Of a stretch of DNA of 64,000 nucleotides, positions 1 through 64,000 are shown piece after piece. The number at the start of each line of letters is the position of its first letter. The first letter of the stretch is position 1. Source of the DNA: Botryllus schlosseri (lineage: Eukaryota); contig CM119372.1 of the NCBI GenBank assembly GCA_051294905.1, positions 38,318,001 to 38,382,000 on the forward strand. Reading direction: 5' to 3'. The position numbers were made by a program, and so were the translations under genes. The notes under the pieces were generated by a model. The model had not been told where the DNA came from, did not search any database, and saw only the letters and a program-made list of their open reading frames with translations.

Positions 1-128
1 ATCTAATTTGGAAAAAACTGTGTAGCTCTAATTCTAATTCTAATCTAGTTTGAAAAAAACTGTGGAGCTCTAATTCTAATTCTAATCTAATTCAGAAAAG
101 CTGAAAATTTTCTAGTTGTCCAAGTCTG
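1..128. mobile_element. 3' end of a hAT-like MITE with internal (CTAATT)n subrepeats, truncated by the window edge
   Basis: Repeated ctctaattctaattctaatcta units, ending in a TIR-like gttgtccaagtctg. Confidence 0.45.
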
Positions 129-1070
129 CTTCAGAATGATGTTTTGGATTCAATATGACATGTCCAATCTATGAGATAACAATGGCGTATGTGTCCGAAC
201 TCGATGACCTTTCCAGTTAGGCTTACGCAATCTCTCTAGTTATAGTCATTTCCATTTCTGCAGATAATTTGTCAGGTATAGTGCGAGACTGCGAACATGA
301 ACCGTGTCGAATCTTTGTTCCGTATGCCGTTTACGCAGTTACCACACTTCAAGTCACAGCTCACCGGCAGACCTCTCGCGGCACATACGTTAAGATCACT
401 GTTATCGGGAAGCTCGTGTTACCGTACCACCAAGTCATTTGTTTACGTTGGAAAACGCCATTGTGACGTCATGTTGATAAAAAGTCGCTTGCAGCCCTTG
501 CCCCACCACCCGATATTGTCACGAGCCGCCACTGGTATTGAGGCAAATGAGACCAATTTACAGTCCCGGGAGTCCGATTCGTAACCACGGAATGGTATGG
601 GACGACAAATGCGCACATTACAAACGTTCTACTAGTACGCGGCGGATCGGCCAATTCCCTGATCCAACTCCGATTCGACTCCTAGGCCGGATTATTAAAA
701 TGGCCTAGATCCGATCCGAAAAACTCCGATAATATTCATCTACGAGTATTATTTCTAGTAAACCACAGTAGGCCATGACTAGTTTGATCATACGGCTCAG
801 GTTATATATTGAAAATTGCAACAAGAGAAGCATGACCATAAAAGTCACTGGTTCGTATTGAAAACAGGTTGTTATTTTCGGCTAATGGCGTGTAGTTAGT
901 AGTTATGTCATGCTCATCAATAGCCTCAATATCGATTTTGACATAATCAAAGATGCACGAATCCGGTAATAAAACAAAACCCAATACAACTTCATTGTAT
1001 GTCAGACGTGAAATGAGGGATGGGATCGAACCAATTCAAAATGAGCCGGTATCTGACGTTTGTTTATAAA

Positions 1071-1160
1071 CAGGACTGTGGAGTCGGTAAACTTCACGAC
1101 TGACTCCAACTCCTGACATTTTAAATATACCGACTATAACTCCGACTCCGACTCCTAAGT
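1071..1160. mobile_element. 5' end of a hAT-like MITE (GGAGTCGG / ACTCCG-repeat type)
   Basis: caggactgtggagtcgg followed by actccg repeats; partner end not found. Confidence 0.4.
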
Positions 1161-3310
1161 CTTTGAAGTTACCGACAGTGTTACCAATTTAATTTTGAAG
1201 TGAATTGGTAAACCATGTCGATGTCGCATCGCACATATGACGATTTATGAGGTGGCGGTTGCTGTAGGCCTATATGCATTATAGTGAAATAATGTCGGCA
1301 TATTCAGAAGATGTGTGTAATCAACTGACAGCGACGCATTGTCTAGTAAATCTGACGCAGATACTATTGAGGAATTATCACATTAAGGTAAGTCATTGAG
1401 TGGTAAGTAGTGTAGTTGGATTCGTTTCGTGCAGGCCAATCAAATTACGCCACGTCGCCTTAATTGCCACGCCCATAGTGCCACATCATCCATCCATTGC
1501 TATATCATCGCTGCATTGATTGCCGCATCTTGATACTTTTCTCAGATATTGTATTATGTGTATTTAGGACTAATATCATCCGTCCATATTTTTTAAACTT
1601 GATTTTATGTGTATAAGTTACGGTTTCTGCAGTTTCCACATTTTACGACTCATGATTGCCGCGTCAAAACTTACCTTGGCTAGAATCGACAGATTTTCTA
1701 TTATGTGTATTTAGGACTATGTATTTAAATTCCTATTCAGATTATACATAAATGCGAAAACTATGATGTCTATGTAAGGTTATATTCTCCGGATAATATT
1801 ATTAATATCAAAATTCTACACATCATCACTAATTACTTAATATAAAATGCGATTTTGAGCGCTGCGACTTGATAATATGAACCCCTACGCTTCTGATGCA
1901 TGATTTTTTGTGATAAGGACCTAGGTAACATTCAGAGTCTGCAACGATTGTTTGGATATACATTATAGCAATACCCCACTAAACTATAGGCGGTTATATT
2001 ACTCTATTGGTCAGAGATAACTCATCCGTCCATATTTTTAAACTTGATTTTATGTATACAAGTTACTGTCTCTGCAGCCTCCACATTTTACGACTTATTT
2101 TCATTAGACGCAGGCAAGCGATTCTCCAGTTCGGAGCTACGGAAACAAATCACTCGCATGTGCGCGTTCCGAATAGTCTTGTAGAATTTTCTAAAGTCGT
2201 AACAGCTTAGTAGCATATACGCGAATCCCAAGGTGAAAATAATCGAACGAACTATAGCCGTAGGCGTGCGATTCGCAGGGCTTTATTTATACAAACTCTA
2301 TCGATGCCTGTACGCGAACCCCAGCGTTAAAACGATTAGGTCTAATTAACACGTTCTGAAGCCGAAAATTTAGTCAACATCATTGAGATAGCCATGATCT
2401 GAAGATGGTGATCGAGTGTGACAATAGCACTCGCCAAGGTTAGACAAACATAACCTTAAACTACTCTCTACTTCACAAAATATAAAGTTATAAAAGTAAG
2501 CAGATTTCTATGAAAACCCGTGAAATAGAAGTAAAAGTAGCCTAGAAACATAACTACTTAATGAAAAATCGTGATTCTTGAAGTGACCACATTTCATACG
2601 ATTCAGTCCTTTTCATGTCACTAGAATAAGGTGATTAAACTGACAGTGAAACGCCGCCGGCGTCTTATAACGTAATAATGTAAGCTGCGTCGGGTGCTGC
2701 TATAATGTTAGGAGCGAATATAGTAGAAAGTTCACGTCTGGACATCTGTAAGCAGGTGCGCATACTACCGTAGTAAAACGCATAACAGAATTCACGCAAA
2801 AGTCGATATTGCTTTGTGATGCTTTTGATGTTGTTCCATACCGATTAGGAAGATAGGACTCCTAATTTCCTAACTAACTACATAATCCCTAGTAACGTAG
2901 TCAGACGCATAACGGAATTTACGCAAAATCGGTATTGCTCTGCGATAATTTTGACCACTATGTTTTGATAACTTGCTTCCGAGAAATAAATAACATTCAT
3001 TATACGTTAGATGATACTTTTCCTTGATATTCTATTATGTGTATTTAGGGCTAATGCGACATCACTATATTGGCAACAGGCCTGATTTGAACACACTAAT
3101 TTTGCGAATTAAACTTATCGCCCAACACGGACACTCAATGAAGAGCACCCCGGAGCAGTGGCGTAGCAGCCACTTGGCGGTTCTGGCTCTGCGCCAGGGG
3201 CGGCAGGCTCCAAAGGGGCGGCAAAATGAGGCTGCGCAGTGAGAGAGAGATATATAATATTCTTTTTCGCCTGCACCATCGAGATGCTTTGACGACGGAG
3301 ATGCGATACG

Positions 3311-4264
3311 CAGGACCGTAACTGCCGCACCCCAAACCCCCCAATTGGGGGGGGCGAGCTCGAAGGGGGCCCAAAATTATTTCGTGAATTAGCATAAATT
3401 ATAGAGTATTTTTTGAAAATTTATGCAATTTTTCAAAAAAATTTTCGCGCTACGTGCGATTTCAAGGTGCCAAATATCATGATTATTTTGTACTCTTCCC
3501 CCAAGAAAAGAGCACGCAAGATTTTTGGAAATGGACATATCGGCGTTGGTCAATACCACGACACGACGCACCAAGACATATAACGTTTTAGGACATATTA
3601 CATGCAACTCCAAGAAGTATGCCAGAACGATCGGCAGCGTAAAAACCTTGACCGAAAAGGACTGCCCTTACGCTGACTGAAAACTTTGTCATATATACAA
3701 AATACAGATAGCTTTAATTGTCCATAGCCTAGGCGCCTAAATGACCGACGCCGAATGTTCCTGTCTTGGCAATCTGAACCTCAGAAGACGAATTCCATCC
3801 CGCAGGGAAAAATTATACGCCAGTGAAGAAAAACCAATTTGAAATCGTGTGCGTCTTTTAGTTAAGTACGTTTGCCCGATTCTATATTTTTTGATGTAGC
3901 AGACAGGAGATCACGGAATAACATCATGTAACGAAGTCATACCAACGGGTCCGCCCGCCGAAGATGTTTAATTATTTTTACGAGACCTACAGTTTCCAAG
4001 ACACCTCCTTCAGCTCTACCGGTAAAACTGATAAAGTGAACAGAGAGGACAGGAAAATGATAGCAAAATATATGCAATTCCCGATCTTATTGAGCGATTT
4101 TATCATTAATTATGAAAAATGTTTGCGCTTAGCGCTGGCTCACTAAACAGCACGGCTAGTTGCGTGGAAAAAGCGATCAACACGATGGGGGGTCGGTTTA
4201 TCACCCTATGGGAGCCCAAGACCCAAGTTTTTCGGGGACCTGACGAAGTGCTGTTTCGTTCCTG
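3311..4264. mobile_element. hAT MITE nested in the hAT element; same family as 23683-24420
   Basis: Starts caggaccgtaactgccgcacccc; internal and 3' sequence similar to 23683-24420; TSD not evident. Confidence 0.65.
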
Positions 4265-4991
4265 CCAACGGGTCTGCACCCGAAGATGTTTAATTAATTT
4301 AATAAAATTTAATCAAACAGGTCTCAATCAAAAGCTAGTGTCGTGCTGATTCCGAAAACAGGAATTAATATGTTAACATGGCGATGGAACCACTCCGAAA
4401 TAGCCGTCATGGTCGATTGTTCGGAGAGTTCGCACAAAAAGAAGAATGCTTGGCGAACAATCAGAAAATGCTGGCCTCAGTGTTGTTGAAGAAGTTAGAC
4501 GATGCATGTTTTTCAACCTTTGGACAGATTTAAACTTGAAGCTGAAGCTAGGTTTACCGGCATACAACACTTAAATGATATGCTTCAATTTTTTTAATTC
4601 CCGCGCGCTGCTGCAAAGCGAAAGTCACAATTTATTCCCCGGGTGGCTCGGCTCTGAAGACTATGTCATATCGAGCCTCCCGTCTAACTTGCATGTCACA
4701 TTTCACTGTTACATTTTTCTAGTGTTATGTTGATATGTAATGTATACGAATAAAGATTCTCTCTCTCTCACCAGCGCTTTTAGGAGCACTTATGACGACA
4801 AGGTGGACTTTTTGGAGTTAACTGCGAAAATTGTCATGCCTTATACCTTCGAATTAGGGATCATATAAATCAGAAAATTGCTAGCTTTTCGTACAAACCA
4901 ATATGAGGCCTCTAGGACGAACACAAATTAAGATATGACCAAGATCATATGAAGTTGTTCAACTTGAGATTTTAAAAGGGTCAAGAGGCTG

Positions 4992-5300
4992 GTGCGGAGC
5001 AGTAAAACCACGTTTGATCGTAAAGCAACAACGTTTGATGTTTTACAGTGGTTAGTTAATGCAAAGCTACCTGATTCGACACCATATTTAGGCTCGTGTC
5101 TGAAACTTTACCTGACCATTGGTGTTTCAATTGCGAGCTGTGTGAGGAGCTTCTCAAAGCTTAAACTGATTAAATCTTATTTACGTTCTATACCAGTAAT
5201 GATGACCGGCTATCTGCTCTATCTATGCATTCTGTCTATAGAAAGAGACTACGTTCAAAAACTTGAATTTGAGGATATTATCGCTGATTTTGCTTTGAGG
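4992..5300 (+). pseudogene. hAT transposase C-terminal dimerisation domain fragment
   Basis: YLTIGVSIASCVRSFSKLKLIKSYLRS...LSIERD..FEDIIADFA matches the hAT C-terminal (hATC) motif; upstream part broken. Confidence 0.9.
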
Positions 5301-6429
5301 CGGCTATTGATTTTCTATTTTCACAATACATTCGTTCGCTATTTCTTGTCTTTATTATTTTTGGCCTTATTAACGTTGAGGCGGCGAGGCTGAGACGCGA
5401 CATATTATTTGTAATTATTTTTATTGACAAGATTGTTTGAACATGAATCTATGTCGAAATTTGCTGCGGTCTACTTAGGGGGGCGGCATTTTAACCGAGA
5501 GCCAGGGGCGGCAGCACATGCTGCTACGCCAGTGCCCCGGAGACCCGCATAAATGCTCCACAATTCTCGACATATAATATACTGAGCATATAATAAGCTA
5601 ACAAAACCTATACTTGAGTACTCCGAAATGTACAAGTACTTTAACTTTACACGACGTTTTTGTAAAATGAATACTAATTTTAATGGAAAATAAAAATTAT
5701 GTACTCAAGTAGGTTTTTGTCTACACGCACGAACTACTCAAGTGTTTATGACACAGGAATGATTCATTAAGTATACCGCAAGCAGGCCAAACCTATACTT
5801 GAGTACTCCAAAATGTACAAGTACTTCGCTATGTACCCCCTCCACGTAAAAAGTATCTATAGGTTTTAGACTACTTTATCGATTTTCGATGTTGCGCAAA
5901 TACCACAAACTTTGCTTTCTTTCAGAGCTGGCAACTAAATGCAAGACAGACTTTACGCAAAAGTCTCTATTCTGAAAATTTTATCAAGTTAATACATTAA
6001 AAACTTATACTTGAGCACTACGAAATGTACAAGTACTTTATCTTTACACGACGTTTTTGTAAAATGAATACTAATTTTATTGAAAAAATAAAAAATAAAA
6101 AAGAGAGAAAAATTACATTTTATCCCGGAACGCAAAAAGAAAAATCGTATGAATTTGTAAACTACTTATTCATGACATAGTAATAATTCTACTTGTACAC
6201 TTTTTCACATTTTATAACACTTTAAGTAGTACTTAACAGTTTCAGTTTTAAATAAAATACGGAATATAAACTAATCGAAAAATTCGGTAACCAATTGCGC
6301 GCAGGCTATGCATACAAATGAGGAAAGTTACATCAACACGCGTTAACTAGTTGTATCGAGTTATCGAATGATTTTTTCCTTACATCAAAACAACTAGAAC
6401 GTGAAACTACATTAAAAACGTATCTAAAT

Positions 6430-7460
6430 GAGCTCCAGGGCATTGTGATTATGCAGCATGCCAAATTTCATCAACCATTTCATGATGGAACAACTTTAAA
6501 ACTAACGCAGTTCTATAGCAACTTTCGCCTAAATCTGTTTTCGGTAGCGTATACATATACATAGTCAGCTTTAATAACAGAATTACCAAGCTAATATGTG
6601 ACTCCTCACCTTGCAACTTGGTACGTAGTTGTAGGACATTGTGATTATGTAGCATACCAAATTTCCTCACGCATTTCATAATGGAACAACTTTAAAACTA
6701 ACGCGGCTCTACATCGACTTTTTGCGTACATCTGTTTTGCGGGAGCGTATAGAACGTACCTATACATAGTTAACTTTATTAACGGAATTACCACGCTTAA
6801 CATTGAATCCCAACTCTAAACTTGATACGTAGTTGTAGGACATTATGGCAATGCACCATGCTAAATTTCATCACACATCTAAGGATGGAACACCTTTGAA
6901 ACTATCGCAGTCGAATATCGACTTTTACGCAAATCTGTTTTTCGTGAACATAGCATATGCCGATACATAGTCAATTTTAGTAACAGAATTAGCATGTTAA
7001 ACATTAAATTCTCACCTTGAACGTTGGTACGCAGTTGTAGGACATAATAACAATGCACCATACCAAATTTCGTCAGGCATTCCATGATGTAACACCTTTA
7101 AAACCAACGCAGTTCTATACAGACTTTTGGCTAAATCTGTTTTTCCGTAGCGTAGCACGTACCTATACATAGTCAACTTTAATAACGGAATTACCATATT
7201 AATAATCGACTCCCCCCCTTGAAACTCGCTACGCAGTTGTAAGACATTATGACAATGCACCATGTCTAATTTTGTTACGCATTTCATGATTGAACAACTT
7301 TTAAACTAACGCAGTTCCATACCGACCTTTGCGGGAGCGTAGCACGTACCTATGCATACTCAACTTTAATAACGGAATTACCGAGCTAAACATTGAATGC
7401 GCAACTTGAAGATTGGTTCACAGGTGTAGGACATTATGACAATGGAACATATCAAATACC
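6430..7460. repeat. Tandem array of ~5 diverged ~200-bp units (left arm)
   Basis: Recurrent catttcatgatggaacaactttaaaactaacgcagttctat and gtagttgtaggacatt blocks about 200 bp apart. Confidence 0.85.
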
Positions 7461-7872
7461 GTGTTTCCATGAAAATAACAAGACATTACACATCCAGTAT
7501 ACTTCCAATCGACATCGCGCTGGTTGATGCGGCGCTGTGCACCATATAGATGCGGCAATCAATGCGGTGATGATGTGGCAATGGATGATGTGGCACTATA
7601 GGCGTGGCACTTGATGATGTGGCGCAGATGATGTGGCAATGGGTGTGCTATAGGTGCGGCAATGGGTGGATGATGTGGCAAGGGGGTGTCCTATAGGTGC
7701 GACAGAAAAACACACATATTTGACCGTATGGTCTTAGTATGAACCGACATGCATTCGACTTGTGGAAAAATGTGTCGCACACTATTTCACCGAGATTACA
7801 ACCCTTTCACGGATATTCGTTGGTGCTATCGATACGGTGAACAGCACGTTATGTATAGCGATATCTCCACAG

Positions 7873-8148
7873 TCAAATACGCGAACCATGCACAACTATA
7901 TACCCCGACTTTCGTTGAATATTCACGACACCAACAAATCTGTACATCTCCTTTCCCTCGACATCAATGATAGAATCCTCATCCCAATGCGCAGTACGAA
8001 TGGTGGGTTCATCGGGTGTAAAATCCAAATCAAATGACACCAAGGTCTGCTTTCTCATTTTCAATATTTCCACCACCGCATCTTGTCTGTGTCTTAGCAC
8101 TACCGTGTGAGGATGGCGAAATCTGTGGGTGGTAACACGGATGGACAT
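7873..8148 (-). CDS. Small hypothetical protein (~91 aa, MSIRVTTHRF...), possible residual element ORF; left-arm copy
   Basis: Intronless ORF from an ATG, protein-like composition, same translation in both arms; no recognised family. Confidence 0.35.
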   Translation of the reverse strand: MSIRVTTHRFRHPHTVVLRHRQDAVVEILKMRKQTLVSFDLDFTPDEPTIRTAHWDEDSIIDVEGKEMYRFVGVVNIQRKSGYIVVHGSRI

Positions 8149-11100
8149 GATATTCTTCGATATGATCAACTGAAACCACGGATGTGGTGGGTTAGAGTCT
8201 TGTCGTGATGGTCCGTTTCGAAATGCAAGCGGATGAACTAGACCAAAAGTTTCGAAGATGCGTTTTATAATTGCTCTAGGTGTGAAATAGACATCGCACT
8301 CTTGCGGGGAAACAACACGAATTCAGTCTTCACACCGCAGAAACACAGCCGCTTGGTTAACATCACAAAACCGCAATTGAACTCAAGATTGCCATACACG
8401 GAATCGCTGTTAACGATGTCTGACTGCGGCGTTTCGACGAGTAACGAATTCTCGTATTTAGTATTGATTGTGACACATAGTCAAAACAGCGACAGTTTTC
8501 ACAACCCGGTACATACATTGAACCAACTGATGTAAGGTGAAACACTACGTTCACACCAAAAAAAGTTTGCAGGGTATGACCACCACCAACATATAGAGTA
8601 GTGAGTGAGTAATTAAACTACATACCCCGATTTTACTATATTCCGAGATCCGGATCACGATTCAAGTCTACCTGAGAATCCGAACTACCCTGTGAAGTTG
8701 ATATATCAAGTTGTGAACCGTGAAAGGGTTGTAATCTCGGTGAAATAGTGTGCGACACATTTTTCCACAAGTCCAATGCATGTCGGTTCATACTAAGACC
8801 ATGTTACGGTCAAATATGTGTGTTTTTCTGTCTCCAAGTCAGCTACCCCCACATTGAATGTACAGAGTCGGTGCATGTATGAGACTTCAGAACATGAATT
8901 TGTAATCCATGATGCTTGTAGTACCGGCCATGATGTTATCCATGATGTATGTAATGTCACACACCTCTTTTACGCGAATACTTGGTATCTATGAACAATC
9001 GTGAAGTATACTGGATGTGTAATGTCTTGTTATTTTCATGGAAACACGGGGGGGGGGGGTGTAACATGTTTGAATATTGTTCATTGGTTTGTCGATTCAG
9101 AGTTGATATCCGGATCCGGTTAATACTTTCTCGGGTTTCCGATTTCAAACTGAACGGTGGGATATGTATTGACCAATAAAGAGTGACACAATATAGTAAA
9201 CATGTGTGAGAAAACTCACAAGTAACCCGGATTTGTTAGCGCGACGGGGACATAAATTCAACCATTATCCGTGTACCAAGCAGTTACCAAAGTCATGGAG
9301 GTTGCTAATTTCAACATATTGACTCTGTGGGAGGCTAAAGCACGAACCGGGACACACACAGACACACACACACCAGGACACACAATATCCGTCGATTTCC
9401 AAAGCATACATTTCGATATACAAGAGCATATTGTTATTTCATGTGGTTAACCGTTGATATAGATGCGATGCGATCGACGCGGGTATACTCTGAAACCGGT
9501 TGTCCGTTTATATGAGAAAAGATGCTGTGAAGGACTTTAAAAAGCGGCAGTTGAGCAAGACGTAGTTTGCTTACTGCAGTAATTCATTTCACTTGCAGAA
9601 CTTCTATGGCCAAGCTCCACGTGTGTGTTTCAGAGTAGTTCCAAATGAATGAATTTCATTTTCACGTGCTTGAATTCGTTTTACCATACTGTAAAATACT
9701 TTTACATGCCCAAGTTGGGGATCCTCGTTACATTGTCTTCTTGTGTGTTGGTGATTAAATACATTGCGGCGCTGTCACTTGGCTCTTAATTGGGTTGTTT
9801 CATCTGAAAGAACTAATTTTGTCTGTTATAATACTTTATTAGACTTGTATGGCGAGGCGTCTGGTATCGAGAAGTGAGATCGCGAGCAATCATTGAGTCA
9901 GTCGTGATGTCTGATTGGGAGTGTCGGCCTCTTATATCCAGCAAGTGTAATGTGCCATATTAGGCCATAAGTATCGTAGGCCCCGCGTGAAGTGTACAAA
10001 TTTCGATGTTGCGCAAATACCACAAACTTTGCTTGCTTTCAGAGCCGGCAACTAAATTCAAGACAGACTTTACGCAAAAGTTGCTATTCTGAAAATTTTG
10101 TCAAGGTAATGGTTTGGAAACTTATACTTGAGCACTCGTACTTCTTGAGAATACCCAAGTAGGTTTTTTGCCTAGATGCACCACATAGTCTCAAGTCCTT
10201 ATGATATTGGAGTACATCAACTTCATGATAGCTAGAGTATTAAACAGTAATATACCTAGATACTAACGTTTTACTTACTCGGAAATGACTACTTCTACCT
10301 TATTTTAAAGGATACCTCGTTCGAAGCGAAATTGTATGTGGGTTTTGGATAACATCCAAGATGTAGGCTCACTTCGAAGGTTACTTCGTAAAACTCAAAT
10401 ATTGCGCAGTGAGAGTTCGCAAATTCTCGAAGTATTTTTGTTATTTTTATTGCGATAAGTCATTCTGCAGCGCGAAAATGCGTCGTAGGATATAGATGAA
10501 ACTAGCACCACTCATCAAGACCGCTGAAAACAGTACGTTTCAACATTTAGTAGCAGTAAATTTCTAGTAAAGTACAAGACGTGATGATTTCCGAGTGAGT
10601 TAAAAAGTATTGCAGGTATAGTTTACCTGAAAACCGAATACTCTGAAATAGAAGTAGATGCAGTGTAAATAGTTAATCACTTGATTAAGTTTAGCGCAAG
10701 CAGATAAAACCTATACTTGAGTAGTACAAAATGCACGAGTACTTCGCTATCGCCTCCCAGCACGTAATAAGTGCTTTTACCGATACTCGTCGGTTTCAGT
10801 TTTAGATAGAATTCAGAAACCAAATAATTTCATAAACATAAGCTAATTTAATGAATTTACTCGAATGTAGTATGCCGCGCTGATAAGATTAATTATAATA
10901 TACTTATCATGTTACAGCGATTTTTCTAGCGTAGAAAATCTTTAAAATGTAGTAAGCAGGCCAAATGAAGATATTCGTTGAGTTGAATAAACATAAAAAA
11001 TACTCTAGACCACTTTATCGGTACTTTACTGTTTCAGTTTTAGATAAAATTTGTCCCTTTCACCTATAATTACAACTCCTCGCTATCTAAACATGTTTAG

Positions 11101-11758
11101 AATATATTATTTGCGATGATACGAACCCGTGAAGTGCTCAAGTAGCTTTTCGTAGGATATAGATGAAACTGACAACACTCACCAAGACCGCTGGTCCACT
11201 GAAAAAAGTACATTGTAGCAGTAAAGTCCTACTAAAGTACAAGAAGTAATGATTTCCCAGTTAGTTGAAAAGTAAGTACTGAAGGTATAGTTTGCTGGAA
11301 AAAGCGAAAAACTCTGAAATCGAAGTAGATGCAGTGTAAATAGGTAATCACTTCATTAAGTATAGCGCAAGCAGGCCAAACCTATACTTGAGTACTGCAA
11401 AATGTACAAGTACTTCGCTATGTTCTCCCTCCACGTAAAAAGTGACTAGGTTTTAGACTACTTTATCGGTACTCGACAGTTTCAGTTTTAGATAAAATTT
11501 GGTAAGACTTTAAATTTTAAAGTAGTTTGAGCTTACGTTTGTATCACCTTGACAAGTAACATTATCAGACATGAAAATGATACTATCACTTAATATAGAA
11601 GTTAACACGCGTCAATGTGCTTCGGAATTCACGAGAAATTGCTTACTAAGAGAAGTATATTCTTGTATACACAATAGCGAAGAGAATCTTTAAAATGTAG
11701 TAAGCAGGCCGATGGGTATTCGTTTAGTTGTATAGGCATAAAAAACATTCCCGCGCGC

Positions 11759-11800
11759 TCTTAAACAAAACACTTCCTAACCCTACCACCTAATACTAAG
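11759..11800. other. 42-bp non-palindromic spacer at the palindrome axis
   Basis: cccgcgcgc|tcttaaacaaaacacttcctaaccctaccacctaatactaag|gcgcgcggg. Confidence 0.95.
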
Positions 11801-14800
11801 GCGCGCGGGAATGTTTTTTATGCCTATACAACTAAACGAATACCCATCGGCCTGCTTACTACATTTTAAAGATTCTCTTCGCTATTGTGTATACAAGAAT
11901 ATACTTCTCTTAGTAAGCAATTTCTCGTGAATTCCGAAGCACATTGACGCGTGTTAACTTCTATATTAGGTGATAGTATCATTTTCATGTCTGATAATGT
12001 TACTTGTCAAGGTGATACAAACGTAAGCTCAAACTACTTTAAAATTTAAAGTCTTACCAAATTTTATCTAAAACTGAAACTGTCGAGTACCGATAAAGTA
12101 GTCTAAAACCTAGTCACTTTTTACGTGGAGGGAGAACATAGCGAAGTACTTGTACATTTTGCAGTACTCAAGTATAGGTTTGGCCTGCTTGCGCTATACT
12201 TAATGAAGTGATTACCTATTTACACTGCATCTACTTCGATTTCAGAGTTTTTCGCTTTTTCCAGCAAACTATACCTTCAATACTTACTTTTCAACTAACT
12301 GGGAAATCATTACTTCTTGTACTTTAGTAGGACTTTACTGCTACAATGTACTTTTTTCAGTGGACCAGCGGTCTTGGTGAGTGTTGTCAGTTTCATCTAT
12401 ATCCTACGAAAAGCTACTTGAGCACTTCACGGGTTCGTATCATCGCAAATAATATATTCTAAACATGTTTAGATAGCGAGGAGTTGTAATTATAGGTGAA
12501 AGGGACAAATTTTATCTAAAACTGAAACAGTAAAGTACCGATAAAGTGGTCTAGAGTATTTTTTATGTTTATTCAACTCAACGAATATCTTCATTTGGCC
12601 TGCTTACTACATTTTAAAGATTTTCTACGCTAGAAAAATCGCTGTAACATGATAAGTATATTATAATTAATCTTATCAGCGCGGCATACTACATTCGAGT
12701 AAATTCATTAAATTAGCTTATGTTTATGAAATTATTTGGTTTCTGAATTCTATCTAAAACTGAAACCGACGAGTATCGGTAAAAGCACTTATTACGTGCT
12801 GGGAGGCGATAGCGAAGTACTCGTGCATTTTGTACTACTCAAGTATAGGTTTTATCTGCTTGCGCTAAACTTAATCAAGTGATTAACTATTTACACTGCA
12901 TCTACTTCTATTTCAGAGTATTCGGTTTTCAGGTAAACTATACCTGCAATACTTTTTAACTCACTCGGAAATCATCACGTCTTGTACTTTACTAGAAATT
13001 TACTGCTACTAAATGTTGAAACGTACTGTTTTCAGCGGTCTTGATGAGTGGTGCTAGTTTCATCTATATCCTACGACGCATTTTCGCGCTGCAGAATGAC
13101 TTATCGCAATAAAAATAACAAAAATACTTCGAGAATTTGCGAACTCTCACTGCGCAATATTTGAGTTTTACGAAGTAACCTTCGAAGTGAGCCTACATCT
13201 TGGATGTTATCCAAAACCACATACAATTTCGCTTCGAACGAGGTATCCTTTAAAATAAGGTAGAAGTAGTCATTTCCGAGTAAGTAAAACGTTAGTACTC
13301 TAGGTATATTACTGTTTAATACTCTAGCTATCATGAAGTTGATGTACTCCAATATCATAAGGACTTGAGACTATGTGGTGCATCTAGGCAAAAAACCTAC
13401 TTGGGTATTCTCAAGAAGTACGAGTGCTCAAGTATAAGTTTCCAAACCATTACCTTGACAAAATTTTCAGAATAGCAACTTTTGCGTAAAGTCTGTCTTG
13501 AATTTAGTTGCCGGCTCTGAAAGCAAGCAAAGTTTGTGGTATTTGCGCAACATCGAAATTTGTATACTTCACGCGGGGCCTACGATACTTATGGCCTAAT
13601 ATGGCACATTACACTTGCTGGATATAAGAGGCCGACACTCCCAATCAGACATCACGACTGACTCAATGATTGCTCGCGATCTCACTTCTCGATACCAGAC
13701 GCCTCGCCATACAAGTCTAATAAAGTATTATAACAGACAAAATTAGTTCTTTCAGATGAAACAACCCAATTAAGAGCCAAGTGACAGCGCCGCAATGTAT
13801 TTAATCACCAACACACAAGAAGACAATGTAACGAGGATCCCCAACTTGGGCATGTAAAAGTATTTTACAGTATGGTAAAACGAATTCAAGCACGTGAAAA
13901 TGAAATTCATTCATTTGGAACTACTCTGAAACACACACGTGGAGCTTGGCCATAGAAGTTCTGCAAGTGAAATGAATTACTGCAGTAAGCAAACTACGTC
14001 TTGCTCAACTGCCGCTTTTTAAAGTCCTTCACAGCATCTTTTCTCATATAAACGGACAACCGGTTTCAGAGTATACCCGCGTCGATCGCATCGCATCTAT
14101 ATCAACGGTTAACCACATGAAATAACAATATGCTCTTGTATATCGAAATGTATGCTTTGGAAATCGACGGATATTGTGTGTCCTGGTGTGTGTGTGTCTG
14201 TGTGTGTCCCGGTTCGTGCTTTAGCCTCCCACAGAGTCAATATGTTGAAATTAGCAACCTCCATGACTTTGGTAACTGCTTGGTACACGGATAATGGTTG
14301 AATTTATGTCCCCGTCGCGCTAACAAATCCGGGTTACTTGTGAGTTTTCTCACACATGTTTACTATATTGTGTCACTCTTTATTGGTCAATACATATCCC
14401 ACCGTTCAGTTTGAAATCGGAAACCCGAGAAAGTATTAACCGGATCCGGATATCAACTCTGAATCGACAAACCAATGAACAATATTCAAACATGTTACAC
14501 CCCCCCGTGTTTCCATGAAAATAACAAGACATTACACATCCAGTATACTTCACGATTGTTCATAGATACCAAGTATTCGCGTAAAAGAGGTGTGTGACAT
14601 TACATACATCATGGATAACATCATGGCCGGTACTACAAGCATCATGGATTACAAATTCATGTTCTGAAGTCTCATACATGCACCGACTCTGTACATTCAA
14701 TGTGGGGGTAGCTGACTTGGAGACAGAAAAACACACATATTTGACCGTAACATGGTCTTAGTATGAACCGACATGCATTGGACTTGTGGAAAAATGTGTC

Positions 14801-15405
14801 GCACACTATTTCACCGAGATTACAACCCTTTCACGGTTCACAACTTGATATATCAACTTCACAGGGTAGTTCGGATTCTCAGGTAGACTTGAATCGTGAT
14901 CCGGATCTCGGAATATAGTAAAATCGGGGTATGTAGTTTAATTACTCACTCACTACTCTATATGTTGGTGGTGGTCATACCCTGCAAACTTTTTTTGGTG
15001 TGAACGTAGTGTTTCACCTTACATCAGTTGGTTCAATGTATGTACCGGGTTGTGAAAACTGTCGCTGTTTTGACTATGTGTCACAATCAATACTAAATAC
15101 GAGAATTCGTTACTCGTCGAAACGCCGCAGTCAGACATCGTTAACAGCGATTCCGTGTATGGCAATCTTGAGTTCAATTGCGGTTTTGTGATGTTAACCA
15201 AGCGGCTGTGTTTCTGCGGTGTGAAGACTGAATTCGTGTTGTTTCCCCGCAAGAGTGCGATGTCTATTTCACACCTAGAGCAATTATAAAACGCATCTTC
15301 GAAACTTTTGGTCTAGTTCATCCGCTTGCATTTCGAAACGGACCATCACGACAAGACTCTAACCCACCACATCCGTGGTTTCAGTTGATCATATCGAAGA
15401 ATATC

Positions 15406-15681
15406 ATGTCCATCCGTGTTACCACCCACAGATTTCGCCATCCTCACACGGTAGTGCTAAGACACAGACAAGATGCGGTGGTGGAAATATTGAAAATGAG
15501 AAAGCAGACCTTGGTGTCATTTGATTTGGATTTTACACCCGATGAACCCACCATTCGTACTGCGCATTGGGATGAGGATTCTATCATTGATGTCGAGGGA
15601 AAGGAGATGTACAGATTTGTTGGTGTCGTGAATATTCAACGAAAGTCGGGGTATATAGTTGTGCATGGTTCGCGTATTTGA
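15406..15681 (+). CDS. Small hypothetical protein (~91 aa); right-arm copy
   Basis: Mirror of 7873-8148. Confidence 0.35.
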   Translation: MSIRVTTHRFRHPHTVVLRHRQDAVVEILKMRKQTLVSFDLDFTPDEPTIRTAHWDEDSIIDVEGKEMYRFVGVVNIQRKSGYIVVHGSRI

Positions 15682-16093
15682 CTGTGGAGATATCGCTATA
15701 CATAACGTGCTGTTCACCGTATCGATAGCACCAACGAATATCCGTGAAAGGGTTGTAATCTCGGTGAAATAGTGTGCGACACATTTTTCCACAAGTCGAA
15801 TGCATGTCGGTTCATACTAAGACCATACGGTCAAATATGTGTGTTTTTCTGTCGCACCTATAGGACACCCCCTTGCCACATCATCCACCCATTGCCGCAC
15901 CTATAGCACACCCATTGCCACATCATCTGCGCCACATCATCAAGTGCCACGCCTATAGTGCCACATCATCCATTGCCACATCATCACCGCATTGATTGCC
16001 GCATCTATATGGTGCACAGCGCCGCATCAACCAGCGCGATGTCGATTGGAAGTATACTGGATGTGTAATGTATTGTTATTTTCATGGAAACAC

Positions 16094-17124
16094 GGTATTT
16101 GATATGTTCCATTGTCATAATGTCCTACACCTGTGAACCAATCTTCAAGTTGCGCATTCAATGTTTAGCTCGGTAATTCCGTTATTAAAGTTGAGTATGC
16201 ATAGGTACGTGCTACGCTCCCGCAAAGGTCGGTATGGAACTGCGTTAGTTTAAAAGTTGTTCAATCATGAAATGCGTAACAAAATTAGACATGGTGCATT
16301 GTCATAATGTCTTACAACTGCGTAGCGAGTTTCAAGGTGGGGAGTCGATTATTAATATGGTAATTCCGTTATTAAAGTTGACTATGTATAGGTACGTGCT
16401 ACGCTACGGAAAAACAGATTTAGCCAAAAGTCTGTATAGAACTGCGTTGGTTTTAAAGGTGTTACATCATGGAATGCCTGAAGAAATTTGGTATGGTGCA
16501 TTGTTATTATGTCCTACAACTGCGTACCAACGTTCAAGGTGAGAATTTAATGTTTAACATGCTAATTCTGTTACTAAAATTGACTATGTATCGGTATATG
16601 CTATGTTCACGAAAAACAGATATGCGTAAAAGTCGATATTCGACTGCGATAGTTTCAAAGGTGTTCCATCATTAGATGTGTGATGAAATTTAGCATGGTG
16701 CATTGCCATAATGTCCTACAACTACGTATCAAGTTTAGAGTTGGGATTCAATGTTAAGCGTGGTAATTCCGTTATTAAAGTTAACTATGTATAGGTACGT
16801 TCTATACGCTCCCGCAAAACAGATGTACGCAAAAAGTCGATGTAGAGCCGCGTTAGTTTTAAAGTTGTTCCATTATGAAATGCGTGAGGAAATTTGGTAT
16901 GCTACATAATCACAATGTCCTACAACTACGTACCAAGTTGCAAGGTGAGGAGTCACATATTAGCTTGGTAATTCTGTTATTAAAGCTGACTATGTATATG
17001 TATACGCTACCGAAAACAGATTTAGGCAAAAGTTGCTATAGAACTGCGTTAGTTTTAAAGTTGTTCCATCATGAAATGGTTGATGAAATTTGGTATGCTG
17101 CATAATCACAATGCCCTGGAGCTC
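16094..17124. repeat. Mirror copy of the ~200-bp tandem array (right arm)
   Basis: Reverse complement of 6430-7460. Confidence 0.85.
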
Positions 17125-20100
17125 ATTTAGATACGTTTTTAATGTAGTTTCACGTTCTAGTTGTTTTGATGTAAGGAAAAAATCATTCGATAACTCGATA
17201 CAACTAGTTAACGCGCGTTGATGTAACTTTCCTCATTTGTATGCATAGCCTACGCGCAATTGGTTACCGAATTTTTCGATTAGTTTATATTCCGTATTTT
17301 ATTTAAAACTGAAACTGTTAAGTACTACTTAAAGTGTTATAAAATGTGAAAAAAGTGTACAAGTAGAATTATTACTATGTCATGAATAAGTAATTTACAA
17401 ATTCATACGATTTTTCTTTTTGCGTTCCGGGATAAAATGTAATTTTTCTCTCTTTTTATTTTTTATTTTTTCAATAAAATTAGTATTCATTTTACAAAAA
17501 CGTCGTGTAAAGATAAAGTACTTGTACATTTCGTAGTGCTCAAGTATAAGTTTTTAATGTATTAACTTGATAAAATTTTCAGAATAGAGACTTTTGCGTA
17601 AAGTCTGTCTTGCATTTAGTTGCCAGCTCTGAAAGAAAGCAAAGTTTGTGGTATTTGCACAACATCGAAAATCGATAAAGTAGTCTAAAACCTAGATACT
17701 TTTTACGTGGAGGGAGTACATAGCGAAGTACTTGTACATTTTGGAGTACTCAAGTATAGGTTTGGCCTGCTTGCGGTATACTTAATGAATCATTCCTGTG
17801 TCATAAACACTTGAGTAGTTGGTGCGTGTAGACAAAAACCTACTTGAGTACATAATTTTTATTTTCCATTAAAATTAGTATTCATTTTACAAAACACGTC
17901 GTGTAAAGTTAAAGTACTTGTACATTTCGGAGTACTCAAGTATAGGTTTTGTTAGCTTATTATATGCTCAGTATATTATATGTCGAGAATTGTGGAGCAT
18001 TTATGCGGGTCTCCGGGGTGCTCTTCATTGAGTGTCCGTGTTGGACGATAAGTTTAATTCGCAAAATTAGTGTGTTCAAATCAGGCCTGTTGCCAATATA
18101 GTGATGTCGCATTAGCCCTAAATACACATAATAGAATATCAAGGAAAAGTATCATCTAACGTATAATGAATGTTATTTATTTCTCGGAAGCAAGTTATTA
18201 TCAAAACATAGTGGACAAAATTATCGCAGAGCAATACCGATTTTGCGTAAATTCCGTTATGCGTCTGACTACGTTACTAGGGATTATGTAGTTAGTTAGG
18301 AAATTAGGAGTCCTATCTTCCTAATCGGTATGGAACAACATCAAAAGCATCACAAAGCAATATCGACTTTTGCGTGAATTCTGTTATGCGTTTTACTACG
18401 GTAGTATGCGCACCTGCTTACAGATGTCCAGACGTGAACTTTCTACTATATTCGCTCCTAACATTATAGCAGCACCCGACGCAGCTTACATTATTACGTT
18501 ATAAGACGCCGGCGGCGTTTCACTGTCAGTTTAATCACCTTATTCTAGTGACATGAAAAGGACTGAATCGTATGAAATGTGGTCACTTCAAGAATCACGA
18601 TTTTTCATTAAGTAGTTATGTTTCTAGGCTACTTTTACTTCTATTTCACGGGTTTTCATAGAAATCTGCTTACTTTTATAACTTTATATTTTGTGAAGTA
18701 GAGAGTAGTTTAAGGTTATGTTTGTCTAACCTTGGCGAGTGCTATTGTCACACTCGATCACCATCTTCAGATCATGGCTATCTCAATGATGTTGACTAAA
18801 TTTTCGGCTTCAGAACGTGTTAATTAGACCTAATCGTTTTAACGCTGGGGTTCGCGTACAGGCATCGATAGAGTTTGTATAAATAAAGCCCTGCGAATCG
18901 CACGCCTACGGCTATAGTTCGTTCGATTATTTTCACCTTGGGATTCGCGTATATGCTACTAAGCTGTTACGACTTTAGAAAATTCTACAAGACTATTCGG
19001 AACGCGCACATGCGAGTGATTTGTTTCCGTAGCTCCGAACTGGAGAATCGCTTGCCTGCGTCTAATGAAAATAAGTCGTAAAATGTGGAGGCTGCAGAGA
19101 CAGTAACTTGTATACATAAAATCAAGTTTAAAAATATGGACGGATGAGTTATCTCTGACCAATAGAGTAATATAACCGCCTATAGTTTAGTGGGGTATTG
19201 CTATAATGTATATCCAAACAATCGTTGCAGACTCTGAATGTTACCTAGGTCCTTATCACAAAAAATCATGCATCAGAAGCGTAGGGGTTCATATTATCAA
19301 GTCGCAGCGCTCAAAATCGCATTTTATATTAAGTAATTAGTGATGATGTGTAAAATTTTGATATTAATAATATTATCCGGAGAATATAACCTTACATAGA
19401 CATCATAGTTTTCGCATTTATGTATAATCTGAATAGGAATTTAAATACATAGTCCTAAATACACATAATAGAAAATCTGTCGATTCTAGCCAAGGTAAGT
19501 TTTGACGCGGCAATCATGAGTCGTAAAATGTGGAAACTGCAGAAACCGTAACTTATACACATAAAATCAAGTTTAAAAAATATGGACGGATGATATTAGT
19601 CCTAAATACACATAATACAATATCTGAGAAAAGTATCAAGATGCGGCAATCAATGCAGCGATGATATAGCAATGGATGGATGATGTGGCACTATAGGCGT
19701 GGCAATTAAGGCGACGTGGCGTAATTTGATTGGCCTGCACGAAACCAATCCAACTACACTACTGTGGTATATACGATTTTGAGAGTCCTCTGACGACCAA
19801 TACCATTACAGCAGGGTTCGCCACTCAAAACGGGTCGCGGGCCACTTTTCAGATTTCGTAGAGGCCGCGGATCGCAAGCATGCAATAACGAGACAAAATA
19901 GACCACACAGTTTAGCAAGCACGCTTTTAAAACTTTACGTCAGTGCAGCGCTATGCTTTCTAACGCAGGCGATGTGCGTATTTACCATATGCCTGGGCAC
20001 AATGATTCGAGTACTCGAATCTGAATCGACTAATAATTCTAAACATTCGGGTCGAGTAGTAAAATTTGAATTTTTTGAGTACCCAAAGTATACGTTCCAT

Positions 20101-21548
20101 CCTAGTGACTGGTATTGCATCAATGAGAATTAAATTTACGATGTGATAGCACAGAACACTTTATTGCTGGTATCATATCAGAGCAAACATGTATTATAGA
20201 AGCTACAAATTACCTTTTCGGTGTACAACGGGCATTTTATGCTTTTATGTAGCACAGAATCGGTATATTTGAACTTTCCGTGTCTTTCATATAATGTTAT
20301 GACATTATTATGAGAGATGTGGCTTGCAGACCCCGTTTTAAAGAGCTACTTTGTGACACTTTTTGTTGTGATGTGCTAAAAGTGCTCATAATTATCACGA
20401 TTTAACAGAGTTGACCTCACCCGTCGGTTTCTCCGGCGAGTTTCGCGTTATATCGTATGCTAATCTTCTTATAGCAACGAAGGCATCCTCCAAATCCATC
20501 GGGTGGATCGTTGCTTGGGGTTTGCATCGGGGGTCGATCGACTATGCGGTCATAACAATCCATGCAGCAAGATATATACCATTTGTAAAATAGCCAAACG
20601 GCAATAACTGATGCACCAGCGCCGAGGCCACAATTCCGGCTAATTTGCCTGTTTGACTGATATTCCGCTGAGAAAGGTGCTGAAGAAATTAAATCATAAT
20701 TTGCTTCACTTCTACGTAAATAGGCTATATTTAAATAATTTACTGCCACATTATTTATCTTCAACAACGACTACAGACACTGTTTTCGGCTGTTTGCTAG
20801 TCCACTAATGCAACATACCAGGACCTAGGTTGTAGAAAATATTGTTGGATCATGTGAATGAAGACAGCTCATTTGTAGTACTTTCTCACTGATGTAGCCA
20901 AACTATTGCATTTTTTAAAATTATTTCATTTGTTCCTCGGGTATTATTGGCATTGACGCAAAGTGTGGAGGTCTGTTGCTGTTCCCGGTTCATTGCAAAA
21001 AGCCATATTCATTTTCGTTGTATTCATCAAAACCTACTCGAATATCTTTAAATAAAATCACACGTCACTAATCCGAATACAAACTGTAGGAAGTATCTGT
21101 ATAAAATAACATGATTTCACCGAGTATTCGAAGTAGCTTATTTTATCAATAGATGCACCAATGGCATAGTCGACATTTGAGTCGCATATGTAAGCTTGGA
21201 CAGTAGCTGAGTTATTGCAGTTGAAAGTTCTGGATTTGCAAAAAATAGCATTGACGGTGGATGATCCCAGAATTAATAAGGAAAAAAGTTAAATAAGTCC
21301 GCTTCTAAGGGTTGGAATTGAGTCAAATTTGTTTTGCATCGTTTTTGAAGACATCTCAACAATTTCATGGGTTGACAGAAAAATTTGAATAATATTTCTT
21401 CTTAATTCTTCGTAATAAATAAAAAAGATTTAAAATTGGCTCTGCTATTCTACTAGTCTTATCAAGAATTTATCCAAGGCAATTTAAATATCCGTTAATG
21501 TCGATATAGCTCACCCAATAAGACGTCATCGATATTGGAATGAAGTAT

Positions 21549-21626
21549 TTCTCTCTCTCTCTCTCTCTCCTTCTCTCTCTCTCTCCCTCCTTCTCTCTCT
21601 CTCTCCCTCCTTCTCTCTCTCTCTCC

Positions 21627-21657
<31 letters not shown>
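21549..21657. repeat. (CT)n microsatellite
   Basis: Direct reading. Confidence 0.95.
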
Positions 21658-21969
21658 AAACAAAGCAAAGTCAGAACGAAGAACGTTGATTTAGTGAAAA
21701 GTAATACGTTTATGGATATATATTATAAGCGTGAGTGAATTATGTTTTGTTTATGTTGTTAAGAACCTGTAAGTTGATTTAGTTGGGCGATCCACCAAAA
21801 ATTCGGCACATCTCAAAGGTTTCCATCCATAAATCAAAATGGCGTCAGTTTCTCTGTGGTATTTATTAGTGGCAAGAGGTGAAGGTTTCACTTACGACGT
21901 TCTGACGGCAGAAAATTCGAGCAATTGTAATCTCCGTATGGCTTACTAGTAGATATGCATGCAAAGTTG

Positions 21970-24900
21970 TCACCATCCAATGCAAGAACCATGAGCCATA
22001 CCACAGTTGTAAAACTTGCCTGTAAAATATCAAAGAGCCATTGAAATCTCGTGCATCGGATCTTCAGTGGAATTTTTCTGTTAACATTGTACCATCAAAT
22101 TTAAGCAAAATCTTACCCATAAGAAATTCGTGTTACCTTTACAGCCATGATCCACGTAGCAACATGATATGTCTCTAAAAACACATATTCTGTCTTAGCG
22201 AAGATTCGCACCATACATGGGGCAATATAACATTTAGGAACGCATGTTGTAGTGTAGTTAATGTATTTTCCTGATAACATAATATTATTGTTCAAGGTTT
22301 GGAGACCGTTACTAGTGATAATGGATAACGTCGTATCATATTGGGGTGTAGATCATCACGTTATCTTCCTTAACGTATAATTGGAGAAACATTTTCATAT
22401 TTGGCATTACCTGTGATTTTGATATCTTTCGGCTAAATCAGCCTCGTATTGCGTACTAATATCTTTATCATATGAGACGTTACAGTTGAGACCTTTCAAG
22501 CGATACTCGGCAAACTGTGAAACATTTGCGGGGTAATATATGAAGAATCAAATTTTCATTATTAAATTCTCAAATCGGTTCATATTATTAGATTACCTTT
22601 AATACCAATGCTCCGCTGTTAACTACACTATGCTGTTGTTCACGGGGATGGTTAGATGGTTCTTCACGCTGTCGTTCTTCATGGAGTAAATTGGATAAAA
22701 CCTGCCAGTAACAACGTTGAGTCTCGTGGTGGTCGCAAAACCTCCTGATAAAGCAAATGTTTGGGTTTCATTGGAAAGATGACGCATAATGTAAAAACCA
22801 TAAAATAGTAGAACTGTGGTAAAATGTCACGTATTACGTAGACTTACCGGAAATTTTCTTTAACAGTATCTTCATACTTCGTTACGTCGCCGGTAGGATC
22901 GTAAACTGATATTTTAGCACGCGTAAAATCAATCTCCTATAACACGAAAGAGTTTTTTAAAGTACAGGTCACATACATAATCGCAAGACATTATCTACCA
23001 AGAATATCCAATGATTCTCAACAAACAGCGAGGTGATAACTCGGCATCGTATGATACGACGAATCTGTACAATAAATCGCTTGTATTGAAAGTTATTCGC
23101 GTGACGTATATCCCAATATACCAACGACTTGTCGGATTTTTCGTCGAATTTGCCTTCGCGCCACCATGCATTTGCGTAACAGAACGGAACGTACACATCC
23201 GAGTCCTATGGAAGTAATTATATGCTAGGGTTACCATACGTCCTCTTTTAAGAGGATTTGTCCTCTTTTTTGACTTTTTTGAAAGCGTCCTCGGAGGACG
23301 CCCTTTTGTCCTCTTTTTTGAGATGTTGTCCTCTTTTTTGAAAATTTAGGTCATATTTAGAGCAAAATGCGAGTGATATGCCGTCAATTAGCACAGCAGT
23401 GACGCTCAAACGGTATTTTGAGCTCTGAGCGAAAAGATGACCTTTTTTTTTTCTAGTCAACCGCCCAGCAATGTGGAGGAAGAAACGGTATTTTGGGCTC
23501 TGAGCGGGAAAGTTGACCTTTTTTTTTTTAGTCAACCAATCACAAATTGGGAAAAGTTCACCGATTTCTGAGAATTCTTCTCCGGTTTTGCAAGTCTCAA
23601 ATTTCTGAAAGACTGTCCTCTTTTTAGATTTCCAAAATTTGCTCGTAGGCATTTAAAATACTAAGGGAATAAGCGTCGTAACCATGACCGTAACTGCCGC
23701 ACCCCAGAACCCCCATTCGGGGGCCGAGTTCGACGACGTCACGATGCACGAAGACATATGAATTTGGGTCAACATTGTTCTCCGAGAAGTGGAAAAGGAT
23801 TGCCCTTATGTTGACCGTAAACTTTGATATAATATGTCTAATTGTCCATAGGTGGCTAAATGGCTGGCGCCGAATCTTCCTGTCATCGCAATCTGATCCC
23901 CACATGAAAATTGGCATGCAGCAGAGACAAAATATTTTCCAGTGAAAAAATACCAATTTTAAATCATGTGCTTAGTACGTTTAGGCGATTTCAATATCGT
24001 TTGACTATATAGCGGACATGAACTCACGAAATAACAGCATGTAACGAAGTGATCGTACCAAAGGGCCCACTCTGATATGTTTAATTATAAATTACGTGCC
24101 CTAAATCTCTTTCAGCTCTACCAGTAAATCTGACTACGTGGGCTGACTGGATAAAAAAAATGTATCAATGTATATTCAATTACCGAAATCATCGGCCTAT
24201 TTCACTATCAATTACATAAAATCTCATATCTAAACGCGGTTAGCCTAGGAAAACGTGCCGACTGCTGAGTATACGAATTCTCTGTGTTAAACGTATTGGT
24301 TATAATGTTGAGCCCGATGGGAGGTCAGGGGGCGAAGCCCTTCAGAAGTTTGGTTTAGCACCCTATCGGGAGCCCAAGACCAACGTTTGGGGGGGAAGAC
24401 GAAGTACTGTTACGGCCCTGGTCGTAACACCAATGGGTTGCTAGCTCAAGTCTGACCGACATCGACTGCAGAGTTCCTACTGAAGAGCTGCAGCTTCGTC
24501 TAGGTATCTCCTCACCATCTGGTCCCCGTCTGCGGTGTCTTAAGCCCGTTCATACCCGATTTATGAAACTTTTCCCGTACCATGCTCCGAAACATATGAT
24601 AATTGCATTCGCACAAACCAACATAAATTGATATACAAAGAGTTAATGAAGAGACGACAATGAAGAGACAATCTCTGTTCGGATGTGCAACAAGTAGGCT
24701 ACCAATTTAGGCCAACAAATACCGCGTGTAAAGACAATTTGTTTTATCGTTTTTATTTATTGCAAATTTGTTTCTGTTTGATCCGAAATCGCTTTTTAAA
24801 GCGGGTAAATGTTGCCGAGCAGTTGTTAGTGAATTCTTCACCTACAAATCTATAACGTTCAATCGAAACTATATATGGGTTTTGTGTCCAGAATTCACCC

Positions 24901-27900
24901 GAAATATTCCCATGGGTTCACGTGTATTCAGAATCTCGCTGAAAATCGTTCAGGGGTGCCCAGAAATCGTTTCCCTAGTGTTACCCCGATCTGATGTTGT
25001 TTTATACTCCCCCAACGCTCTAAAATGGAGGTTTTCGACCTTTTTCTTACCGTACACCATCTCAAGCGTCTATATTTATATGATTTAGTTGCGTACCAAC
25101 AACTTGGCGAGAAAATCAGTATTACTCCAAATGTATGTAGGATCGTTGACACGGCAGGACTATCAAATATGTCGGCTCCGAAATTTAGCAACAAGTGCGT
25201 CCCACGAGCTATTCCGCCCCTAATTAGTAGTAACACTAACAAAACCAACTTTAATGTGATGGTTGCAATTGTTTGTTCTCCACAAGCTGATCTAGGTGTG
25301 TTTCAACTGGGTCAAATGAAGCATAAAGTACTTATATATTCATTCGTTCTTACATTCGAAAACATTACGTAAACAATCTGTAAAAACTGTAATTTTACTT
25401 AAGAAGAAATGCATTTTCTGCGTACAGCATGAAATGCCTACGCGTACCACAGATAGAGAAAGCTGCTATTCGCTTTACAGGTCCATTTCTAAAATTTACT
25501 TGTAGAATCATGGGATGTCGGCATATTTATTTTAGACTACAGAATGGTGCGCCAATATGATATCTGACCCATGAGAACCGATATGCTAATTTGTGCTCCA
25601 GTGAAATTTAATTTGAATCCACTCTATTGATATCGAATGATTGTAATTTAAATGTTATACTCACCTTTCCGAAGTGAAATATGAGAATATTCATGATTGC
25701 GTTCATCGTCTGCAAGTAATGTGTACAATGTGAACATATATTTGTGGATATTCGTCAGCATCAACAATTAAACCATAGGTTCTTAACATTTACCAAATCG
25801 AGGAACTCTTACCCTAATCTTCAAGACTTCGGTGTTTTCGTAGAGTCATAAAACAAACATCTACCGCATTATATATCTAAATACACATTAGGGTGGTCCT
25901 TAAAAACGATTTTCTGAAAGTTGTTGGTCTGACCCTGCCAAAATGTTCCTTTTGGGCAAAAAACACCCTGTGTAAAATTTTGTTGATATTGATTGATGTT
26001 TAGAGGTGGCTTATAATGGATCCGCAATTCTACCCATATTAGATATAGAGCACATATAGTCACTGCATAGTTCAGTGGTTCTCAACCGGGGGTCCGCAAA
26101 GCAATTTCAGGGGGTCCGCGAGACCTCTAAATTTGCAAAATGAATAATAACCTAGTTTTCAATTTTTTTTAATTGGGGAAAGCATCAGGCAGTTTTCCTC
26201 CACAACTGGTAAAACCTCATTAGTCACATCATCAGAATAATCGTCTGACATGAAATATGCTACTATGAAAATTCATTTTAATTGCCAAATTGCCAATAAC
26301 CTACTGATACAAACATATTGCTGTAAGAGACGTTGTGTTGGGGTTTGTGGGGAAAAAATAAAAATATGGAGATAGTAAGATCAATCAGGTTGACTTCGTA
26401 ATCTTTGAGAAACCTTTTCGATTTAAAGTTGTCAGTGTCATCAAATTATAGTGGACAGTCGTTTAAAATGAAAACTCCTTAAGTATTTTACATAATTGTT
26501 CGCAACAAAGGAATTTAAACCTCGTCACGAAATCCATTTTATCCTGTAATATACATAACCAATATTCCAGAATACCGTCAAGATGAGATGCTGGATAAAA
26601 ATGACTAGGCTGAACGTGATATTTTCATTACCAATATATTTTTTTCATTATGGTGCCATGAATGTTGCGAACACACCAAAAGTGCCGTCGGGAACGTTAT
26701 AGTCGTTAATATTACATTAGCCTCCATCTATCTTTGTGTAAATGGATTTTCGGCCCTCGTTCATATCAAATCGAAGACGCGGACTTTCAAGACCAAGTAT
26801 ACTGAAATACCGCTGCAAAATTAGCTTGGAAATAATAAAAGGATACCCAATTTCTACATAAATAGTATGATATTATTTTCAAGAAATTTCATTTTGTTGC
26901 TGTTTATCACAAGCTTACAGTTCATATTTTAACATGACTGATGGCGGTCGCATCATAATTGAGCCAAATTAGAACTAAAACTTGAGGGGGTCAGCGAGGG
27001 TCCGTCACGGTCAAAAAGGGGTCCGCGAAGCCAAAAGGTTGAGAACAACTGACATAGTTGCTATTGGGTCAACGCTTGAAAGCCTGGATTACCTCGTCTG
27101 GGTAATAGCTGATCATTGAAAGTGGTGCCATGATGACCAATATTAATTGATTTTGCCAATCAAGTTCTGCTTGAGGGTTTTGGGCACATTTTTGCGGAGG
27201 TCGGCAACAACCCGACATGCAAACTGCACTTGCTTCTCATTTTTTGTGAGATGGGCATAAACATCCTCAATCATTGCGTGGGACGTTCTGTGTGGTCGTT
27301 AGAGACAAACAATGTGAGTGTGAAGCTATTGGCTGCAATAAAACTAGACTGCCCATTCTATTGAGCTGCCGGATATTCAGGAAAACAATCGGAAAGACGC
27401 AAGTCTTCTTAAAATAAGTGTTGCATTCGTTGTCGATTTAAATCTTCTTCTTGAATGTGTTTGGAGTTAATAATAACACACTCCAATAGTTATTCTTCCA
27501 CTTCCGTCTCTTTTATAGCAACAACTATCATATCGTTGGTGACCTTGTCCAGATCGTCATCAAACAAGGACGCGCCAATCAACCCCGCAGACGTACTCCA
27601 CAGTTGCCCTACCATCTTTCTCACTGTAGCTTTAGATATGTCTACAATATTTGCTTGATACTTCTGCAGCTGCTTCCGAAGCTTAAAACCTTCACATTTA
27701 TGTTGGCTGTTGCCCATGCTACAACGTGGGTGCGAAATAGAGTATGCACAGTTCCTGCAACCCTCGATGCTAGCTTGATAACTATTTAAACTGTGAACGA
27801 AACATCCAGACCTTTGAAACTTTAGATCACTTTCGCCATCCATAGATCTTGGTGCATGGCTTCGGGAGTTTCAAAGAAGATGCCTCGACAAGGGACAACG

Positions 27901-30576
27901 CCATGGAGAATAAAGGCCAGCTCCAGCAGTTCTCTGTAATGGTCACTCATCTGAGTGACTTTCACAGTTGTCTCCAATACCTTCGCCATCTCATTTATCA
28001 TGTCAGCCACAGCATCGGACGTATAATGATCAGTTGACGTGTCCTCAAATGTAGTGTGGTCAATACGACGTCATCTTCTTTGAAGCACTTGAACAAGAGA
28101 ACATCTGGAGCAGATGAATTGACCAGGGCTTCCGAAAAGACTGATGCACGCCAAGCATCTTGTCTAAAAGAATGCCGTTTTTAGTGCCCATTGGTATCGA
28201 AGCATATGCCGAGGATCTTTCTCTTTAACTCCCCGTATTTCCGAATAGAAAATATAGCCTCAGCTTGTGCTTTTCATCACAAGCTGAGGCTATCTTTTCT
28301 ATTCTGAAATACGGGGAGTTAAAGAGAAAGATCCTCGGGATATGCTTCGATACCAATGGGCACTAAAAACGGACCTAGATGGTAACTTTGAGACTTAGTA
28401 GTAGCTGTGATTGACCAGTATTTGTCACTAGCATAGCCAGCAGTCAACAGTATCCATTCCAGTGACATCTGGGATTAGTTTGCCATCCCCGTGCACAATG
28501 AATGGAAACTGTGGGTCTAACTAATATTTAATTTGTTCGGAGATGATTCTACTATTAACTAATAAATGAACTATTAAAGCGTGTAATTATTAACTTGAAA
28601 AACATTCGGTAGAAGACTTCATTCAACTTTACGACGAATAAATCACCAATTATTTTAGAGAATTCGCGCCTTTCAGATGTTTTTCTTGAATATCCGGATG
28701 CTTAGAAGTAGGAGGAACCTAGTTTAATTGCCGCAAAATCTTTTATCCGCACATTGGCTGTCACCAGCTACCAGGCTTAACGTTCCATTGCCTTATGTGA
28801 GGAGTTTTCTGGCCGTATCACAAAGAACAAGGAGCAACTGCATTTTCATTTAGCGTCTTTGCTTACCAACGCGAAAAAGCTCCCTAACACCCTAAAGCTG
28901 ACCTCACTTGGTGACGGCAATTGCTATTGGCCATGATTACACCCTAGCCACTGAGCAGCTAATACCCACGCGACGGAATCCAGGCTTAATCGTTGGTCCG
29001 AAAGCAGCTATAGAAGTGACTATATGTGCTTTATACTGCAAATATGTAGAATTTTGGATCCATTGAGCCACCTCTAAATATTAATGCAACATTTTGGCAG
29101 GGTCACACCAACAACTTTCCAAACTTCGTTTTCTATGGCCTACCCTAATACACATCTTATACAATGTTACATAGATCACTGCTGCATGAAATTACCTATG
29201 CAGCAACACCATTAAAATTACATTTTCACACAAAACGAAAACATTACAATAAATTTGTATATTACAAATCTATATGACTTCTGCTGTTCCTCTTCAGAGA
29301 CCAGTTCAGAAATGCGAGGCTTCACTTTCGAAAGTGTCCTTGTGTTGTTCGATCGAAATGCAGCAGCGTGATACGAATTATTTCAATACATATGTGCTTA
29401 TAAAAAGTGGGGATAGAATTGTCATTTCAGACGGACTGCATATCGGTTTTAAGCCCCAACTTCACGTACGTACGTCACAGCAGATGAAGTAACGCCACAA
29501 CAGTCATAATTCGACTACTGATCGGGCCTAGTTACCTCATACCCATAATTGTCAAGACGGGGTATCATCACAAACCATATGTATGAGTTTATTGTGTGTC
29601 TTAAACTTCGTGGAACCCCTCAAACTGGCTCGCAGAACCCCTAATCTTCCGTGGAACACCATTTAAGAACCCCTGAACTAAAAATTTGCTACAAGTAGGG
29701 TTGCATATAACACAAAATCAATTTAAAACAAACATGTTTAAATGAGGACCCTTGTTTAAAACATGTATTAATTTAAGCCACAACGTCACGAATATTCAAT
29801 TGTGACATCATTGTGGATTGACATTGATAATTGAAAATATAGAGCAGGGGTGTCAAACATACGGCCCGCAGGCCGCATCCACCCTTACCGACCCCCCCCC
29901 CCAGACTGTTTCATCCGACCCGCGACGCGATTCTGAAAATGGCTCTATTATCTGGTACATTTTTACCAAATGCTGAGATTAATGATCCCTCAAGACAGAA
30001 AATGTCGACGATATTCATAAGCGACATTATAGCAATCCGACAGTGTTGTTGAAGTTACGCTGTTGTCACCATCAGCAACATTGACACCCAACGGCGAGGA
30101 GGCAAAAAAGTGCACAGCCAGTTCCCAGTTTTATGGAAAAACGGAACACAAAGTAGACTGTAGTTATGAGCAGAAGTGAAAACGTCAGTTAGAAACCGGT
30201 TTATCCATGCTACATAGAAATATAATTATGACACAAAAATATACTGTAAATATCTGTGGCTGCACGCCGTCTGCGCTTATGTCTTAACAGCTCCTCGCTC
30301 TCCAGAGAAACCAGAATCGCGATATAAACTTCATTTCAACGTATGCGTTAAACGGTTAAATCGCTTGTACACCTCACAATGCACACATGGTACTATATAG
30401 TCAGATTACAACTAAAACAAAGCAATCATAGCAATATGCCAACCTATATCGTCAGTGAAGCCGCTGTTTAGCAGGTTTCAACCGACCAATCATGTTAATT
30501 TTGTCAATTCCATTGTTCGCGAATAAAGGTGTTAATAGAAGACAACCCTATGGTCCGTGATATACCGTAATTATTT

Positions 30577-30617
<41 letters not shown>

Positions 30618-31554
30618 CTTGATATAATTAAGTATTCAAGCGAAAAACAAGGCATGGACTTTGAGGTAACATCTTGAAATCATTTGACTCAGTGCTTCCC
30701 AACCTTTTTCGACTCATCGCCCCCTTTTCAAGCTCCACACCGATCATCGCCCCCCTAATTTTGTGAACCGAAAAACTGTAATCACCGGCGGGTTGACTAA
30801 AAAGAAAAAAAAGGTCAACTTTTCGGTTCGAAGCCGAATTTTACACTTTTGCAAATAAATTTTCGTGGGTAGACAAAAAAAAAAGGTCATTTCTCCGATT
30901 TGACTCCAATATAGCCGTTTTACCGCGTCATCGCCCCCTTCGCTATTTTCGCCCCCTGTCGCCCCCTTTGTCCATTTTCGCCCCCCTATCGCCCCCTTCG
31001 GCATTTTCGCCCCCCTAGACCGCCAAATCGCCCCCTGGGGGGCGATATCGCCCACGTTGGTAACCACTGATTTGACTGGTCCGGCCCGCGAGTGCTCGTA
31101 AGGTTCGAATACAGCCCGCGACGCAAGTTGAGTTTGACTCCCCGAATATAGAGTAAATATTGCTCCTTTAACGACATATCTGTACCAAAACTGTAAAACC
31201 GACAATTTCGCGGGTTCCAACCTTCCCATATCGATATACATCGGCTATATTGGGTAGCAATTGTCCGTAGGCTCACACAACATGTTTTTTGGAAAGTATG
31301 TACACAATTACGGCATAATTTTACAACTTATAAAAATACAATTTTATTCGAAGGATTTTGTGTTAAAACACTGTTTAAAACATGGTTTAATCAAATAGTT
31401 TTAAACAACTATTTGTTGTAAAGGCAACCCTAGCTACAAGCATTTACCTCTCGATGCAGCCATCGTGAATTCGTCAAGTAGTCCGTTTCGCTATTTTGAC
31501 CAGCCTCCAGACATTTGCGCTCCTTACTTTTATTCAACAAGGGCCTTTGAGTCT
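21970..31554 (-). CDS. Spliced Ulp1/SENP (peptidase C48)-like domain gene with catalytic Cys->Ser. Exons: 31448-31554, 25665-25709, 23122-23205, 22999-23064, 22848-22936, 22597-22744, 22411-22514, 22137-22174, 21970-22019
   Basis: All junctions are GT-AG and phase-compatible. Product ...SRWLHRETMNAIMNILIFHFGKDSDVYVPF...NHWIFLEIDFTRAKISVYDPTG...EQQHSVVNSGALVLKFAEY parallels the SENP motifs WLNDE, HW, YDS and QQ..DCG. The 57-bp intron 23065-23121 is in frame and stop-free, so it could be retained. The 3' end is less certain. Confidence 0.8.
23226..23640. mobile_element. hAT-like MITE fragment (TAGGGTTACCATA end) with gtcctcttttt subrepeats
   Basis: Starts tagggttaccatacgtcctc; right end degenerate. 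Confidence 0.5.
23683..24420. mobile_element. hAT MITE inserted into a SINE copy
   Basis: TIRs catgaccgtaac / gttacggccctg; exact 8-bp TSD gtcgtaac at 23675-23682 and 24421-24428. Confidence 0.9.
24421..24520 (+). mobile_element. Fragment of a tRNA-derived SINE
   Basis: acaccaatgggttg...tctgaccgacatcgactgcagagttcctac resembles the reverse complement of 62100-62195. Confidence 0.55.
25889..29147 (-). mobile_element. Decayed hATm-type DNA transposon
   Basis: Long TIRs starting tagggtggtcc; exact 8-bp TSD atacacat; minus-strand transposase remnants (DHYRELLELAFILHG...AMHQDLWMAKVI). Confidence 0.85.
26073..27051. mobile_element. hAT MITE nested in the hATm element
   Basis: TIRs cagtggttctcaacc / ggttgagaacaactg; TSD gcatagtt/acatagtt; the empty site is seen in the paralog at ~41865. 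Confidence 0.9.
29845..31145. mobile_element. hAT (Charlie-like) MITE
   Basis: caggggtgtcaaac / gtttgactccccga; TSD atatagag; contains (AT)n at ~30578-30615. Confidence 0.85.
30690..31069. mobile_element. hAT MITE with cgcccc subrepeats
   Basis: cagtgcttcccaac / gttggtaaccactg; exact TSD atttgact. Confidence 0.9.
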
Positions 31555-31650
31555 CTACAAATCAAGTTGTTGAAATATTGTGTTTTAGAGAACGCGTGCG
31601 AAAGAAAAACAAAACAGCTTCTTGGAGGTACTGAACTTCAATATACAATT

Positions 31651-32197
31651 GAATAGTATATTCATATTGAAATGAACCCGAATATTTTCGGCTGACACTC
31701 GTCAGGGGTAATCGTCTCCAACTAGTTGAGAATTCGAAAGAACAGCGTATATCAACAATCGTAGCACAATATATGAACTCACCAGCACGAACTGTCGAAT
31801 ACGAAAGCGTTCAATGTACTATTTTTAGATGATACACGAACTCTTTTTGTTGATACAGCCTTGGCTGGTGTATTTTGATAAAAGTCGACTCCAAGGCACA
31901 CAAATGAAAGTGTGAGCGACCCTTTCCGAGTATGCGAAATCTGTCGTCTCGATAATTTTTCGCACAGGCGGGATTATCAAACAAGTGTTTGCCAATTGCA
32001 GAATTTATGGCCTTCGATTGTTCAGCATCAATCTTGAGCGGATGAGTTAAGGGTGAGCTTTTTACCGAGCGTGTTCTAATGAATCTAGGGACATGCTGAT
32101 TTATGCGTTTCTGCAAGCGCTTTGACGTTCTTCCCACGTAGCCACAATCACAGCGACACTTGAATTCGTAAACTACATTGCTTTGCAAACAAAACAA
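31651..32197 (-). mobile_element. 5'-truncated Penelope-like retroelement (GIY-YIG endonuclease and pLTR)
   Basis: ORF 31811-32197 SNVVYEFKC.C...YVGRT.KRL..RI..H...SAIGKHL...LES.FI...P is a PLE-type GIY-YIG domain. Confidence 0.9.
31676..31709 (-). ncRNA. Minimal type-I hammerhead ribozyme in the Penelope pLTR
   Basis: Minus strand reads ACCC-CUGACGA-GUGUCAGCC-GAAA-AUAU-UC-GGGU: core boxes, stem I and palindromic stem III. Confidence 0.75.
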
Positions 32198-33519
32198 TCC
32201 GCGACGTCATCCGGAAAACGGCAAAACTTAAAAGGGGCTCCGCGCTTTGCATATGCTGCCTATCACATCATAATCTAGCCGCCCATGGCGTGTCCTAGTC
32301 TGGAAAAGTGGACTTTGACTTTTTCTCAGCTTTACACCTGTTTTAGCAGGCCACTATTGAAGCTTTCTGGACAAAAGACATGGAATATATTTGTAGCTTT
32401 TTAGAAGTAGTATTTATATTTCTCTTTCAATCCCCAGTATTATACCTCGCGTTTTTATTAGTTTCAGTTCTCTTGTCTGGATAACATGCATGTTGATTTG
32501 TTGAAGTATAAAAGCAAGTGTGGATGGGTGGGTATAGGGTATTATGGCGCTCAGCAACTAGGGCTTTGTGCGCCATGCCTGAGTGGGGGGTTGATAGGGG
32601 GATCACATAATCAATTAATGGGTGTACCAAGTGTAGTAATGCCTCTATTTTCCGAAAATAAAGCTACGCTATATGGCATTTATACGATCTGCCATATTTT
32701 TTATCAACGTTTACTAATCGCGCAATGTTAACACCGATCCGACACCACTTCTCCATGTTGATCTTCGACCAAACTACGGGCCTTATAATATGAGGGCGGG
32801 CGCATTAACATGATATTTTCTAATTCGATGTGTTCGAGTAAACATATGATTAGTATCGCATTTCCATATCAATGCTACCATTTTCATCCCACGATGCGCA
32901 CGAATGCTTATGCTGTCGAAAATTTATAGATCCTGGGATTCATCAATATGAATCAAGCTCTGCACCTTTCGCATAGCTCAATTTGCAGCTTTTGACAATC
33001 TATGCGAACGAATTACGATCGTTTTCACATCTACTTACTTACTTGAGTAGATTTAAAGTCAGTCAATTCTACTTCTACTTCAAGTAGTTTCAAGCTGCTT
33101 TTAAAAGAACTACTTTTACTCATACTTGAATAGATTTTTGCGTCACCACTTCTACTTCTATTTGAGTAGCTTTCTTGACTACTTTGACCACCTCTGGTGG
33201 GGTCTCATATTAAAGATAAATCGGGAAAAAATTTTGACCGCAGCCATTTTCATCAGAAAATTACCGTAATGGAATTGCAGCTGAAAGATTATCAAAATTT
33301 TCCACATTGTACTCTAGCTGAATAAATTTATATGGTGCCGTGGCCGCGCTTCTTAACCCATTGCAAATTTTCTGGTACGACCTCTGCATTGTTGCACTTG
33401 GTCGACCCAGTTTCTCGACGCGACTTCTATCTTCTAGTCCTATTTCTTTAGGTATTATTCGATGAATATCCCATTAAATAATGATAATTCATTCTTCATT
33501 GGCAGGTACAAACTACTAT

Positions 33520-33952
33520 GCTATGTTTCAGACGTTCTACAGATAGCTTCTAATCTCATCCGCTCAAGCTTTAGGATGAGCGTTCAAGGCCAGAAATTCT
33601 GCAATTGGCAAACATATGTTAGATAATCAAGCTTGTGCCAAAAATTATCGAGACGACATATTTCGCGACATTGGGAATGGCCGGTCACACATTCATCTGT
33701 GTGCCTTGGAGTCGACCTTTATCAAAATACATCAATCCAAGCTTTGTCTACAGAAGGAGTTCGTGCACCATCTTAAAATAGTACATTGAACGCTCTCTTA
33801 TGTGAGATTACATTTCATGCTGGTGACATCATATTTCGTGATACGATTGTTGATATACAATGTTTTTCCGATTTTCTACTAGTTGATGACAATTACCCTC
33901 GACGAGTGTCAGCCGAAAATATTCGGATTCATTTCAATATGAATATACTATT
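33520..33952 (+). mobile_element. Degenerate Penelope-like GIY-YIG/pLTR fragment, inverted relative to 31651-32197
   Basis: tctgcaattggcaaaca...tgtgccttggagtcgacctttatcaaaatacatc; ends atgaatatactattc; hammerhead core altered (ctcgacga). Confidence 0.85.
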
Positions 33953-35313
33953 CCGCTTCCAATCTACCATAAATTTAGATAACTGAGTATTAAACAGAAA
34001 AAATAAAGATTAAGGTGGGGATTGCTGACATTACACGCCACGTACCTTTCGGTAATATTTACATAGCAAAACAAGAATAATCTGGATAATCTCAACACAT
34101 ATGCGTATCATGTCTCTTTCTATAGCTTATTATTAACAAAAACATCAATAAGCTTGCGAAAAGCTCACCCGAAAGGTCATTATGACTCGGGGCTAAGCGT
34201 TTAAAAGTAGCTGCTGAAAACTGGGCGTGCCAGCGACATCAATGATCACGACCATGGCGACTTACTGATGACATGTCAAAAAAAGTCAAAATTTTGTCAA
34301 AATTGTAGCGTTAGGTCAAAAAATGTCAAACTTTTTTATGAAGTAAATTTTTTTTTACAACCCGCATTTCGTTTGTATCGTAGATTTTGCAATGTTGGTG
34401 AACTTATCAATTGACTACCGTCGTTGACTCGACGCAGTACAACACAATTCAGTAAGTGTAATCAAGTAATCATAATGTCCAATCACGATACACATCAAAC
34501 TCCCACCTTAACATGGCCGTTTTAAACCGCGAACTTTAAAAACGTTACAAGCTGGCGACTTGGTATTCACCGCCGAGCACTGCTCTATGTTGAGCCAGAC
34601 ATACTGTTTGAATAATCCCATAAAATAAGGAAAGTTTAACGCTGATCCTTTGTTCGGGACTATGATTGGAAGGTAGATCGAAAGGAAGATGATCAAAACA
34701 GCCTGCGAATGTGTATTTTATGTACTATACCGCCATTTGGATGTATAGCATCGAAATTCCCTGACAATTTTTCAAATCTGAACCGACCTACTGTATATGC
34801 TGCCAATTCCAATGAAATTTCTTGCTGCTACGTAATAAGGTGGCGAATTGAGTGACACTTTATATATATAATCCACATAATACCCAAAGAAATCGTACTG
34901 GAAAACGGAGGTCTCGTCGGGCAAGCGCAACAGTGATAAAGCAGTGGCATAAATTTAACAAAATTTTAAGAACCGAAGACACGCATCCGCAACATCATAT
35001 AGATCTATTTATGCAGCTAGAGTGCAGTAGGTATATTTTTAATGATCGTGTTACTGTAGTTCCATCACGGTGACTTTCCGAAGAAAATGGGTGCGGCCAA
35101 ATATTTTCCCCAGATTTTATCTGTAATTTTGGAACACATAGTTAGTGCGCAGTGCCACTTCAGTGAAGTTATGATGAGCCTGCGATATCGCCAACCCATT
35201 TTCAACCTCTCAGTTAGCGCAACAGTTTGGCTCGTAATCACAAGACTTGTTCGCTACATGACGTCGATATCACAGTGAGCAATAACGTTTTATCACTGTT
35301 ATTTCATAATTAC

Positions 35314-36286
35314 CATTACTGGCGGTTTCCTTCGGAGTTGTCGTTGCCGGATAAGAAGCATTTTCTAGTGCTTCCATTTCAAGAAAGTCCGTGTCATCTG
35401 TTGGGAATATTATGACAATATCGTTAAATATTCTGTCTGACAAAAACAAGTTAGATTTTATTTACTTTTATGAACGCTTCCCGGAGCTGAAGTTATCGGC
35501 TGTCTCTGCGTTCCTTGCTGCTGCTGATGTTCTTGTTCATTTTCATGATCTGTTGAAAAATAAACCGATAAATCTATTTTTATGTTTTGATTGTTAGGGA
35601 GAGAAATATGGATGGAGGAGTATCTCACTTGAGGTATAGAGACGAATTTTCTAACAGGGAGGACCATTCCGACTATTGTTTATGTCAGTGATTCCCAACG
35701 TGGTCCATATCACCTACCAGCGGACGATTTTGAGAATCAGGGGGCGAAAATAACGAAGGGGGCGATTGAGAGATGAAAACGTACGGAGGGAGCGAAAACG
35801 TTAGAATGGGTATATTGAGCTAATAATCACGAAATGTACGTGAAAACGGGTTGTTATGGATATGCATCGAAAGTTTACTCAATAACGGGTCAACTCCCAC
35901 TGATTTTCCGCGAAGACGGATTTTTCCGGAGTCAACACAGCAAAATGACCCTTTTTCAGTCAATTCACCAGAGATCAGAATTAGGTGCATATTATTTCCG
36001 GCCGATAAGTTCTCTTTTTCGGTTCCGAAAATATGGAGGGTCAGAATTTTGTACAGCTTGATAAGGACGCCTTGAGTCGAAAAAAATTAGAAACCACTGG
36101 TTTATATCGTCATTAGGATGCAACTCTAAGTGTCATGTTTCAAACTAAACATCTTCAAGATGTTTGTGTAATATACTTTTGTATGAAATCCCTGTCTTAC
36201 AATACAATACCTGCTGCATGGACTTTATTGCGCGTCCGGCTACCGAAGCGTTCAGATGCCAAAGAGGAAGGAATGGGACGAGACAT
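35314..36286 (-). CDS. Putative 5' exons (36211-36286 with ATG, 35466-35549, 35314-35397), possibly of the Ulp1-like gene; low-complexity N-terminus
   Basis: GT-AG, phase-1-compatible exons: MSRPIPSSLASERF...DHENEQEHQQQQ...NDTDFLEMEALEN; the link to exon 31448-31554 is not resolved. Confidence 0.45.
35686..36099. mobile_element. hAT MITE related to 30690-31069 (opposite orientation)
   Basis: cagtgattcccaacg / gaaaccactg; TSD gtttatgt/gtttatat. Confidence 0.8.
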
Positions 36287-36609
36287 CGCACTAATGCAAA
36301 TGCCATATGGGGCAATATAGGGGCTGCTACATATTAAGATTGGGGATTTTCAAATATCATATTTTCGAACATTTCCTTCCAAAATTCACAAATATAGAAA
36401 CACTACTCCGCGTGTAGCGTATTTTGGTTTATTTTTTTGCTGCGTTTGAAGAGGATTTCATTGATAGCGCATTCACCCAAGTATTCTTGACTACAGTGTC
36501 GGTACCCAGTCAACAAAAGCGTATATATTCAATGCCGAACCAGGCGAAGACAGTGCAGGAGAGAAGTGAACGCAATTGTTTTGACACTACAGTGAGGCGG
36601 CACTTTTGA

Positions 36610-36790
36610 TGTACAAAAACCAATCGCTCTCGAATTCAAAAGATCGATTGTTCTCCTTTCCATCGGTCAGCCGGGCAGATTGGTGTCAGCGTTATTAACC
36701 AATCAAATTGCGCATGATTATCACGCGGCTTCACCGTGACGTCTCTTCTGACGTTTCTTCTAACTAGCTTTGCCAGGTTCGTGAGTAGTT
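36610..36790. promoter_or_regulatory. Candidate, possibly bidirectional, promoter
   Basis: CCAAT/ATTGG boxes at ~36620, ~36679 and ~36699; CRE-like TGACGT twice; plus-strand donor-like GTGAGT at 36781; just upstream of the minus-strand ATG exon. Confidence 0.35.
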
Positions 36791-38269
36791 GAGCGTGGAG
36801 AGATTGTGATGTCATAAGTCATCGGATGTTGTTTACCGTTGCACACTTGAAGTTTGAATTATCGTCCGTACCGGCGAATTGTATTTCCGAGATCATAGCG
36901 ATGGAAGGGAATATGAATGAAGTTCTTCGTTGAGATGAGTTGAGCAAGAGATAGTTCGGGTTATTATTGAAATTTAAACATGCTTGCTTAGATGTGTATT
37001 GGTAGTCAAATGGTGTTTCGAATAGCAGATCAGTCATATTACACTGTAATTGCTTTTTTGCGTTAGGCTTGTAAAATAGGACTTGATATGAATGCTGACT
37101 TTGACTTTTCCGTGGCCTGAAAGGTCAGGTTGGTGGCAGTGAACAGCGTGATACTTGTCAAGTGTTCTGAACGTAATACGTATTACCGGTCCGTTGATAT
37201 TTCAATGCTAAACCGCGGAAGTGTGTAGTTAAACCCTCGCCGAGTTTTGACGTGTTATAGTTATGGCTTTGACATCATTTGTTAGTGCATTCATGAATGT
37301 AGGCTATGTATATTAACGGAACATGGGATATGCTCAAACCATCTATTGTCTCTGTCTGCAATATCTGTGACTGAATTTACAATCGTTGATGTTCGTTACA
37401 ACGGTTGGCATTTCAACTGTTCAGCCAAATACTATATCTTGTAATAATTTCTGATTAACATTTGTGATACTCATTTCAGTCAACCTACGAGTTATTTTGT
37501 TGCTATAGGTAGCCTTTATTTTACAACTGGAGACTGAAGCCATGAAGTGATTGCGATATGCCCAAATATCCGTGGGTAGAAGTCTGATGGTGAATTGAAA
37601 ATACTGCAGCGTTGGCTCTAAGCTTTGGTTCAACCTGCAGCGACAATGTCCATGATCAGCCGACTATCACTACTAATGATATCTGGCTGACAGTACATCG
37701 CACGAATATGAGGCCAGTGGAATTACCCAGATATCAGAGACCAGTCCAAGCCTATACTTGGGATATATCATTCACAATTGGGCTCTGAATGAAGTTAGCG
37801 TGCCACACAGTGAGCTGGATGCTGATGGTAGCTGTGCGTTGCCTTCATACTATTCTTCCCGCCAAGACACTTGTTTGGCACTTGTTTGGCACTTGTTTGA
37901 TAAACCAGATCTTATCTGTATTTCAATTCAAGAGCAGCAATGGTTGTATCAAACTTTTCCCGGAAAGAAGATCTCTCTGTATCTCAACTGAAATCAATGT
38001 GTCGTTTTATGCATTTCATATAACTGTCTGTTTGTATTTGACCGGTATTTTGAATGTATGCTCGTGCTGGATTTTATTATAACTAACACGACAATGAAAA
38101 TATATTGTCAAATTGTGATGTCTTGCAACATAAGGTTAATATATCTGCCAGAAAGCAACAATGATTCAGGTAGCGACAGGGTTACTAGCGGTTGTAAGCT
38201 GCAGTAGCGAGAGGGTTGATCAACGGCAACAAAAGGGTTAATGTGTCTGCGGCTGAAGTGCGAAAATTG

Positions 38270-40950
38270 GGGCATCCCTAAAAGACGGAAAAACGGAAAC
38301 TGCGGAAAACGAACCCTAAAACGCGGAAATAACGGAAACAGCGGAAACAATAAAAAATGCTGATTCCTAAAAGACGGAAAGAGCGGAAAACTTTACCATC
38401 GATTAAATAGCGGACTTTGATACTGACATAATCTGTTCGCTGCGGAATCTAAATTAGCCGAAAACGGAGCGTAGCCGAAACAGCGGAAAAGTTAACCATA
38501 CGAGTTTGAGGCAAATTTGACGGAAGATTGACCATCGATTAAAGAGACGACTTCAATACTGACATAATCCGCTGGCTGCGGAATCTAAATCAGCGGAAAA
38601 CAGAACGTAGCCGAAGCAGCGGAAACAGCGGAAAAGTTAACCATACGAGTTTGAGGCAAATGATACTGGCATAATCTGCTTGTTGTGGAATCTAAATCAG
38701 CGCAAAACAGAACGTAGCCTACGCAGCGGAAACAGCGGAAAAGTTACCCATACGAGTTTGAGGCAAATTTGACGAAAGATTAACCATCGATTAAAGAGAG
38801 GACTTTAATACTGACATAATCTGCTGGCTGCGGAATCTAAATCAGCGGAAAACAGAACGTAGCCGAAGCAGCGGAAACAGCGGAAAAGTTAACCATACGA
38901 GTTTGAGGCCAATGATACTGGCATAATCTGCTTGTTGTGGAATCTAAATCAGCGGAAAACAGAACGTAGCCTACGCAGCGGAAAAGGTAACCATACGAGT
39001 TTGAGGCAAATTTGACGGAAGATTGACCATCGATTAAAGAGAGGACTTTAATACTGACATAATCTGCTCGCTGCGGAATATAAATCAGCGGAAATTAGTC
39101 CAAGAAAGAGAGACCATGCCTAGTAGCCTAACTGATGTTTTGATATACGTTCTTCTGCCGATATACTCAATACAATACAGTTTATTCGATGTTGATACAG
39201 TGTAGCCTAGGTAGTAAGCGCTAGCTTTCAAGCGGAACTGGTCGGCATAATTGGATTTATTCGCTGTTTGGTGAATCGAAGAGCAAAACATAACTGCTTA
39301 TACCTCGCTGACATGCTTATCTGGGTCAACTTGGAATAATGAACAACAATAACTTCGCACTTATTAGAAAGTGAAATTCAATCTCTACCAAATAAACAGC
39401 ATCACTTCACAGCATCACACACTGTAAACGAAAATGGTGTGTTTTCGCAATTTACTCCATAGCGCAGGGCATATTTCAAGTCATCACACCTTTTGGGTAC
39501 TAAAATTATTATTTGCACCCATCCTAGTGGGGTGGGTGGGAATAAGCCTAATACACCCATACCATACCATACCATTAAAAACACACCCCAAGCATTGGCA
39601 TTTCGGGTGGATTATCAGTGATTACACCTTTTTTCAGGCACTTATGATAAACAGGCAGGGGGGCGACAAGTGTGCACTGTGCAGTGCATCATTGTTAAAA
39701 ATTCAGTCTTATCAATGTGCTGATCACTGTATGAGCAGTGAGCACTCGTCTGCTGTGGCAAACTGTAGGTCGTGTAGGACATTGTCTTTGGGGCGGGGGT
39801 GAATTATCAATCGAAACGCGTGGTTTTGCCCACTTTATTGTTGTTCGTGTCTTCAAGGCTTCTTGGGTAGGCCTATTTACATTCTTGCTACATCGGCAAT
39901 AAATGAATAACAGCCATGACCGCGAAATCATATTGTAATTCACAATTACCGTATACTGAGACCGATACTACTATATACTGTGGCCGATATCTCTCAAGTG
40001 TGTGGAAAAAATACGGCAAATTGTCAAGTTGCCAATGAAATGGTTTATAATTTCCTTCATGCCACTCAAATGCACAATTGTAAAACGTAGGTACATGTAC
40101 GACACGTACGGTACAAAATACCTCGGGCCTATTCCAAATATATCTTCCGCTACTCCACGTTTTCGGCTTTTAGATTCCGCAGCCAGCAGATTATGTCAGT
40201 ATTAAAGTCCTCTCTTTAATCGATGGTCAATCTTCGGTCAAATTTGCCTCAAACTAGTATGGTTAAATTTTCCGCTGTTTCTGCTGCGTAGGCTACGGTC
40301 CGTTTTCCGCTGATTTATATTCCGCAGCCAGCAGATTATGTCAGTATCAAAGCCCGCTATGTAATCGATGGTCAAATTTGCCGTCATATTCGCCTCAAAC
40401 TGGTATGGTTAAATTTTCCGCTGTTTCCGCTGCTTCGGCTACGTTCTGTTTTCCGCTGATTTATATTCCGCAGCAAGCAGATTATGTCAGTATCAAAGTC
40501 CTCTCTTTAATCGATGGTCAATCTTCCGTCAAACTTGCCTCAAACTGGTATGGTTAAATTTTCCGCTGTTTCCGCTGCGTAGGCTACGGTCCGTTTTCCG
40601 CTGATTTAGATTCCGCAGCCAGCAGATTATGTCAGTATTCAGGTCCTCTCTTTAATCGATGGTCAATCTTCCGTCAAATTTGCCTCAAACCCGTATGGTT
40701 AACTTTTCCGCTGCTTCAGCTACGCTCCGTTTTCCGCTGATTTGGATTCCGCAGCCAGCAGATTATGTCAGTATCAAAGTCCGCTATTTAATGGATGATT
40801 AAGTTTACCGCTGTTTCCGCTTTTCCGCGCTTTCCGTCTTTTAGGAATCAGCAGTTTTTATTGTTTCCGCTATTTCCGTTATTTCCGCGTTTTAGGGTTC
40901 GTTTTCCGCAGTTTCCGCTATTTCCGCTTTTCCGTCTTTCAGGGATGCCC
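38270..40950. mobile_element. Foldback/Mutator-like (MULE) non-autonomous element with ~800-bp modular TIRs
   Basis: Termini gggcatccct / agggatgccc; exact 9-bp TSD cgaaaattg at 38261-38269 and 40951-40959; arms made of ~100-140-bp tandem units in inverted orientation. Confidence 0.92.
39638..39764 (+). pseudogene. Exon-like fragment encoding a U1/matrin-type C2H2 zinc finger inside the foldback element
   Basis: ttttttcag acceptor and gtaggt donor; CALC-x14-H-CMSSE-H. Confidence 0.45.
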
Positions 40951-41697
40951 CGAAAATTGTTTCTTTTGAAGCATCATTCTGACATCGACTGCGCGTAATA
41001 CGCCGGACGATCGCTTCCCGTTTTGTTGACTGGGTATCTATTCCCTGCCTTTTGCAAACTCGTCATCTCGTATAATTTTAACTAAAAACGCGTGCAAAAT
41101 GTGTTTGGTGTGCGTTTTAGAAGGAGGTCACTCGCAAAGCTGACTTGTTCATTCCTTAGAATCTCATCTTAATTGCCTGTTTAGTCCGAATCAAAATTCT
41201 ATATAACAACATTTTCAGTCTCGTGAACAAATGTGGAAAATTTAAAGCTGTCTGATTACATTTCCGTCAGAAATTGGGCTGCATCAAGGCCCTTCATTGG
41301 TGGTTCCGATAAGCAATGGATATATTCCTACAATGCTATTAATAGTATAGGTACACCTCATCCTCCCCGTAAATCGATGTTGATTCTAGAATTATCACTG
41401 GGCTAAGCGAGTTCTCGACTAGAACTAGTAGATTTAGGTCCAGTAGCGAAACTGGTCGAACAACTGCAACAATGACGAAATTGCGCTGGAACTTTTTCAG
41501 AGTGTTCAGAAACGAAGACGCACAGACCCAACACCGTATTGGTTTATTCAGATTCTTGCAACAAAAAATTCTTCGCGTGATCTTCTGTCGATATCGGTGT
41601 AATCAGTGGAAATGATAAGTTCATATTTTACTATAGTTCTGTCTTTCAGCAATGAAAACCTTCCTTCTGGTCACTTTAATATCGATAAACATATAAA

Positions 41698-43764
41698 TCC
41701 TTAAAAAACGAATTTCTGAAAGTTGTTGGTCTGACCCTGTCAAAATGTTCCTTTTGGTTAAAAAAACAGCCTGTGTAAAATTTTATTGATATTCATTGAT
41801 GTTCAGAGGTGGCTCAATGGATCCGAAATACTACCCATATTAGGTATAGGGCACAAATGGTCACTTCATAGTTGCTGTTGGGTCTACGCTTGAAAGCCTG
41901 GATTACCCCGTCAAGGTATTATCTGATTGATCATTGGCAGTGGAGCCATGATGACCAATATCATTTTATTTTGCCAAGTAGGCTCCTCTTGAGGATGTTG
42001 GGGCACATTTTTGCGGAGGTCAGCAACAACCCCAAATGCAAACTGCAGTAGCTCCTCATTTTTTGTGAGGTTAGCAAAAATATCCTCAATCGTTGCTTGG
42101 GGCGTTCTGTTTGGTCGTTAGAGACAAACAATGTGAGTCTCAAGGCAGAGTTCCCGCAACCCTCGATGCTAGCTCGACAACAATTTAAACTGTGAACGAA
42201 ACATCCAGACCTTCGAAAGTTTTGATCACTTTCGCCATCCATAGATCTTGGTGCATGTCTCCGGGAGCATCAATGTGGATGCCTCGAAAAGGGACAGCGT
42301 CAAGGAAAATAAAGGCCAGCCCCAGTAGTTCTCTGTAATGATCTCACGTCTGAGTGACTTTCACAGCTGTCTCCAATACATTCGCCATTTCATTTGTCAT
42401 GTCAGCCACAGCATTGGACGTATACTGATCAGTTGAGGAGTTCTCAAATGTAGTGTGGTTAATATGACGTCGTCTTCTCTTGAAGCACTTGAACAAGAAA
42501 ACATCAGGAGCAGATGAAGTTACCAGTGCTTCCGAAAAGACTGATGCAGGCCAAGCATCTGCTCTACAAGAATGCAGGTTCTTTAGTACGGACCGGCATC
42601 GAAGCATATTCCTGGATCTTTTTCTTTGAATCCCCGTCTTTCAGAATAGAAAAGATAGCCTCCGCTTGTGCTTTTCATATCGTCTAGCTAGATCAGTGGT
42701 TCCCAACCTGTGGGGCGCGCCCCCCTTAGGGGGTCGTTAAAGCATCTGAAGGGGGCGTGAAGAAGCGATCAACTGAAAAATTATTTCGCGCTCGGCGCGA
42801 TTCACCTCCAATTCACGCGTGTCATAACATTCCCTGCCATCAAACCATCTGTTGAGGTTGCTAGCATTCTGGTTGGATTTTGTGATATGACGAAACTTTT
42901 CAATATCATAAAGAGGGGCGTGTCTAAAAAAAGGTTGGTAACCACTGAGCTAGATGGTAACTTTGGGAATGAGTAGTAGCTGTGATTGGCCAGTATTTGT
43001 CACTAGCATAGGCAGTACGTCAACAGTCTCCATTCCAGTGACATCTGGGATTAGTTTGCCATCCCCTTGCACAATGAGTGGAAAGTGTGGGTCTAACCAA
43101 TATTTAATTTCTTCAGAGATGATTATGCTATTAACTATTGAAGGAACTATTGAAGCGTGTAATTATCAACTTGACAAACATTCGGCAGAAGACTATTCAA
43201 CTTAACGACGAATAAATCACCAATTACTTCGAGAAACTCGCGTCTTTCAGATGTTTTTATTGAATATCAGGATGCGTAGAGGATGTATCAACCTAGTTTC
43301 ATTGCCGCAAACACTTTTATCAGCACATTATCTATCACCAGCTACCAGGCGTAACGTTCCATTGCCTTAGTTGAGGAGTTTTCTGGCCATATCACAAAGG
43401 ACAGGGAGCAACTGCAAATTGCATTTGGAGTTTTTGCTGACCAACGCGAAAAAGGTCCCTAACACCCTGAAGCTGACTTTACTTGGCAACTGAAATTGCT
43501 ATTGGTCATCAAGACACCCCAGTCAATGAGCAGCTAATACCCACGCGACGGAATCCAGGCTTAAACGTTGGTCAGAAAGCAGCTATAGACTTGACTATAT
43601 CTACTTTACACTGCAAATGGGTAGAATTTCGGATCCTTTGAGCCACCTCTAAAGATTAATGAATGTCAATAAAATTTCACACATGGTGTTATTTAGCTAG
43701 AAGGAACATTTTGGCAGGGTCAGACAAACAACTTTCCAAAATTCGTTTTTTAAGGACCACCCTA
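41698..43764 (-). mobile_element. Second decayed hATm copy (paralog of 25889-29147), left terminus eroded
   Basis: Colinear similarity with the first copy; right TIR aaggaccacccta. Confidence 0.85.
42694..42947. mobile_element. hAT MITE nested in the second hATm copy
   Basis: cagtggttcccaacc / ggttggtaaccactg; exact TSD agctagat. Confidence 0.92.
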
Positions 43765-43868
43765 ATATACATGTTATTTTATCACATAAGATGAGCGAAA
43801 GTGCGATTGGATTTCGGCGAAAAGTACGGTGCGGAATGAAATTATAATATTTACGCAAAAGTACTTAC

Positions 43869-43982
43869 GTTTTTTGTTCGGCCTGCACCAAAAAGCAAGT
43901 CTTGATGTTTGCAAGAATGCCAACGGCACAAGGAATGAAAATATGACTGAGACGGTAATAAAGACCCAGATTTTGACGTGAT
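43869..43982 (-). CDS. Putative transmembrane-segment exon of a minus-strand membrane protein gene
   Basis: tatctttcag acceptor and gtaagt donor, phase 1-1; HVKIWVFITVSVIFSFLVPLAFLQTSRLAFWCRPNKK (hydrophobic run then basic residues). Confidence 0.45.
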
Positions 43983-44684
43983 CTGAAAGATACAGTAAAT
44001 TATCAGTCGTCACACTAGCACAGGTGTCCGGGACCTTGTTCGTTGAGAAGCTGTATTGTACCTTACACTCTCAACGAAAAAAGTGTTTATATTCACACAC
44101 GCATAACACCTGTGGTACGCGAAATCAGAACATGACTCAGACCTACACCACGGTATGAGTCAAATCACTACATTTTAATCCAAATCATGCTTGTAGGTAT
44201 ACCGATGTAAGAAAATATGCATGTAGGCACGTACGATTTATAACCGCGATATAATTCTGAGTTAGGTTATGTTTTATTTTACCACATTTGGGTGTGAATA
44301 CACTCTTTTGGCTAAGAGTGTACGTTTTCAATTTTAGGTCCCAAGGAGCAATACGGCAATGTCAACCAGCTGTGGCGTGACAAATGAGTATGTGACTTTC
44401 TGGTGGCATGAAATTGGATGTCACTACATCATATGTTTCGGAGGTAAAACAATATGAGATGGTATAACATCTGGACTAAACAGTAAACAGCCAGTAGCCA
44501 GAGAATCAATCATTTTGTGAGGGGAAAAATTTTATTTATGGATTTAGGGGAGCTCTCCATGGAAACATCACACAGATCCGCCCCATCCTGCCATGGGCAA
44601 TTTTATCACAATCCTTTATACATACGATTCATAGACGCACGCACACAGACATACACAGACACACACCCTACCAAAGTGTGGGGT

Positions 44685-44860
44685 TATCTAGGCTCCTCCT
44701 CGCCATCTGATCCGCGTAAGTGGTGTCTTATAAAAAGCCTATAGAAGCGGGTCGCGCTAAAATTTGGCAGCTACGGAATAAAAAATCAAGGCAAATCGGC
44801 CTGGTGTAAATGACCAATGACCATAGTAGTCGACAAACACCATGATTATCACAAACAAAC
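44685..44860 (+). mobile_element. 3' fragment of the same SINE family
   Basis: Reverse-complement similarity to 61940-62125. Confidence 0.6.
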
Positions 44861-46545
44861 ACACCCTGCCAGTTGCGAATATATGTCTGGTACTAGGCGA
44901 TCCATTCCCGGACGAGCCCAAATCGCTAGTAATAATGGATATTGACCAATCCGTTTCAACAAAGTCGTGAGTCAATATAATTTATCGAGCGACTGCGTGT
45001 CTCCTGTGCACATTTTCGGGCCGCATAGTCGTCCATATGACCGTTTCATCACGGTAAGCAGATCTGATCGAAACGTTTGGAATTATACGACCTACCATAT
45101 TTTCAGTTGCCTTTTTAACCGCGCAACACGTTAATGTGATGTCCGATACAACTTATCCGTATCACTCGTCGTCTTGTGGTTTACAGGCCTTGTAATATGG
45201 AGAGGCGCCATATCGTCACACTTTACAAAAAATTATAGAACCGCTGTTCTATAGAAGGCTATTACGAATGAAATGAAAATATGCATCTCATGCATGGAAT
45301 ATAGCAACACAAATTCAGCTCTATACACCATCCGAATTTGTCAGTATCCCGGTTTCGGCGTACCATGGGAGCGTAATTAGGACTACTTTTCGAAACTAGC
45401 TGGTTGACTAGTTTTCAAATATAGCATATTCTAATTCTACTCGAAGTGGATTTGGGATGCTTAAAAACGCTGCACTGATACTCGTACATGATCAGAATTC
45501 TGCGTCGCTATACTTCTACTCGAATATCCTTCTTGGCTACTTCGATCACCTCTGGCCTTATACGTGTTGGGGAATTTCGTCGAATGATATAATTATTTAA
45601 CTAAATCGCTAGTTACTTTATTGTGTGCGGTTTGATCCTAATTATATAAATAAAGCTAATTATGAACGCTAATGGATCAAGAAAATATATGGCCCGTGGA
45701 TAGGCATCGGCATGCGAATAAGCTACACTCAAAATACCAGCATTCTGTCGAAATGATACATTTTCTTATCTATGTGCGTCTATAAATAATATGTTGTTAT
45801 TACAATATCACCGAATCAGAGGTTGGGCAATCCAACCATCGCCCAACGGGATGAGCTGCTGATGATTTATAAGAATATTGATAGTTAAATTAATAGTTGG
45901 CCGGGGTGACGTTGTATACCATATTTAATATTTACTTCAAAGATCGCCCTGATAAAAGTCATTGGGAATCAGTCTAAGCTCGGCTGCTATCAGTGGTGTA
46001 TACAGACTATGCATTGCTTGGGGGTTCAATGGAAACACAAATTCCAATATGACCACCATAATGTTTCATGGAAACATATTATCGTGATTCTAGTACTGTT
46101 CGCGGTTAACCTCGAGCAGAGATACTCATTTTTTTTAGCAAAGGCTCGGTTACTCGAGTTTTAAAATTTGTTTCAGGTCCGTTTTAACTCTCATGATATA
46201 ATCCACACAATTCACAGTCATACTACCTATATAAGATCCGGTAAAGCGGTATGAGCAAAAGCGATGAGGGGAATGTATTTATTCTGTTATTCATAGGTAC
46301 TGACAGGAGTGTCATTTTTTGATATCGAAATAGACCTGAGTATTCGGCTGACACTAGTCATGGGTAATCGTCAGCAACTGTATAGAATTGGAAGAACAAT
46401 GTATACCAAATATATGTAAGAAAGTCTCTATAAGTTTCCCAAAATCTGTGAAATTCACATGACATCCTGTGGCCAGCAACAGAGCAGCTCGAAGCTCGCT
46501 GTGGCCGGTGCTTCCCCCGTTCTGATATTGATTTTCTACGGTAAG

Positions 46546-47665
46546 CAGAGATGGCCACAGTCCGGTTCAGGAGCCGGAGCCGGAGCAGGATTTTGATGAA
46601 TTTTACTGTGGCCGGATCGGAGCCGGATTCTGAAACTGCCATATGAGCCGGATTTAAACTGGATTTGATATTCAAATCTTGGGTGATAAAAGGTTCAAGA
46701 TATCTTATATTCAATGAAAAAAGCTGCTTCCATATTATTTCCACAGTTGAATGCATTCATTGCTATGGATCAAGCCCATGCGAGTTCCGACAATAAATGA
46801 CAACGTTGAAACCGCTGATATCGGTCACGTCGTTGAAATGCGTAAGCAACATACGGTAAGTAAAGTTTCTGCAATAATGAGATTACTGCTGGATGAGATG
46901 AGGACGAAGTCAGGCTCCAACAAGCGAGCTGCAGAAGTATTTGTTTTCGAATTCAGTTGTTCCTCAGATGTTGATTCTTATACTTCCTGTTCATTAGCCA
47001 TTAGGGTACTTGATATCAGTTGTCAGGATGACAAAAAAGCAAAGTATCGGTGTTGTTGCAGAATGCAGAGGTAACGGGTTGGTGGTTCTGATTTCTGATG
47101 TCATTTGGAATGATTGTGTGGTAATGTATGAATATATGCTGGCATGGTCAATTAGTCATGTTTATGATGTTGGAAACACACTAGAACTGAAGTACCACCG
47201 GCACTCTCTGATTGATTGTGAACATCATCATGCTGTTGCTGATTATATAATATTATATATATTTCCTATTCATTGCTGCTCTATCAAATGATCATTTTGA
47301 TTGATTCATCCATTTTGTTTGATACATGTCTGTTCTGTGAAAATTTAGTTCCATTCTTCAGTAGTACTATAGGCCTAGTTGTCTTGGTCAAGTCACAATT
47401 CAATCACAATATCTGATTTTGTTGTTGGCATCATGGCATGCCTGGGTTACTATGTTTACCCTCTCCGTAAAGCCACTAATATTGCTTTCTCTGTTCTCAC
47501 AGTCTTCAGGATCAGGATTATGGGTTATTTTCGTTGGTACCGGATCGGACCGGATTGTGATTTTCAAAAAAATGTCGGATCCGGATTGGACCGGATTGTG
47601 ATTTTTAAAAAACAGGTTAGACTTGGATTTTGAGCATTTCAAAATCCGGACTCGGGCACGTTGGT
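46546..47665. mobile_element. hAT-like MITE with ccgga subrepeats
   Basis: Starts cagagatggccacagtccgg; ccggat repeats near both ends; boundaries approximate. Confidence 0.45.
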
Positions 47666-48103
47666 TTCGTAACCAGAAGTGAGGGCCCGCGGGAGAGAAG
47701 AATTATTGCCAGTGTTGCCAATTGACGCATTTAGAAGCCAAATTACAGAATTTAGGCACATTTTCATGCTGGTTAGCACCGCTGTTTCCGCTATTCCGTA
47801 TTTTAGGAATGCCCGTATGGCACATTGGCACATTCGAATTTCTTCAACCAGAGCTATGTAAATTTGGTAACAGCACATTAGATCTTATCAAGTGCTGTTT
47901 ACATGAGCACCTAAAGAAGTATTTGATGTTAGAAAGAATTGTAGAGATATGGAATTGATGTTCGCATATAGCTGCATATCGAAATATTAGGTCCAGGTCA
48001 CTTTATCTCAGAGGTCTCAAACACGCGGCCCGCCAGATCATTTCGTGCGGCGCGCGTCAGCATTTTGGATTTTTGAGTATTCGACAATATTTAACTGCCA
48101 CAT

Positions 48104-50684
48104 TACGGTGGAGTGAAAAATGAAAATTTTTGAATTTCAAAAAAGGGTCTTGATATGTGGTGCCAAATAGTAAACAAATAAATTCTATCATAATTTTGGG
48201 GTCGTACACCCTCTAGTGGTCGTGCAATTTCACCGAACGAGCCAAATACAGCTAATTTCGTCATATCTGGATCATCAGTTACACTAGAAAGTCAGTTTTG
48301 GGCTTAAAAGATGCAGAAGCAACATGTTTCTATCTCACTTCCATAGAACTTACCCTTAAAAATGAACAGAAAAAAAGTTACAAGCAAATTTCTGATTTTA
48401 TAGGTAGAATTAAGCACTGAACCAGTGGGTAGGATGTCAAAAGCGTGTAGTGATTGATCTTATGACTGAGCAACATACCCTATCAATTAAAACTACTTTT
48501 CAAAACTTGCTCAAACAAATGAAACCCCCTCCAAGCATAAATAGGGCTCGGGCATCGAATAGAGACTGCTAAAACTGTATTTAAAACAGCGTCCATTGGT
48601 AGTGCAGCGTCACGATATTGGTAAGTTTATAACAACGGCCCTCATGAGATTTCTTACCAAAATGCTGTGGTAGGGTTTGTATCATATTTGTCACAAAGCT
48701 CCTGAATGAAAGCACAAAAATTGAAAATACACATTCAGAACACAAACATCAATTCTATACTGGAAACAGAATTTTTTGTAGCAGTATCACATGAGTATCA
48801 GTGTGCGCAAACAATAAAGTCATGTTTGGTATTGAAAGATTTCATCTGCTTTCAAGACTTCAGTTTTTGTCTGATGAGGCCATCTCTACGTTTAAATCCT
48901 GAAACATTGAGCAGATGCTTATGTCACATGTCTATCCACTGCCTGGTTGTGGCAAGGATAACTGAGCCTTAATGGTGATGATCATAGGTTTCCCAGCTCG
49001 TGATCAGACAAGGTCTTGGTTGCGATGCAGGCGGCTGTTCAATATTTTTGAGATTTAAGTTGACAATTTGGTGGAAAGATTAGGCCTTGATGTTGATAAC
49101 TGGAATTTGGAAGAATCTGATGCTGGTGTCAATGTTGCTGCTCTAGGGTTTGGTTTCATTTATATATCCTCCTTCAAAGTCGTCAATTGGAACCAGATCT
49201 GCTATATTTAGAGGGTGGGCCCATCGTTCATTCAATATGGTTGACTCTCGCGTCTCAAATTTCAAAGTACCATGTGGGGCAGAGTCGTCCATCGAGAAAT
49301 CTGAACCGTCATGCTCAATTCTGCATGGAGGTCTATTTTCCGTCATGGTTTGAAATAAAAATGCATAATTTCATTGTTGATGGTGCTAAAAATTTCCACA
49401 ATATAGTTTCCCGTGTCACAAAGCTGACTGATACCCGAATTCACTATCTTGCACTATCTTTGCCACGAAGAAATGCTCATTTAGAACGTCCAGAAAATGT
49501 TTTGCTGGGAATGCTTTGGTGACGAGGAGGGAAACGTCCGAAGATTTACAGTTAACAAGATTACAGCTATGCGCAGAACAACCACACCGTACCAAATTCC
49601 AATTATGAATTTGAAGGAAGATATATAAATGACACCAAACCTAAAAACAGCGACATTGAGCATCAGTTTCTTCCAAGTTCCAGTTATCAACATCAAGGCT
49701 TAATCTTTCCACCAAATTGTCAACTTAAACCACAAAGATATTGAACAGACGCATGCAAGCAAGACCTTGTCAGATGTCGAGGTGGAAAACCTAAGATCAT
49801 CACCATTAAGGCTCAGTCATCCTTGCCACAACCAGGCAGTGGAAAGACATTAAAACGTGGTTACTGAAGCATCTACCCATGTTTCAGGATTTGACCGTAG
49901 AGATAGCCTCATCAGATAGAAACTGAAGTTTTGAAAGCAGATGAAATCTTTCAATACTAAACATGATTTTAATGTTCGTGCACACTGATACTCATGTGAT
50001 ACTGCTACAAAAATCTTCTGTTTCCAGTGTAGAATTGATGTTTGTGTTTTGAATGTGTATTTTCAATTTTTGTGCTTTCATTCAGGAGCTTTGTGACAAA
50101 TATGATACAAACCCTAAACGACAGCATTTTGGTAAGAAATCTCATGAGGGCCGTAGTTATAAACTTACCGATATCGTGACGCTGCACTACCATGGACGCT
50201 GTTTTAAATACAGTTTTAGCAGTCTCTATTCGATGCCCGAGCCCTATTTATGCTTGTAGGGGGTTTCATTTGTTTGAGCAAGTTTTGAAAAGTAGTTCTA
50301 ATTGATAGGGTATGCTGCTCAGTCATACGACCAATCACTACACGCTTTTAACATCCTACCCACTGCTTCAGTGCTTAATTTTACCTATAAAATCAGAAAT
50401 TTGCTTGTAACTTTTTTTCTGTTCATTTTTAAGAGTAAGTTCTATGGAAGTGAGATAGGAACATGTTGCTTCTGCATCTTTTAAGCCCAAAACTGACTTT
50501 CTAGTGTAAGTTATGATCAAGATATGGCGAAATTAGCTGTTTTTGGCTCGTTCGGTGAAATTGCACGACCCCTAGAGGGTGTACGAACCCGAAATTATGA
50601 TAGAATTTATTTGTTTACCATTTGGCACCACATATCAAGACCCTTTTTTGAAATTCAAAAATTTTCATTTTTCACTCCACCCTA
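48104..50684. mobile_element. Near-palindromic hATm-type derivative (arms ~1.07 kb)
   Basis: Ends tacggtggagtgaa / ttcactccacccta; exact 9-bp TSD ctgccacat; arms 48104-~49178 and ~49611-50684 carry transposase C-terminal remnants (HPCHNQAVERH). Confidence 0.9.
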
Positions 50685-52494
50685 CTGCCACATATCTTTT
50701 TTTAGATTTGAGAACTTGAAATACGATCTAAAACTACTACACAATCCTGAAACTTTACTCATCAAACTTCACTATCACATCACTTTCAAAAGTTACCATG
50801 CGGTGGAAGATCGGCTATATACGTCACATTACCTGTTTATGATGATAGGACTTGACCCGTTGATAGTTCGTGACAGAAAATTGTGATTTGTACGGGCACG
50901 ACGTTTTGTAGAATTACTCGAACTCGTAATGAATCGGTGATAAAATAAGAATGACTCGAGTTGAGTCGGGTGAAACGTTACAATCGGAGAAGGACTTGTG
51001 GCTCGGAAAGCCGTGACTTGGTACAACCACGTACGTAACAAACTCCCAAAATGTTATAGTAACTGAACTGAACAAACTGAAATAGTAATACATCAAAAGG
51101 CCGTAACTTGCGTTGCGGAGCGTATTTAGCTATCTAAGTAGGTCGGTATGGCAACTATCTGCATTCTGCTCCCCTCTTAATGTGAAGTTAGTTATTTCCT
51201 GCGTAATATTGGGTCTCTTTAACCATGTTAATGTTGCCTATTGAAGGGGGCGAGTATAAAGTAGCGGTATTACGCTCCATTGCTGTAACACCAATGGTTT
51301 CGTCGGCGACTAGAAATTTATATTGCTATGGCACATTAATGATCGACAGTTGTTATTGATCTGTAAATCAAACGCTGATTTAATTTTACTTTGGTAATGG
51401 CATGATCAACAGCCAAGTTATCAGGAGTATGCCAGCAACCCAGATTAGGATGTATTGCTCCAATGCTCCGATCAGGTCAATATTTGTTAAACTTTTATAT
51501 AATCTACCAATAATTGTGGCACGTCAAATGTCCGCTAGCTGCCAAATTATAACCCAGCAGCTTTTACGATGTCATGAGATGCATTTGTAGGCTACTCTCG
51601 CATAGTGTCTTTAACTACATATTTTGACAGACTATGCCAAGTACAACAACAATTTTATTCAAACATTTGAAAATGTGATATTTTTCGTACTATAGACGTG
51701 ATTTCACAATAGTAAATCACATTTCGCGTTGCGCGCGGTATGCCAGTCTGCAATTTCCCGTAAAATAAGGCCTATACTTGGAAATACATTGAAAACCCCT
51801 ATTATTGTTGCTGCGGCCCGCGGCGCCATCAAAAACTGAAAATGGGCCCGAGACCACGATTGAGTTTGAGACCTCTGCTTTATCTGCAGCCAAGTGGCGC
51901 AAGTACAACAGCCTGTTTGCATAATGTTAACAATCCTTCGCCATCTGGGCTACCATACATGTTTCTCTTTCTGGACACATGGATTTAGGTCGAGTCGAGA
52001 TACTACTAGGTTTGCTGATCCATAGGAAAAGTTTGCCTAGTTCGTATGCTATATTCGTGCTACTTTTTCTGTTGTAGACTTCTTGATTCAACTTGAGTTG
52101 AATTCAACCCTATAGTAGAAGAGCACGAATTCTATCAAGTCGTGGTGGTACAATCTTCTCTCTGCAGCCTAAAGTAAGCTTGATGGTAATGCAATGCTTA
52201 ATGCCTATTGCAACACATTACCATACTTGAGATAATTTGGCACTATTTCACAAGATATTTGGGCAGTAGTAGTTGCTCACCTATATATTGTGATTCGGCT
52301 TGTTCTTTCGTCTATGATATTTTATGTGCTCATGGAACAAACTAGTATGGCAAGTTTTTTGTATAGTGACCCCTGAAAGTGAAGATGTTAGTCATTTGTT
52401 TTGTATAAGTACGGGATAGAAATACCTTCTTTTCTCAAATTTACTGCCTAAAGATGCTACTGGTTGGATTCCAACCGGTGTAGGTTTTGGTGTT

Positions 52495-52672
52495 GAATAG
52501 TATATTCATATTGGAATGAACCCGGATATTTTCGGATGACAATTTTTGCCTGTCATATTTTGTGATACAATTGTTGATATACAAGGTTCTCTCCAATTCT
52601 CTGCTATTTGCTGACGATTATCCCTGATGAGTATCTGCCGAAAATGTTAGGGTAAATCTCAATATGAATATA
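52495..52672. mobile_element. Penelope pLTR remnants in inverted arrangement
   Basis: Both ends match the pLTR at 31651-31720 / 33880-33952. Confidence 0.7.
52618..52664 (+). ncRNA. Minimal hammerhead ribozyme (Penelope pLTR copy)
   Basis: UUAUCC-CUGAUGA-GUAUCUGCC-GAAA-AUGU-UA-GGGUAA. Confidence 0.6.
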
Positions 52673-52984
52673 TCAGTAAATTTTATATTCAAGTTTTGTA
52701 CCTTCAAGAAGCTGTTCAAAGTGGAGTTGTAGAGCTATAATTATTGATGAAAGAATTTCCCACAGTAAATATACCACGATTTTAACGCTTCCATTGGTTG
52801 GAATTAAATTAAACATGTAATGCACCAATTTCTTACAAAACTTCGTAGGGACGGGCAGCCACTATCAAAAATGTGTATACTTTTTAGTACATTGAAAATT
52901 CTCGTGTTGTTATAACTTCGCTTCTGCAAGCTGGAATCGAATTGAATTGGGTGTGCAATGTTTATAACGGCCCTAACATGTCCT

Positions 52985-53228
52985 GTTTTTTCAGTTGTAG
53001 AATTGGACTTTAGATTTTGAAATTTTTTTCGATCAGGATGAAGTTGGACTGAAAATCTGGCAAATATTTTTGGATCAGGATGGAGTATAGGACTGAATTG
53101 AAAATTTTCAGGACCGGACTTGGACAGTAAATTATGAAAATATTTTTGGATCAGGATGGACTAGGACTGAATTGAAAATTTTCAGGATCGGACTTGGACC
53201 GAAAAATATTACAGTCCGCTCATCACTG
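52985..53228. mobile_element. 3' part of a hAT-like MITE with a tandem internal duplication
   Basis: Duplicated aaatatttttggatcaggatgga...ggacttggac block; ends gctcatcactg. Confidence 0.5.
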
Positions 53229-53235
53229 CTCAGTG

Positions 53236-53670
53236 CTCAGCAATCTGAACGCAACGTAATTGCTAATCCCATCGCTGACGTCTCGCACGCTTAAATTCAA
53301 TAAACTTGATCTTATTTGAAAGCTACTGCCGCACTGATTTCGAAAATATACATTAAAATCGAATCAGGGCAATGGAACTCCCTTGAAATACACCCTAAAG
53401 TCTGAAAGTCGGCATTGTTCCGAACAATCACAGCGACGCAGCACAATGACCATAACAATGACCCTTGTGTGGTTGCGATTGTTCAGAACAATACCGATTT
53501 TCAAACTTTAAGGTGTATTTCAAGGGGGTTCTATTGCCCTGATTAGATTTTAATGTGTATTTTCAAAATCAGTGCGACAGTAGCTTTGAAATAAGATCAA
53601 CTTTACTGAATTTAAGCACGCGGGTCGTCAGCTATGGGATTACCAATTATGTTGCGTTCAGATTGCTGGG
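53236..53670. mobile_element. Hairpin MITE (~200-bp imperfect arms)
   Basis: ctcagcaatctgaacgcaac ... gttgcgttcagattgctggg. Confidence 0.8.
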
Positions 53671-54748
53671 CAGTAATTGCCTCCAGGCAAGCAAGCGTGA
53701 CGCCGGGTGTTGCGTATCTATCCGTAGGTTAGTTATCTATCATATGAGCGGAGTTAAAGTTTAGTCGCTTTGTTGCTTGTAATATGATTGAATCAGTGAT
53801 CGAAGTTAGGCTAGATTTAGGGATATAATGTACTGAAGGACATTATTTGTATGCTCAAGTATTGTATAAGTTCAGGCCATCATTCAGATGATTGTATCTT
53901 TATTGTGTAGATTGTAAGTGTTGTTAACCGCTATTGTGACCATTGTCTCGACGTTGACGTGATCTTTCTTTGTACTAAATTGCTATCCTATTCTGTAATT
54001 GTTTGAGTTACATTTGACCGGGTCTCAGGGGTAGGCTCGGATTATAGGAAGTAAAGAAAGTGAGGTAGTAGTCTCAATTCGAGTTAGCAAGCTACTCGAC
54101 AAGCCTAAATTGTTACAGCCAAAACTGTAGTCAAGTAAATATAACGAACTATCGTTTGAGCTAGGCAACGACCGAAACGTACGTTATATTTAAGTTAACG
54201 ACACTACTCGTTTGTGATTGAGAGCTTCTCATTAGCTATATATCGAATTGTTGCAGTTATAGTATCTGCAAAATTGATTCTCTCATTACCGGTAGGCCTA
54301 GTCATCAATTGAGGGTATAACTGATTGCTTGATTCGCGCCTAATTCTTGTAGTATTCACGTCGACTGAAAGGCATAGTTTGCAACTGAGGTTTCAGCGGC
54401 ACTCAAAGGGCTAGATTGTAGTTTGACTAGTCATGGCGATGAAGGAATCTATTGCGAAAAAGGAATTTGAAGAGACGCTCGCTTGTTTGAGAGAACAATA
54501 TCGATTTATTGAAGAAAAGATGTTAAATCCTGACGAGTCCCTGCAAATGTACCGTAAGGAATTGGAACGTACGTTTGAAAAATATGTTACAGTCCATCGA
54601 CTATATACTATGGAAATGCAGGATGATATTGTCAAGACAACCCACATCAAGGATTATTATCAGGAATTTCAATACAAACTTCAAGAATGTTGTAACGGGT
54701 GTAACAAGACCTTTTTGGCACCACCAATAATTACGCGTTCATCTATTC

Positions 54749-56079
54749 CAGCGGTTCTCAACCTTTTTTGACACGCGCCCCCCCGGCGATGGTCAAAAAA
54801 ATCGCACCCCCCTGACCCCCCTTACATTTATCGTCATGTCAAAAAGAGCACATCATCTAATACAGAGGTGGGCATTGGGCAACCTTCCTGCTAATTATGG
54901 CCGCATTTCGATTACTTTTGTAGCCTAAGGCCGCATTCCAGGGCATAGCCGCAATATGAACGATCTGGACGCAAAATGCCTATGGTAAACTGTCCATATC
55001 CATTCCCTGTGAACTCCGGACTATTCTACTTTTCACAACGGCCTATTGTACGCACCGAAATCTAGAGTGACAATGTTATGAATAGTTGCTGGGAGTGCAT
55101 ATTGTCGCGCAGAGCGCAAAAATTTTTCAGAGCCGCAAATGAATTGTTATTTCTTGAGGATTCCCATTCCTGCTCCAATTAAGAATAGCGCTACTGCATT
55201 AAAATCGAAAAACGAAGTCTTGTTGAATTGCGCGGAGCGCGAAGAAAATTTCAAGATTAAATAAAATCTCTCGAAAATTCGGGAGTGCATTCGTAATTGC
55301 AATTTGCATGTCTACGGCTGCCAACACATACTAATTGAATTAGGCGTCGACGGCCGCACGAATTCCCTTCTACGGCCGCATGCGGCCGTACTGGCTGCCC
55401 TCTCCTGATATAATAGTATACATAAGGTATATCTTACGCCAATTTTGAATCCCCATTACAGTTGTTTAGTCTTTTACATTGCTGACAAACTTCCCGAAAC
55501 TTGTTTGAAAATAACAAAAAAAACATTGAAAAGGACATCAATTAATTTCAAGGTAGGTTGCACTGAGACTAATCCTGATGCTGGTAGTGAATACAGAGAG
55601 CACGGCGTCGTTCTGTCCTGCCATGCTAAATTTGATCAGTTTTGGAAATGAATTAAATTGTGTTGATTTATAGCCAAATTGAGGGCGAAACCGGGCAACC
55701 TATATTGCATCTAAGTCTGTCTTAAGCAGTGCAGTTCGCCAGCTATCAACAACAGCTACCTAGCGCACAGAGATTTTGCCTACTGCCAAAGCTATAAAGT
55801 AATGAATGACTTGCACGTAGGAATTTCTCTAAATCTTCAAAGGATATCAAAAATTTGCTCAAATGAAGTTGAAGTCAGCCTATACTCCGTTGAGCGCGAC
55901 TGCTGGAGTTTGAGTTTGTCAAGCTTTCTAGAATACTAATTAAGTCTAATCTTCAATAATCGTATATCTTCAGAATGGTTGTGAAACACATGTTTAGTCA
56001 CCATTTATACAGACATTGACAAAAATTTCTCGTGCCCCCCCCTGAGAGGCTCCCGCGCCCCCCAGGTTGAGAACCCCTG
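54749..56079. mobile_element. hAT MITE interrupting the Pao gag
   Basis: cagcggttctcaacct / aggttgagaacccctg; no matching TSD seen. Confidence 0.8.
54863..55407. mobile_element. hAT MITE nested in 54749-56079
   Basis: cagaggtgggca / tgccctctcctg; TSD atctaata/atataata. Confidence 0.7.
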
Positions 56080-58153
56080 GTACCTCACATTCTATCAAGA
56101 GCATCGACAGTGAACGTTCGAGGCGTATTAAAGCTATAGCTTTGAGAGAAAAGGCTCGTTTGAAGTTGAAGCAGCAAGCAGAAAGGGAGTCTCTGGAAGA
56201 TGAGCGTATACTGGTAGAACGCAAATTGGCTCGCCAAAAAAATGCTCATGAATATGAATTAGCCTGTGTTGATGTTGAGGCTTGGGAAATAGGTGACGAA
56301 AGAATTGACATTCTTGAAACTGCGTCTCATCCAAATCCCAAAGAACAGAATCTATATAATTTTGTTGAAACCAGACAGAGTCTGGTACGATCAAGAAGAG
56401 GCGAGCAAGGTTCATCGTTGCCTAGGAAAGATTGTGCAGTGCAGATGGACAACAGATTGTTGTATGCAGCTCATGCTGAGACACAGAAATGCCTCAAAGA
56501 GGACAGTATGTTTCAAGGGCAGGGTTTCGAATACCCTGGATGCAACATAACTCAAAGAGTAGGCTTAGAATCTCAGGAGCCATTGATTCATCCTAAAATA
56601 ACCAGGCACAATCAAAGTAACACCAGAAAAAATGAAGATCGTATTGATGTAATGGAAATTGCCACAGCTTTGCGGAACGCTTCTGATTTACCAAAATTAG
56701 AACTATTGACGTTCGATGGTTCACCAAAGGAGTATACAAGATTCATTCGAAACTTTGAGAAAAATACCGAAAGCAGGGTTTCAGATGGTTATATCCGATT
56801 GGCGTATCTGTTACAATACTGTAAAGGAGATGCTAAAGACTCAATTCTACACTGTGCATCCTTTATAGATGGAAATGAGGGTTATAAAACAGCAAAGCAC
56901 ATACTACAATCTATGTATGGTGGGACTTTCACTATCGGCCGTCAATTTATGGAAGAATTGAATGCCAACCCTAACTTAAAACAAGGGGATAATGAAGGAT
57001 TAATAATCTTTTCAAGGAAATTACTGCAATGTTATATAACACTCAAGAATTTGGATCAATCCTCAGAATTGGAAAATTTCGACAATTTGGCAAAAATTGC
57101 ATCAAAGTTAGCACCAAACTTGTTGAATAACTGCATCAAATTATCAGCCAAGAAAGAAAAGCAAAATGTTTCACCGTCCTTCAACGATCTGGTTGTTTTG
57201 GTGTCCGATGCAGTGTAATGCTCATATTCAAGCATGGCCAAGGGGATAAGTTCTAATTATAAAGATCGATCCACACAAAAGGGATCCGGTACAATAAACA
57301 AATGTTACGCTAATGCCGTAACTACCAAATGTAGGAAGATTGGTAATGAGGCCGATGTTGATTCTAATGGGATTGGAAGAGTATGTCCGGACTGTGCAGG
57401 CAGTCACTCGCTAAAAAACTGCTCTACCTTTTCAAGTAAAGACCCAGAGGATAAATATGAACTTGTTAAAAGCAGTAACATTTGTGCAAATTGCCTTGTA
57501 CCGGGCCATATCGCAGAGCGCTGTAAATGGCCGAGTGCTTGTAATGTGAAGGGTTGCAATGCAGGAAAACATCATACCCTGCTGCATCGAAATGAAACCG
57601 ATATTGCTGGTAGAAAATGTGTTCTACGGCCTATTGTTAGTTCACAATCGGTTGCTTCATCAACCCTTGGAAGCAGAGTATATTTGAATGTCGTTCCAGT
57701 GAGAGTTAGTTGTCAGAGCGGCATAACTCTTGAAGTTTGGGCCTTTTTGGATCCGGGAAGTATAGTAATTGTTTTTGCAGTAAAACTTTGACACAGATGT
57801 TATCTGCCAATACTCGTAAAATCTCCTACTCTTCAATGACAATACATGGGACAAAGACTCAAACTGGAGAGTTTGTGGATTTGAGTATCGGATCACTAGA
57901 AGACAGCAGTCGAGTTAATCTGAAGAAAGTGCTGTCAATTGATAAAATATCTGCTTCAGCTAACAAATATAAGGGAAATCCTGATATCGAACGCTACCCT
58001 CATTTGAGTGGGATTGAATTTCCTAATCTTCCAGGTGATAAAGTTCATTTATTAATTGGTTCTAATGAGAGCAAATCATTGTGGATTGATGAATTCAAAA
58101 GAGGAAAATTGGGAGAACCAGTGGCACAAAAATCGCTATGGGTTGGAGTTTAA
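56080..58153 (+). pseudogene. Bel/Pao gag (DUF1759-like, zinc knuckles) and aspartic protease, interrupted by a stop and frameshifts; N-terminal part probably at 54433-54748
   Basis: LPKLELLTFDGSPKEYTRF...RLAYLLQYCKGDAK; CPDCAGSH, CANCLVPGH..C, C...HHTLLH; VVPVRV...WAFLDPGS; VHLLIGSN. Confidence 0.9.
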
Positions 58154-58825
58154 TTGGACCGAAGTTGGAGACCCCAAATGATTCGGAAATCAACGTTACC
58201 AATTTCATTCAAGTTCAAGATGTTGTGACGAAACAAATTGAACAGAGACGGCATTCAGACTAGGGAGATAAAATCTCTGCGCCACACTCTGTTTTGTCTT
58301 ATGAAGATTGTTATGCACCCAATAGTGTAAAGGGTGTTGTAAGCTCAGTGGGTGTTGATCCACCAGTTGCCGAGAAGCTACTGCCTCGCCTATACAGAAC
58401 ACTGTCTAAAGACCGTGTATAGAAGGAAATATACTGCAAGGGAAAGGAGAAATCCATTGACAAAGGATTAGCTTGTATTTTATTTGAGCAGGAAGTCAAT
58501 ACACCTGTGGTTCCAGATGAACTGAACTGTACGCAGCCTATTGTCACTGGCCCAATTCAGGGAACCCAAGATTCACTAGTTAACGTGAATTTGTCGTTGT
58601 ATTTGTATGTTCTATGTTTTACAAATGAGATAAAAGACGAAGGAGGCACTTATCTGAAGTCTATCCTGGTTTTTCAGTGATATCAGAGTGCAACGATTGC
58701 TTGAGGACCTAGTGCTGCTAAACGGAGTTCGATTGGGACGGTCATGTCTTCTGGAACACCTCATTTACAGGTGGTTTAATCGATGTGTGCAAATTGCAAA
58801 CTCATGTATGAATGGGTGAACGGCC

Positions 58826-61190
58826 TAGGGTGGAGTGAAAATGACTTTTTTCAAATCGAAAAAAGGGCTTCCTCAATCCTGACGAATGACCTAAAACTTC
58901 AATAAAAAGTGACTTCAGGGTGTTGCCCCCATTTTTCAGCCGGCAACCCCCCAATTTCTGCACGTGGGGGGGGGGGGGGGTAAAATGGTCCATCTCGGCA
59001 ACCGCTGGTCGTAGAGTCATGATATATAGCTCAAAATCTGTGGAAGCATCATGTTTCTATCTGTCTTCAGAAGAAAGTTTTCTCTATTGTGAACACTAAA
59101 TGAGTTATAGCCAAAAAACAATATATACGCACATTTTTGTTGAAATTCAGCATTTATTTTGACGAAGTATGATCTGTCATCATTTTTTTATATAGGAAAA
59201 GTAACACACTGACAATACCGAATATTGGGTCCATATTACAAATATATTCACAACAGAGTCCTTTTAAAATCGGTTCAAAACATCATAATGAAACACTCAC
59301 ATTTAACGACTCATTGAAAATGCATTCTTTTGTCAAGTTTTTTCATCAGTTTACGAGACTCAATTTTTCGGCGAACGAGGCCATCTCGTCTTTGAAATCC
59401 CGAAACTTGTGCTGATGCTTCTGTTACGAGCTTTACATGTCGTTCCACTGTTTGATTGTGGCATGGATGAAACAAAATCAGAGGCTTCTCGCGGCATTCT
59501 TCCAACTTTGCATCAGTTAAGGGCTCAATCGCTGGAGGAAGTTGTTGATATAAGGTTCAATATCAAACAACTCGTGGTATGCCTTTGCTTCCAAGTTCAA
59601 CTTTGGGACACAGAATAAACGAACAGGACCGCAGTTCAATTGGTTGGAACTGCTATGACTCTCAATGTCCATAAGTGGATTTTGTTCAGCGGCATGTTTT
59701 CGAATCACCAGGACCTTGGTCACACCCAATTGAAAACAAAACTACATGGAAGTGTATCTTGTTGGCCAGTTACTCAATTCAAAAAGCTCTCGCCACCACT
59801 TATGGCCTTTCCAAAGCTCCCATCGGAAATTGTTAATGACTTGAGTAAGGACCAGTTATATGCTTATAAATGTGCTGGGCAATTATTCAAGGAAATGCTG
59901 ATGATGATCTGGCTTACTTGGAGGTTGGACCAGTTTCCCATTCAAGATGGCTAACTTTAGGATGCAGTGTAGAGTTTTACGGTATTATGTGTAGAGTTTT
60001 ACGGTATTATGTAACAGTTGATGAACCGCCTTCGAACCTGAAGATTCTGGTTCGTTTTTGTCTTGAAGTATATTTTCCGACTTGGTTTGAGATCAAGCGA
60101 AACAAACATATAACACATGAATCCTGAAACGTCTTCAACTTGATTCAACAGGTTTTGAATTTCTCTGACTGAAACTTTCGGAAAATTGCTTTGCATGTGG
60201 TGATAAGAAACAGGTTATTTCGCATACCCCGAAAATATTATGATTGCAATGCTGGTAGATGATAATGAAGACATACGAAATAAGGGTGTGACCAAGGTGC
60301 TTGCGTTTCGAAAACATGCCGCTGAATAAAATTCACTTGTGGACATTGAAAGTCATAGCAGTTCCAACCAATTGAACTGGGGACCCATTCGTTTATTCTG
60401 TGTCCCAAAGTTAAACTTAGAAGCCAAGGCATGCCACGAGTTGGTTGATATTGAACCTTATCAACATCTTCCTCCAGCGATTGAGCACTTAACCGATGCA
60501 GAGTTGGAAGAATGCCGCGAGAAGCCTCTGATTTTGTTTCATCCATGCCACAATCAAACAGTGAAACAACATGTAAAGCTCGTAACAGAAGCATCAGCAC
60601 AAGTTTCGGGATTTGAAAGACGAGATGGCCTCTCAATTGCCAAAAAATTAAGTCTCGTAAACTGATGAAAAAATATGACACAAAAATGCATTTCAATAAG
60701 CCGTTAAATGTGATTGTTTCATTATGATGTTTTGAACCGATTTTAGAAGGACTGTGTTGTGAATATATTTGTATTATGGGCCCAATATTCGGTTTTATCC
60801 GTGTGTTACTTTTAGTTTCAAAAATCTTATGACAGATCACAATTCGTCAGAATAAATGCTGAATTTCAACAAAAATGTGCGTATATATTGTTTTTTGGCT
60901 ATAACTCATTTTGTGTTCACAATAGAGAAAACTTTCTTCTGAAGACAGATAGAAACATGATGCTTCCGCAGATTTTGAGCTATATATCATGACTCTACGA
61001 CCAGCGGTTGCCGAGATGGGCCATTTTACCCCCCCCCCCCCCCCCCCCACGTGCAGAAATTGGGGGGTTGCCGGCTGGAAAATGGGGGCAACACCCTGAA
61101 GTCACTTTTTATTGAAGTTTTAGGTCATTTGTCAGGATTGAGGAAGCCCTTTTTTCGATTTGAAAAAAAAGTCATTTTCACTCCACTCTA
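58826..61190. mobile_element. Near-palindromic hATm-type derivative (arms ~900 bp)
   Basis: Ends tagggtggagtgaaaatgac / gtcattttcactccactcta; both arms encode HPCHNQTV..HVKLVTEASAQVSGF.RRDGL (59311-59505 minus, 60339-60665 plus); degenerate gtgaacg TSD. Confidence 0.9.
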
Positions 61191-61463
61191 GTGAACGCAT
61201 TGGCACAGAGTATGGTTCACTGTAGTAGATTCAATTCTGGTATTTTCAATGTGATGATTTTATATGTATACGACCTACAGTGTATTATTCTCAGTAACGA
61301 AGTTCTGATTTAGTGTGTCACAGGGAGGTATTTTTGAGAGTATGATTTGATCCGCTCAGCAGATACCGATACCCATACTCTGCTACCACATAATGTCTTT
61401 CAAAGCCTCCAGCGTAGGTTTGCATCAAACTGGGTTGATATTGAAGTTTGTATAGCTTATAAG

Positions 61464-62655
61464 TAGGGCGATTTTTTTTTTGACATGTCAAAAAAAGTCA
61501 AATTAAGGTCAAAATTTTAGCGTTAGGTCAAAAAAAGTCAAAATTGTTTACAAAGACAAAATTTTTTGAAACCTGCATTTCATTTGTATCGTAGATTTTG
61601 CACAATCGGTGAACTTATCGTTTGACATTTTACAGCTTGTAGCCTACTTTATAGGCCAACCGTTGCAGACGGCGCATTGTCTGCTCATTTTGAATCATAA
61701 ACACTGTCAAATAAAAAAAATAGGTTGATACGGTGTTCCGCTCAACGTACCGCAATATCCTAAGTGAAGCAAGACTGCGTGGGCATTGCATGGTTCTTAT
61801 ATCTTTATGAAAAATTGAGATGTACACCATTGTCAGAATGAAGCAACACGGTGTGTCACCAGCAGTGTACGCACGCACAACTTCAGTGTTGTCAGCCAAC
61901 AGCTGCTACAGTTGAACGTTCTTTCTCCATTCTTCTTGTTGTTGTTTGTATATTCATGGTGTTTGTCGATTACAATAGTCAATTGGTCATTTACACCAGG
62001 CCGATTCCTTATTTTCGATTCCGTATCCGCCGAGTATCTGCCAACTTGTAGCACGGCCCTCTTCTATGCTTTTTGTAAGACACCGCTTACGCGGATGAGA
62101 TGGCGAGGAGGAACCTAGATAAACCTTTAACACTTGGGTAGGAATTCTGGAGTCGACCTCGGTCGGACTAGAACCCACAACCCATTGGTGTTGTAGCTGT
62201 AAATTATCCCACTACGCTATCTCGCCACATCTCCATTCTTGGCAAGCTACTTAGTAAAGACATACACTTTTACCCGAGAATCAGTGATATCTAGATATCC
62301 CGCCGAGAATGTAGGAAAGTATCTTTCGTTGTTGTACTACAACAAATTTTAATTATTTGCACCATAGTACGTCATGTACTGGAATTCATCAGGGCCATAT
62401 TTTGTTTAAAAAATATTTTGTCATGTAAAAATTTGTCAGTTTTTGAGTCGAAAAATTTTTTTCAGGGAAAACTACTTCGTAAGGACAGACAGTTCAAACC
62501 AAAAATGAGAATAAGTAGTACAATTCTAACATTTTTTGGGAAAACACCTATTTTGCATACGTTAGGTCAAAATTTGGTCAAAATTTAGTTTTTTAAGGTC
62601 AAAAAATGTCAAAATTTAAATTTTGTAGTTTTTTAGGTAAAAAAAAATCGCCCTA
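61464..62655. mobile_element. hAT-like MITE (TAGGGCGATTT ends) containing a SINE
   Basis: tagggcgattttttt / aaaaaaatcgcccta; exact 8-bp TSD cttataag; related fragment at ~34255-34410. Confidence 0.9.
61935..62226 (-). mobile_element. tRNA-derived SINE
   Basis: Minus-strand head ggcgagaTAGCGTAGTGG (A box) and GGTTCTAGTCC (B box); (AAC/AAG)-type tail; other copies at ~24421 and ~44685. Confidence 0.7.
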
Positions 62656-63001
62656 CTTATAAGTCAAGCTATTATTTGAGGTGTTTTCTCGTTGTTTTAC
62701 TACTGTGTAATTTTCGATGTACTCAACGTGATTCCTACATCTGTGGGGGGGGGGGGGGATGTAACACGAGACATGGTCAAGTTATTGTGAGCCTCACATG
62801 CTCGCTGGGGAGATTTTTCCCTCGTGTCCCGATAGACACTTGTTGAAGTTTAGTGCCTTTGTTGCTCGTAATATGATTGAATCAGTGATCGAAGTTAGGC
62901 TAGATTTATGGATATAATGTACTAAAGGACATTATTTGTATGCTCAAGTATGGTATAAGTTCAGGCCATCATTCAGATGATTGTATTTTTATTGTGTAGA
63001 T

Positions 63002-64000
63002 CAGGGGTTCTCAACTTCCCTTGTACAACGGGCCGCATTTTTACAAATAAAGACCCTGCGGGCCGCAGAATATTATTATCATGTATTTGCGGGCTATTAT
63101 TAAATTCAGGCTACTATAGCCTATTTACCAGTCGTATACTGGCATTTAGTACGTTTTTATGCATTCAGGGGCATTAATGGACAGCGTTCGTAAGTTTACA
63201 GCGGCTGTTTTTTTGTGAGAATATGTATCTTCTAGCGGCGCAAGTAAATCCCTATATGGAGCCTGCATTGCATCCGTTTCCAAGTAGGTAGGTATATGCA
63301 CCCCCAAACCCTTCCAACAGAGAACTGAACTCCTTGTTTCAATGCGTGAGTGAGCAAGTATGAAATTACGGCCACTCTTTCGTTACAGAGGCCATTATCA
63401 TGACTTTCACCTCTCAGTGATATGAGAAGAAGTCTGTTGTTTGGAGTCATTTCTGAGCAAACCAATCCACCCTTCTCCTTTCCTTCCATGGCTGGTGGAA
63501 CCCTGCACCAACAGTTACAGGAGTCAGCTTTGTAAATTTGTTGTTTTTCGCATTTCCTCTGCAAATATGTCTATTCTGATAAAATGCACCCAGATACTCA
63601 GTTGGAATCGGTGGATTCGTCCAATGCTAGGCTAAAGTAGTCTACGCGGCAACACGGTTCAGAAATGCGATGAAAGATCGACCGGCATTGCTGTTACTCT
63701 TCTGGTCACGGTTGAATCAGACAACTGTAGCTTCGAAATTTGTCAGGTCATGATGTCATCGCTGCTAAGTTCGGGAAACAGCGAATATTCGCAGAGTATA
63801 TTGAAGTCGTATTGAAATCGCACCTTCTCTAGCAGATTTCTTTGGTTTAGCGATATTCTGAGCACTTTTGAACAATGCGTCTGTAACGTCGCTGCCAATT
63901 TTTACAATGCCAGAGATATGGGTTGCTGGGCTTGCCATCAAGCTAGCATCGTTTTTTCTAAGATCAGGCGATATGTGAAACTCCAGAAGAAACAGGCGTG
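63002..64000. mobile_element. hAT element inserted into the 3' LTR, running off the window
   Basis: caggggttctcaac starts exactly where LTR similarity stops. Confidence 0.7.

What the first reader, a model, noticed from the sequence alone, without database searches (positions are those of the whole stretch)
1406..19763. Integrated ~16-kb 'snap-back' Maverick/Polinton: a whole-element palindrome with a 6-bp TSD
Seen: two ~8-kb arms that are near-identical reverse complements (excluding one hAT insertion), AGTAGT...ACTACT termini and an exact flanking GTGGTA duplication. Established: Mavericks/Polintons have AG/AGT-type termini, 6-bp TSDs from a retroviral-like integrase, protein-primed replication and TIRs usually up to about 1 kb. 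Here the whole element is TIR, and no pPolB, integrase, ATPase or capsid ORF is visible. Inference: this is a defective genome formed when replication from one end folded back (like snap-back/copy-back viral genomes). That would give two identical ends, later integrated in trans by a helper Maverick, i.e. a satellite-like parasite of Mavericks.
Basis: partly seen in the sequence, partly recalled or inferred. Interest (0 to 1): 0.93.

Follow-up and report, generated by a model that had tools for sequence, protein, structure and literature searches.

The report
Palindromic non-coding Maverick satellite family
This 18-kb stretch is one copy of a roughly 150-copy family of gene-less, perfectly palindromic mobile elements that carry the same ends as the virus-like Maverick elements of this animal genome and apparently ride on them.

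Summary
Window 1406-19763 is a whole-element palindrome: arms 1406-11758 and 11801-19763, a 42-nt axis, AGTAGT...ACTACT ends and a GTGGTA duplication. One arm holds a 2.4-kb hAT insertion.

It is not a one-off. The genome holds about 100 element-sized pairs of the same terminal motif (median 15.5 kb) and 147 copies of the axis loop. All 13 copies I fetched are whole-element palindromes without long genes. An exact 6-bp duplication flanks 31 of 38 pairs.

The Maverick link is supported. Coding Mavericks in the same genome have a pPolB-like ORF, an A32-type ATPase and an rve+chromodomain integrase. They carry the same terminal architecture and 6-bp duplications, but TIRs of only about 160 nt.

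New features:
- The axis loop is conserved and resembles the host telomere repeat. It is clamped by a CG-rich inverted repeat, which points to one founding fold-back.
- A hypervariable 24-nt terminal "barcode" is identical at both ends of a palindrome.
- Every difference between two sister copies is shared by both arms.

I read it as a palindromic satellite of Mavericks whose arms are re-copied from each other during extrachromosomal replication. The replication step is inferred, not shown.

The parts
1400..1405 (.). Left copy of the 6-bp target-site duplication GTGGTA
   Evidence: It is identical to 19764-19769.
1406..1411 (+). Terminal trinucleotide reiteration AGTAGT (left end)
   Evidence: AGTAGT was present at both ends of 11 of the 13 fetched elements and of all 27 further end pairs read, apart from single-base variants in L063 (AGAAGT) and the right end of M3 (AGTACT).
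1412..1435 (+). 24-nt hypervariable terminal 'barcode'
   Evidence: It differs between copies; 12 columns inside the first 31 differ between two copies that are 99% identical overall. Within a palindrome it is the same at both ends. In this copy 1 of the 24 barcode positions differs between the ends.
1436..1476 (+). Conserved subterminal block: CCAATC, 7 nt, then GCCACGTC-4 nt-TAATTGCCACGCCCAT
   Evidence: 101 forward and 100 reverse matches in the genome, and 0 for the control pattern; the same block sits at the ends of the coding Mavericks.
1406..11758 (+). Left arm (10,353 nt including the hAT insertion)
3148..5542 (+). Nested defective hAT element (3156-5534) with its 8-bp duplication CCCCGGAG (3148-3155 and 5535-5542). 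It is present in the left arm only.
   Evidence: ends and duplication. (Dimer_Tnp_hAT 1.2e-6 at 4968-5390). (joint 3147->5535 with 8 shared letters in contigs from other copies).
6437..7444 (.). Array of a 202-nt tandem repeat (about 5 copies, 75% matches), mirrored at 16223-17117
7550..7701 (-). Internal, inverted partial copy of the Maverick-type subterminal short repeats (GCCACATCATC-like), mirrored at 15853-15990
   Evidence: (93.5% to M1 5679-5740).
11744..11758 (+). Left half of the conserved CG-rich clamp (AACATTCCCGCGCGC)
11759..11800 (+). 42-nt asymmetric axis loop, a degenerate telomere-like (CCCTAA-type) sequence
   Evidence: the loop core is found 81 times forward and 66 times reverse in the genome, control 0; the host telomere repeat is TTAGGG.
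11801..11815 (+). Right half of the CG-rich clamp (GCGCGCGGGAATGTT)
   Evidence: The region 11720-11840 folds as DNA at -48.1 kcal/mol, z -17.8.
11801..19763 (-). Right arm (7,963 nt), the reverse complement of the left arm without the hAT
19758..19763 (-). Terminal reiteration ACTACT (right end)
19764..19769 (.). Right copy of the 6-bp target-site duplication GTGGTA

Best explanation
SHOWN. Window 1406-19763 is one member of a family of non-coding, whole-element palindromes in this 495-Mb animal genome. The family has roughly 100-150 copies with a median length of about 15.5 kb.

Each copy ends in AGTAGT...ACTACT and is flanked by a 6-bp target duplication. Each carries a conserved subterminal block that is also found at the ends of coding Maverick/Polinton elements of the same genome. 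Those coding elements are 17-18 kb long and have a pPolB-like ORF, an A32-type ATPase and an rve+chromodomain integrase. Their TIRs are only about 160 nt.

All palindromes share one homologous axis: a telomere-like 37-42-nt loop inside a CG-rich inverted repeat. Between sister copies, every difference is present in both arms.

INFERRED.
1. The family is a satellite of the Mavericks. The helper integrase makes the 6-bp duplication. The helper protein-primed polymerase replicates the element from the AGTAGT reiteration by sliding or jumping back.
2. The palindrome arose once. A truncated linear element carrying telomere-type repeats next to a self-complementary CG tract folded back.
3. In every extrachromosomal replication round the displaced strand snaps back into a 7.6-kb hairpin, or the polymerase copies back at the clamp. 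One arm therefore serves as template for the other. This keeps the arms and the two terminal barcodes identical, while chromosomal copies slowly diverge and collect one-armed insertions such as the hAT here.
4. The tight length mode near the helper's size suggests a packaging constraint.
For: Family and architecture.
- The terminal 28-mer occurs 101 times forward and 100 times reverse, with 0 for the control.
- Among the first 100 places listed there are 40 +/- pairs. Their median length is 15,491 nt and 23 of the 40 are 14.0-16.5 kb.
- All 13 fetched elements are whole-element palindromes.
- The loop core occurs 81+66 times, control 0, at pair midpoints.

TSD.
- Exact 6-bp duplications: 9 of 11, 16 of 20 and 6 of 7.

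Maverick link.
- PF04665 gave 67 matches in the genome.
- Next to one of them lie an rve domain (1.8e-12) with Chromo (2.7e-8), an A32 ATPase (6.9e-9) and a 1,294-aa ORF.
- The nearest Atlas clusters to the 1,295-aa ORF of M3 that corresponds to it carry PF03175 (score 0.97; 17 of 30 hits). That M3 ORF has a DTDS motif.
- These elements start with AGTAGT + 24 nt + CCAATC + GCCACGTC..TAATTGCCACGCC. Their TSDs are TACGCA (M2) and GGCAGT (M3).
- The left barcode of one coding Maverick equals that of a palindrome elsewhere.

Concerted arms.
- For C12 against C13, 44 substitution and 13 gap columns are copy-specific and shared by both arms. There are 0 arm-specific columns, 0 cross columns and 13 substitution singletons.
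- For C1d against C4, 564 substitution and 2,731 gap columns are copy-specific, and again 0 are arm-specific.
- Nested TEs sit in one arm only. Homogenisation has therefore not acted on them in place.

Background.
- Terminal reiterations serve sliding or jumping back in protein-primed replication (passages of PMC5175343).
Against: - Direct genome searches with PF03175 and PF00770 found nothing.
- hmmscan of the 1,295-aa ORF did not report PF03175. It gave only Pox_F12L at 0.003, and the PDB sequence search gave only zinc-finger noise. The polymerase call therefore rests on the Atlas and one motif.
- No capsid or protease family was identified.
- Only about 70-250 nt of the arms align to the coding Maverick, plus about 600 nt in one subfamily. 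The origin of the remaining roughly 7 kb per arm is unknown.
- No extrachromosomal form, packaged form or empty allele was seen.
- 7 of 38 pairs lack an exact TSD. 3 of these differ by one base, 2 differ by two bases and 2 are unrelated.
- Arm identity could also come from gene conversion in the chromosome.
Confidence: 0.75

Rival explanations
1. One reading: this locus is a single defective Maverick genome. It arose when replication from one end folded back, and it was then integrated once.
For: The palindrome, the AGTAGT ends and the 6-bp TSD are real. Coding Mavericks with the same ends exist.
Against: The genome holds 147 loop cores and about 100 terminal pairs. All 13 fetched copies are palindromes with the same axis or its variant. 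The arms contain almost no Maverick sequence.
Confidence: 0.03
2. It is a Maverick-mobilised palindromic family, but the arms are kept alike by intrachromosomal gene conversion between arms, as in sex-chromosome palindromes. No hairpin or copy-back step in replication is involved.
For: Concerted differences with 0 arm-specific columns are what gene conversion would also give. No extrachromosomal intermediate was observed.
Against: One-armed insertions persist: the hAT here, and a LINE and others elsewhere. Arm divergence ranges from about 0 to about 1% between copies, like an insertion clock. Kilobase-scale differences between subfamilies are always symmetric. A divergent 24-nt barcode is replaced at both ends at once.
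Confidence: 0.15
3. It is a foldback-type cut-and-paste DNA transposon unrelated to Mavericks, moved by an unidentified DDE transposase.
For: It has long inverted arms and no genes. Its subterminal short repeats resemble transposase-binding arrays.
Against: The terminal block, AGTAGT and the 6-bp TSD are shared with elements that encode an rve integrase and a pPolB-like protein. No transposase was found in any of the 13 copies, except in nested foreign TEs.
Confidence: 0.04
4. It is an assembly or read artefact, such as a fold-back chimeric long read.
For: Long perfect palindromes are a known artefact class (recalled, not taken from any call).
Against: Dozens of loci have different 6-bp duplications and different barcodes. 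The axis is conserved. A second species label holds the family at 95% or more. A contig bridges the left junction, though it may come from the same sample.
Confidence: 0.01

Closest known systems
Maverick/Polinton elements (autonomous)
   Same: 5'-AG-type termini, a 6-bp TSD and terminal inverted repeats. In this genome the coding copies carry the identical terminal block and encode an rve+chromodomain integrase, an A32-type ATPase and a pPolB-like ORF.
   Different: The palindromes encode nothing and the whole element is inverted repeat, whereas the coding copy M3 has TIRs of about 160 nt at 87% identity. The axis loop is absent from the coding copies.
Adenovirus-type protein-primed replicons: terminal reiteration, jumping back, panhandle repair of ITRs, and incomplete genomes with long inverted repeats
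   Same: A trinucleotide reiteration lies at the very end (AGTAGT here). Passages of PMC5175343 describe the adenovirus 3'-GTAGTA reiteration. Ends are kept identical. A self-annealing displaced strand would offer a duplex origin.
   Different: Nothing here shows a terminal protein or a free linear form. These elements are integrated and multi-copy.
Parvovirus rolling-hairpin dimers and self-complementary AAV genomes
   Same: A duplex palindrome with a small hairpin-forming element at the centre can interconvert with a snap-back monomer.
   Different: The ends are not hairpins, no Rep/HUH system is implied, and the element is 15 kb. The comparison is by analogy (recalled).
Foldback (FB-type) transposons of Drosophila and other animals and plants
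   Same: Very long inverted arms, little or no coding capacity, and many copies.
   Different: FB arms are built of tandem subrepeats and have other TSD lengths (recalled). Here the arms are mostly unique sequence, the TSD is 6 bp and the ends are Maverick ends.
Hairpin-capped breaks giving inverted dimers; Tetrahymena rDNA palindrome formation
   Same: A short inverted repeat next to a DNA end is thought to nucleate fold-back and give a giant palindrome with a short asymmetric centre. Here that would be a CG clamp with a telomere-like loop.
   Different: This is recalled knowledge. Those are chromosomal or rDNA events, not a transposing family.
Transpovirons and other gene-poor satellites of polinton-like viruses
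   Same: Small linear TIR-bearing elements that depend on a related virus (passages of PMC5499653).
   Different: Transpovirons keep a few genes, are about 7 kb and are not palindromes.

Membership tests
Maverick/Polinton (as a non-autonomous derivative) | 6-bp target-site duplication | tested here: met
   GTGGTA lies on both sides here. An exact duplication was found in 31 of 38 end pairs. It is also present in coding copies M2 and M3.
Maverick/Polinton (as a non-autonomous derivative) | Inverted termini beginning 5'-AG | tested here: met
   AGTAGT...ACTACT.
Maverick/Polinton (as a non-autonomous derivative) | Termini shared with an element that encodes the enzymes | tested here: met
   AGTAGT + 24 nt + CCAATC + GCCACGTC..TAATTGCCACGCC lies at the ends of M1, M2 and M3 and of a fourth coding copy on C13 that has an A32 match between its ends.
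Maverick/Polinton (autonomous) | Encodes a retroviral-type (rve) integrase | tested here: not met
   No rve was found in the window's arms among 91 frames, and no ORF of 150 aa or more in 4 further copies. It is met only in the coding relatives: rve 1.8e-12 plus Chromo 2.7e-8.
Maverick/Polinton (autonomous) | Encodes a protein-primed family B polymerase | tested here: not met
   Absent from the palindromes. In the coding relatives it is only probable: Atlas 0.97 to PF03175 clusters and a DTDS motif, but no PF03175 hit by hmmscan or by genome search.
Maverick/Polinton (autonomous) | Capsid module (major and minor jelly-roll proteins, A32/FtsK ATPase, cysteine protease) | tested here: inconclusive
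   The ATPase is met in the coding relatives (PF04665 6.9e-9). The 299-, 238-, 425- and 155-aa ORFs have no Pfam match. PF00770 gave 0 matches. I ran no structure prediction.
Copy-back / snap-back defective viral genome | Both arms are a stretch of the helper genome joined head to head | tested here: not met
   Only about 70-250 nt per end align to the coding Maverick, plus about 600 nt in C12/C13/C3.
Copy-back / snap-back defective viral genome | Two identical ends derived from one end; replication depends on a helper | tested here: inconclusive
   Identical ends are met. Dependence on a helper is inferred from the lack of genes and was not tested.
Foldback (FB-type) transposons | Arms made of tandem subrepeats; family-typical TSD (9 bp in Drosophila FB, recalled) | tested here: not met
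   There is only one 1-kb tandem array per roughly 8-kb arm, and the TSD is 6 bp.
hAT (the nested insertion only) | 8-bp TSD, short CAG...CTG-type TIRs, hAT dimerisation domain | tested here: met

The most novel reading that the evidence does not exclude
These are obligate palindromic satellites of an animal Maverick virus. Their unit of inheritance would be a single 7.6-kb arm plus a programmed turn-around signal, the CG clamp with its telomere-derived loop.

In each round of protein-primed replication the second arm would be rebuilt from the first, through a hairpin monomer. The 15-kb dimer would be the form that fits the helper's capsid and integrase. The 24-nt terminal barcodes would be shuffled between helper and satellites by template switching during co-replication.

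If true, the family would be a natural record of Maverick replication chemistry, which has never been shown at the bench.
Probability: 0.35. Interest if true: 0.88.

Novelty: new variant of a known kind. Interest (0 to 1): 0.78.

Why it matters
Mavericks/Polintons are assumed to replicate by protein priming and to form virions, but neither has been shown directly.

A family of about 150 gene-less copies with the following traits offers sequence-level signatures of that life cycle:
- It keeps only the Maverick ends.
- It keeps a helper-like total length.
- Its two halves stay identical through a conserved central turn-around.

The signatures are a terminal trinucleotide reiteration, copying of one end from the other, and a size constraint.

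It also gives an LTR-like clock: arm divergence dates each insertion.

It would be the first described satellite or defective-interfering-type lineage of Mavericks that I could find. My searches listed no paper whose title or abstract describes one, and the passages I read from two of the listed papers do not either.

Long perfect palindromes are also fragile sites, so 150 of them matter for the stability of this genome.

Tried and rejected
Searches that found nothing
- PF03175 and PF00770 searches of the genome gave 0 matches. For PF03175 the tool's own control also rang nowhere. The pPolB-like ORF was found only by walking out from an A32 ATPase hit.
- hmmscan and PDB phmmer on the 1,295-aa ORF gave no polymerase family.
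- A first pattern with the wrong spacer gave 0 matches, which was my error. I corrected it.
- The terminal block was not found in IMG/VR viral contigs: 0 matches.
- Rfam gave no match on 1-20500.
- The earlier-findings index had no notes for this genome.

Only 13 palindromes and about 2.5 coding copies were therefore read in full, and the right end of M1 was never found.

An idea dropped
- I tested whether M1 and its neighbour M2 form one 44-kb coding palindrome. This was rejected: no central symmetry, different barcodes and different flanks. M2 has its own TSD.

Public reads
- No RNA holder was listed among the indexed runs.
- In the one RNA run laid, 456 of 461 reads lay only partly on the stretch. 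I draw nothing about expression from it.
- No contig from another individual crossed the left junction or showed an empty site.

Axis orientation
- The orientation of the axis loop (81 forward, 66 reverse) cannot be read as flip/flop isomers. A palindrome inserted either way round gives the same picture.

Full report
**1. The observation**

Window 1406-19763 is a palindrome.
- The arms are 1406-11758 and 11801-19763.
- Aligned to each other they are 99.5% identical in two blocks: 5 mismatches in 1,753 nt and 18 in 6,227 nt.
- The two blocks are separated only by an insertion in the left arm.
- The 42 nt between the arms (11759-11800) are not self-complementary.
- The element begins AGTAGT and ends ACTACT. 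GTGGTA flanks it on both sides.
- The insertion is a defective hAT at 3156-5534. It has an 8-bp duplication CCCCGGAG and CAGTGG-type ends and a hAT dimerisation domain (1.2e-6).
- Contigs from other copies join 3147 to 5535 with 8 shared letters, so those copies lack the hAT.
- Of 91 frames of 45 aa or more in the left arm, only the hAT piece reached a Pfam cut-off.
- Rfam found nothing.

**2. It is a family, not an accident**

- The terminal 300 nt match many places in the host assembly, mostly as +/- pairs 12-36 kb apart. The assembly is 495 Mb in 219 contigs, and the window is C2:38,318,001-38,382,000.
- A 28-nt subterminal pattern occurs 101 times forward and 100 times reverse. The reversed control occurs 0 times.
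- Among the first 100 places listed, 40 form adjacent +/- pairs. Their median implied length is 15,491 nt. 23 of the 40 lie between 14.0 and 16.5 kb, and the range is 7.0-25.7 kb.
- Counting the window's copy, 13 elements were read in full. All 13 are whole-element palindromes, several of them interrupted in one arm by foreign transposons (LINE, Penelope-like, hAT).
- The 4 copies first read in full have no ORF of 150 aa or more.

**3. Target duplications**

| Set | Pairs read | Exact 6-bp duplication | Others |
|---|---|---|---|
| Fully read elements with both ends | 11 | 9 | 1 differs by one base, 1 has none |
| Further end pairs | 20 | 16 | 2 differ by one base, 1 by two, 1 joins two different ends |
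| Pairs with the Maverick-type subterminal variant | 7 | 6 | 1 |
| Total | 38 | 31 | 7 |

No target consensus is apparent.

**4. Anatomy of the end**

Every end reads in this order:
1. AGTAGT
2. a 24-nt segment
3. CCAATC
4. 7 nt
5. GCCACGTC, 4 nt, TAATTGCCACGCC
6. arrays of GCCACATCATC-like short repeats.

The 24-nt segment is hypervariable.
- Nearly every element has its own version. The versions are built from recurring 5-8-nt modules in different combinations.
- C12 and C13 are 99% identical over 100% of their 15.2 kb. Yet they differ at 12 columns within the first 31, against about 45 columns in the remaining 7,550.
- Within a palindrome the two ends carry the same version. In one search, 14 of 20 pairs were 43/43 identical, 5 were 42/43 and 1 was 35/43.

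**5. The axis**

- In 9 of the 13 elements the centre is AACATTCCCGCGCGC, then a 37-42-nt loop, then GCGCGC(GC)GGGAATGTT.
- The loop comes in two related versions. Both are degenerate CCCTAA-type repeats.
- The axis is conserved even where the adjoining arm sequence is unrelated, as in the inner element of C7b.
- The loop core occurs 81 times forward and 66 times reverse in the genome, control 0. Where I could check, it lies at the midpoint of terminal pairs.
- The host's own telomere repeat is TTAGGG, seen as arrays at the end of contig C1.
- The region folds as a DNA hairpin at -48.1 kcal/mol, z -17.8.
- The axis is absent from the coding Mavericks M1 and M3.
- A single homologous axis across all subfamilies argues for one founding fold-back event.

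**6. The Maverick link**

- PF03175 found nothing in the genome.
- PF04665, the A32-type packaging ATPase, gave 67 matches in open frames of 96-274 aa.
- Around one of them (M1, L074-L076) lies a co-oriented gene row:
  - a 1,294-aa ORF;
  - the ATPase (6.9e-9);
  - an integrase with rve (1.8e-12) and a chromodomain (2.7e-8);
  - five ORFs without a Pfam match;
  - a divergent BIR-domain ORF (1.9e-18).
- The large ORF's nearest Atlas clusters are eukaryotic PF03175 proteins of 1,300-1,460 aa (score 0.97; 17 of 30 hits). It has a DTDS motif.
- However, hmmscan gives only Pox_F12L at 0.003. I therefore call it pPolB-like, probable.
- M1 begins with AGTAGT + 24 nt + CCAATC + GCCACGTCGCCTTAATTGCCACGCC. 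This is the architecture of the palindromes.

Two copies were read at both ends.
- M2 (C4:11,847,292-11,865,392; 18.1 kb) has the duplication TACGCA and two different barcodes.
- M3 (L081+L082; 17.6 kb) has the duplication GGCAGT, TIRs of only about 164 nt at 87% identity, different barcodes at its two ends, and one end mutated to AGTACT. Its ATPase frame is split into shorter pieces than in M1.
- M2's left barcode is identical to that of a palindrome on another chromosome (L068/L069). The sequence after CCAATC differs. Ends are therefore exchanged between coding and non-coding elements.
- Several further ATPase hits lie 4-7.5 kb inside a terminus of this type.

**7. What the arms are made of**

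- Against M3 the palindromes align only over about 70-250 nt at the ends. In the C12/C13/C3 subfamily they also align over about 600 nt of the right-hand non-coding part.
- The rest, about 7 kb per arm, is non-coding sequence of unknown origin. It differs strongly between subfamilies: pairwise coverage is 0.2-0.8 at 89-98% identity.
- The window's arm also holds a 202-nt tandem array and an internal inverted copy of the subterminal short repeats.

**8. Concerted arms**

I oriented copies by the loop and aligned the four arms of two copies.

| Comparison | Copy-specific, shared by both arms | Arm-specific and shared between copies | Cross pattern | Substitution singletons |
|---|---|---|---|---|
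| C12 vs C13 | 44 substitution + 13 gap columns | 0 | 0 | 13 |
| C1d vs C4 | 564 substitution + 2,731 gap columns | 0 | 0 | 14 |

- Point changes, kilobase indels and the barcode are therefore always present in both arms.
- Within a copy, arm differences are few:
  - 3 in 7,565 nt in C12;
  - 10 in about 7,575 nt in C13;
  - 23 in about 7,980 nt here;
  - rough upper bounds of 0-1% across 11 copies (for copies whose alignment crosses the axis, those figures include the loop aligned to itself).
- Foreign insertions sit in one arm only.
- Together this fits resetting of the arms at each transposition cycle, followed by independent decay in the chromosome. It fits continuous in-place conversion less well, though I cannot exclude the latter for point differences.

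**9. How it most likely works**

Shown: the structure, copy number, duplications, shared ends and concerted arms.

Inferred:
- Integration is by the Maverick integrase, which gives the 6-bp duplication.
- Replication is by the Maverick protein-primed polymerase. Passages of PMC5175343 state that such systems usually need a terminal reiteration for sliding or jumping back, and that adenovirus uses a trinucleotide one. AGTAGT is such a reiteration. It is the only part of the first 30 nt that never varies.
- A displaced strand of a palindrome is self-complementary. It should snap back into a 7.6-kb hairpin whose duplex tip is a normal origin.
- Either repair in that hairpin, or copy-back of the nascent strand at the CG clamp, or replication of hairpin-capped halves would make one arm the template of the other. 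I cannot tell these apart.
- The narrow length mode (15-16 kb without nested insertions, against 17-18 kb for coding copies) suggests a packaging limit.
- The CCAAT-, ACGTCA- and CCACGCCC-type motifs of the conserved block look like host transcription-factor sites of the kind found in adenovirus ITRs. That resemblance is recalled and is a lead only.

**10. Comparison and novelty**

- The family qualifies as a non-autonomous Maverick derivative by its ends and TSD.
- It fails the coding criteria of an autonomous Maverick.
- It fails the criterion that a copy-back genome consists of helper sequence.
- Three full-text searches listed no paper whose title or abstract describes a palindromic or non-coding Maverick/Polinton derivative family, and passages from two of the listed papers (PMC5499653, PMC6431247) describe none.
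- The single hit for 'non-autonomous polintons' refers to an old view of Tlr1.
- Subscription papers and Repbase entries were not searchable, so an undescribed library entry may exist.

**11. Limits**

13 of about 150 palindromes were read in full, along with three coding copies (two with both ends).
- No independent long reads, empty alleles, free forms or clear transcripts were obtained.
- A second species label holds the family at 95% identity or more.

Noticed in passing
L074:6546-7178 (-) and L081:1080-1712 (-): The coding Mavericks carry a BIR (inhibitor-of-apoptosis) domain ORF just inside the left terminus, divergent from the main gene row (Pfam BIR 1.9e-18).
   Followed up: partly
L020-L023 (G000:C7:14251100-14287700): This is a composite locus.
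- The outer motif-bearing ends read AGTAGA, and the flanking DNA beyond them is itself inverted-repeated.
- Inside lies a complete 13.7-kb palindrome with AGTAGT plus a barcode, a different subterminal sequence and the conserved axis.
- It also holds two inverted copies of a hAT-like transposase ORF (525 aa) and a Penelope-like RT/GIY-YIG ORF (733 aa).
   Followed up: partly
G000:C3:4215496 and 4221275; G000:C5:21060390 and 21067250: Two axis loops lie within one terminal pair (20.9 and 22.1 kb). They may be one palindrome nested in another, or tandem forms.
   Followed up: no
window 48101-50687, 38370-40824, 58966-61043, 53234-53672: Other inverted-repeat structures lie in the window. The arms are 496 nt at 96%, about 290 nt at 91%, 224 nt at 96%, and 207 nt at 87% with a 25-nt spacer. 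They are unrelated to the terminal block of this family, which matches only at 1461 and 19696.
   Followed up: no
L024:5243-8821 (-) and L024:8891-L025 (G000:C1:3915100-3935099): One arm of another palindrome holds a non-LTR retrotransposon with 1,193-aa and 473-aa open frames. I did not scan it against Pfam, because one search failed on a frame error.
   Followed up: no
window 1-92: A 42-nt tandem repeat of 2.2 copies lies at the start of the window.
   Followed up: no
window 1271-2000 and 3096-3460 (RNA run X23): A few RNA-seq reads lie on both strands of the terminal region, and more lie on the start of the hAT. Nearly all (456 of 461) fit only in part, so they probably come from other copies or chimeric transcripts.
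   Followed up: partly
L034/L035 (G000:C1:23406928-23422060): A 15-kb pair whose two ends carry different barcodes (35 of 43 positions alike) and unrelated flanks. An axis loop lies at its midpoint (C1:23414867). It may be a recombinant between two elements, or a rearrangement.
   Followed up: no

Follow-up and report, generated by a model that had tools for sequence, protein, structure and literature searches.

Architecture of the palindromic element

The window analysed here, a stretch of 64,000 nt from Botryllus schlosseri contig CM119372.1, contains a giant inverted repeat whose arms join at 11758/11801 and extend out to positions 1406 and 19763. The two arms are about 99.7% identical (23 differences over about 7,960 bases), and the left arm alone carries an extra stretch of 2,387 bp, which is a hAT-type insertion. 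Leaving this out, the length of the element is 15,971 bp. Its features outside the axis are:

1400..1411, forward strand: target duplication GTGGTA (1400-1405) and left end motif AGTAGT (1406-1411), from the sequence and the definition in PMC8097293
1406..11758, forward strand: left arm, 7,966 bp excluding the hAT insertion, from the arm alignment
3148..5542, forward strand: hAT-type insertion of later date, confined to the left arm (element at 3156-5534), with an 8-bp duplication (CCCCGGAG) and 15-bp terminal repeats
7459..9049, no strand: inner fold-back cassette, in both arms, with inverted repeats round a 905-bp unique stretch
7873..8148, reverse strand: open reading frame of 91 amino acids in the inner cassette, with its mirror image on the forward strand of the right arm, inside 15232-15681
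10927..11000, forward strand: paralogue (85%) of 11675-11745, the likeness ending just before the GC clamp, from self-comparison
11801..19763, reverse strand: right arm, 7,963 bp, with 23 mismatches and 8 small indels relative to the left arm, from the arm alignment
19758..19769, forward strand: right end motif ACTACT (19758-19763) and target duplication GTGGTA (19764-19769), from the sequence

In the available text of PMC8097293, Mavericks are defined by a commonest end motif of (AGT)2//(ACT)2, with (AG)3//(CT)3 also occurring, and by a target duplication of 6 bp. The palindromic element possesses both the Polinton/Maverick end motif and the 6-bp target duplication, and is an integrated mobile element with ends of the Polinton/Maverick type. 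It is not an autonomous Polinton: a Pfam scan of the intact frames of at least 100 amino acids in 1406-19763 found none of the Polinton core genes (pPolB, integrase, ATPase, protease and capsids), which are required for that designation. We infer that the element is a many-copy, non-autonomous palindrome with Polinton/Maverick ends, and a candidate derivative of that group. No match to the end motif was found in viral contigs.

The arm has a mosaic structure built of duplicated modules. Within the hAT insertion, a remnant of a hAT dimerisation domain was recognized by Pfam at 4968-5393. The inverted repeats of the inner cassette lie at 7459-7505/9003-9049 and at 7701-7812/8718-8832 (96.5%), and 7459-9049 is a candidate for an older axis. 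When frames of the hAT insertion are excluded, the only stop-to-stop frames of at least 100 amino acids in 1406-19763 are the mirrored copies of a 149-aa frame that holds the 91-aa open reading frame. The 91-aa protein has no Pfam family, no Atlas match and no match in viral contigs; a protein search returned 18 representatives, consisting of one record of 98% identity and 17 short matches in multiple stretches. Kinship with WD40 proteins was considered and rejected: the five short matches that were scanned are WD40 proteins, and the Pfam scan of the query itself gave no support.

The stem-loop at the axis

The arms are closed by a GC stem in which CCCGCGCGC (11750-11758) pairs with GCGCGCGGG (11801-11809), and which encloses a 42-nt centre (11759-11800) composed of 17 A, 14 C, 10 T and one G, the G being the last base. 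These base counts bear out the initial annotation, which had described a GC stem at the axis of the palindrome and a loop of 42 nt rich in C, A and T with a single terminal G. The features of the axis are:

11750..11758, forward strand: GC clamp, left half (CCCGCGCGC), the end of the left arm, from the sequence and the rarity of all-G/C 9-mers
11759..11800, no strand: non-palindromic centre of 42 nt, with T11759 bulged and a CTTA/TAAG extension, from the fold, and covered in all four runs
11764..11796, forward strand: G-free unpaired loop of 33 nt, from the DNA fold and base counts
11776..11785, forward strand: CCTAACCCTA, matching (CCCTAA)n over 10 nt, a match disrupted in the variant loop
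11776..11790, reverse strand: GG-T-GG-TA-GGG-TTA-GG, a putative two-tier G-quadruplex motif, from shuffles and G4Hunter, with its four G runs kept in the variant loop
11801..11809, forward strand: GC clamp, right half (GCGCGCGGG), with 11801 polymorphic among copies, from the sequence and run depths

When folded as DNA, CTTA (11760-11763) and TAAG (11797-11800) pair to extend the stem by 4 bp past a 1-nt bulge, and the loop that remains unpaired is 33 nt long (11764-11796) and contains no G. Elsewhere in the arm, 4 of 7,955 9-mers consist entirely of G and C, and a lack of either G or C is seen in 52 of the 7,931 33-mers of the arm and in 372 of the 63,968 that the window contains; these rarity tests, like that of the telomere match discussed below, were all selected post hoc, on features already seen. 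An unstructured centre is not rare in itself, as a minimum free energy of 0 was also obtained for 8.5% of 1,132 42-mers of the arm. The fold z-score at the axis merely mirrors the palindrome. A search of the stem-loop against Rfam found no family at gathering score, the two matches being to generic miRNA hairpins at 35.7 and 29.5 bits (gathering scores 100 and 117). A scan for sigma-70 promoters was set aside, the host being an animal genome. In a palindrome that occupies the whole element, a flipped loop is the same as the element read from its other end.

The loop among copies of the element

Recurrence of the loop was measured in contigs of four public sequencing runs from four studies (X1, X15, X16 and X18), for the interval 10900-11830 at 80% likeness, so that copies with arms diverged near the axis escape placement and the result applies to close copies. 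All or part of 10350-11810 is contained in 20 of the 24 listed runs (11 studies), and the four were drawn from these 20. In X1, which may be the assembly's own sample, there are many variant contigs and the summed depth is very high, as judged from contigs only. Each of the four runs covers every one of the 30 bins, including the bin that holds only the loop (11764-11795). The presence of the loop in X18, which has only 1.51 Mb of contigs, suggests a repeat. One contig of X16 spans 11695-11830 through the loop, with two other letters and two gaps.

If every copy has the loop, its depth is expected to be 0.5 of that of the arms, there being one loop for two arms. The ratio of loop depth to the median arm bin is 0.36 in X1, 0.41 in X18, 0.26 in X15 and 0.26 in X16, and the ratio to the lowest arm bin is 0.70, 0.83, 0.39 and 0.44, respectively; copy number cannot be read from summed contig depth, and paralogous modules inflate several of the arm bins. 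As most of these ratios are below 0.5, a sizeable minority of copies may be without the loop. The initial annotation had named, as the outcome that would speak against its proposal, a unique loop and random turning points in other palindromic copies. What was found is the same loop in all four runs, at a depth that fits most close copies, and the loop seems to be a fixed turning point inherited by most of them. Among the rows listed, four junctions of X1 touch the axis, each a single low-depth contig (depth 4.8-15.7, as against 26,135 at 11801). Two of these were rejected as new turning points: the joint 11751-11807 equals the element read from the opposite side, and the joint 11739-11823 departs from that reading by no more than 4 nt. 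The other two, 10999-11791 and 11347-11801, resemble one-sided deletions that retain most of the loop.

At the first base of the right clamp (11801), A accounts for 19,113 of the summed depth of 26,135 in X1 (73%) and is also the base in X16, while G is found in X15, X18 and the copy in the window; on refolding with A, the bulge shifts by one base and the 33-nt loop is unchanged. The sole variant loop for which letters were printed (37 letters, aligned by eye) is clearly the same sequence, with CCTACCC in place of CCTAACCC, a replacement that breaks the telomere match and retains the four G runs of the opposite strand. Within 11759-11800 there are no substitutions among the best 40 of 95, which favour the deeper arms; about 1.8 would be expected in 42 nt. 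As the listing covers 24 of 248 loose ends, 40 of 95 substitutions and 12 of 20 indels, further centres may have escaped it.

The arms of the element resemble each other far more than its copies resemble one another: 6,884 of the 10,208 contigs of X1 are less than 99% alike to the copy in the window. At 12 sites chosen (from the best 40 of 95) because another letter is common among copies, the window has its own letter in both arms at 10, and the other two are known mismatches between the arms. At position 11030, the letter present in both arms accounts for at most 20 of a depth of 59,892 in X1, and the other letter is found at full depth in X15, X16 and X18. A base so nearly private to this copy, yet present in both arms, implies that a new mutation reached both arms. 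These observations point to copying between the arms, whether by passage through a folded, repaired single strand or by gene conversion; site 11030 could also reflect a small sub-lineage.

Origin and possible roles of the loop

The initial annotation had proposed that a pre-existing small hairpin primed the fold-back. In favour of this proposal, a rare all-G/C stem lies exactly at the axis, and the stem-loop is absent from the upstream paralogue, which runs on without clamp or loop. The loop could not be explained as a diverged continuation of this paralogue, because 328, 1,045 and 892 of 2,000 shuffles equalled the alignment under three scoring schemes. A second occurrence of ATTCCCGCGCGCT (4597-4609), a 13-nt copy of the left clamp, was rejected as a donor (E 0.053, no partner, no loop). 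The stem-loop is found in no non-palindromic setting elsewhere in the window, and neither the stem pattern nor the loop motif has a match in viral contigs (0 and 0). Two matches to the stem pattern in metagenome contigs were dismissed as chance, these contigs being GC-rich and bacterial-looking and their loops unrelated. The proposal stands as a plausible origin, judging from the sequence, with no donor found in the window or in viral or metagenome contigs. The other suggestion, a hairpin end or resolution site of a linear extrachromosomal form, survives in part: given the Polinton-type ends, the stem-loop could plausibly close the tip of a single strand folded on itself, and nothing points to a resolution or nicking site.

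On balance, the loop may well be the point at which a founder element folded back, inherited ever since, which would now act as the tip of a hairpin single-strand intermediate and as the spacer between the arms in the chromosome. In the founder, synthesis along a linear precursor would have turned back at a short, GC-rich interrupted repeat, by fold-back priming or template switch; the chances are about even that this repeat existed before the event. Palindromic duplication can start from priming at repeats of 5-9 bp (according to the text available from PMC7999016), template switching by the protein-primed polymerase of phi29 occurs at specific sites and yields subgenomic molecules (passages of PMC4974454, and Murthy 1998 as cited there), and junctions formed by ODIRA retain short interrupted inverted repeats (in the portion of PMC4689423 at hand). 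Later copying would proceed in trans from the ends of the element, by the protein-primed polymerase of a helper. A displaced single strand would then fold, as does the 'racket' in the replication model for Polintons (excerpt of PMC4196379), into a hairpin of 8 kb whose closed tip is the loop of the 42-nt centre, shut by the GC stem. Because copying round the loop would restore the duplex, no resolvase would be needed. Repair or copying inside the hairpin would keep the arms alike, and the unpaired loop would just be passed on. In the chromosome, a spacer of 33-42 nt would lower the risk of cruciforms and breaks, and copies that kept it would be favoured; in eukaryotic cells, fork stalling is frequent with a 12-bp spacer and avoided with a 52-bp spacer, as described in part of PMC7999016 for inverted Alu repeats far shorter than the arms here. 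Neither a helper element nor an extrachromosomal form was seen in the window or in the contigs of the runs.

Other readings were weighed against this one. The likeness of the loop to a telomere, also raised in the initial annotation, is weak. CCTAACCCTA does exceed shuffles of the loop (276 of 100,000 contain a (CCCTAA)n match of at least 10 nt), and the window has no other 10-mer of this kind; among shuffles of the window, 7 of 100 contain a 10-nt match. The telomere repeat of sea squirts is TTAGGG. That the match is the remnant of a telomere, from a broken linear form that was healed by telomerase and then folded back or joined, is very unlikely, as the longest match of 10 nt falls short of two tandem repeats kept among copies, lies in the middle of the loop between non-telomeric flanks, has CCTACCC instead of CCTAACCC in the variant loop, and was tested post hoc. 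The loop is probably not a piece of telomere. Inheritance alone leaves its G-free make-up with four GG runs unexplained, and it is possible, though doubtful, that the loop is a selected cis-element: a single-stranded loop that is bound by protein, or a G-quadruplex, which caps the end of the hairpin, directs nicking or helps packaging, through either the G-rich strand with its four GG runs or its C-rich partner. The coincidence of two rare features at the axis (the GC clamp, 4 of 7,955, and the G-free 33-mer, 52 of 7,931) argues for selection, as do the rarity of the four-GG-run pattern (1,252 of 100,000 shuffles of the loop) and its retention in the variant loop while bases between the runs change. 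The lack of loop substitutions among the best 40 of 95 has been counted on the same side, but 0 as against about 1.8 expected is uninformative, and the variant loop is a single one. The G4Hunter score of the GG-run motif, 0.96, is modest, 1.4% of 25-nt windows scoring as high; some rare deletions remove part of the loop, and the element has no nuclease gene. Also tentative, and equally doubtful, is a fuller proposal in which the element is a natural satellite, of the snap-back kind, of a Polinton-type virus, with a single-stranded hairpin genome of 8 kb. The loop, bound by protein or folded as a G-quadruplex, would together with the GC clamp be its selected functional tip, and a second fold-back would have doubled an older centre and the 91-aa gene into both arms.

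The stem might instead be incidental to the axis or later than it, the axis having arisen by blunt rejoining after deletion of the centre of a larger palindrome, or in a Foldback-type transposon with Polinton-like ends. One-sided deletions of the kind seen in the run contigs, the mosaic make-up of the arm and the lack of any Polinton gene to prove descent would all suit such an origin, which is nevertheless unlikely: the ends and the 6-bp duplication fit exactly the Maverick definition in the text of PMC8097293 that was available, and a random join would seldom adjoin an all-G/C 9-mer. An artefact of sequencing or assembly, in the form of a fold-back chimera, is barely credible and is largely refuted by the outer 6-bp duplication, the 23 mismatches and 8 indels that separate the arms, the 2.4-kb hAT insertion in one arm and the loop found in all four runs, that is, in samples of four studies, which also speaks against its being unique. 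Giant palindromes are a known class of artefact, and the data used here are contigs, with no read across the whole element among them.

Small non-palindromic centres in giant inverted repeats are known from poxviruses, from the hairpin telomeres formed by protelomerases and from the centre of Tetrahymena rDNA. Unlike hairpin telomeres and resolution sites, the element here has no resolvase or protelomerase gene, and has a GC-rich stem, a long loop and outer ends of the integrase type. The subgenomic molecules formed by template switching in phi29 are palindromic, and pGKL1 of yeast, another protein-primed linear replicon, yields hairpin derivatives. In the sections of PMC4974454 that were available, the shortened phi29 molecules turn at specific sites, but they are not integrated families of an animal. 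In what could be drawn from PMC8235507, the snap-back genomes of AAV are subgenomes that depend on a helper, are complementary to themselves, retain the terminal origin and turn internally with or without a loop. AAV turns at many places and uses Rep and hairpin priming, whereas the element here seems to have one fixed turning point and integrates with a 6-bp duplication. Fold-back priming and ODIRA, to judge from portions of PMC7999016 and PMC4689423, likewise keep a short repeat with a loop of less than 70 nt at the centre of a large palindrome, but as one-off rearrangements of the host, whereas the junction here is borne by a mobile element.

The element also resembles Polintons and Mavericks, with which it shares the (AGT)2//(ACT)2 ends, the 6-bp duplication, a size of 15-20 kb and a proposed folded single strand (partial texts of PMC8097293, PMC6431247 and PMC4196379). 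It differs in that its inverted repeats fill the element, at 8 kb each, in contrast to the usual 100-1,000 bp and the approximately 2 kb of butterfly polintons, and in that the loop of its 'racket' is just 33-42 nt, with no gene found for a polymerase, integrase, ATPase, protease or capsid. A search of the open-access literature (Repbase and subscription papers lying outside its scope) found no description of whole-length palindromic Polinton derivatives and no paper on ascidian Polintons, the centre of Tetrahymena rDNA or hairpin derivatives of pGKL1.

The loop is possibly nothing beyond an inherited spacer. The replication of Polintons and Mavericks is still a model, and a whole-length palindrome with a fixed, unique 42-nt centre offers a direct handle on it. 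As the only tag that is not duplicated, the loop makes hairpin molecules detectable by snap-back and S1 assays and by strand-specific probes, and bases specific to one arm can expose repair inside the hairpin. The element further illustrates how numerous near-perfect palindromes of 16 kb can be housed in one eukaryotic genome.

Structures within the arms

Several smaller structures are nested in the arms of the ~16-kb Polinton/Maverick-ended palindrome:

3148-5542: hAT-type insertion, left arm only, with an 8-bp duplication
6437-7457 (left arm) and 16097-17117 (right arm): 202-bp tandem array
7459-9049: inner fold-back cassette, mirrored in the right arm, enclosing a stretch of 905 bp that includes an ORF
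7540-7705: inverted internal copy of the GCCACATCATC sub-terminal repeats

The ORF in the 905-bp stretch of the cassette comprises 276 nt and encodes 91 amino acids. Judged from this cassette, and by sizes alone, the present axis of the palindrome (the stem-loop at 11750-11809) may be a second, younger one. The inverted repeat copy, which is 86% identical to 1462-1530 and lacks the AGTAGT end, is possibly a relic terminus. Within the hAT-type insertion, ATTCCCGCGCGCT (4597-4609) is identical to the 13 nt of the left GC clamp; this copy has neither a partner nor a loop.

Other elements and palindromic units

Six further, older fold-back elements, with arm identities of 82-94%, and two other coding remnants were found in the window:

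28175-28372: fold-back element
31651-33953: fold-back element
31811-32206: GIY-YIG fragment, scoring slightly below the Pfam cut-off
38269-40951: fold-back element
48101-50687: fold-back element
53234-53672: fold-back element
56046-58153: broken gag region of BEL/Pao-like type, with DUF1759
58825-61191: fold-back element

Neither a GC clamp nor a G-free loop was present in the two small centres that were folded from these six elements. L002, a GC-rich, bacterial-looking contig from the metagenome scan for the stem pattern, carries two related, REP-like palindromic units (708-786 and about 1717-1801) between bacterial genes; these are unrelated to the stem-loop of the window.

Divergence and probable copying between the arms

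Nine of the 23 mismatches between the arms lie within the 1,064 bp of 6437-7500, compared with three across the 4,258 bp that adjoin the axis. Both arms share a base at 11030/12529 that is nearly missing in other copies (at most 20 of a depth of 59,892 in the public sequencing run X1), the alternative letter at 11030 being found at full depth in three other runs (X15, X16 and X18). Such a near-private base, common to both arms, is a sign of arm-to-arm copying.

Follow-up and report, generated by a model that had tools for sequence, protein, structure and literature searches.

A transcribed chimeric gene of Botryllus schlosseri joins an Ulp1 domain without its catalytic cysteine to CALHM-like membrane exons

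Results

The window analysed here, a 64,000-nucleotide stretch of the Botryllus schlosseri genome to which all unprefixed positions below refer, was found to carry on its minus strand a gene of 13 exons with a 443-aa product (exons 1–4 and 13 predicted), in which a spliced Ulp1/C48 protease domain with serine at the nucleophile position is joined to CALHM-like membrane exons. On balance, we favor the interpretation that this is a young chimeric host gene for a membrane-anchored, catalytically dead pseudo-protease that acts as a protein-binding module. A Mutator-like transposase gene would have supplied its spliced Ulp1/C48 exons, which became joined to the last three CALHM-like exons at a phase-2 intron, leaving the transposase exon and the front half of the channel out of the hybrid, which would then have been duplicated to give the copies on C2 (the window) and C3. 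The product, if translated and inserted into a membrane, would begin with a low-complexity N terminus, followed by a dead C48 fold, a hairpin of TM3, loop, and TM4, and a tail rich in Cys. By analogy with CALHM topology, the dead protease would face the cytosol, most likely as a membrane-tethered binding module that no longer has canonically bound SUMO as its target.

Transposon Ulp1 domains are well known, whereas their fate is not; here, one such domain appears to have been separated from its transposase, to have lost its activity in two copies, and to have stayed in frame within a new membrane protein. As a natural C48 pseudoenzyme, the product would be open to experimental test, and the gene would illustrate how two unrelated intron-bearing parents can give rise to a new one.

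Expression and exon structure

Four runs (X5, X9, X10, and X23) were compared with positions 21700–25900. Spliced contigs from two studies, X5 (1702 nt) and X9 (793 nt), were found, and five GT-AG joints were listed; two further joints, 22999/22936 and 22848/22744, follow from bin depths, outside the joints listed. Splicing of exons 5–12 was observed, and exons 1–4 and 13 are predicted to lie in the same transcript. X5, X9, and X10 carry no library record, and none of the listed data sets containing the sequence is recorded as RNA; we infer that these three are RNA because introns are skipped and exon 9 is single-copy in the genome search. The raw RNA reads of X23, of which about 6% were examined, gave zero depth on the exons. 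Expression is low, with contig depths of 7–13.

Exons 1–3 are of low complexity. Exon 1 (36211–36690), predicted from splice signals and frame, would contain the 5′ UTR and an ATG at 36286; its 5′ end is approximate, having been fitted to the length of the X5 contig, and no match to this exon was found in the C3 paralog. The predicted transcript start is overlapped by a dispersed repeat (36504–36800, identified by genome matches) that occurs at 39 other places with 85–94% identity (40 candidates scored of 1143). Exon 2 (35466–35549), which would encode a Gln-rich low-complexity N terminus, and exon 3 (35314–35397), acidic and Thr-rich, are predicted from splice signals and frame only. The C48-like domain starts in exon 4 (31448–31554), which includes a W-L-H-R motif and Arg116 and has the phases of the C3 paralog exon and of the first Ulp1 exon in the Mutator-like copy L066. 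Exon 5 (25665–25709), 45 nt long as in C3 and L066, is connected by joint 23204/25664 in X5 and X9 with exon 6 (23122–23205, 84 nt; joints in X5 and X9). The catalytic His is encoded by exon 7 (22999–23064; joint 23064/23122 and depth fit) and the catalytic Asp by exon 8 (22848–22936), which is also present in C3 and for which the depth in X5 was 8.11, with 8.14 expected. Exon 9 (22597–22744; X5 and X9 pieces, and alignment) encodes the oxyanion Gln and the Ser, and the C48-like domain ends in exon 10 (22411–22514; joints 22514/22597 and 22174/22411). Joint 22174/22411, present in X5 and X9, is intron 10 and the point of the Ulp1-to-CALHM fusion; it leads to exon 11 (22117–22174; joints in X5 and X9), the first CALHM-derived exon, encoding a Cys-rich loop before TM3.

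A prior sequence-only reading had proposed a nine-exon gene at 21970–31554. Nine exons can indeed be joined in frame to the TGA at 21970, but the last two of them were not confirmed by RNA; the gene is larger than proposed, and its 3′ end had been placed wrongly. Donor 22117, and not 22137, was used in three of the four runs. Because the listed joint uses donor 22117, exon 12 (21896–22019) is read in the other frame. The stop at 21970 is therefore bypassed, and the open frame runs on through this CALHM-like TM3 exon and then probably enters the TM4 exon (exon 13, 20417–20679). Three candidates were rejected: an ending at donor 22137 and stop 21970, which has a PHD-like look, because the RNA uses 22117 and relatives keep the other frame; an exon at 24146–24096, which is skipped by joint 23204/25664; and a last exon at 21096 (a 365-aa model), which is without a homologue, whereas 20679–20417 has one. 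X10 reads through the 21896 donor.

A C48-like domain without its nucleophile

The codon at 22615–22617 reads AGC on the minus strand, and alignment places this residue, Ser255, at the nucleophile position. The X5 and X9 contigs also carry AGC, and because they cover 22597–22743 with 0 other letters, the Ser is not an assembly error; the codon lies outside the coverage of X10. The sequence-only reading was correct on this point, and also in finding that the catalytic His (His178, NHW), Asp (Asp195, VYDP), and oxyanion Gln (Gln249) are kept and that QQHSVVNSG aligns without gaps, here to QQMNGSDCG in the host SENP1-like protein encoded by this genome (L002), with whose His and Asp residues His178 and Asp195 align. 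The order of motifs (W-L, H-W, Y-D, and Q-Q-x4-N-x-G) is that of SENP1/Ulp1 (MEROPS C48, PF02902), at about 20–26% identity to L002. In contrast to SENP1/Ulp1, the Cys is replaced by Ser, Arg stands at the Asp451 position, and a membrane hairpin is added. Exon 9 also contains a 12-residue insertion directly before the oxyanion Gln, beside the active-site loop.

A match to the C48 fold was recovered by hhalign with a probability of 97.6% (E 3.6e-12) when a 4-row family alignment was compared with 19 intronless C48 domains; one 45-nt L038 exon is out of frame in the family alignment, with the catalytic columns unaffected. With a C48 profile built from sequences of the same genome, the spliced protein reached 21.2 bits and the best of 500 shuffles 7.8. 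Pfam C48 was found in none of five single exon pieces, and the locus is absent from the 66 matches of a six-frame PF02902 search.

It had been suggested that the domain might be a Ser-His-Asp variant, that is, an active protease or hydrolase built on a C48 fold. The Ser is exactly at the nucleophile position, and His, Asp, and the oxyanion Gln are present, but AGC is one base from TGC, an engineered Cys-to-Ser Ulp1 is inactive (PMC3216068, available text), and in the C3 paralog the nucleophile codon is deleted in frame, yet the His and Asp are kept. We therefore regard this activity as highly improbable. Binding or protection of SUMO conjugates, the other suggestion, is made less likely by the present data. 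A natural substrate trap binding or shielding SUMO or another ubiquitin-like conjugate at a membrane would be in keeping with the retention of the His, the following Trp, the Asp, and Gln249, and with the trapping of SUMO conjugates in yeast by Ulp1 C580S, as given in the available text of PMC3216068. However, in the same source, D451N abolishes trapping by C580S in yeast, and the position of this SUMO-binding Asp of the W-L-N-D motif (numbering inferred from a 1euv match and from N450/D451 as named there) is occupied by Arg116 here and by Trp in C3, with Asp in L066 and L002. The insertion beside the active-site loop and the outright deletion of the codon in C3 also count against a trap, which we consider distinctly unlikely. 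The absence of the SUMO salt-bridge Asp from both copies argues against a SUMO trap and Ser catalysis alike. The designation as a pseudo-protease, in contrast, is supported: the reading frame has stayed open, and an in-frame deletion has removed the same residue from the closest paralog.

Origin of the protease exons

As judged from sequence comparison, the domain appears to derive from a transposon and not from a host SENP, a relationship that was missed in the sequence-only reading. Intron positions in the protease part coincide with those in the spliced Ulp1 domain of Mutator-like and TIR transposons of the same genome, in which the nucleophile is Cys (TGC or TGT) in nine of ten copies, the tenth being unreadable. 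Exon lengths differ from those of the Mutator-like L066 by multiples of 3 in six of seven exons, the remaining one being interrupted by a 1-nt break in L066. An ORF upstream of the Ulp1 exons of L065 is MULE-like by ESM features (0.91), although a MULE domain was not found in L065 by Pfam scan, and P0002, a relative of this ORF (35% identity), bears a Cys-type C48 domain. A second family is carried by elements of 3.8 and 4.5 kb, and both copies checked have exact target duplications of 8 bp; a 775-aa ORF inserted in the element of L038 matched neither L065 nor this gene. The weakest genome match, L040, was rejected as a relative, having no matching exon series. In a tree of 19 of the 30 C48 loci retrieved, in which the L066 row loses its frame at the 1-nt break, the branch of the window gene and C3 was unstarred (81/86).

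C48 domains occur on Mutator and Ginger1 transposases (PMC2836005, available text) and, like the present domain, are intron-bearing; the nearest relatives in this genome either follow a MULE-like transposase or are part of TIR elements that have 8-bp duplications. In contrast to such domains, the nucleophile is lost here, membrane exons are fused, the gene model contains no transposase exon or ORF, and at least two copies with this fused architecture, rather than a dispersed family, were found. The transposase piece had no match inside the window among the 59 genome matches listed, and no inverted repeat pair spanning the gene was seen among the 25 longest of 84. Shared intron positions likewise reveal a transposon origin for the host genes Gin-1 and Gin-2 (PMC2836005, available text), whereas here what was retained is the protease add-on rather than the transposase. 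Pseudo-DUBs also preserve a dead protease fold; the available part of a review of these proteins (PMC10919355) names no SENP/C48 pseudoenzyme. Among titles and abstract openings, with few subscription journals, no description of an Ulp1-CALHM fusion or a natural C48 pseudo-protease was found. Protein database searches with exon 9, the exon-12 alignment, and a 44-position profile of exons 6–7, as well as the ESM Atlas, returned nothing, and no orthologue was found in other species; these queries were short pieces, for which absence is a weak result.

The CALHM-like C-terminal half

The C-terminal half, whose membrane-protein homology was likewise overlooked in the sequence-only reading, aligned to the CALHM locus L058 with a score of 96, the best of 2000 shuffles being 54. 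Exon 12, supported by RNA, encodes the CALHM-like TM3 and an outer loop with an N-C-S sequon (Asn347), and it has the same phase-1 donor as L058. Its best PF14798 match (E 0.1) was below the cut-off; two of its relatives gave E values of 0.012 and 0.015, and two others gave no match. No CALHM was found in the PDB with an exon-12 profile. The sequon, N-C-S/T, is present in all five exon-12 relatives, and CALHM1 is glycosylated in the loop that matches the exon 12 outer loop (PMC7439498, available text). Counterparts of exon 11 are present in C3, C10, and C2 neighbors. The predicted exon 13 would encode TM4, a Cys cluster, the tail, and the stop; it is collinear with L058 and has an open homologous exon in C3 with the same acceptor and a near-identical stop position, and it gave neither a PF14798 match nor a two-sequence BLASTP alignment to L058. 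Hydropathy is marginal, with 19-residue means of 1.63 and 1.27 for the helices of this gene and 1.80 and 2.79 for those of C3; no other hydrophobic segment reaches 1.35.

TM3, an outer loop with Cys and an N-glycan sequon, and TM4 are common to this gene and CALHM/FAM26 channels (PF14798), whereas the dead protease replaces the N-helix, TM1, and TM2, exon 11 being spliced straight to the last Ulp1 exon. The gene product alone should be unable to form a known CALHM channel. It is conceivable that it acts in CALHM channels as an accessory or dominant-negative subunit, co-assembling through its TM3-TM4 half with full subunits and bringing the dead protease beside the channel: all of these shared elements are kept in both copies, and CALHM genes are present in the genome (19 PF14798 exon matches). 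We nevertheless consider this unlikely given the missing front half, the dependence of both conserved disulfides on Cys residues of the absent first loop (PMC7439498, available text), and a tail that is short and about 34% identical between the copies. A more specific proposal is that the dead, transposon-derived C48 fold replaced the pore-lining half of a CALHM subunit and gave rise to a fast-evolving accessory subunit, co-assembling with large-pore channels or residing in the same membranes and using the dead active-site cleft to link them with a partner in the cytosol. This is quite speculative and probably incorrect; if true, a single protein would combine a naturally occurring C48 pseudo-protease with a CALHM derivative that is not a channel. 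At three other sites with CALHM-like exons (C2:38.247 Mb, C2:38.538 Mb, and C10:15.527 Mb), Ulp1 exons were looked for within about 7–8.5 kb upstream and not found.

The C3 paralog and selection

The C3 paralog has the same fusion. All 10 of the shared exons are open, all differences in exon length from the window gene are multiples of 3, and 163 of 342 residues are identical. The dN/dS between the two was 0.70 (bootstrap 0.53–0.93); this value is close to 1, and selection on the amino acids is weak.

Slow decay of a functionless transcribed chimera, in which the loss of the Cys would be simple relaxation, is another unlikely explanation. It would account for the low expression, the predicted start inside a repeat, the broken appearance of neighboring CALHM-like copies on C2, and an exon identity (64–85%) that is no higher than the intron identity (73%). 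However, the dN/dS interval excludes 1, and only 1 of 20,000 neutral simulations (224 codons) ended without a stop in either frame. Furthermore, the short introns differ by 14 gap openings in five introns, whereas the shared exons contain no stop or frameshift in either copy.

The C48-Like Domain and Its Nucleophile Position

The spliced protein of the fusion gene was compared with a C48 profile built from 19 intronless C48 domains of the same genome. It was found that the match scored 21.2 bits, against 7.8 for the best of 500 shuffles, and spanned the W-L, H-W and Y-D motifs, with the Cys helix outside the match; a profile-profile alignment reached the Cys helix too (97.6%, E 3.6e-12). The sequence-only reading had placed a serine at the nucleophile, and this was borne out: the codon at 22615-22617 is AGC, and the profile-profile alignment sets Ser255 without gaps against the Cys of QQMNGSDCG in the reference row, L002. 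This locus encodes a normal SENP1-like protein (PF02902 E 9e-50; 268 bits to human SENP1). The host thus also possesses a Cys-type enzyme of its own. Two intronless C48-like frames, L027 and L031, gave QKNTSDPNG and no D-C-G motif in a motif scan, and are possibly other Cys-less C48 copies.

The same reading had proposed that the domain binds or protects SUMO/ubiquitin-like conjugates or, less likely, works as a Ser-His-Asp variant. A SUMO or Ubl trap has a precedent in Ulp1 C580S, which traps SUMO conjugates and requires Asp451, with D451N abolishing the interaction (PMC3216068). We infer that Asp451 is the D of W-L-N-D. This position is Asp in L002 and in the Mutator-like transposon copy L066, Arg in the window gene and Trp in the second copy of the fusion, the C3 paralog, and the window gene has a 12-residue insertion ahead of Gln249. 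Canonical SUMO trapping by the window domain is therefore unlikely, and we give a trap of either kind a low probability. Serine catalysis is less likely still, to the point of being very improbable, because the nucleophile residue is missing from the C3 sister copy.

Transcripts and the Corrected Gene Structure

Four sequencing runs were compared with the stretch 21700-25900, and spliced junctions were found. The joints 25665/23205, 23122/23064, 22597/22514 and 22411/22174 are present in X5 and X9, and 22117/22019 is present in X5, X9 and X10. The bin depths of X5 closely fit eight exons (5-12), which takes in two further joints that follow from these depths. X5 and X9, which come from two studies, each have one spliced contig across 22597-22743 with zero other letters, an identity that may reflect closely related animals. 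The X10 contigs miss the Ser codon, and one runs unspliced from 22018 to 21732; X23 (raw RNA, about 6% read) gave zero signal over the exons.

The earlier nine-exon model stood in part: GT-AG joining reproduces its end at the TGA at 21970, but the donor used in the RNA, 22117, puts the following exon (exon 12) in another frame. Read this way, exon 12 yields a hydrophobic stretch, and the top Pfam match of that stretch is the CALHM family, at an E of 0.1 (below the cut-off). Its relatives matched Pfam CALHM at 0.012 and 0.015 in two cases and had no match in two others, and CALHM was absent from the matches of a PDB search with exon 12. The true CALHM locus L058, which is above the Pfam cut-off, has a same-phase donor at the same place. 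A predicted exon at 20679-20417 joins in frame after exon 12. The C-terminal half that includes it is collinear to the exons of L058 that encode TM3 and TM4, with a score of 96 where the highest among 2000 shuffles was 54; single-exon homology tests of this last exon alone were negative. The window helices are weakly hydrophobic (1.63 and 1.27). The resulting model comprises 13 exons encoding 443 aa; exon 4 is backed by homology, and exons 1-3 are predicted purely from splice signals and frame.

Diverged CALHM-like copies were also seen at C2:38.247 Mb (L056), C2:38.53 Mb (L057/L060) and C10:15.527 Mb (L055), with no Ulp1 exons nearby. Two of these copies, both within 200 kb of the fusion gene on C2, flank it and appear broken.

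Transposon Relatives of the Protease Exons

A genome search with exons 6-7 found nine places, five of which (L034-L037 and L039) are copies 93-95% identical. Two copies of this type examined in full (L048:6275-L049:115 and L050:6085-L051:623) are TIR elements of 3841 and 4539 bases, with inverted ends, exact 8-bp target duplications and a spliced Cys-type Ulp1 gene inside; no long transposase frame was found in them. Another of the nine, L038, is one member of a family whose other copies show 93-96% identity, and in this family a long ORF precedes the Ulp1 exons. This ORF was negative in a Pfam scan, and ESM Atlas puts it with MULE transposases (0.91); its database relative P0002 (1905 aa) combines a Cys-type C48 stretch with PHD and USP domains. 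Ulp1 domains occur on Mutator and Ginger1 transposases (PMC2836005). An element of 3.7 kb whose inverted ends measure 240 bases (L061:717-L038:431) is inserted within the L038 transposase gene; its 775-aa frame is intact and matches no Pfam family.

The Ulp1 exons of L066 are 119, 45, 84, 75, 88, 106 and 107 nt long and exons 4-10 of the gene 107, 45, 84, 66, 89, 148 and 104, with phases that agree except at a 1-nt break in L066. In a tree, the window gene, the C3 paralog and both transposon types fall into a single starred group (100/99) that excludes the 19 intronless C48 domains, although half of the L066 row is out of frame there. Nine of the 10 mobile copies have the Cys, and the tenth, L065, is disrupted ahead of the motif.

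The C3 Paralog and Selection

The C3 paralog (C3:26.62-26.65 Mb) has exons 4-13 in the order and phases of the window gene. All 10 exon length differences are multiples of 3, stops are absent, and the two proteins share 163 of 342 aligned residues. The dN/dS was 0.70 (0.53-0.93); the five short introns had 73% identity and 14 gap openings. Neutral simulations (224 codons, substitutions only) left both frames open in 1 of 20000 runs. Taken together, the intact exons, dN/dS, intron divergence and simulations indicate a reading frame under selection while its residues change fast. A functionless decaying chimera is improbable, given these simulations and the frames kept open in both copies. The nucleophile site of C3 is one codon shorter (YNL-AL, compared to VNSGAL), and the Cys may have been lost in one event or two.

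Predicted Product

The TM3-TM4 loop of CALHM1 is extracellular and glycosylated (PMC7439498), and the N-C-S/T sequon is present in all five exon-12 relatives. By this topology and the conserved sequon, the predicted hairpin would leave the inactive protease, like the Cys-rich tail, on the cytosolic side. We somewhat favor a membrane-tethered binding module as the product, ranked above a CALHM accessory subunit, which is doubtful, and above the decaying chimera, the SUMO or Ubl trap and the serine enzyme. The component parts are already known, and so are the steps: a domain captured from a transposon, exon shuffling and the formation of a pseudoenzyme. The combination of a dead C48 domain with a CALHM half was not found in the literature at the level of titles and abstracts, or in protein databases queried with short pieces.

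Genomic Setting

The assembly comprises 495.5 Mb in 219 contigs, and the window, C2:38318001-38382000, is repeat-rich with about 40% GC. The introns, together with a SENP1-like gene, mark the DNA as that of an animal. A giant near-perfect palindrome (1406-19763, center about 11780; a 12.5-kb block at 99.3% and a 1.75-kb block at 99.5%) terminates about 650 bases downstream of the fusion gene and is either a real foldback or an assembly artefact. It contains a duplicated 149-aa frame (7873-8322 and 15232-15681) with no match in Pfam, and a hAT dimerisation fragment lies at 4968-5393 on the plus strand (E 1.2e-6). A high-copy repeat at 36504-36800 overlaps the predicted transcript start of the fusion gene and may be its promoter source. 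Two copies of an interspersed element (27179-29086 and 41998-43661) are 86-91% alike, one of them within intron 4, and a GIY-YIG fragment is at 31811-32206 on the minus strand (E 1.5e-4). Broken frames at 56046-58153 match DUF1759 (E 2e-8), which is typical of Pao/BEL retrotransposons. Inverted satellite-like arrays of 107-252-base units at 38370-40824 resemble a foldback element.
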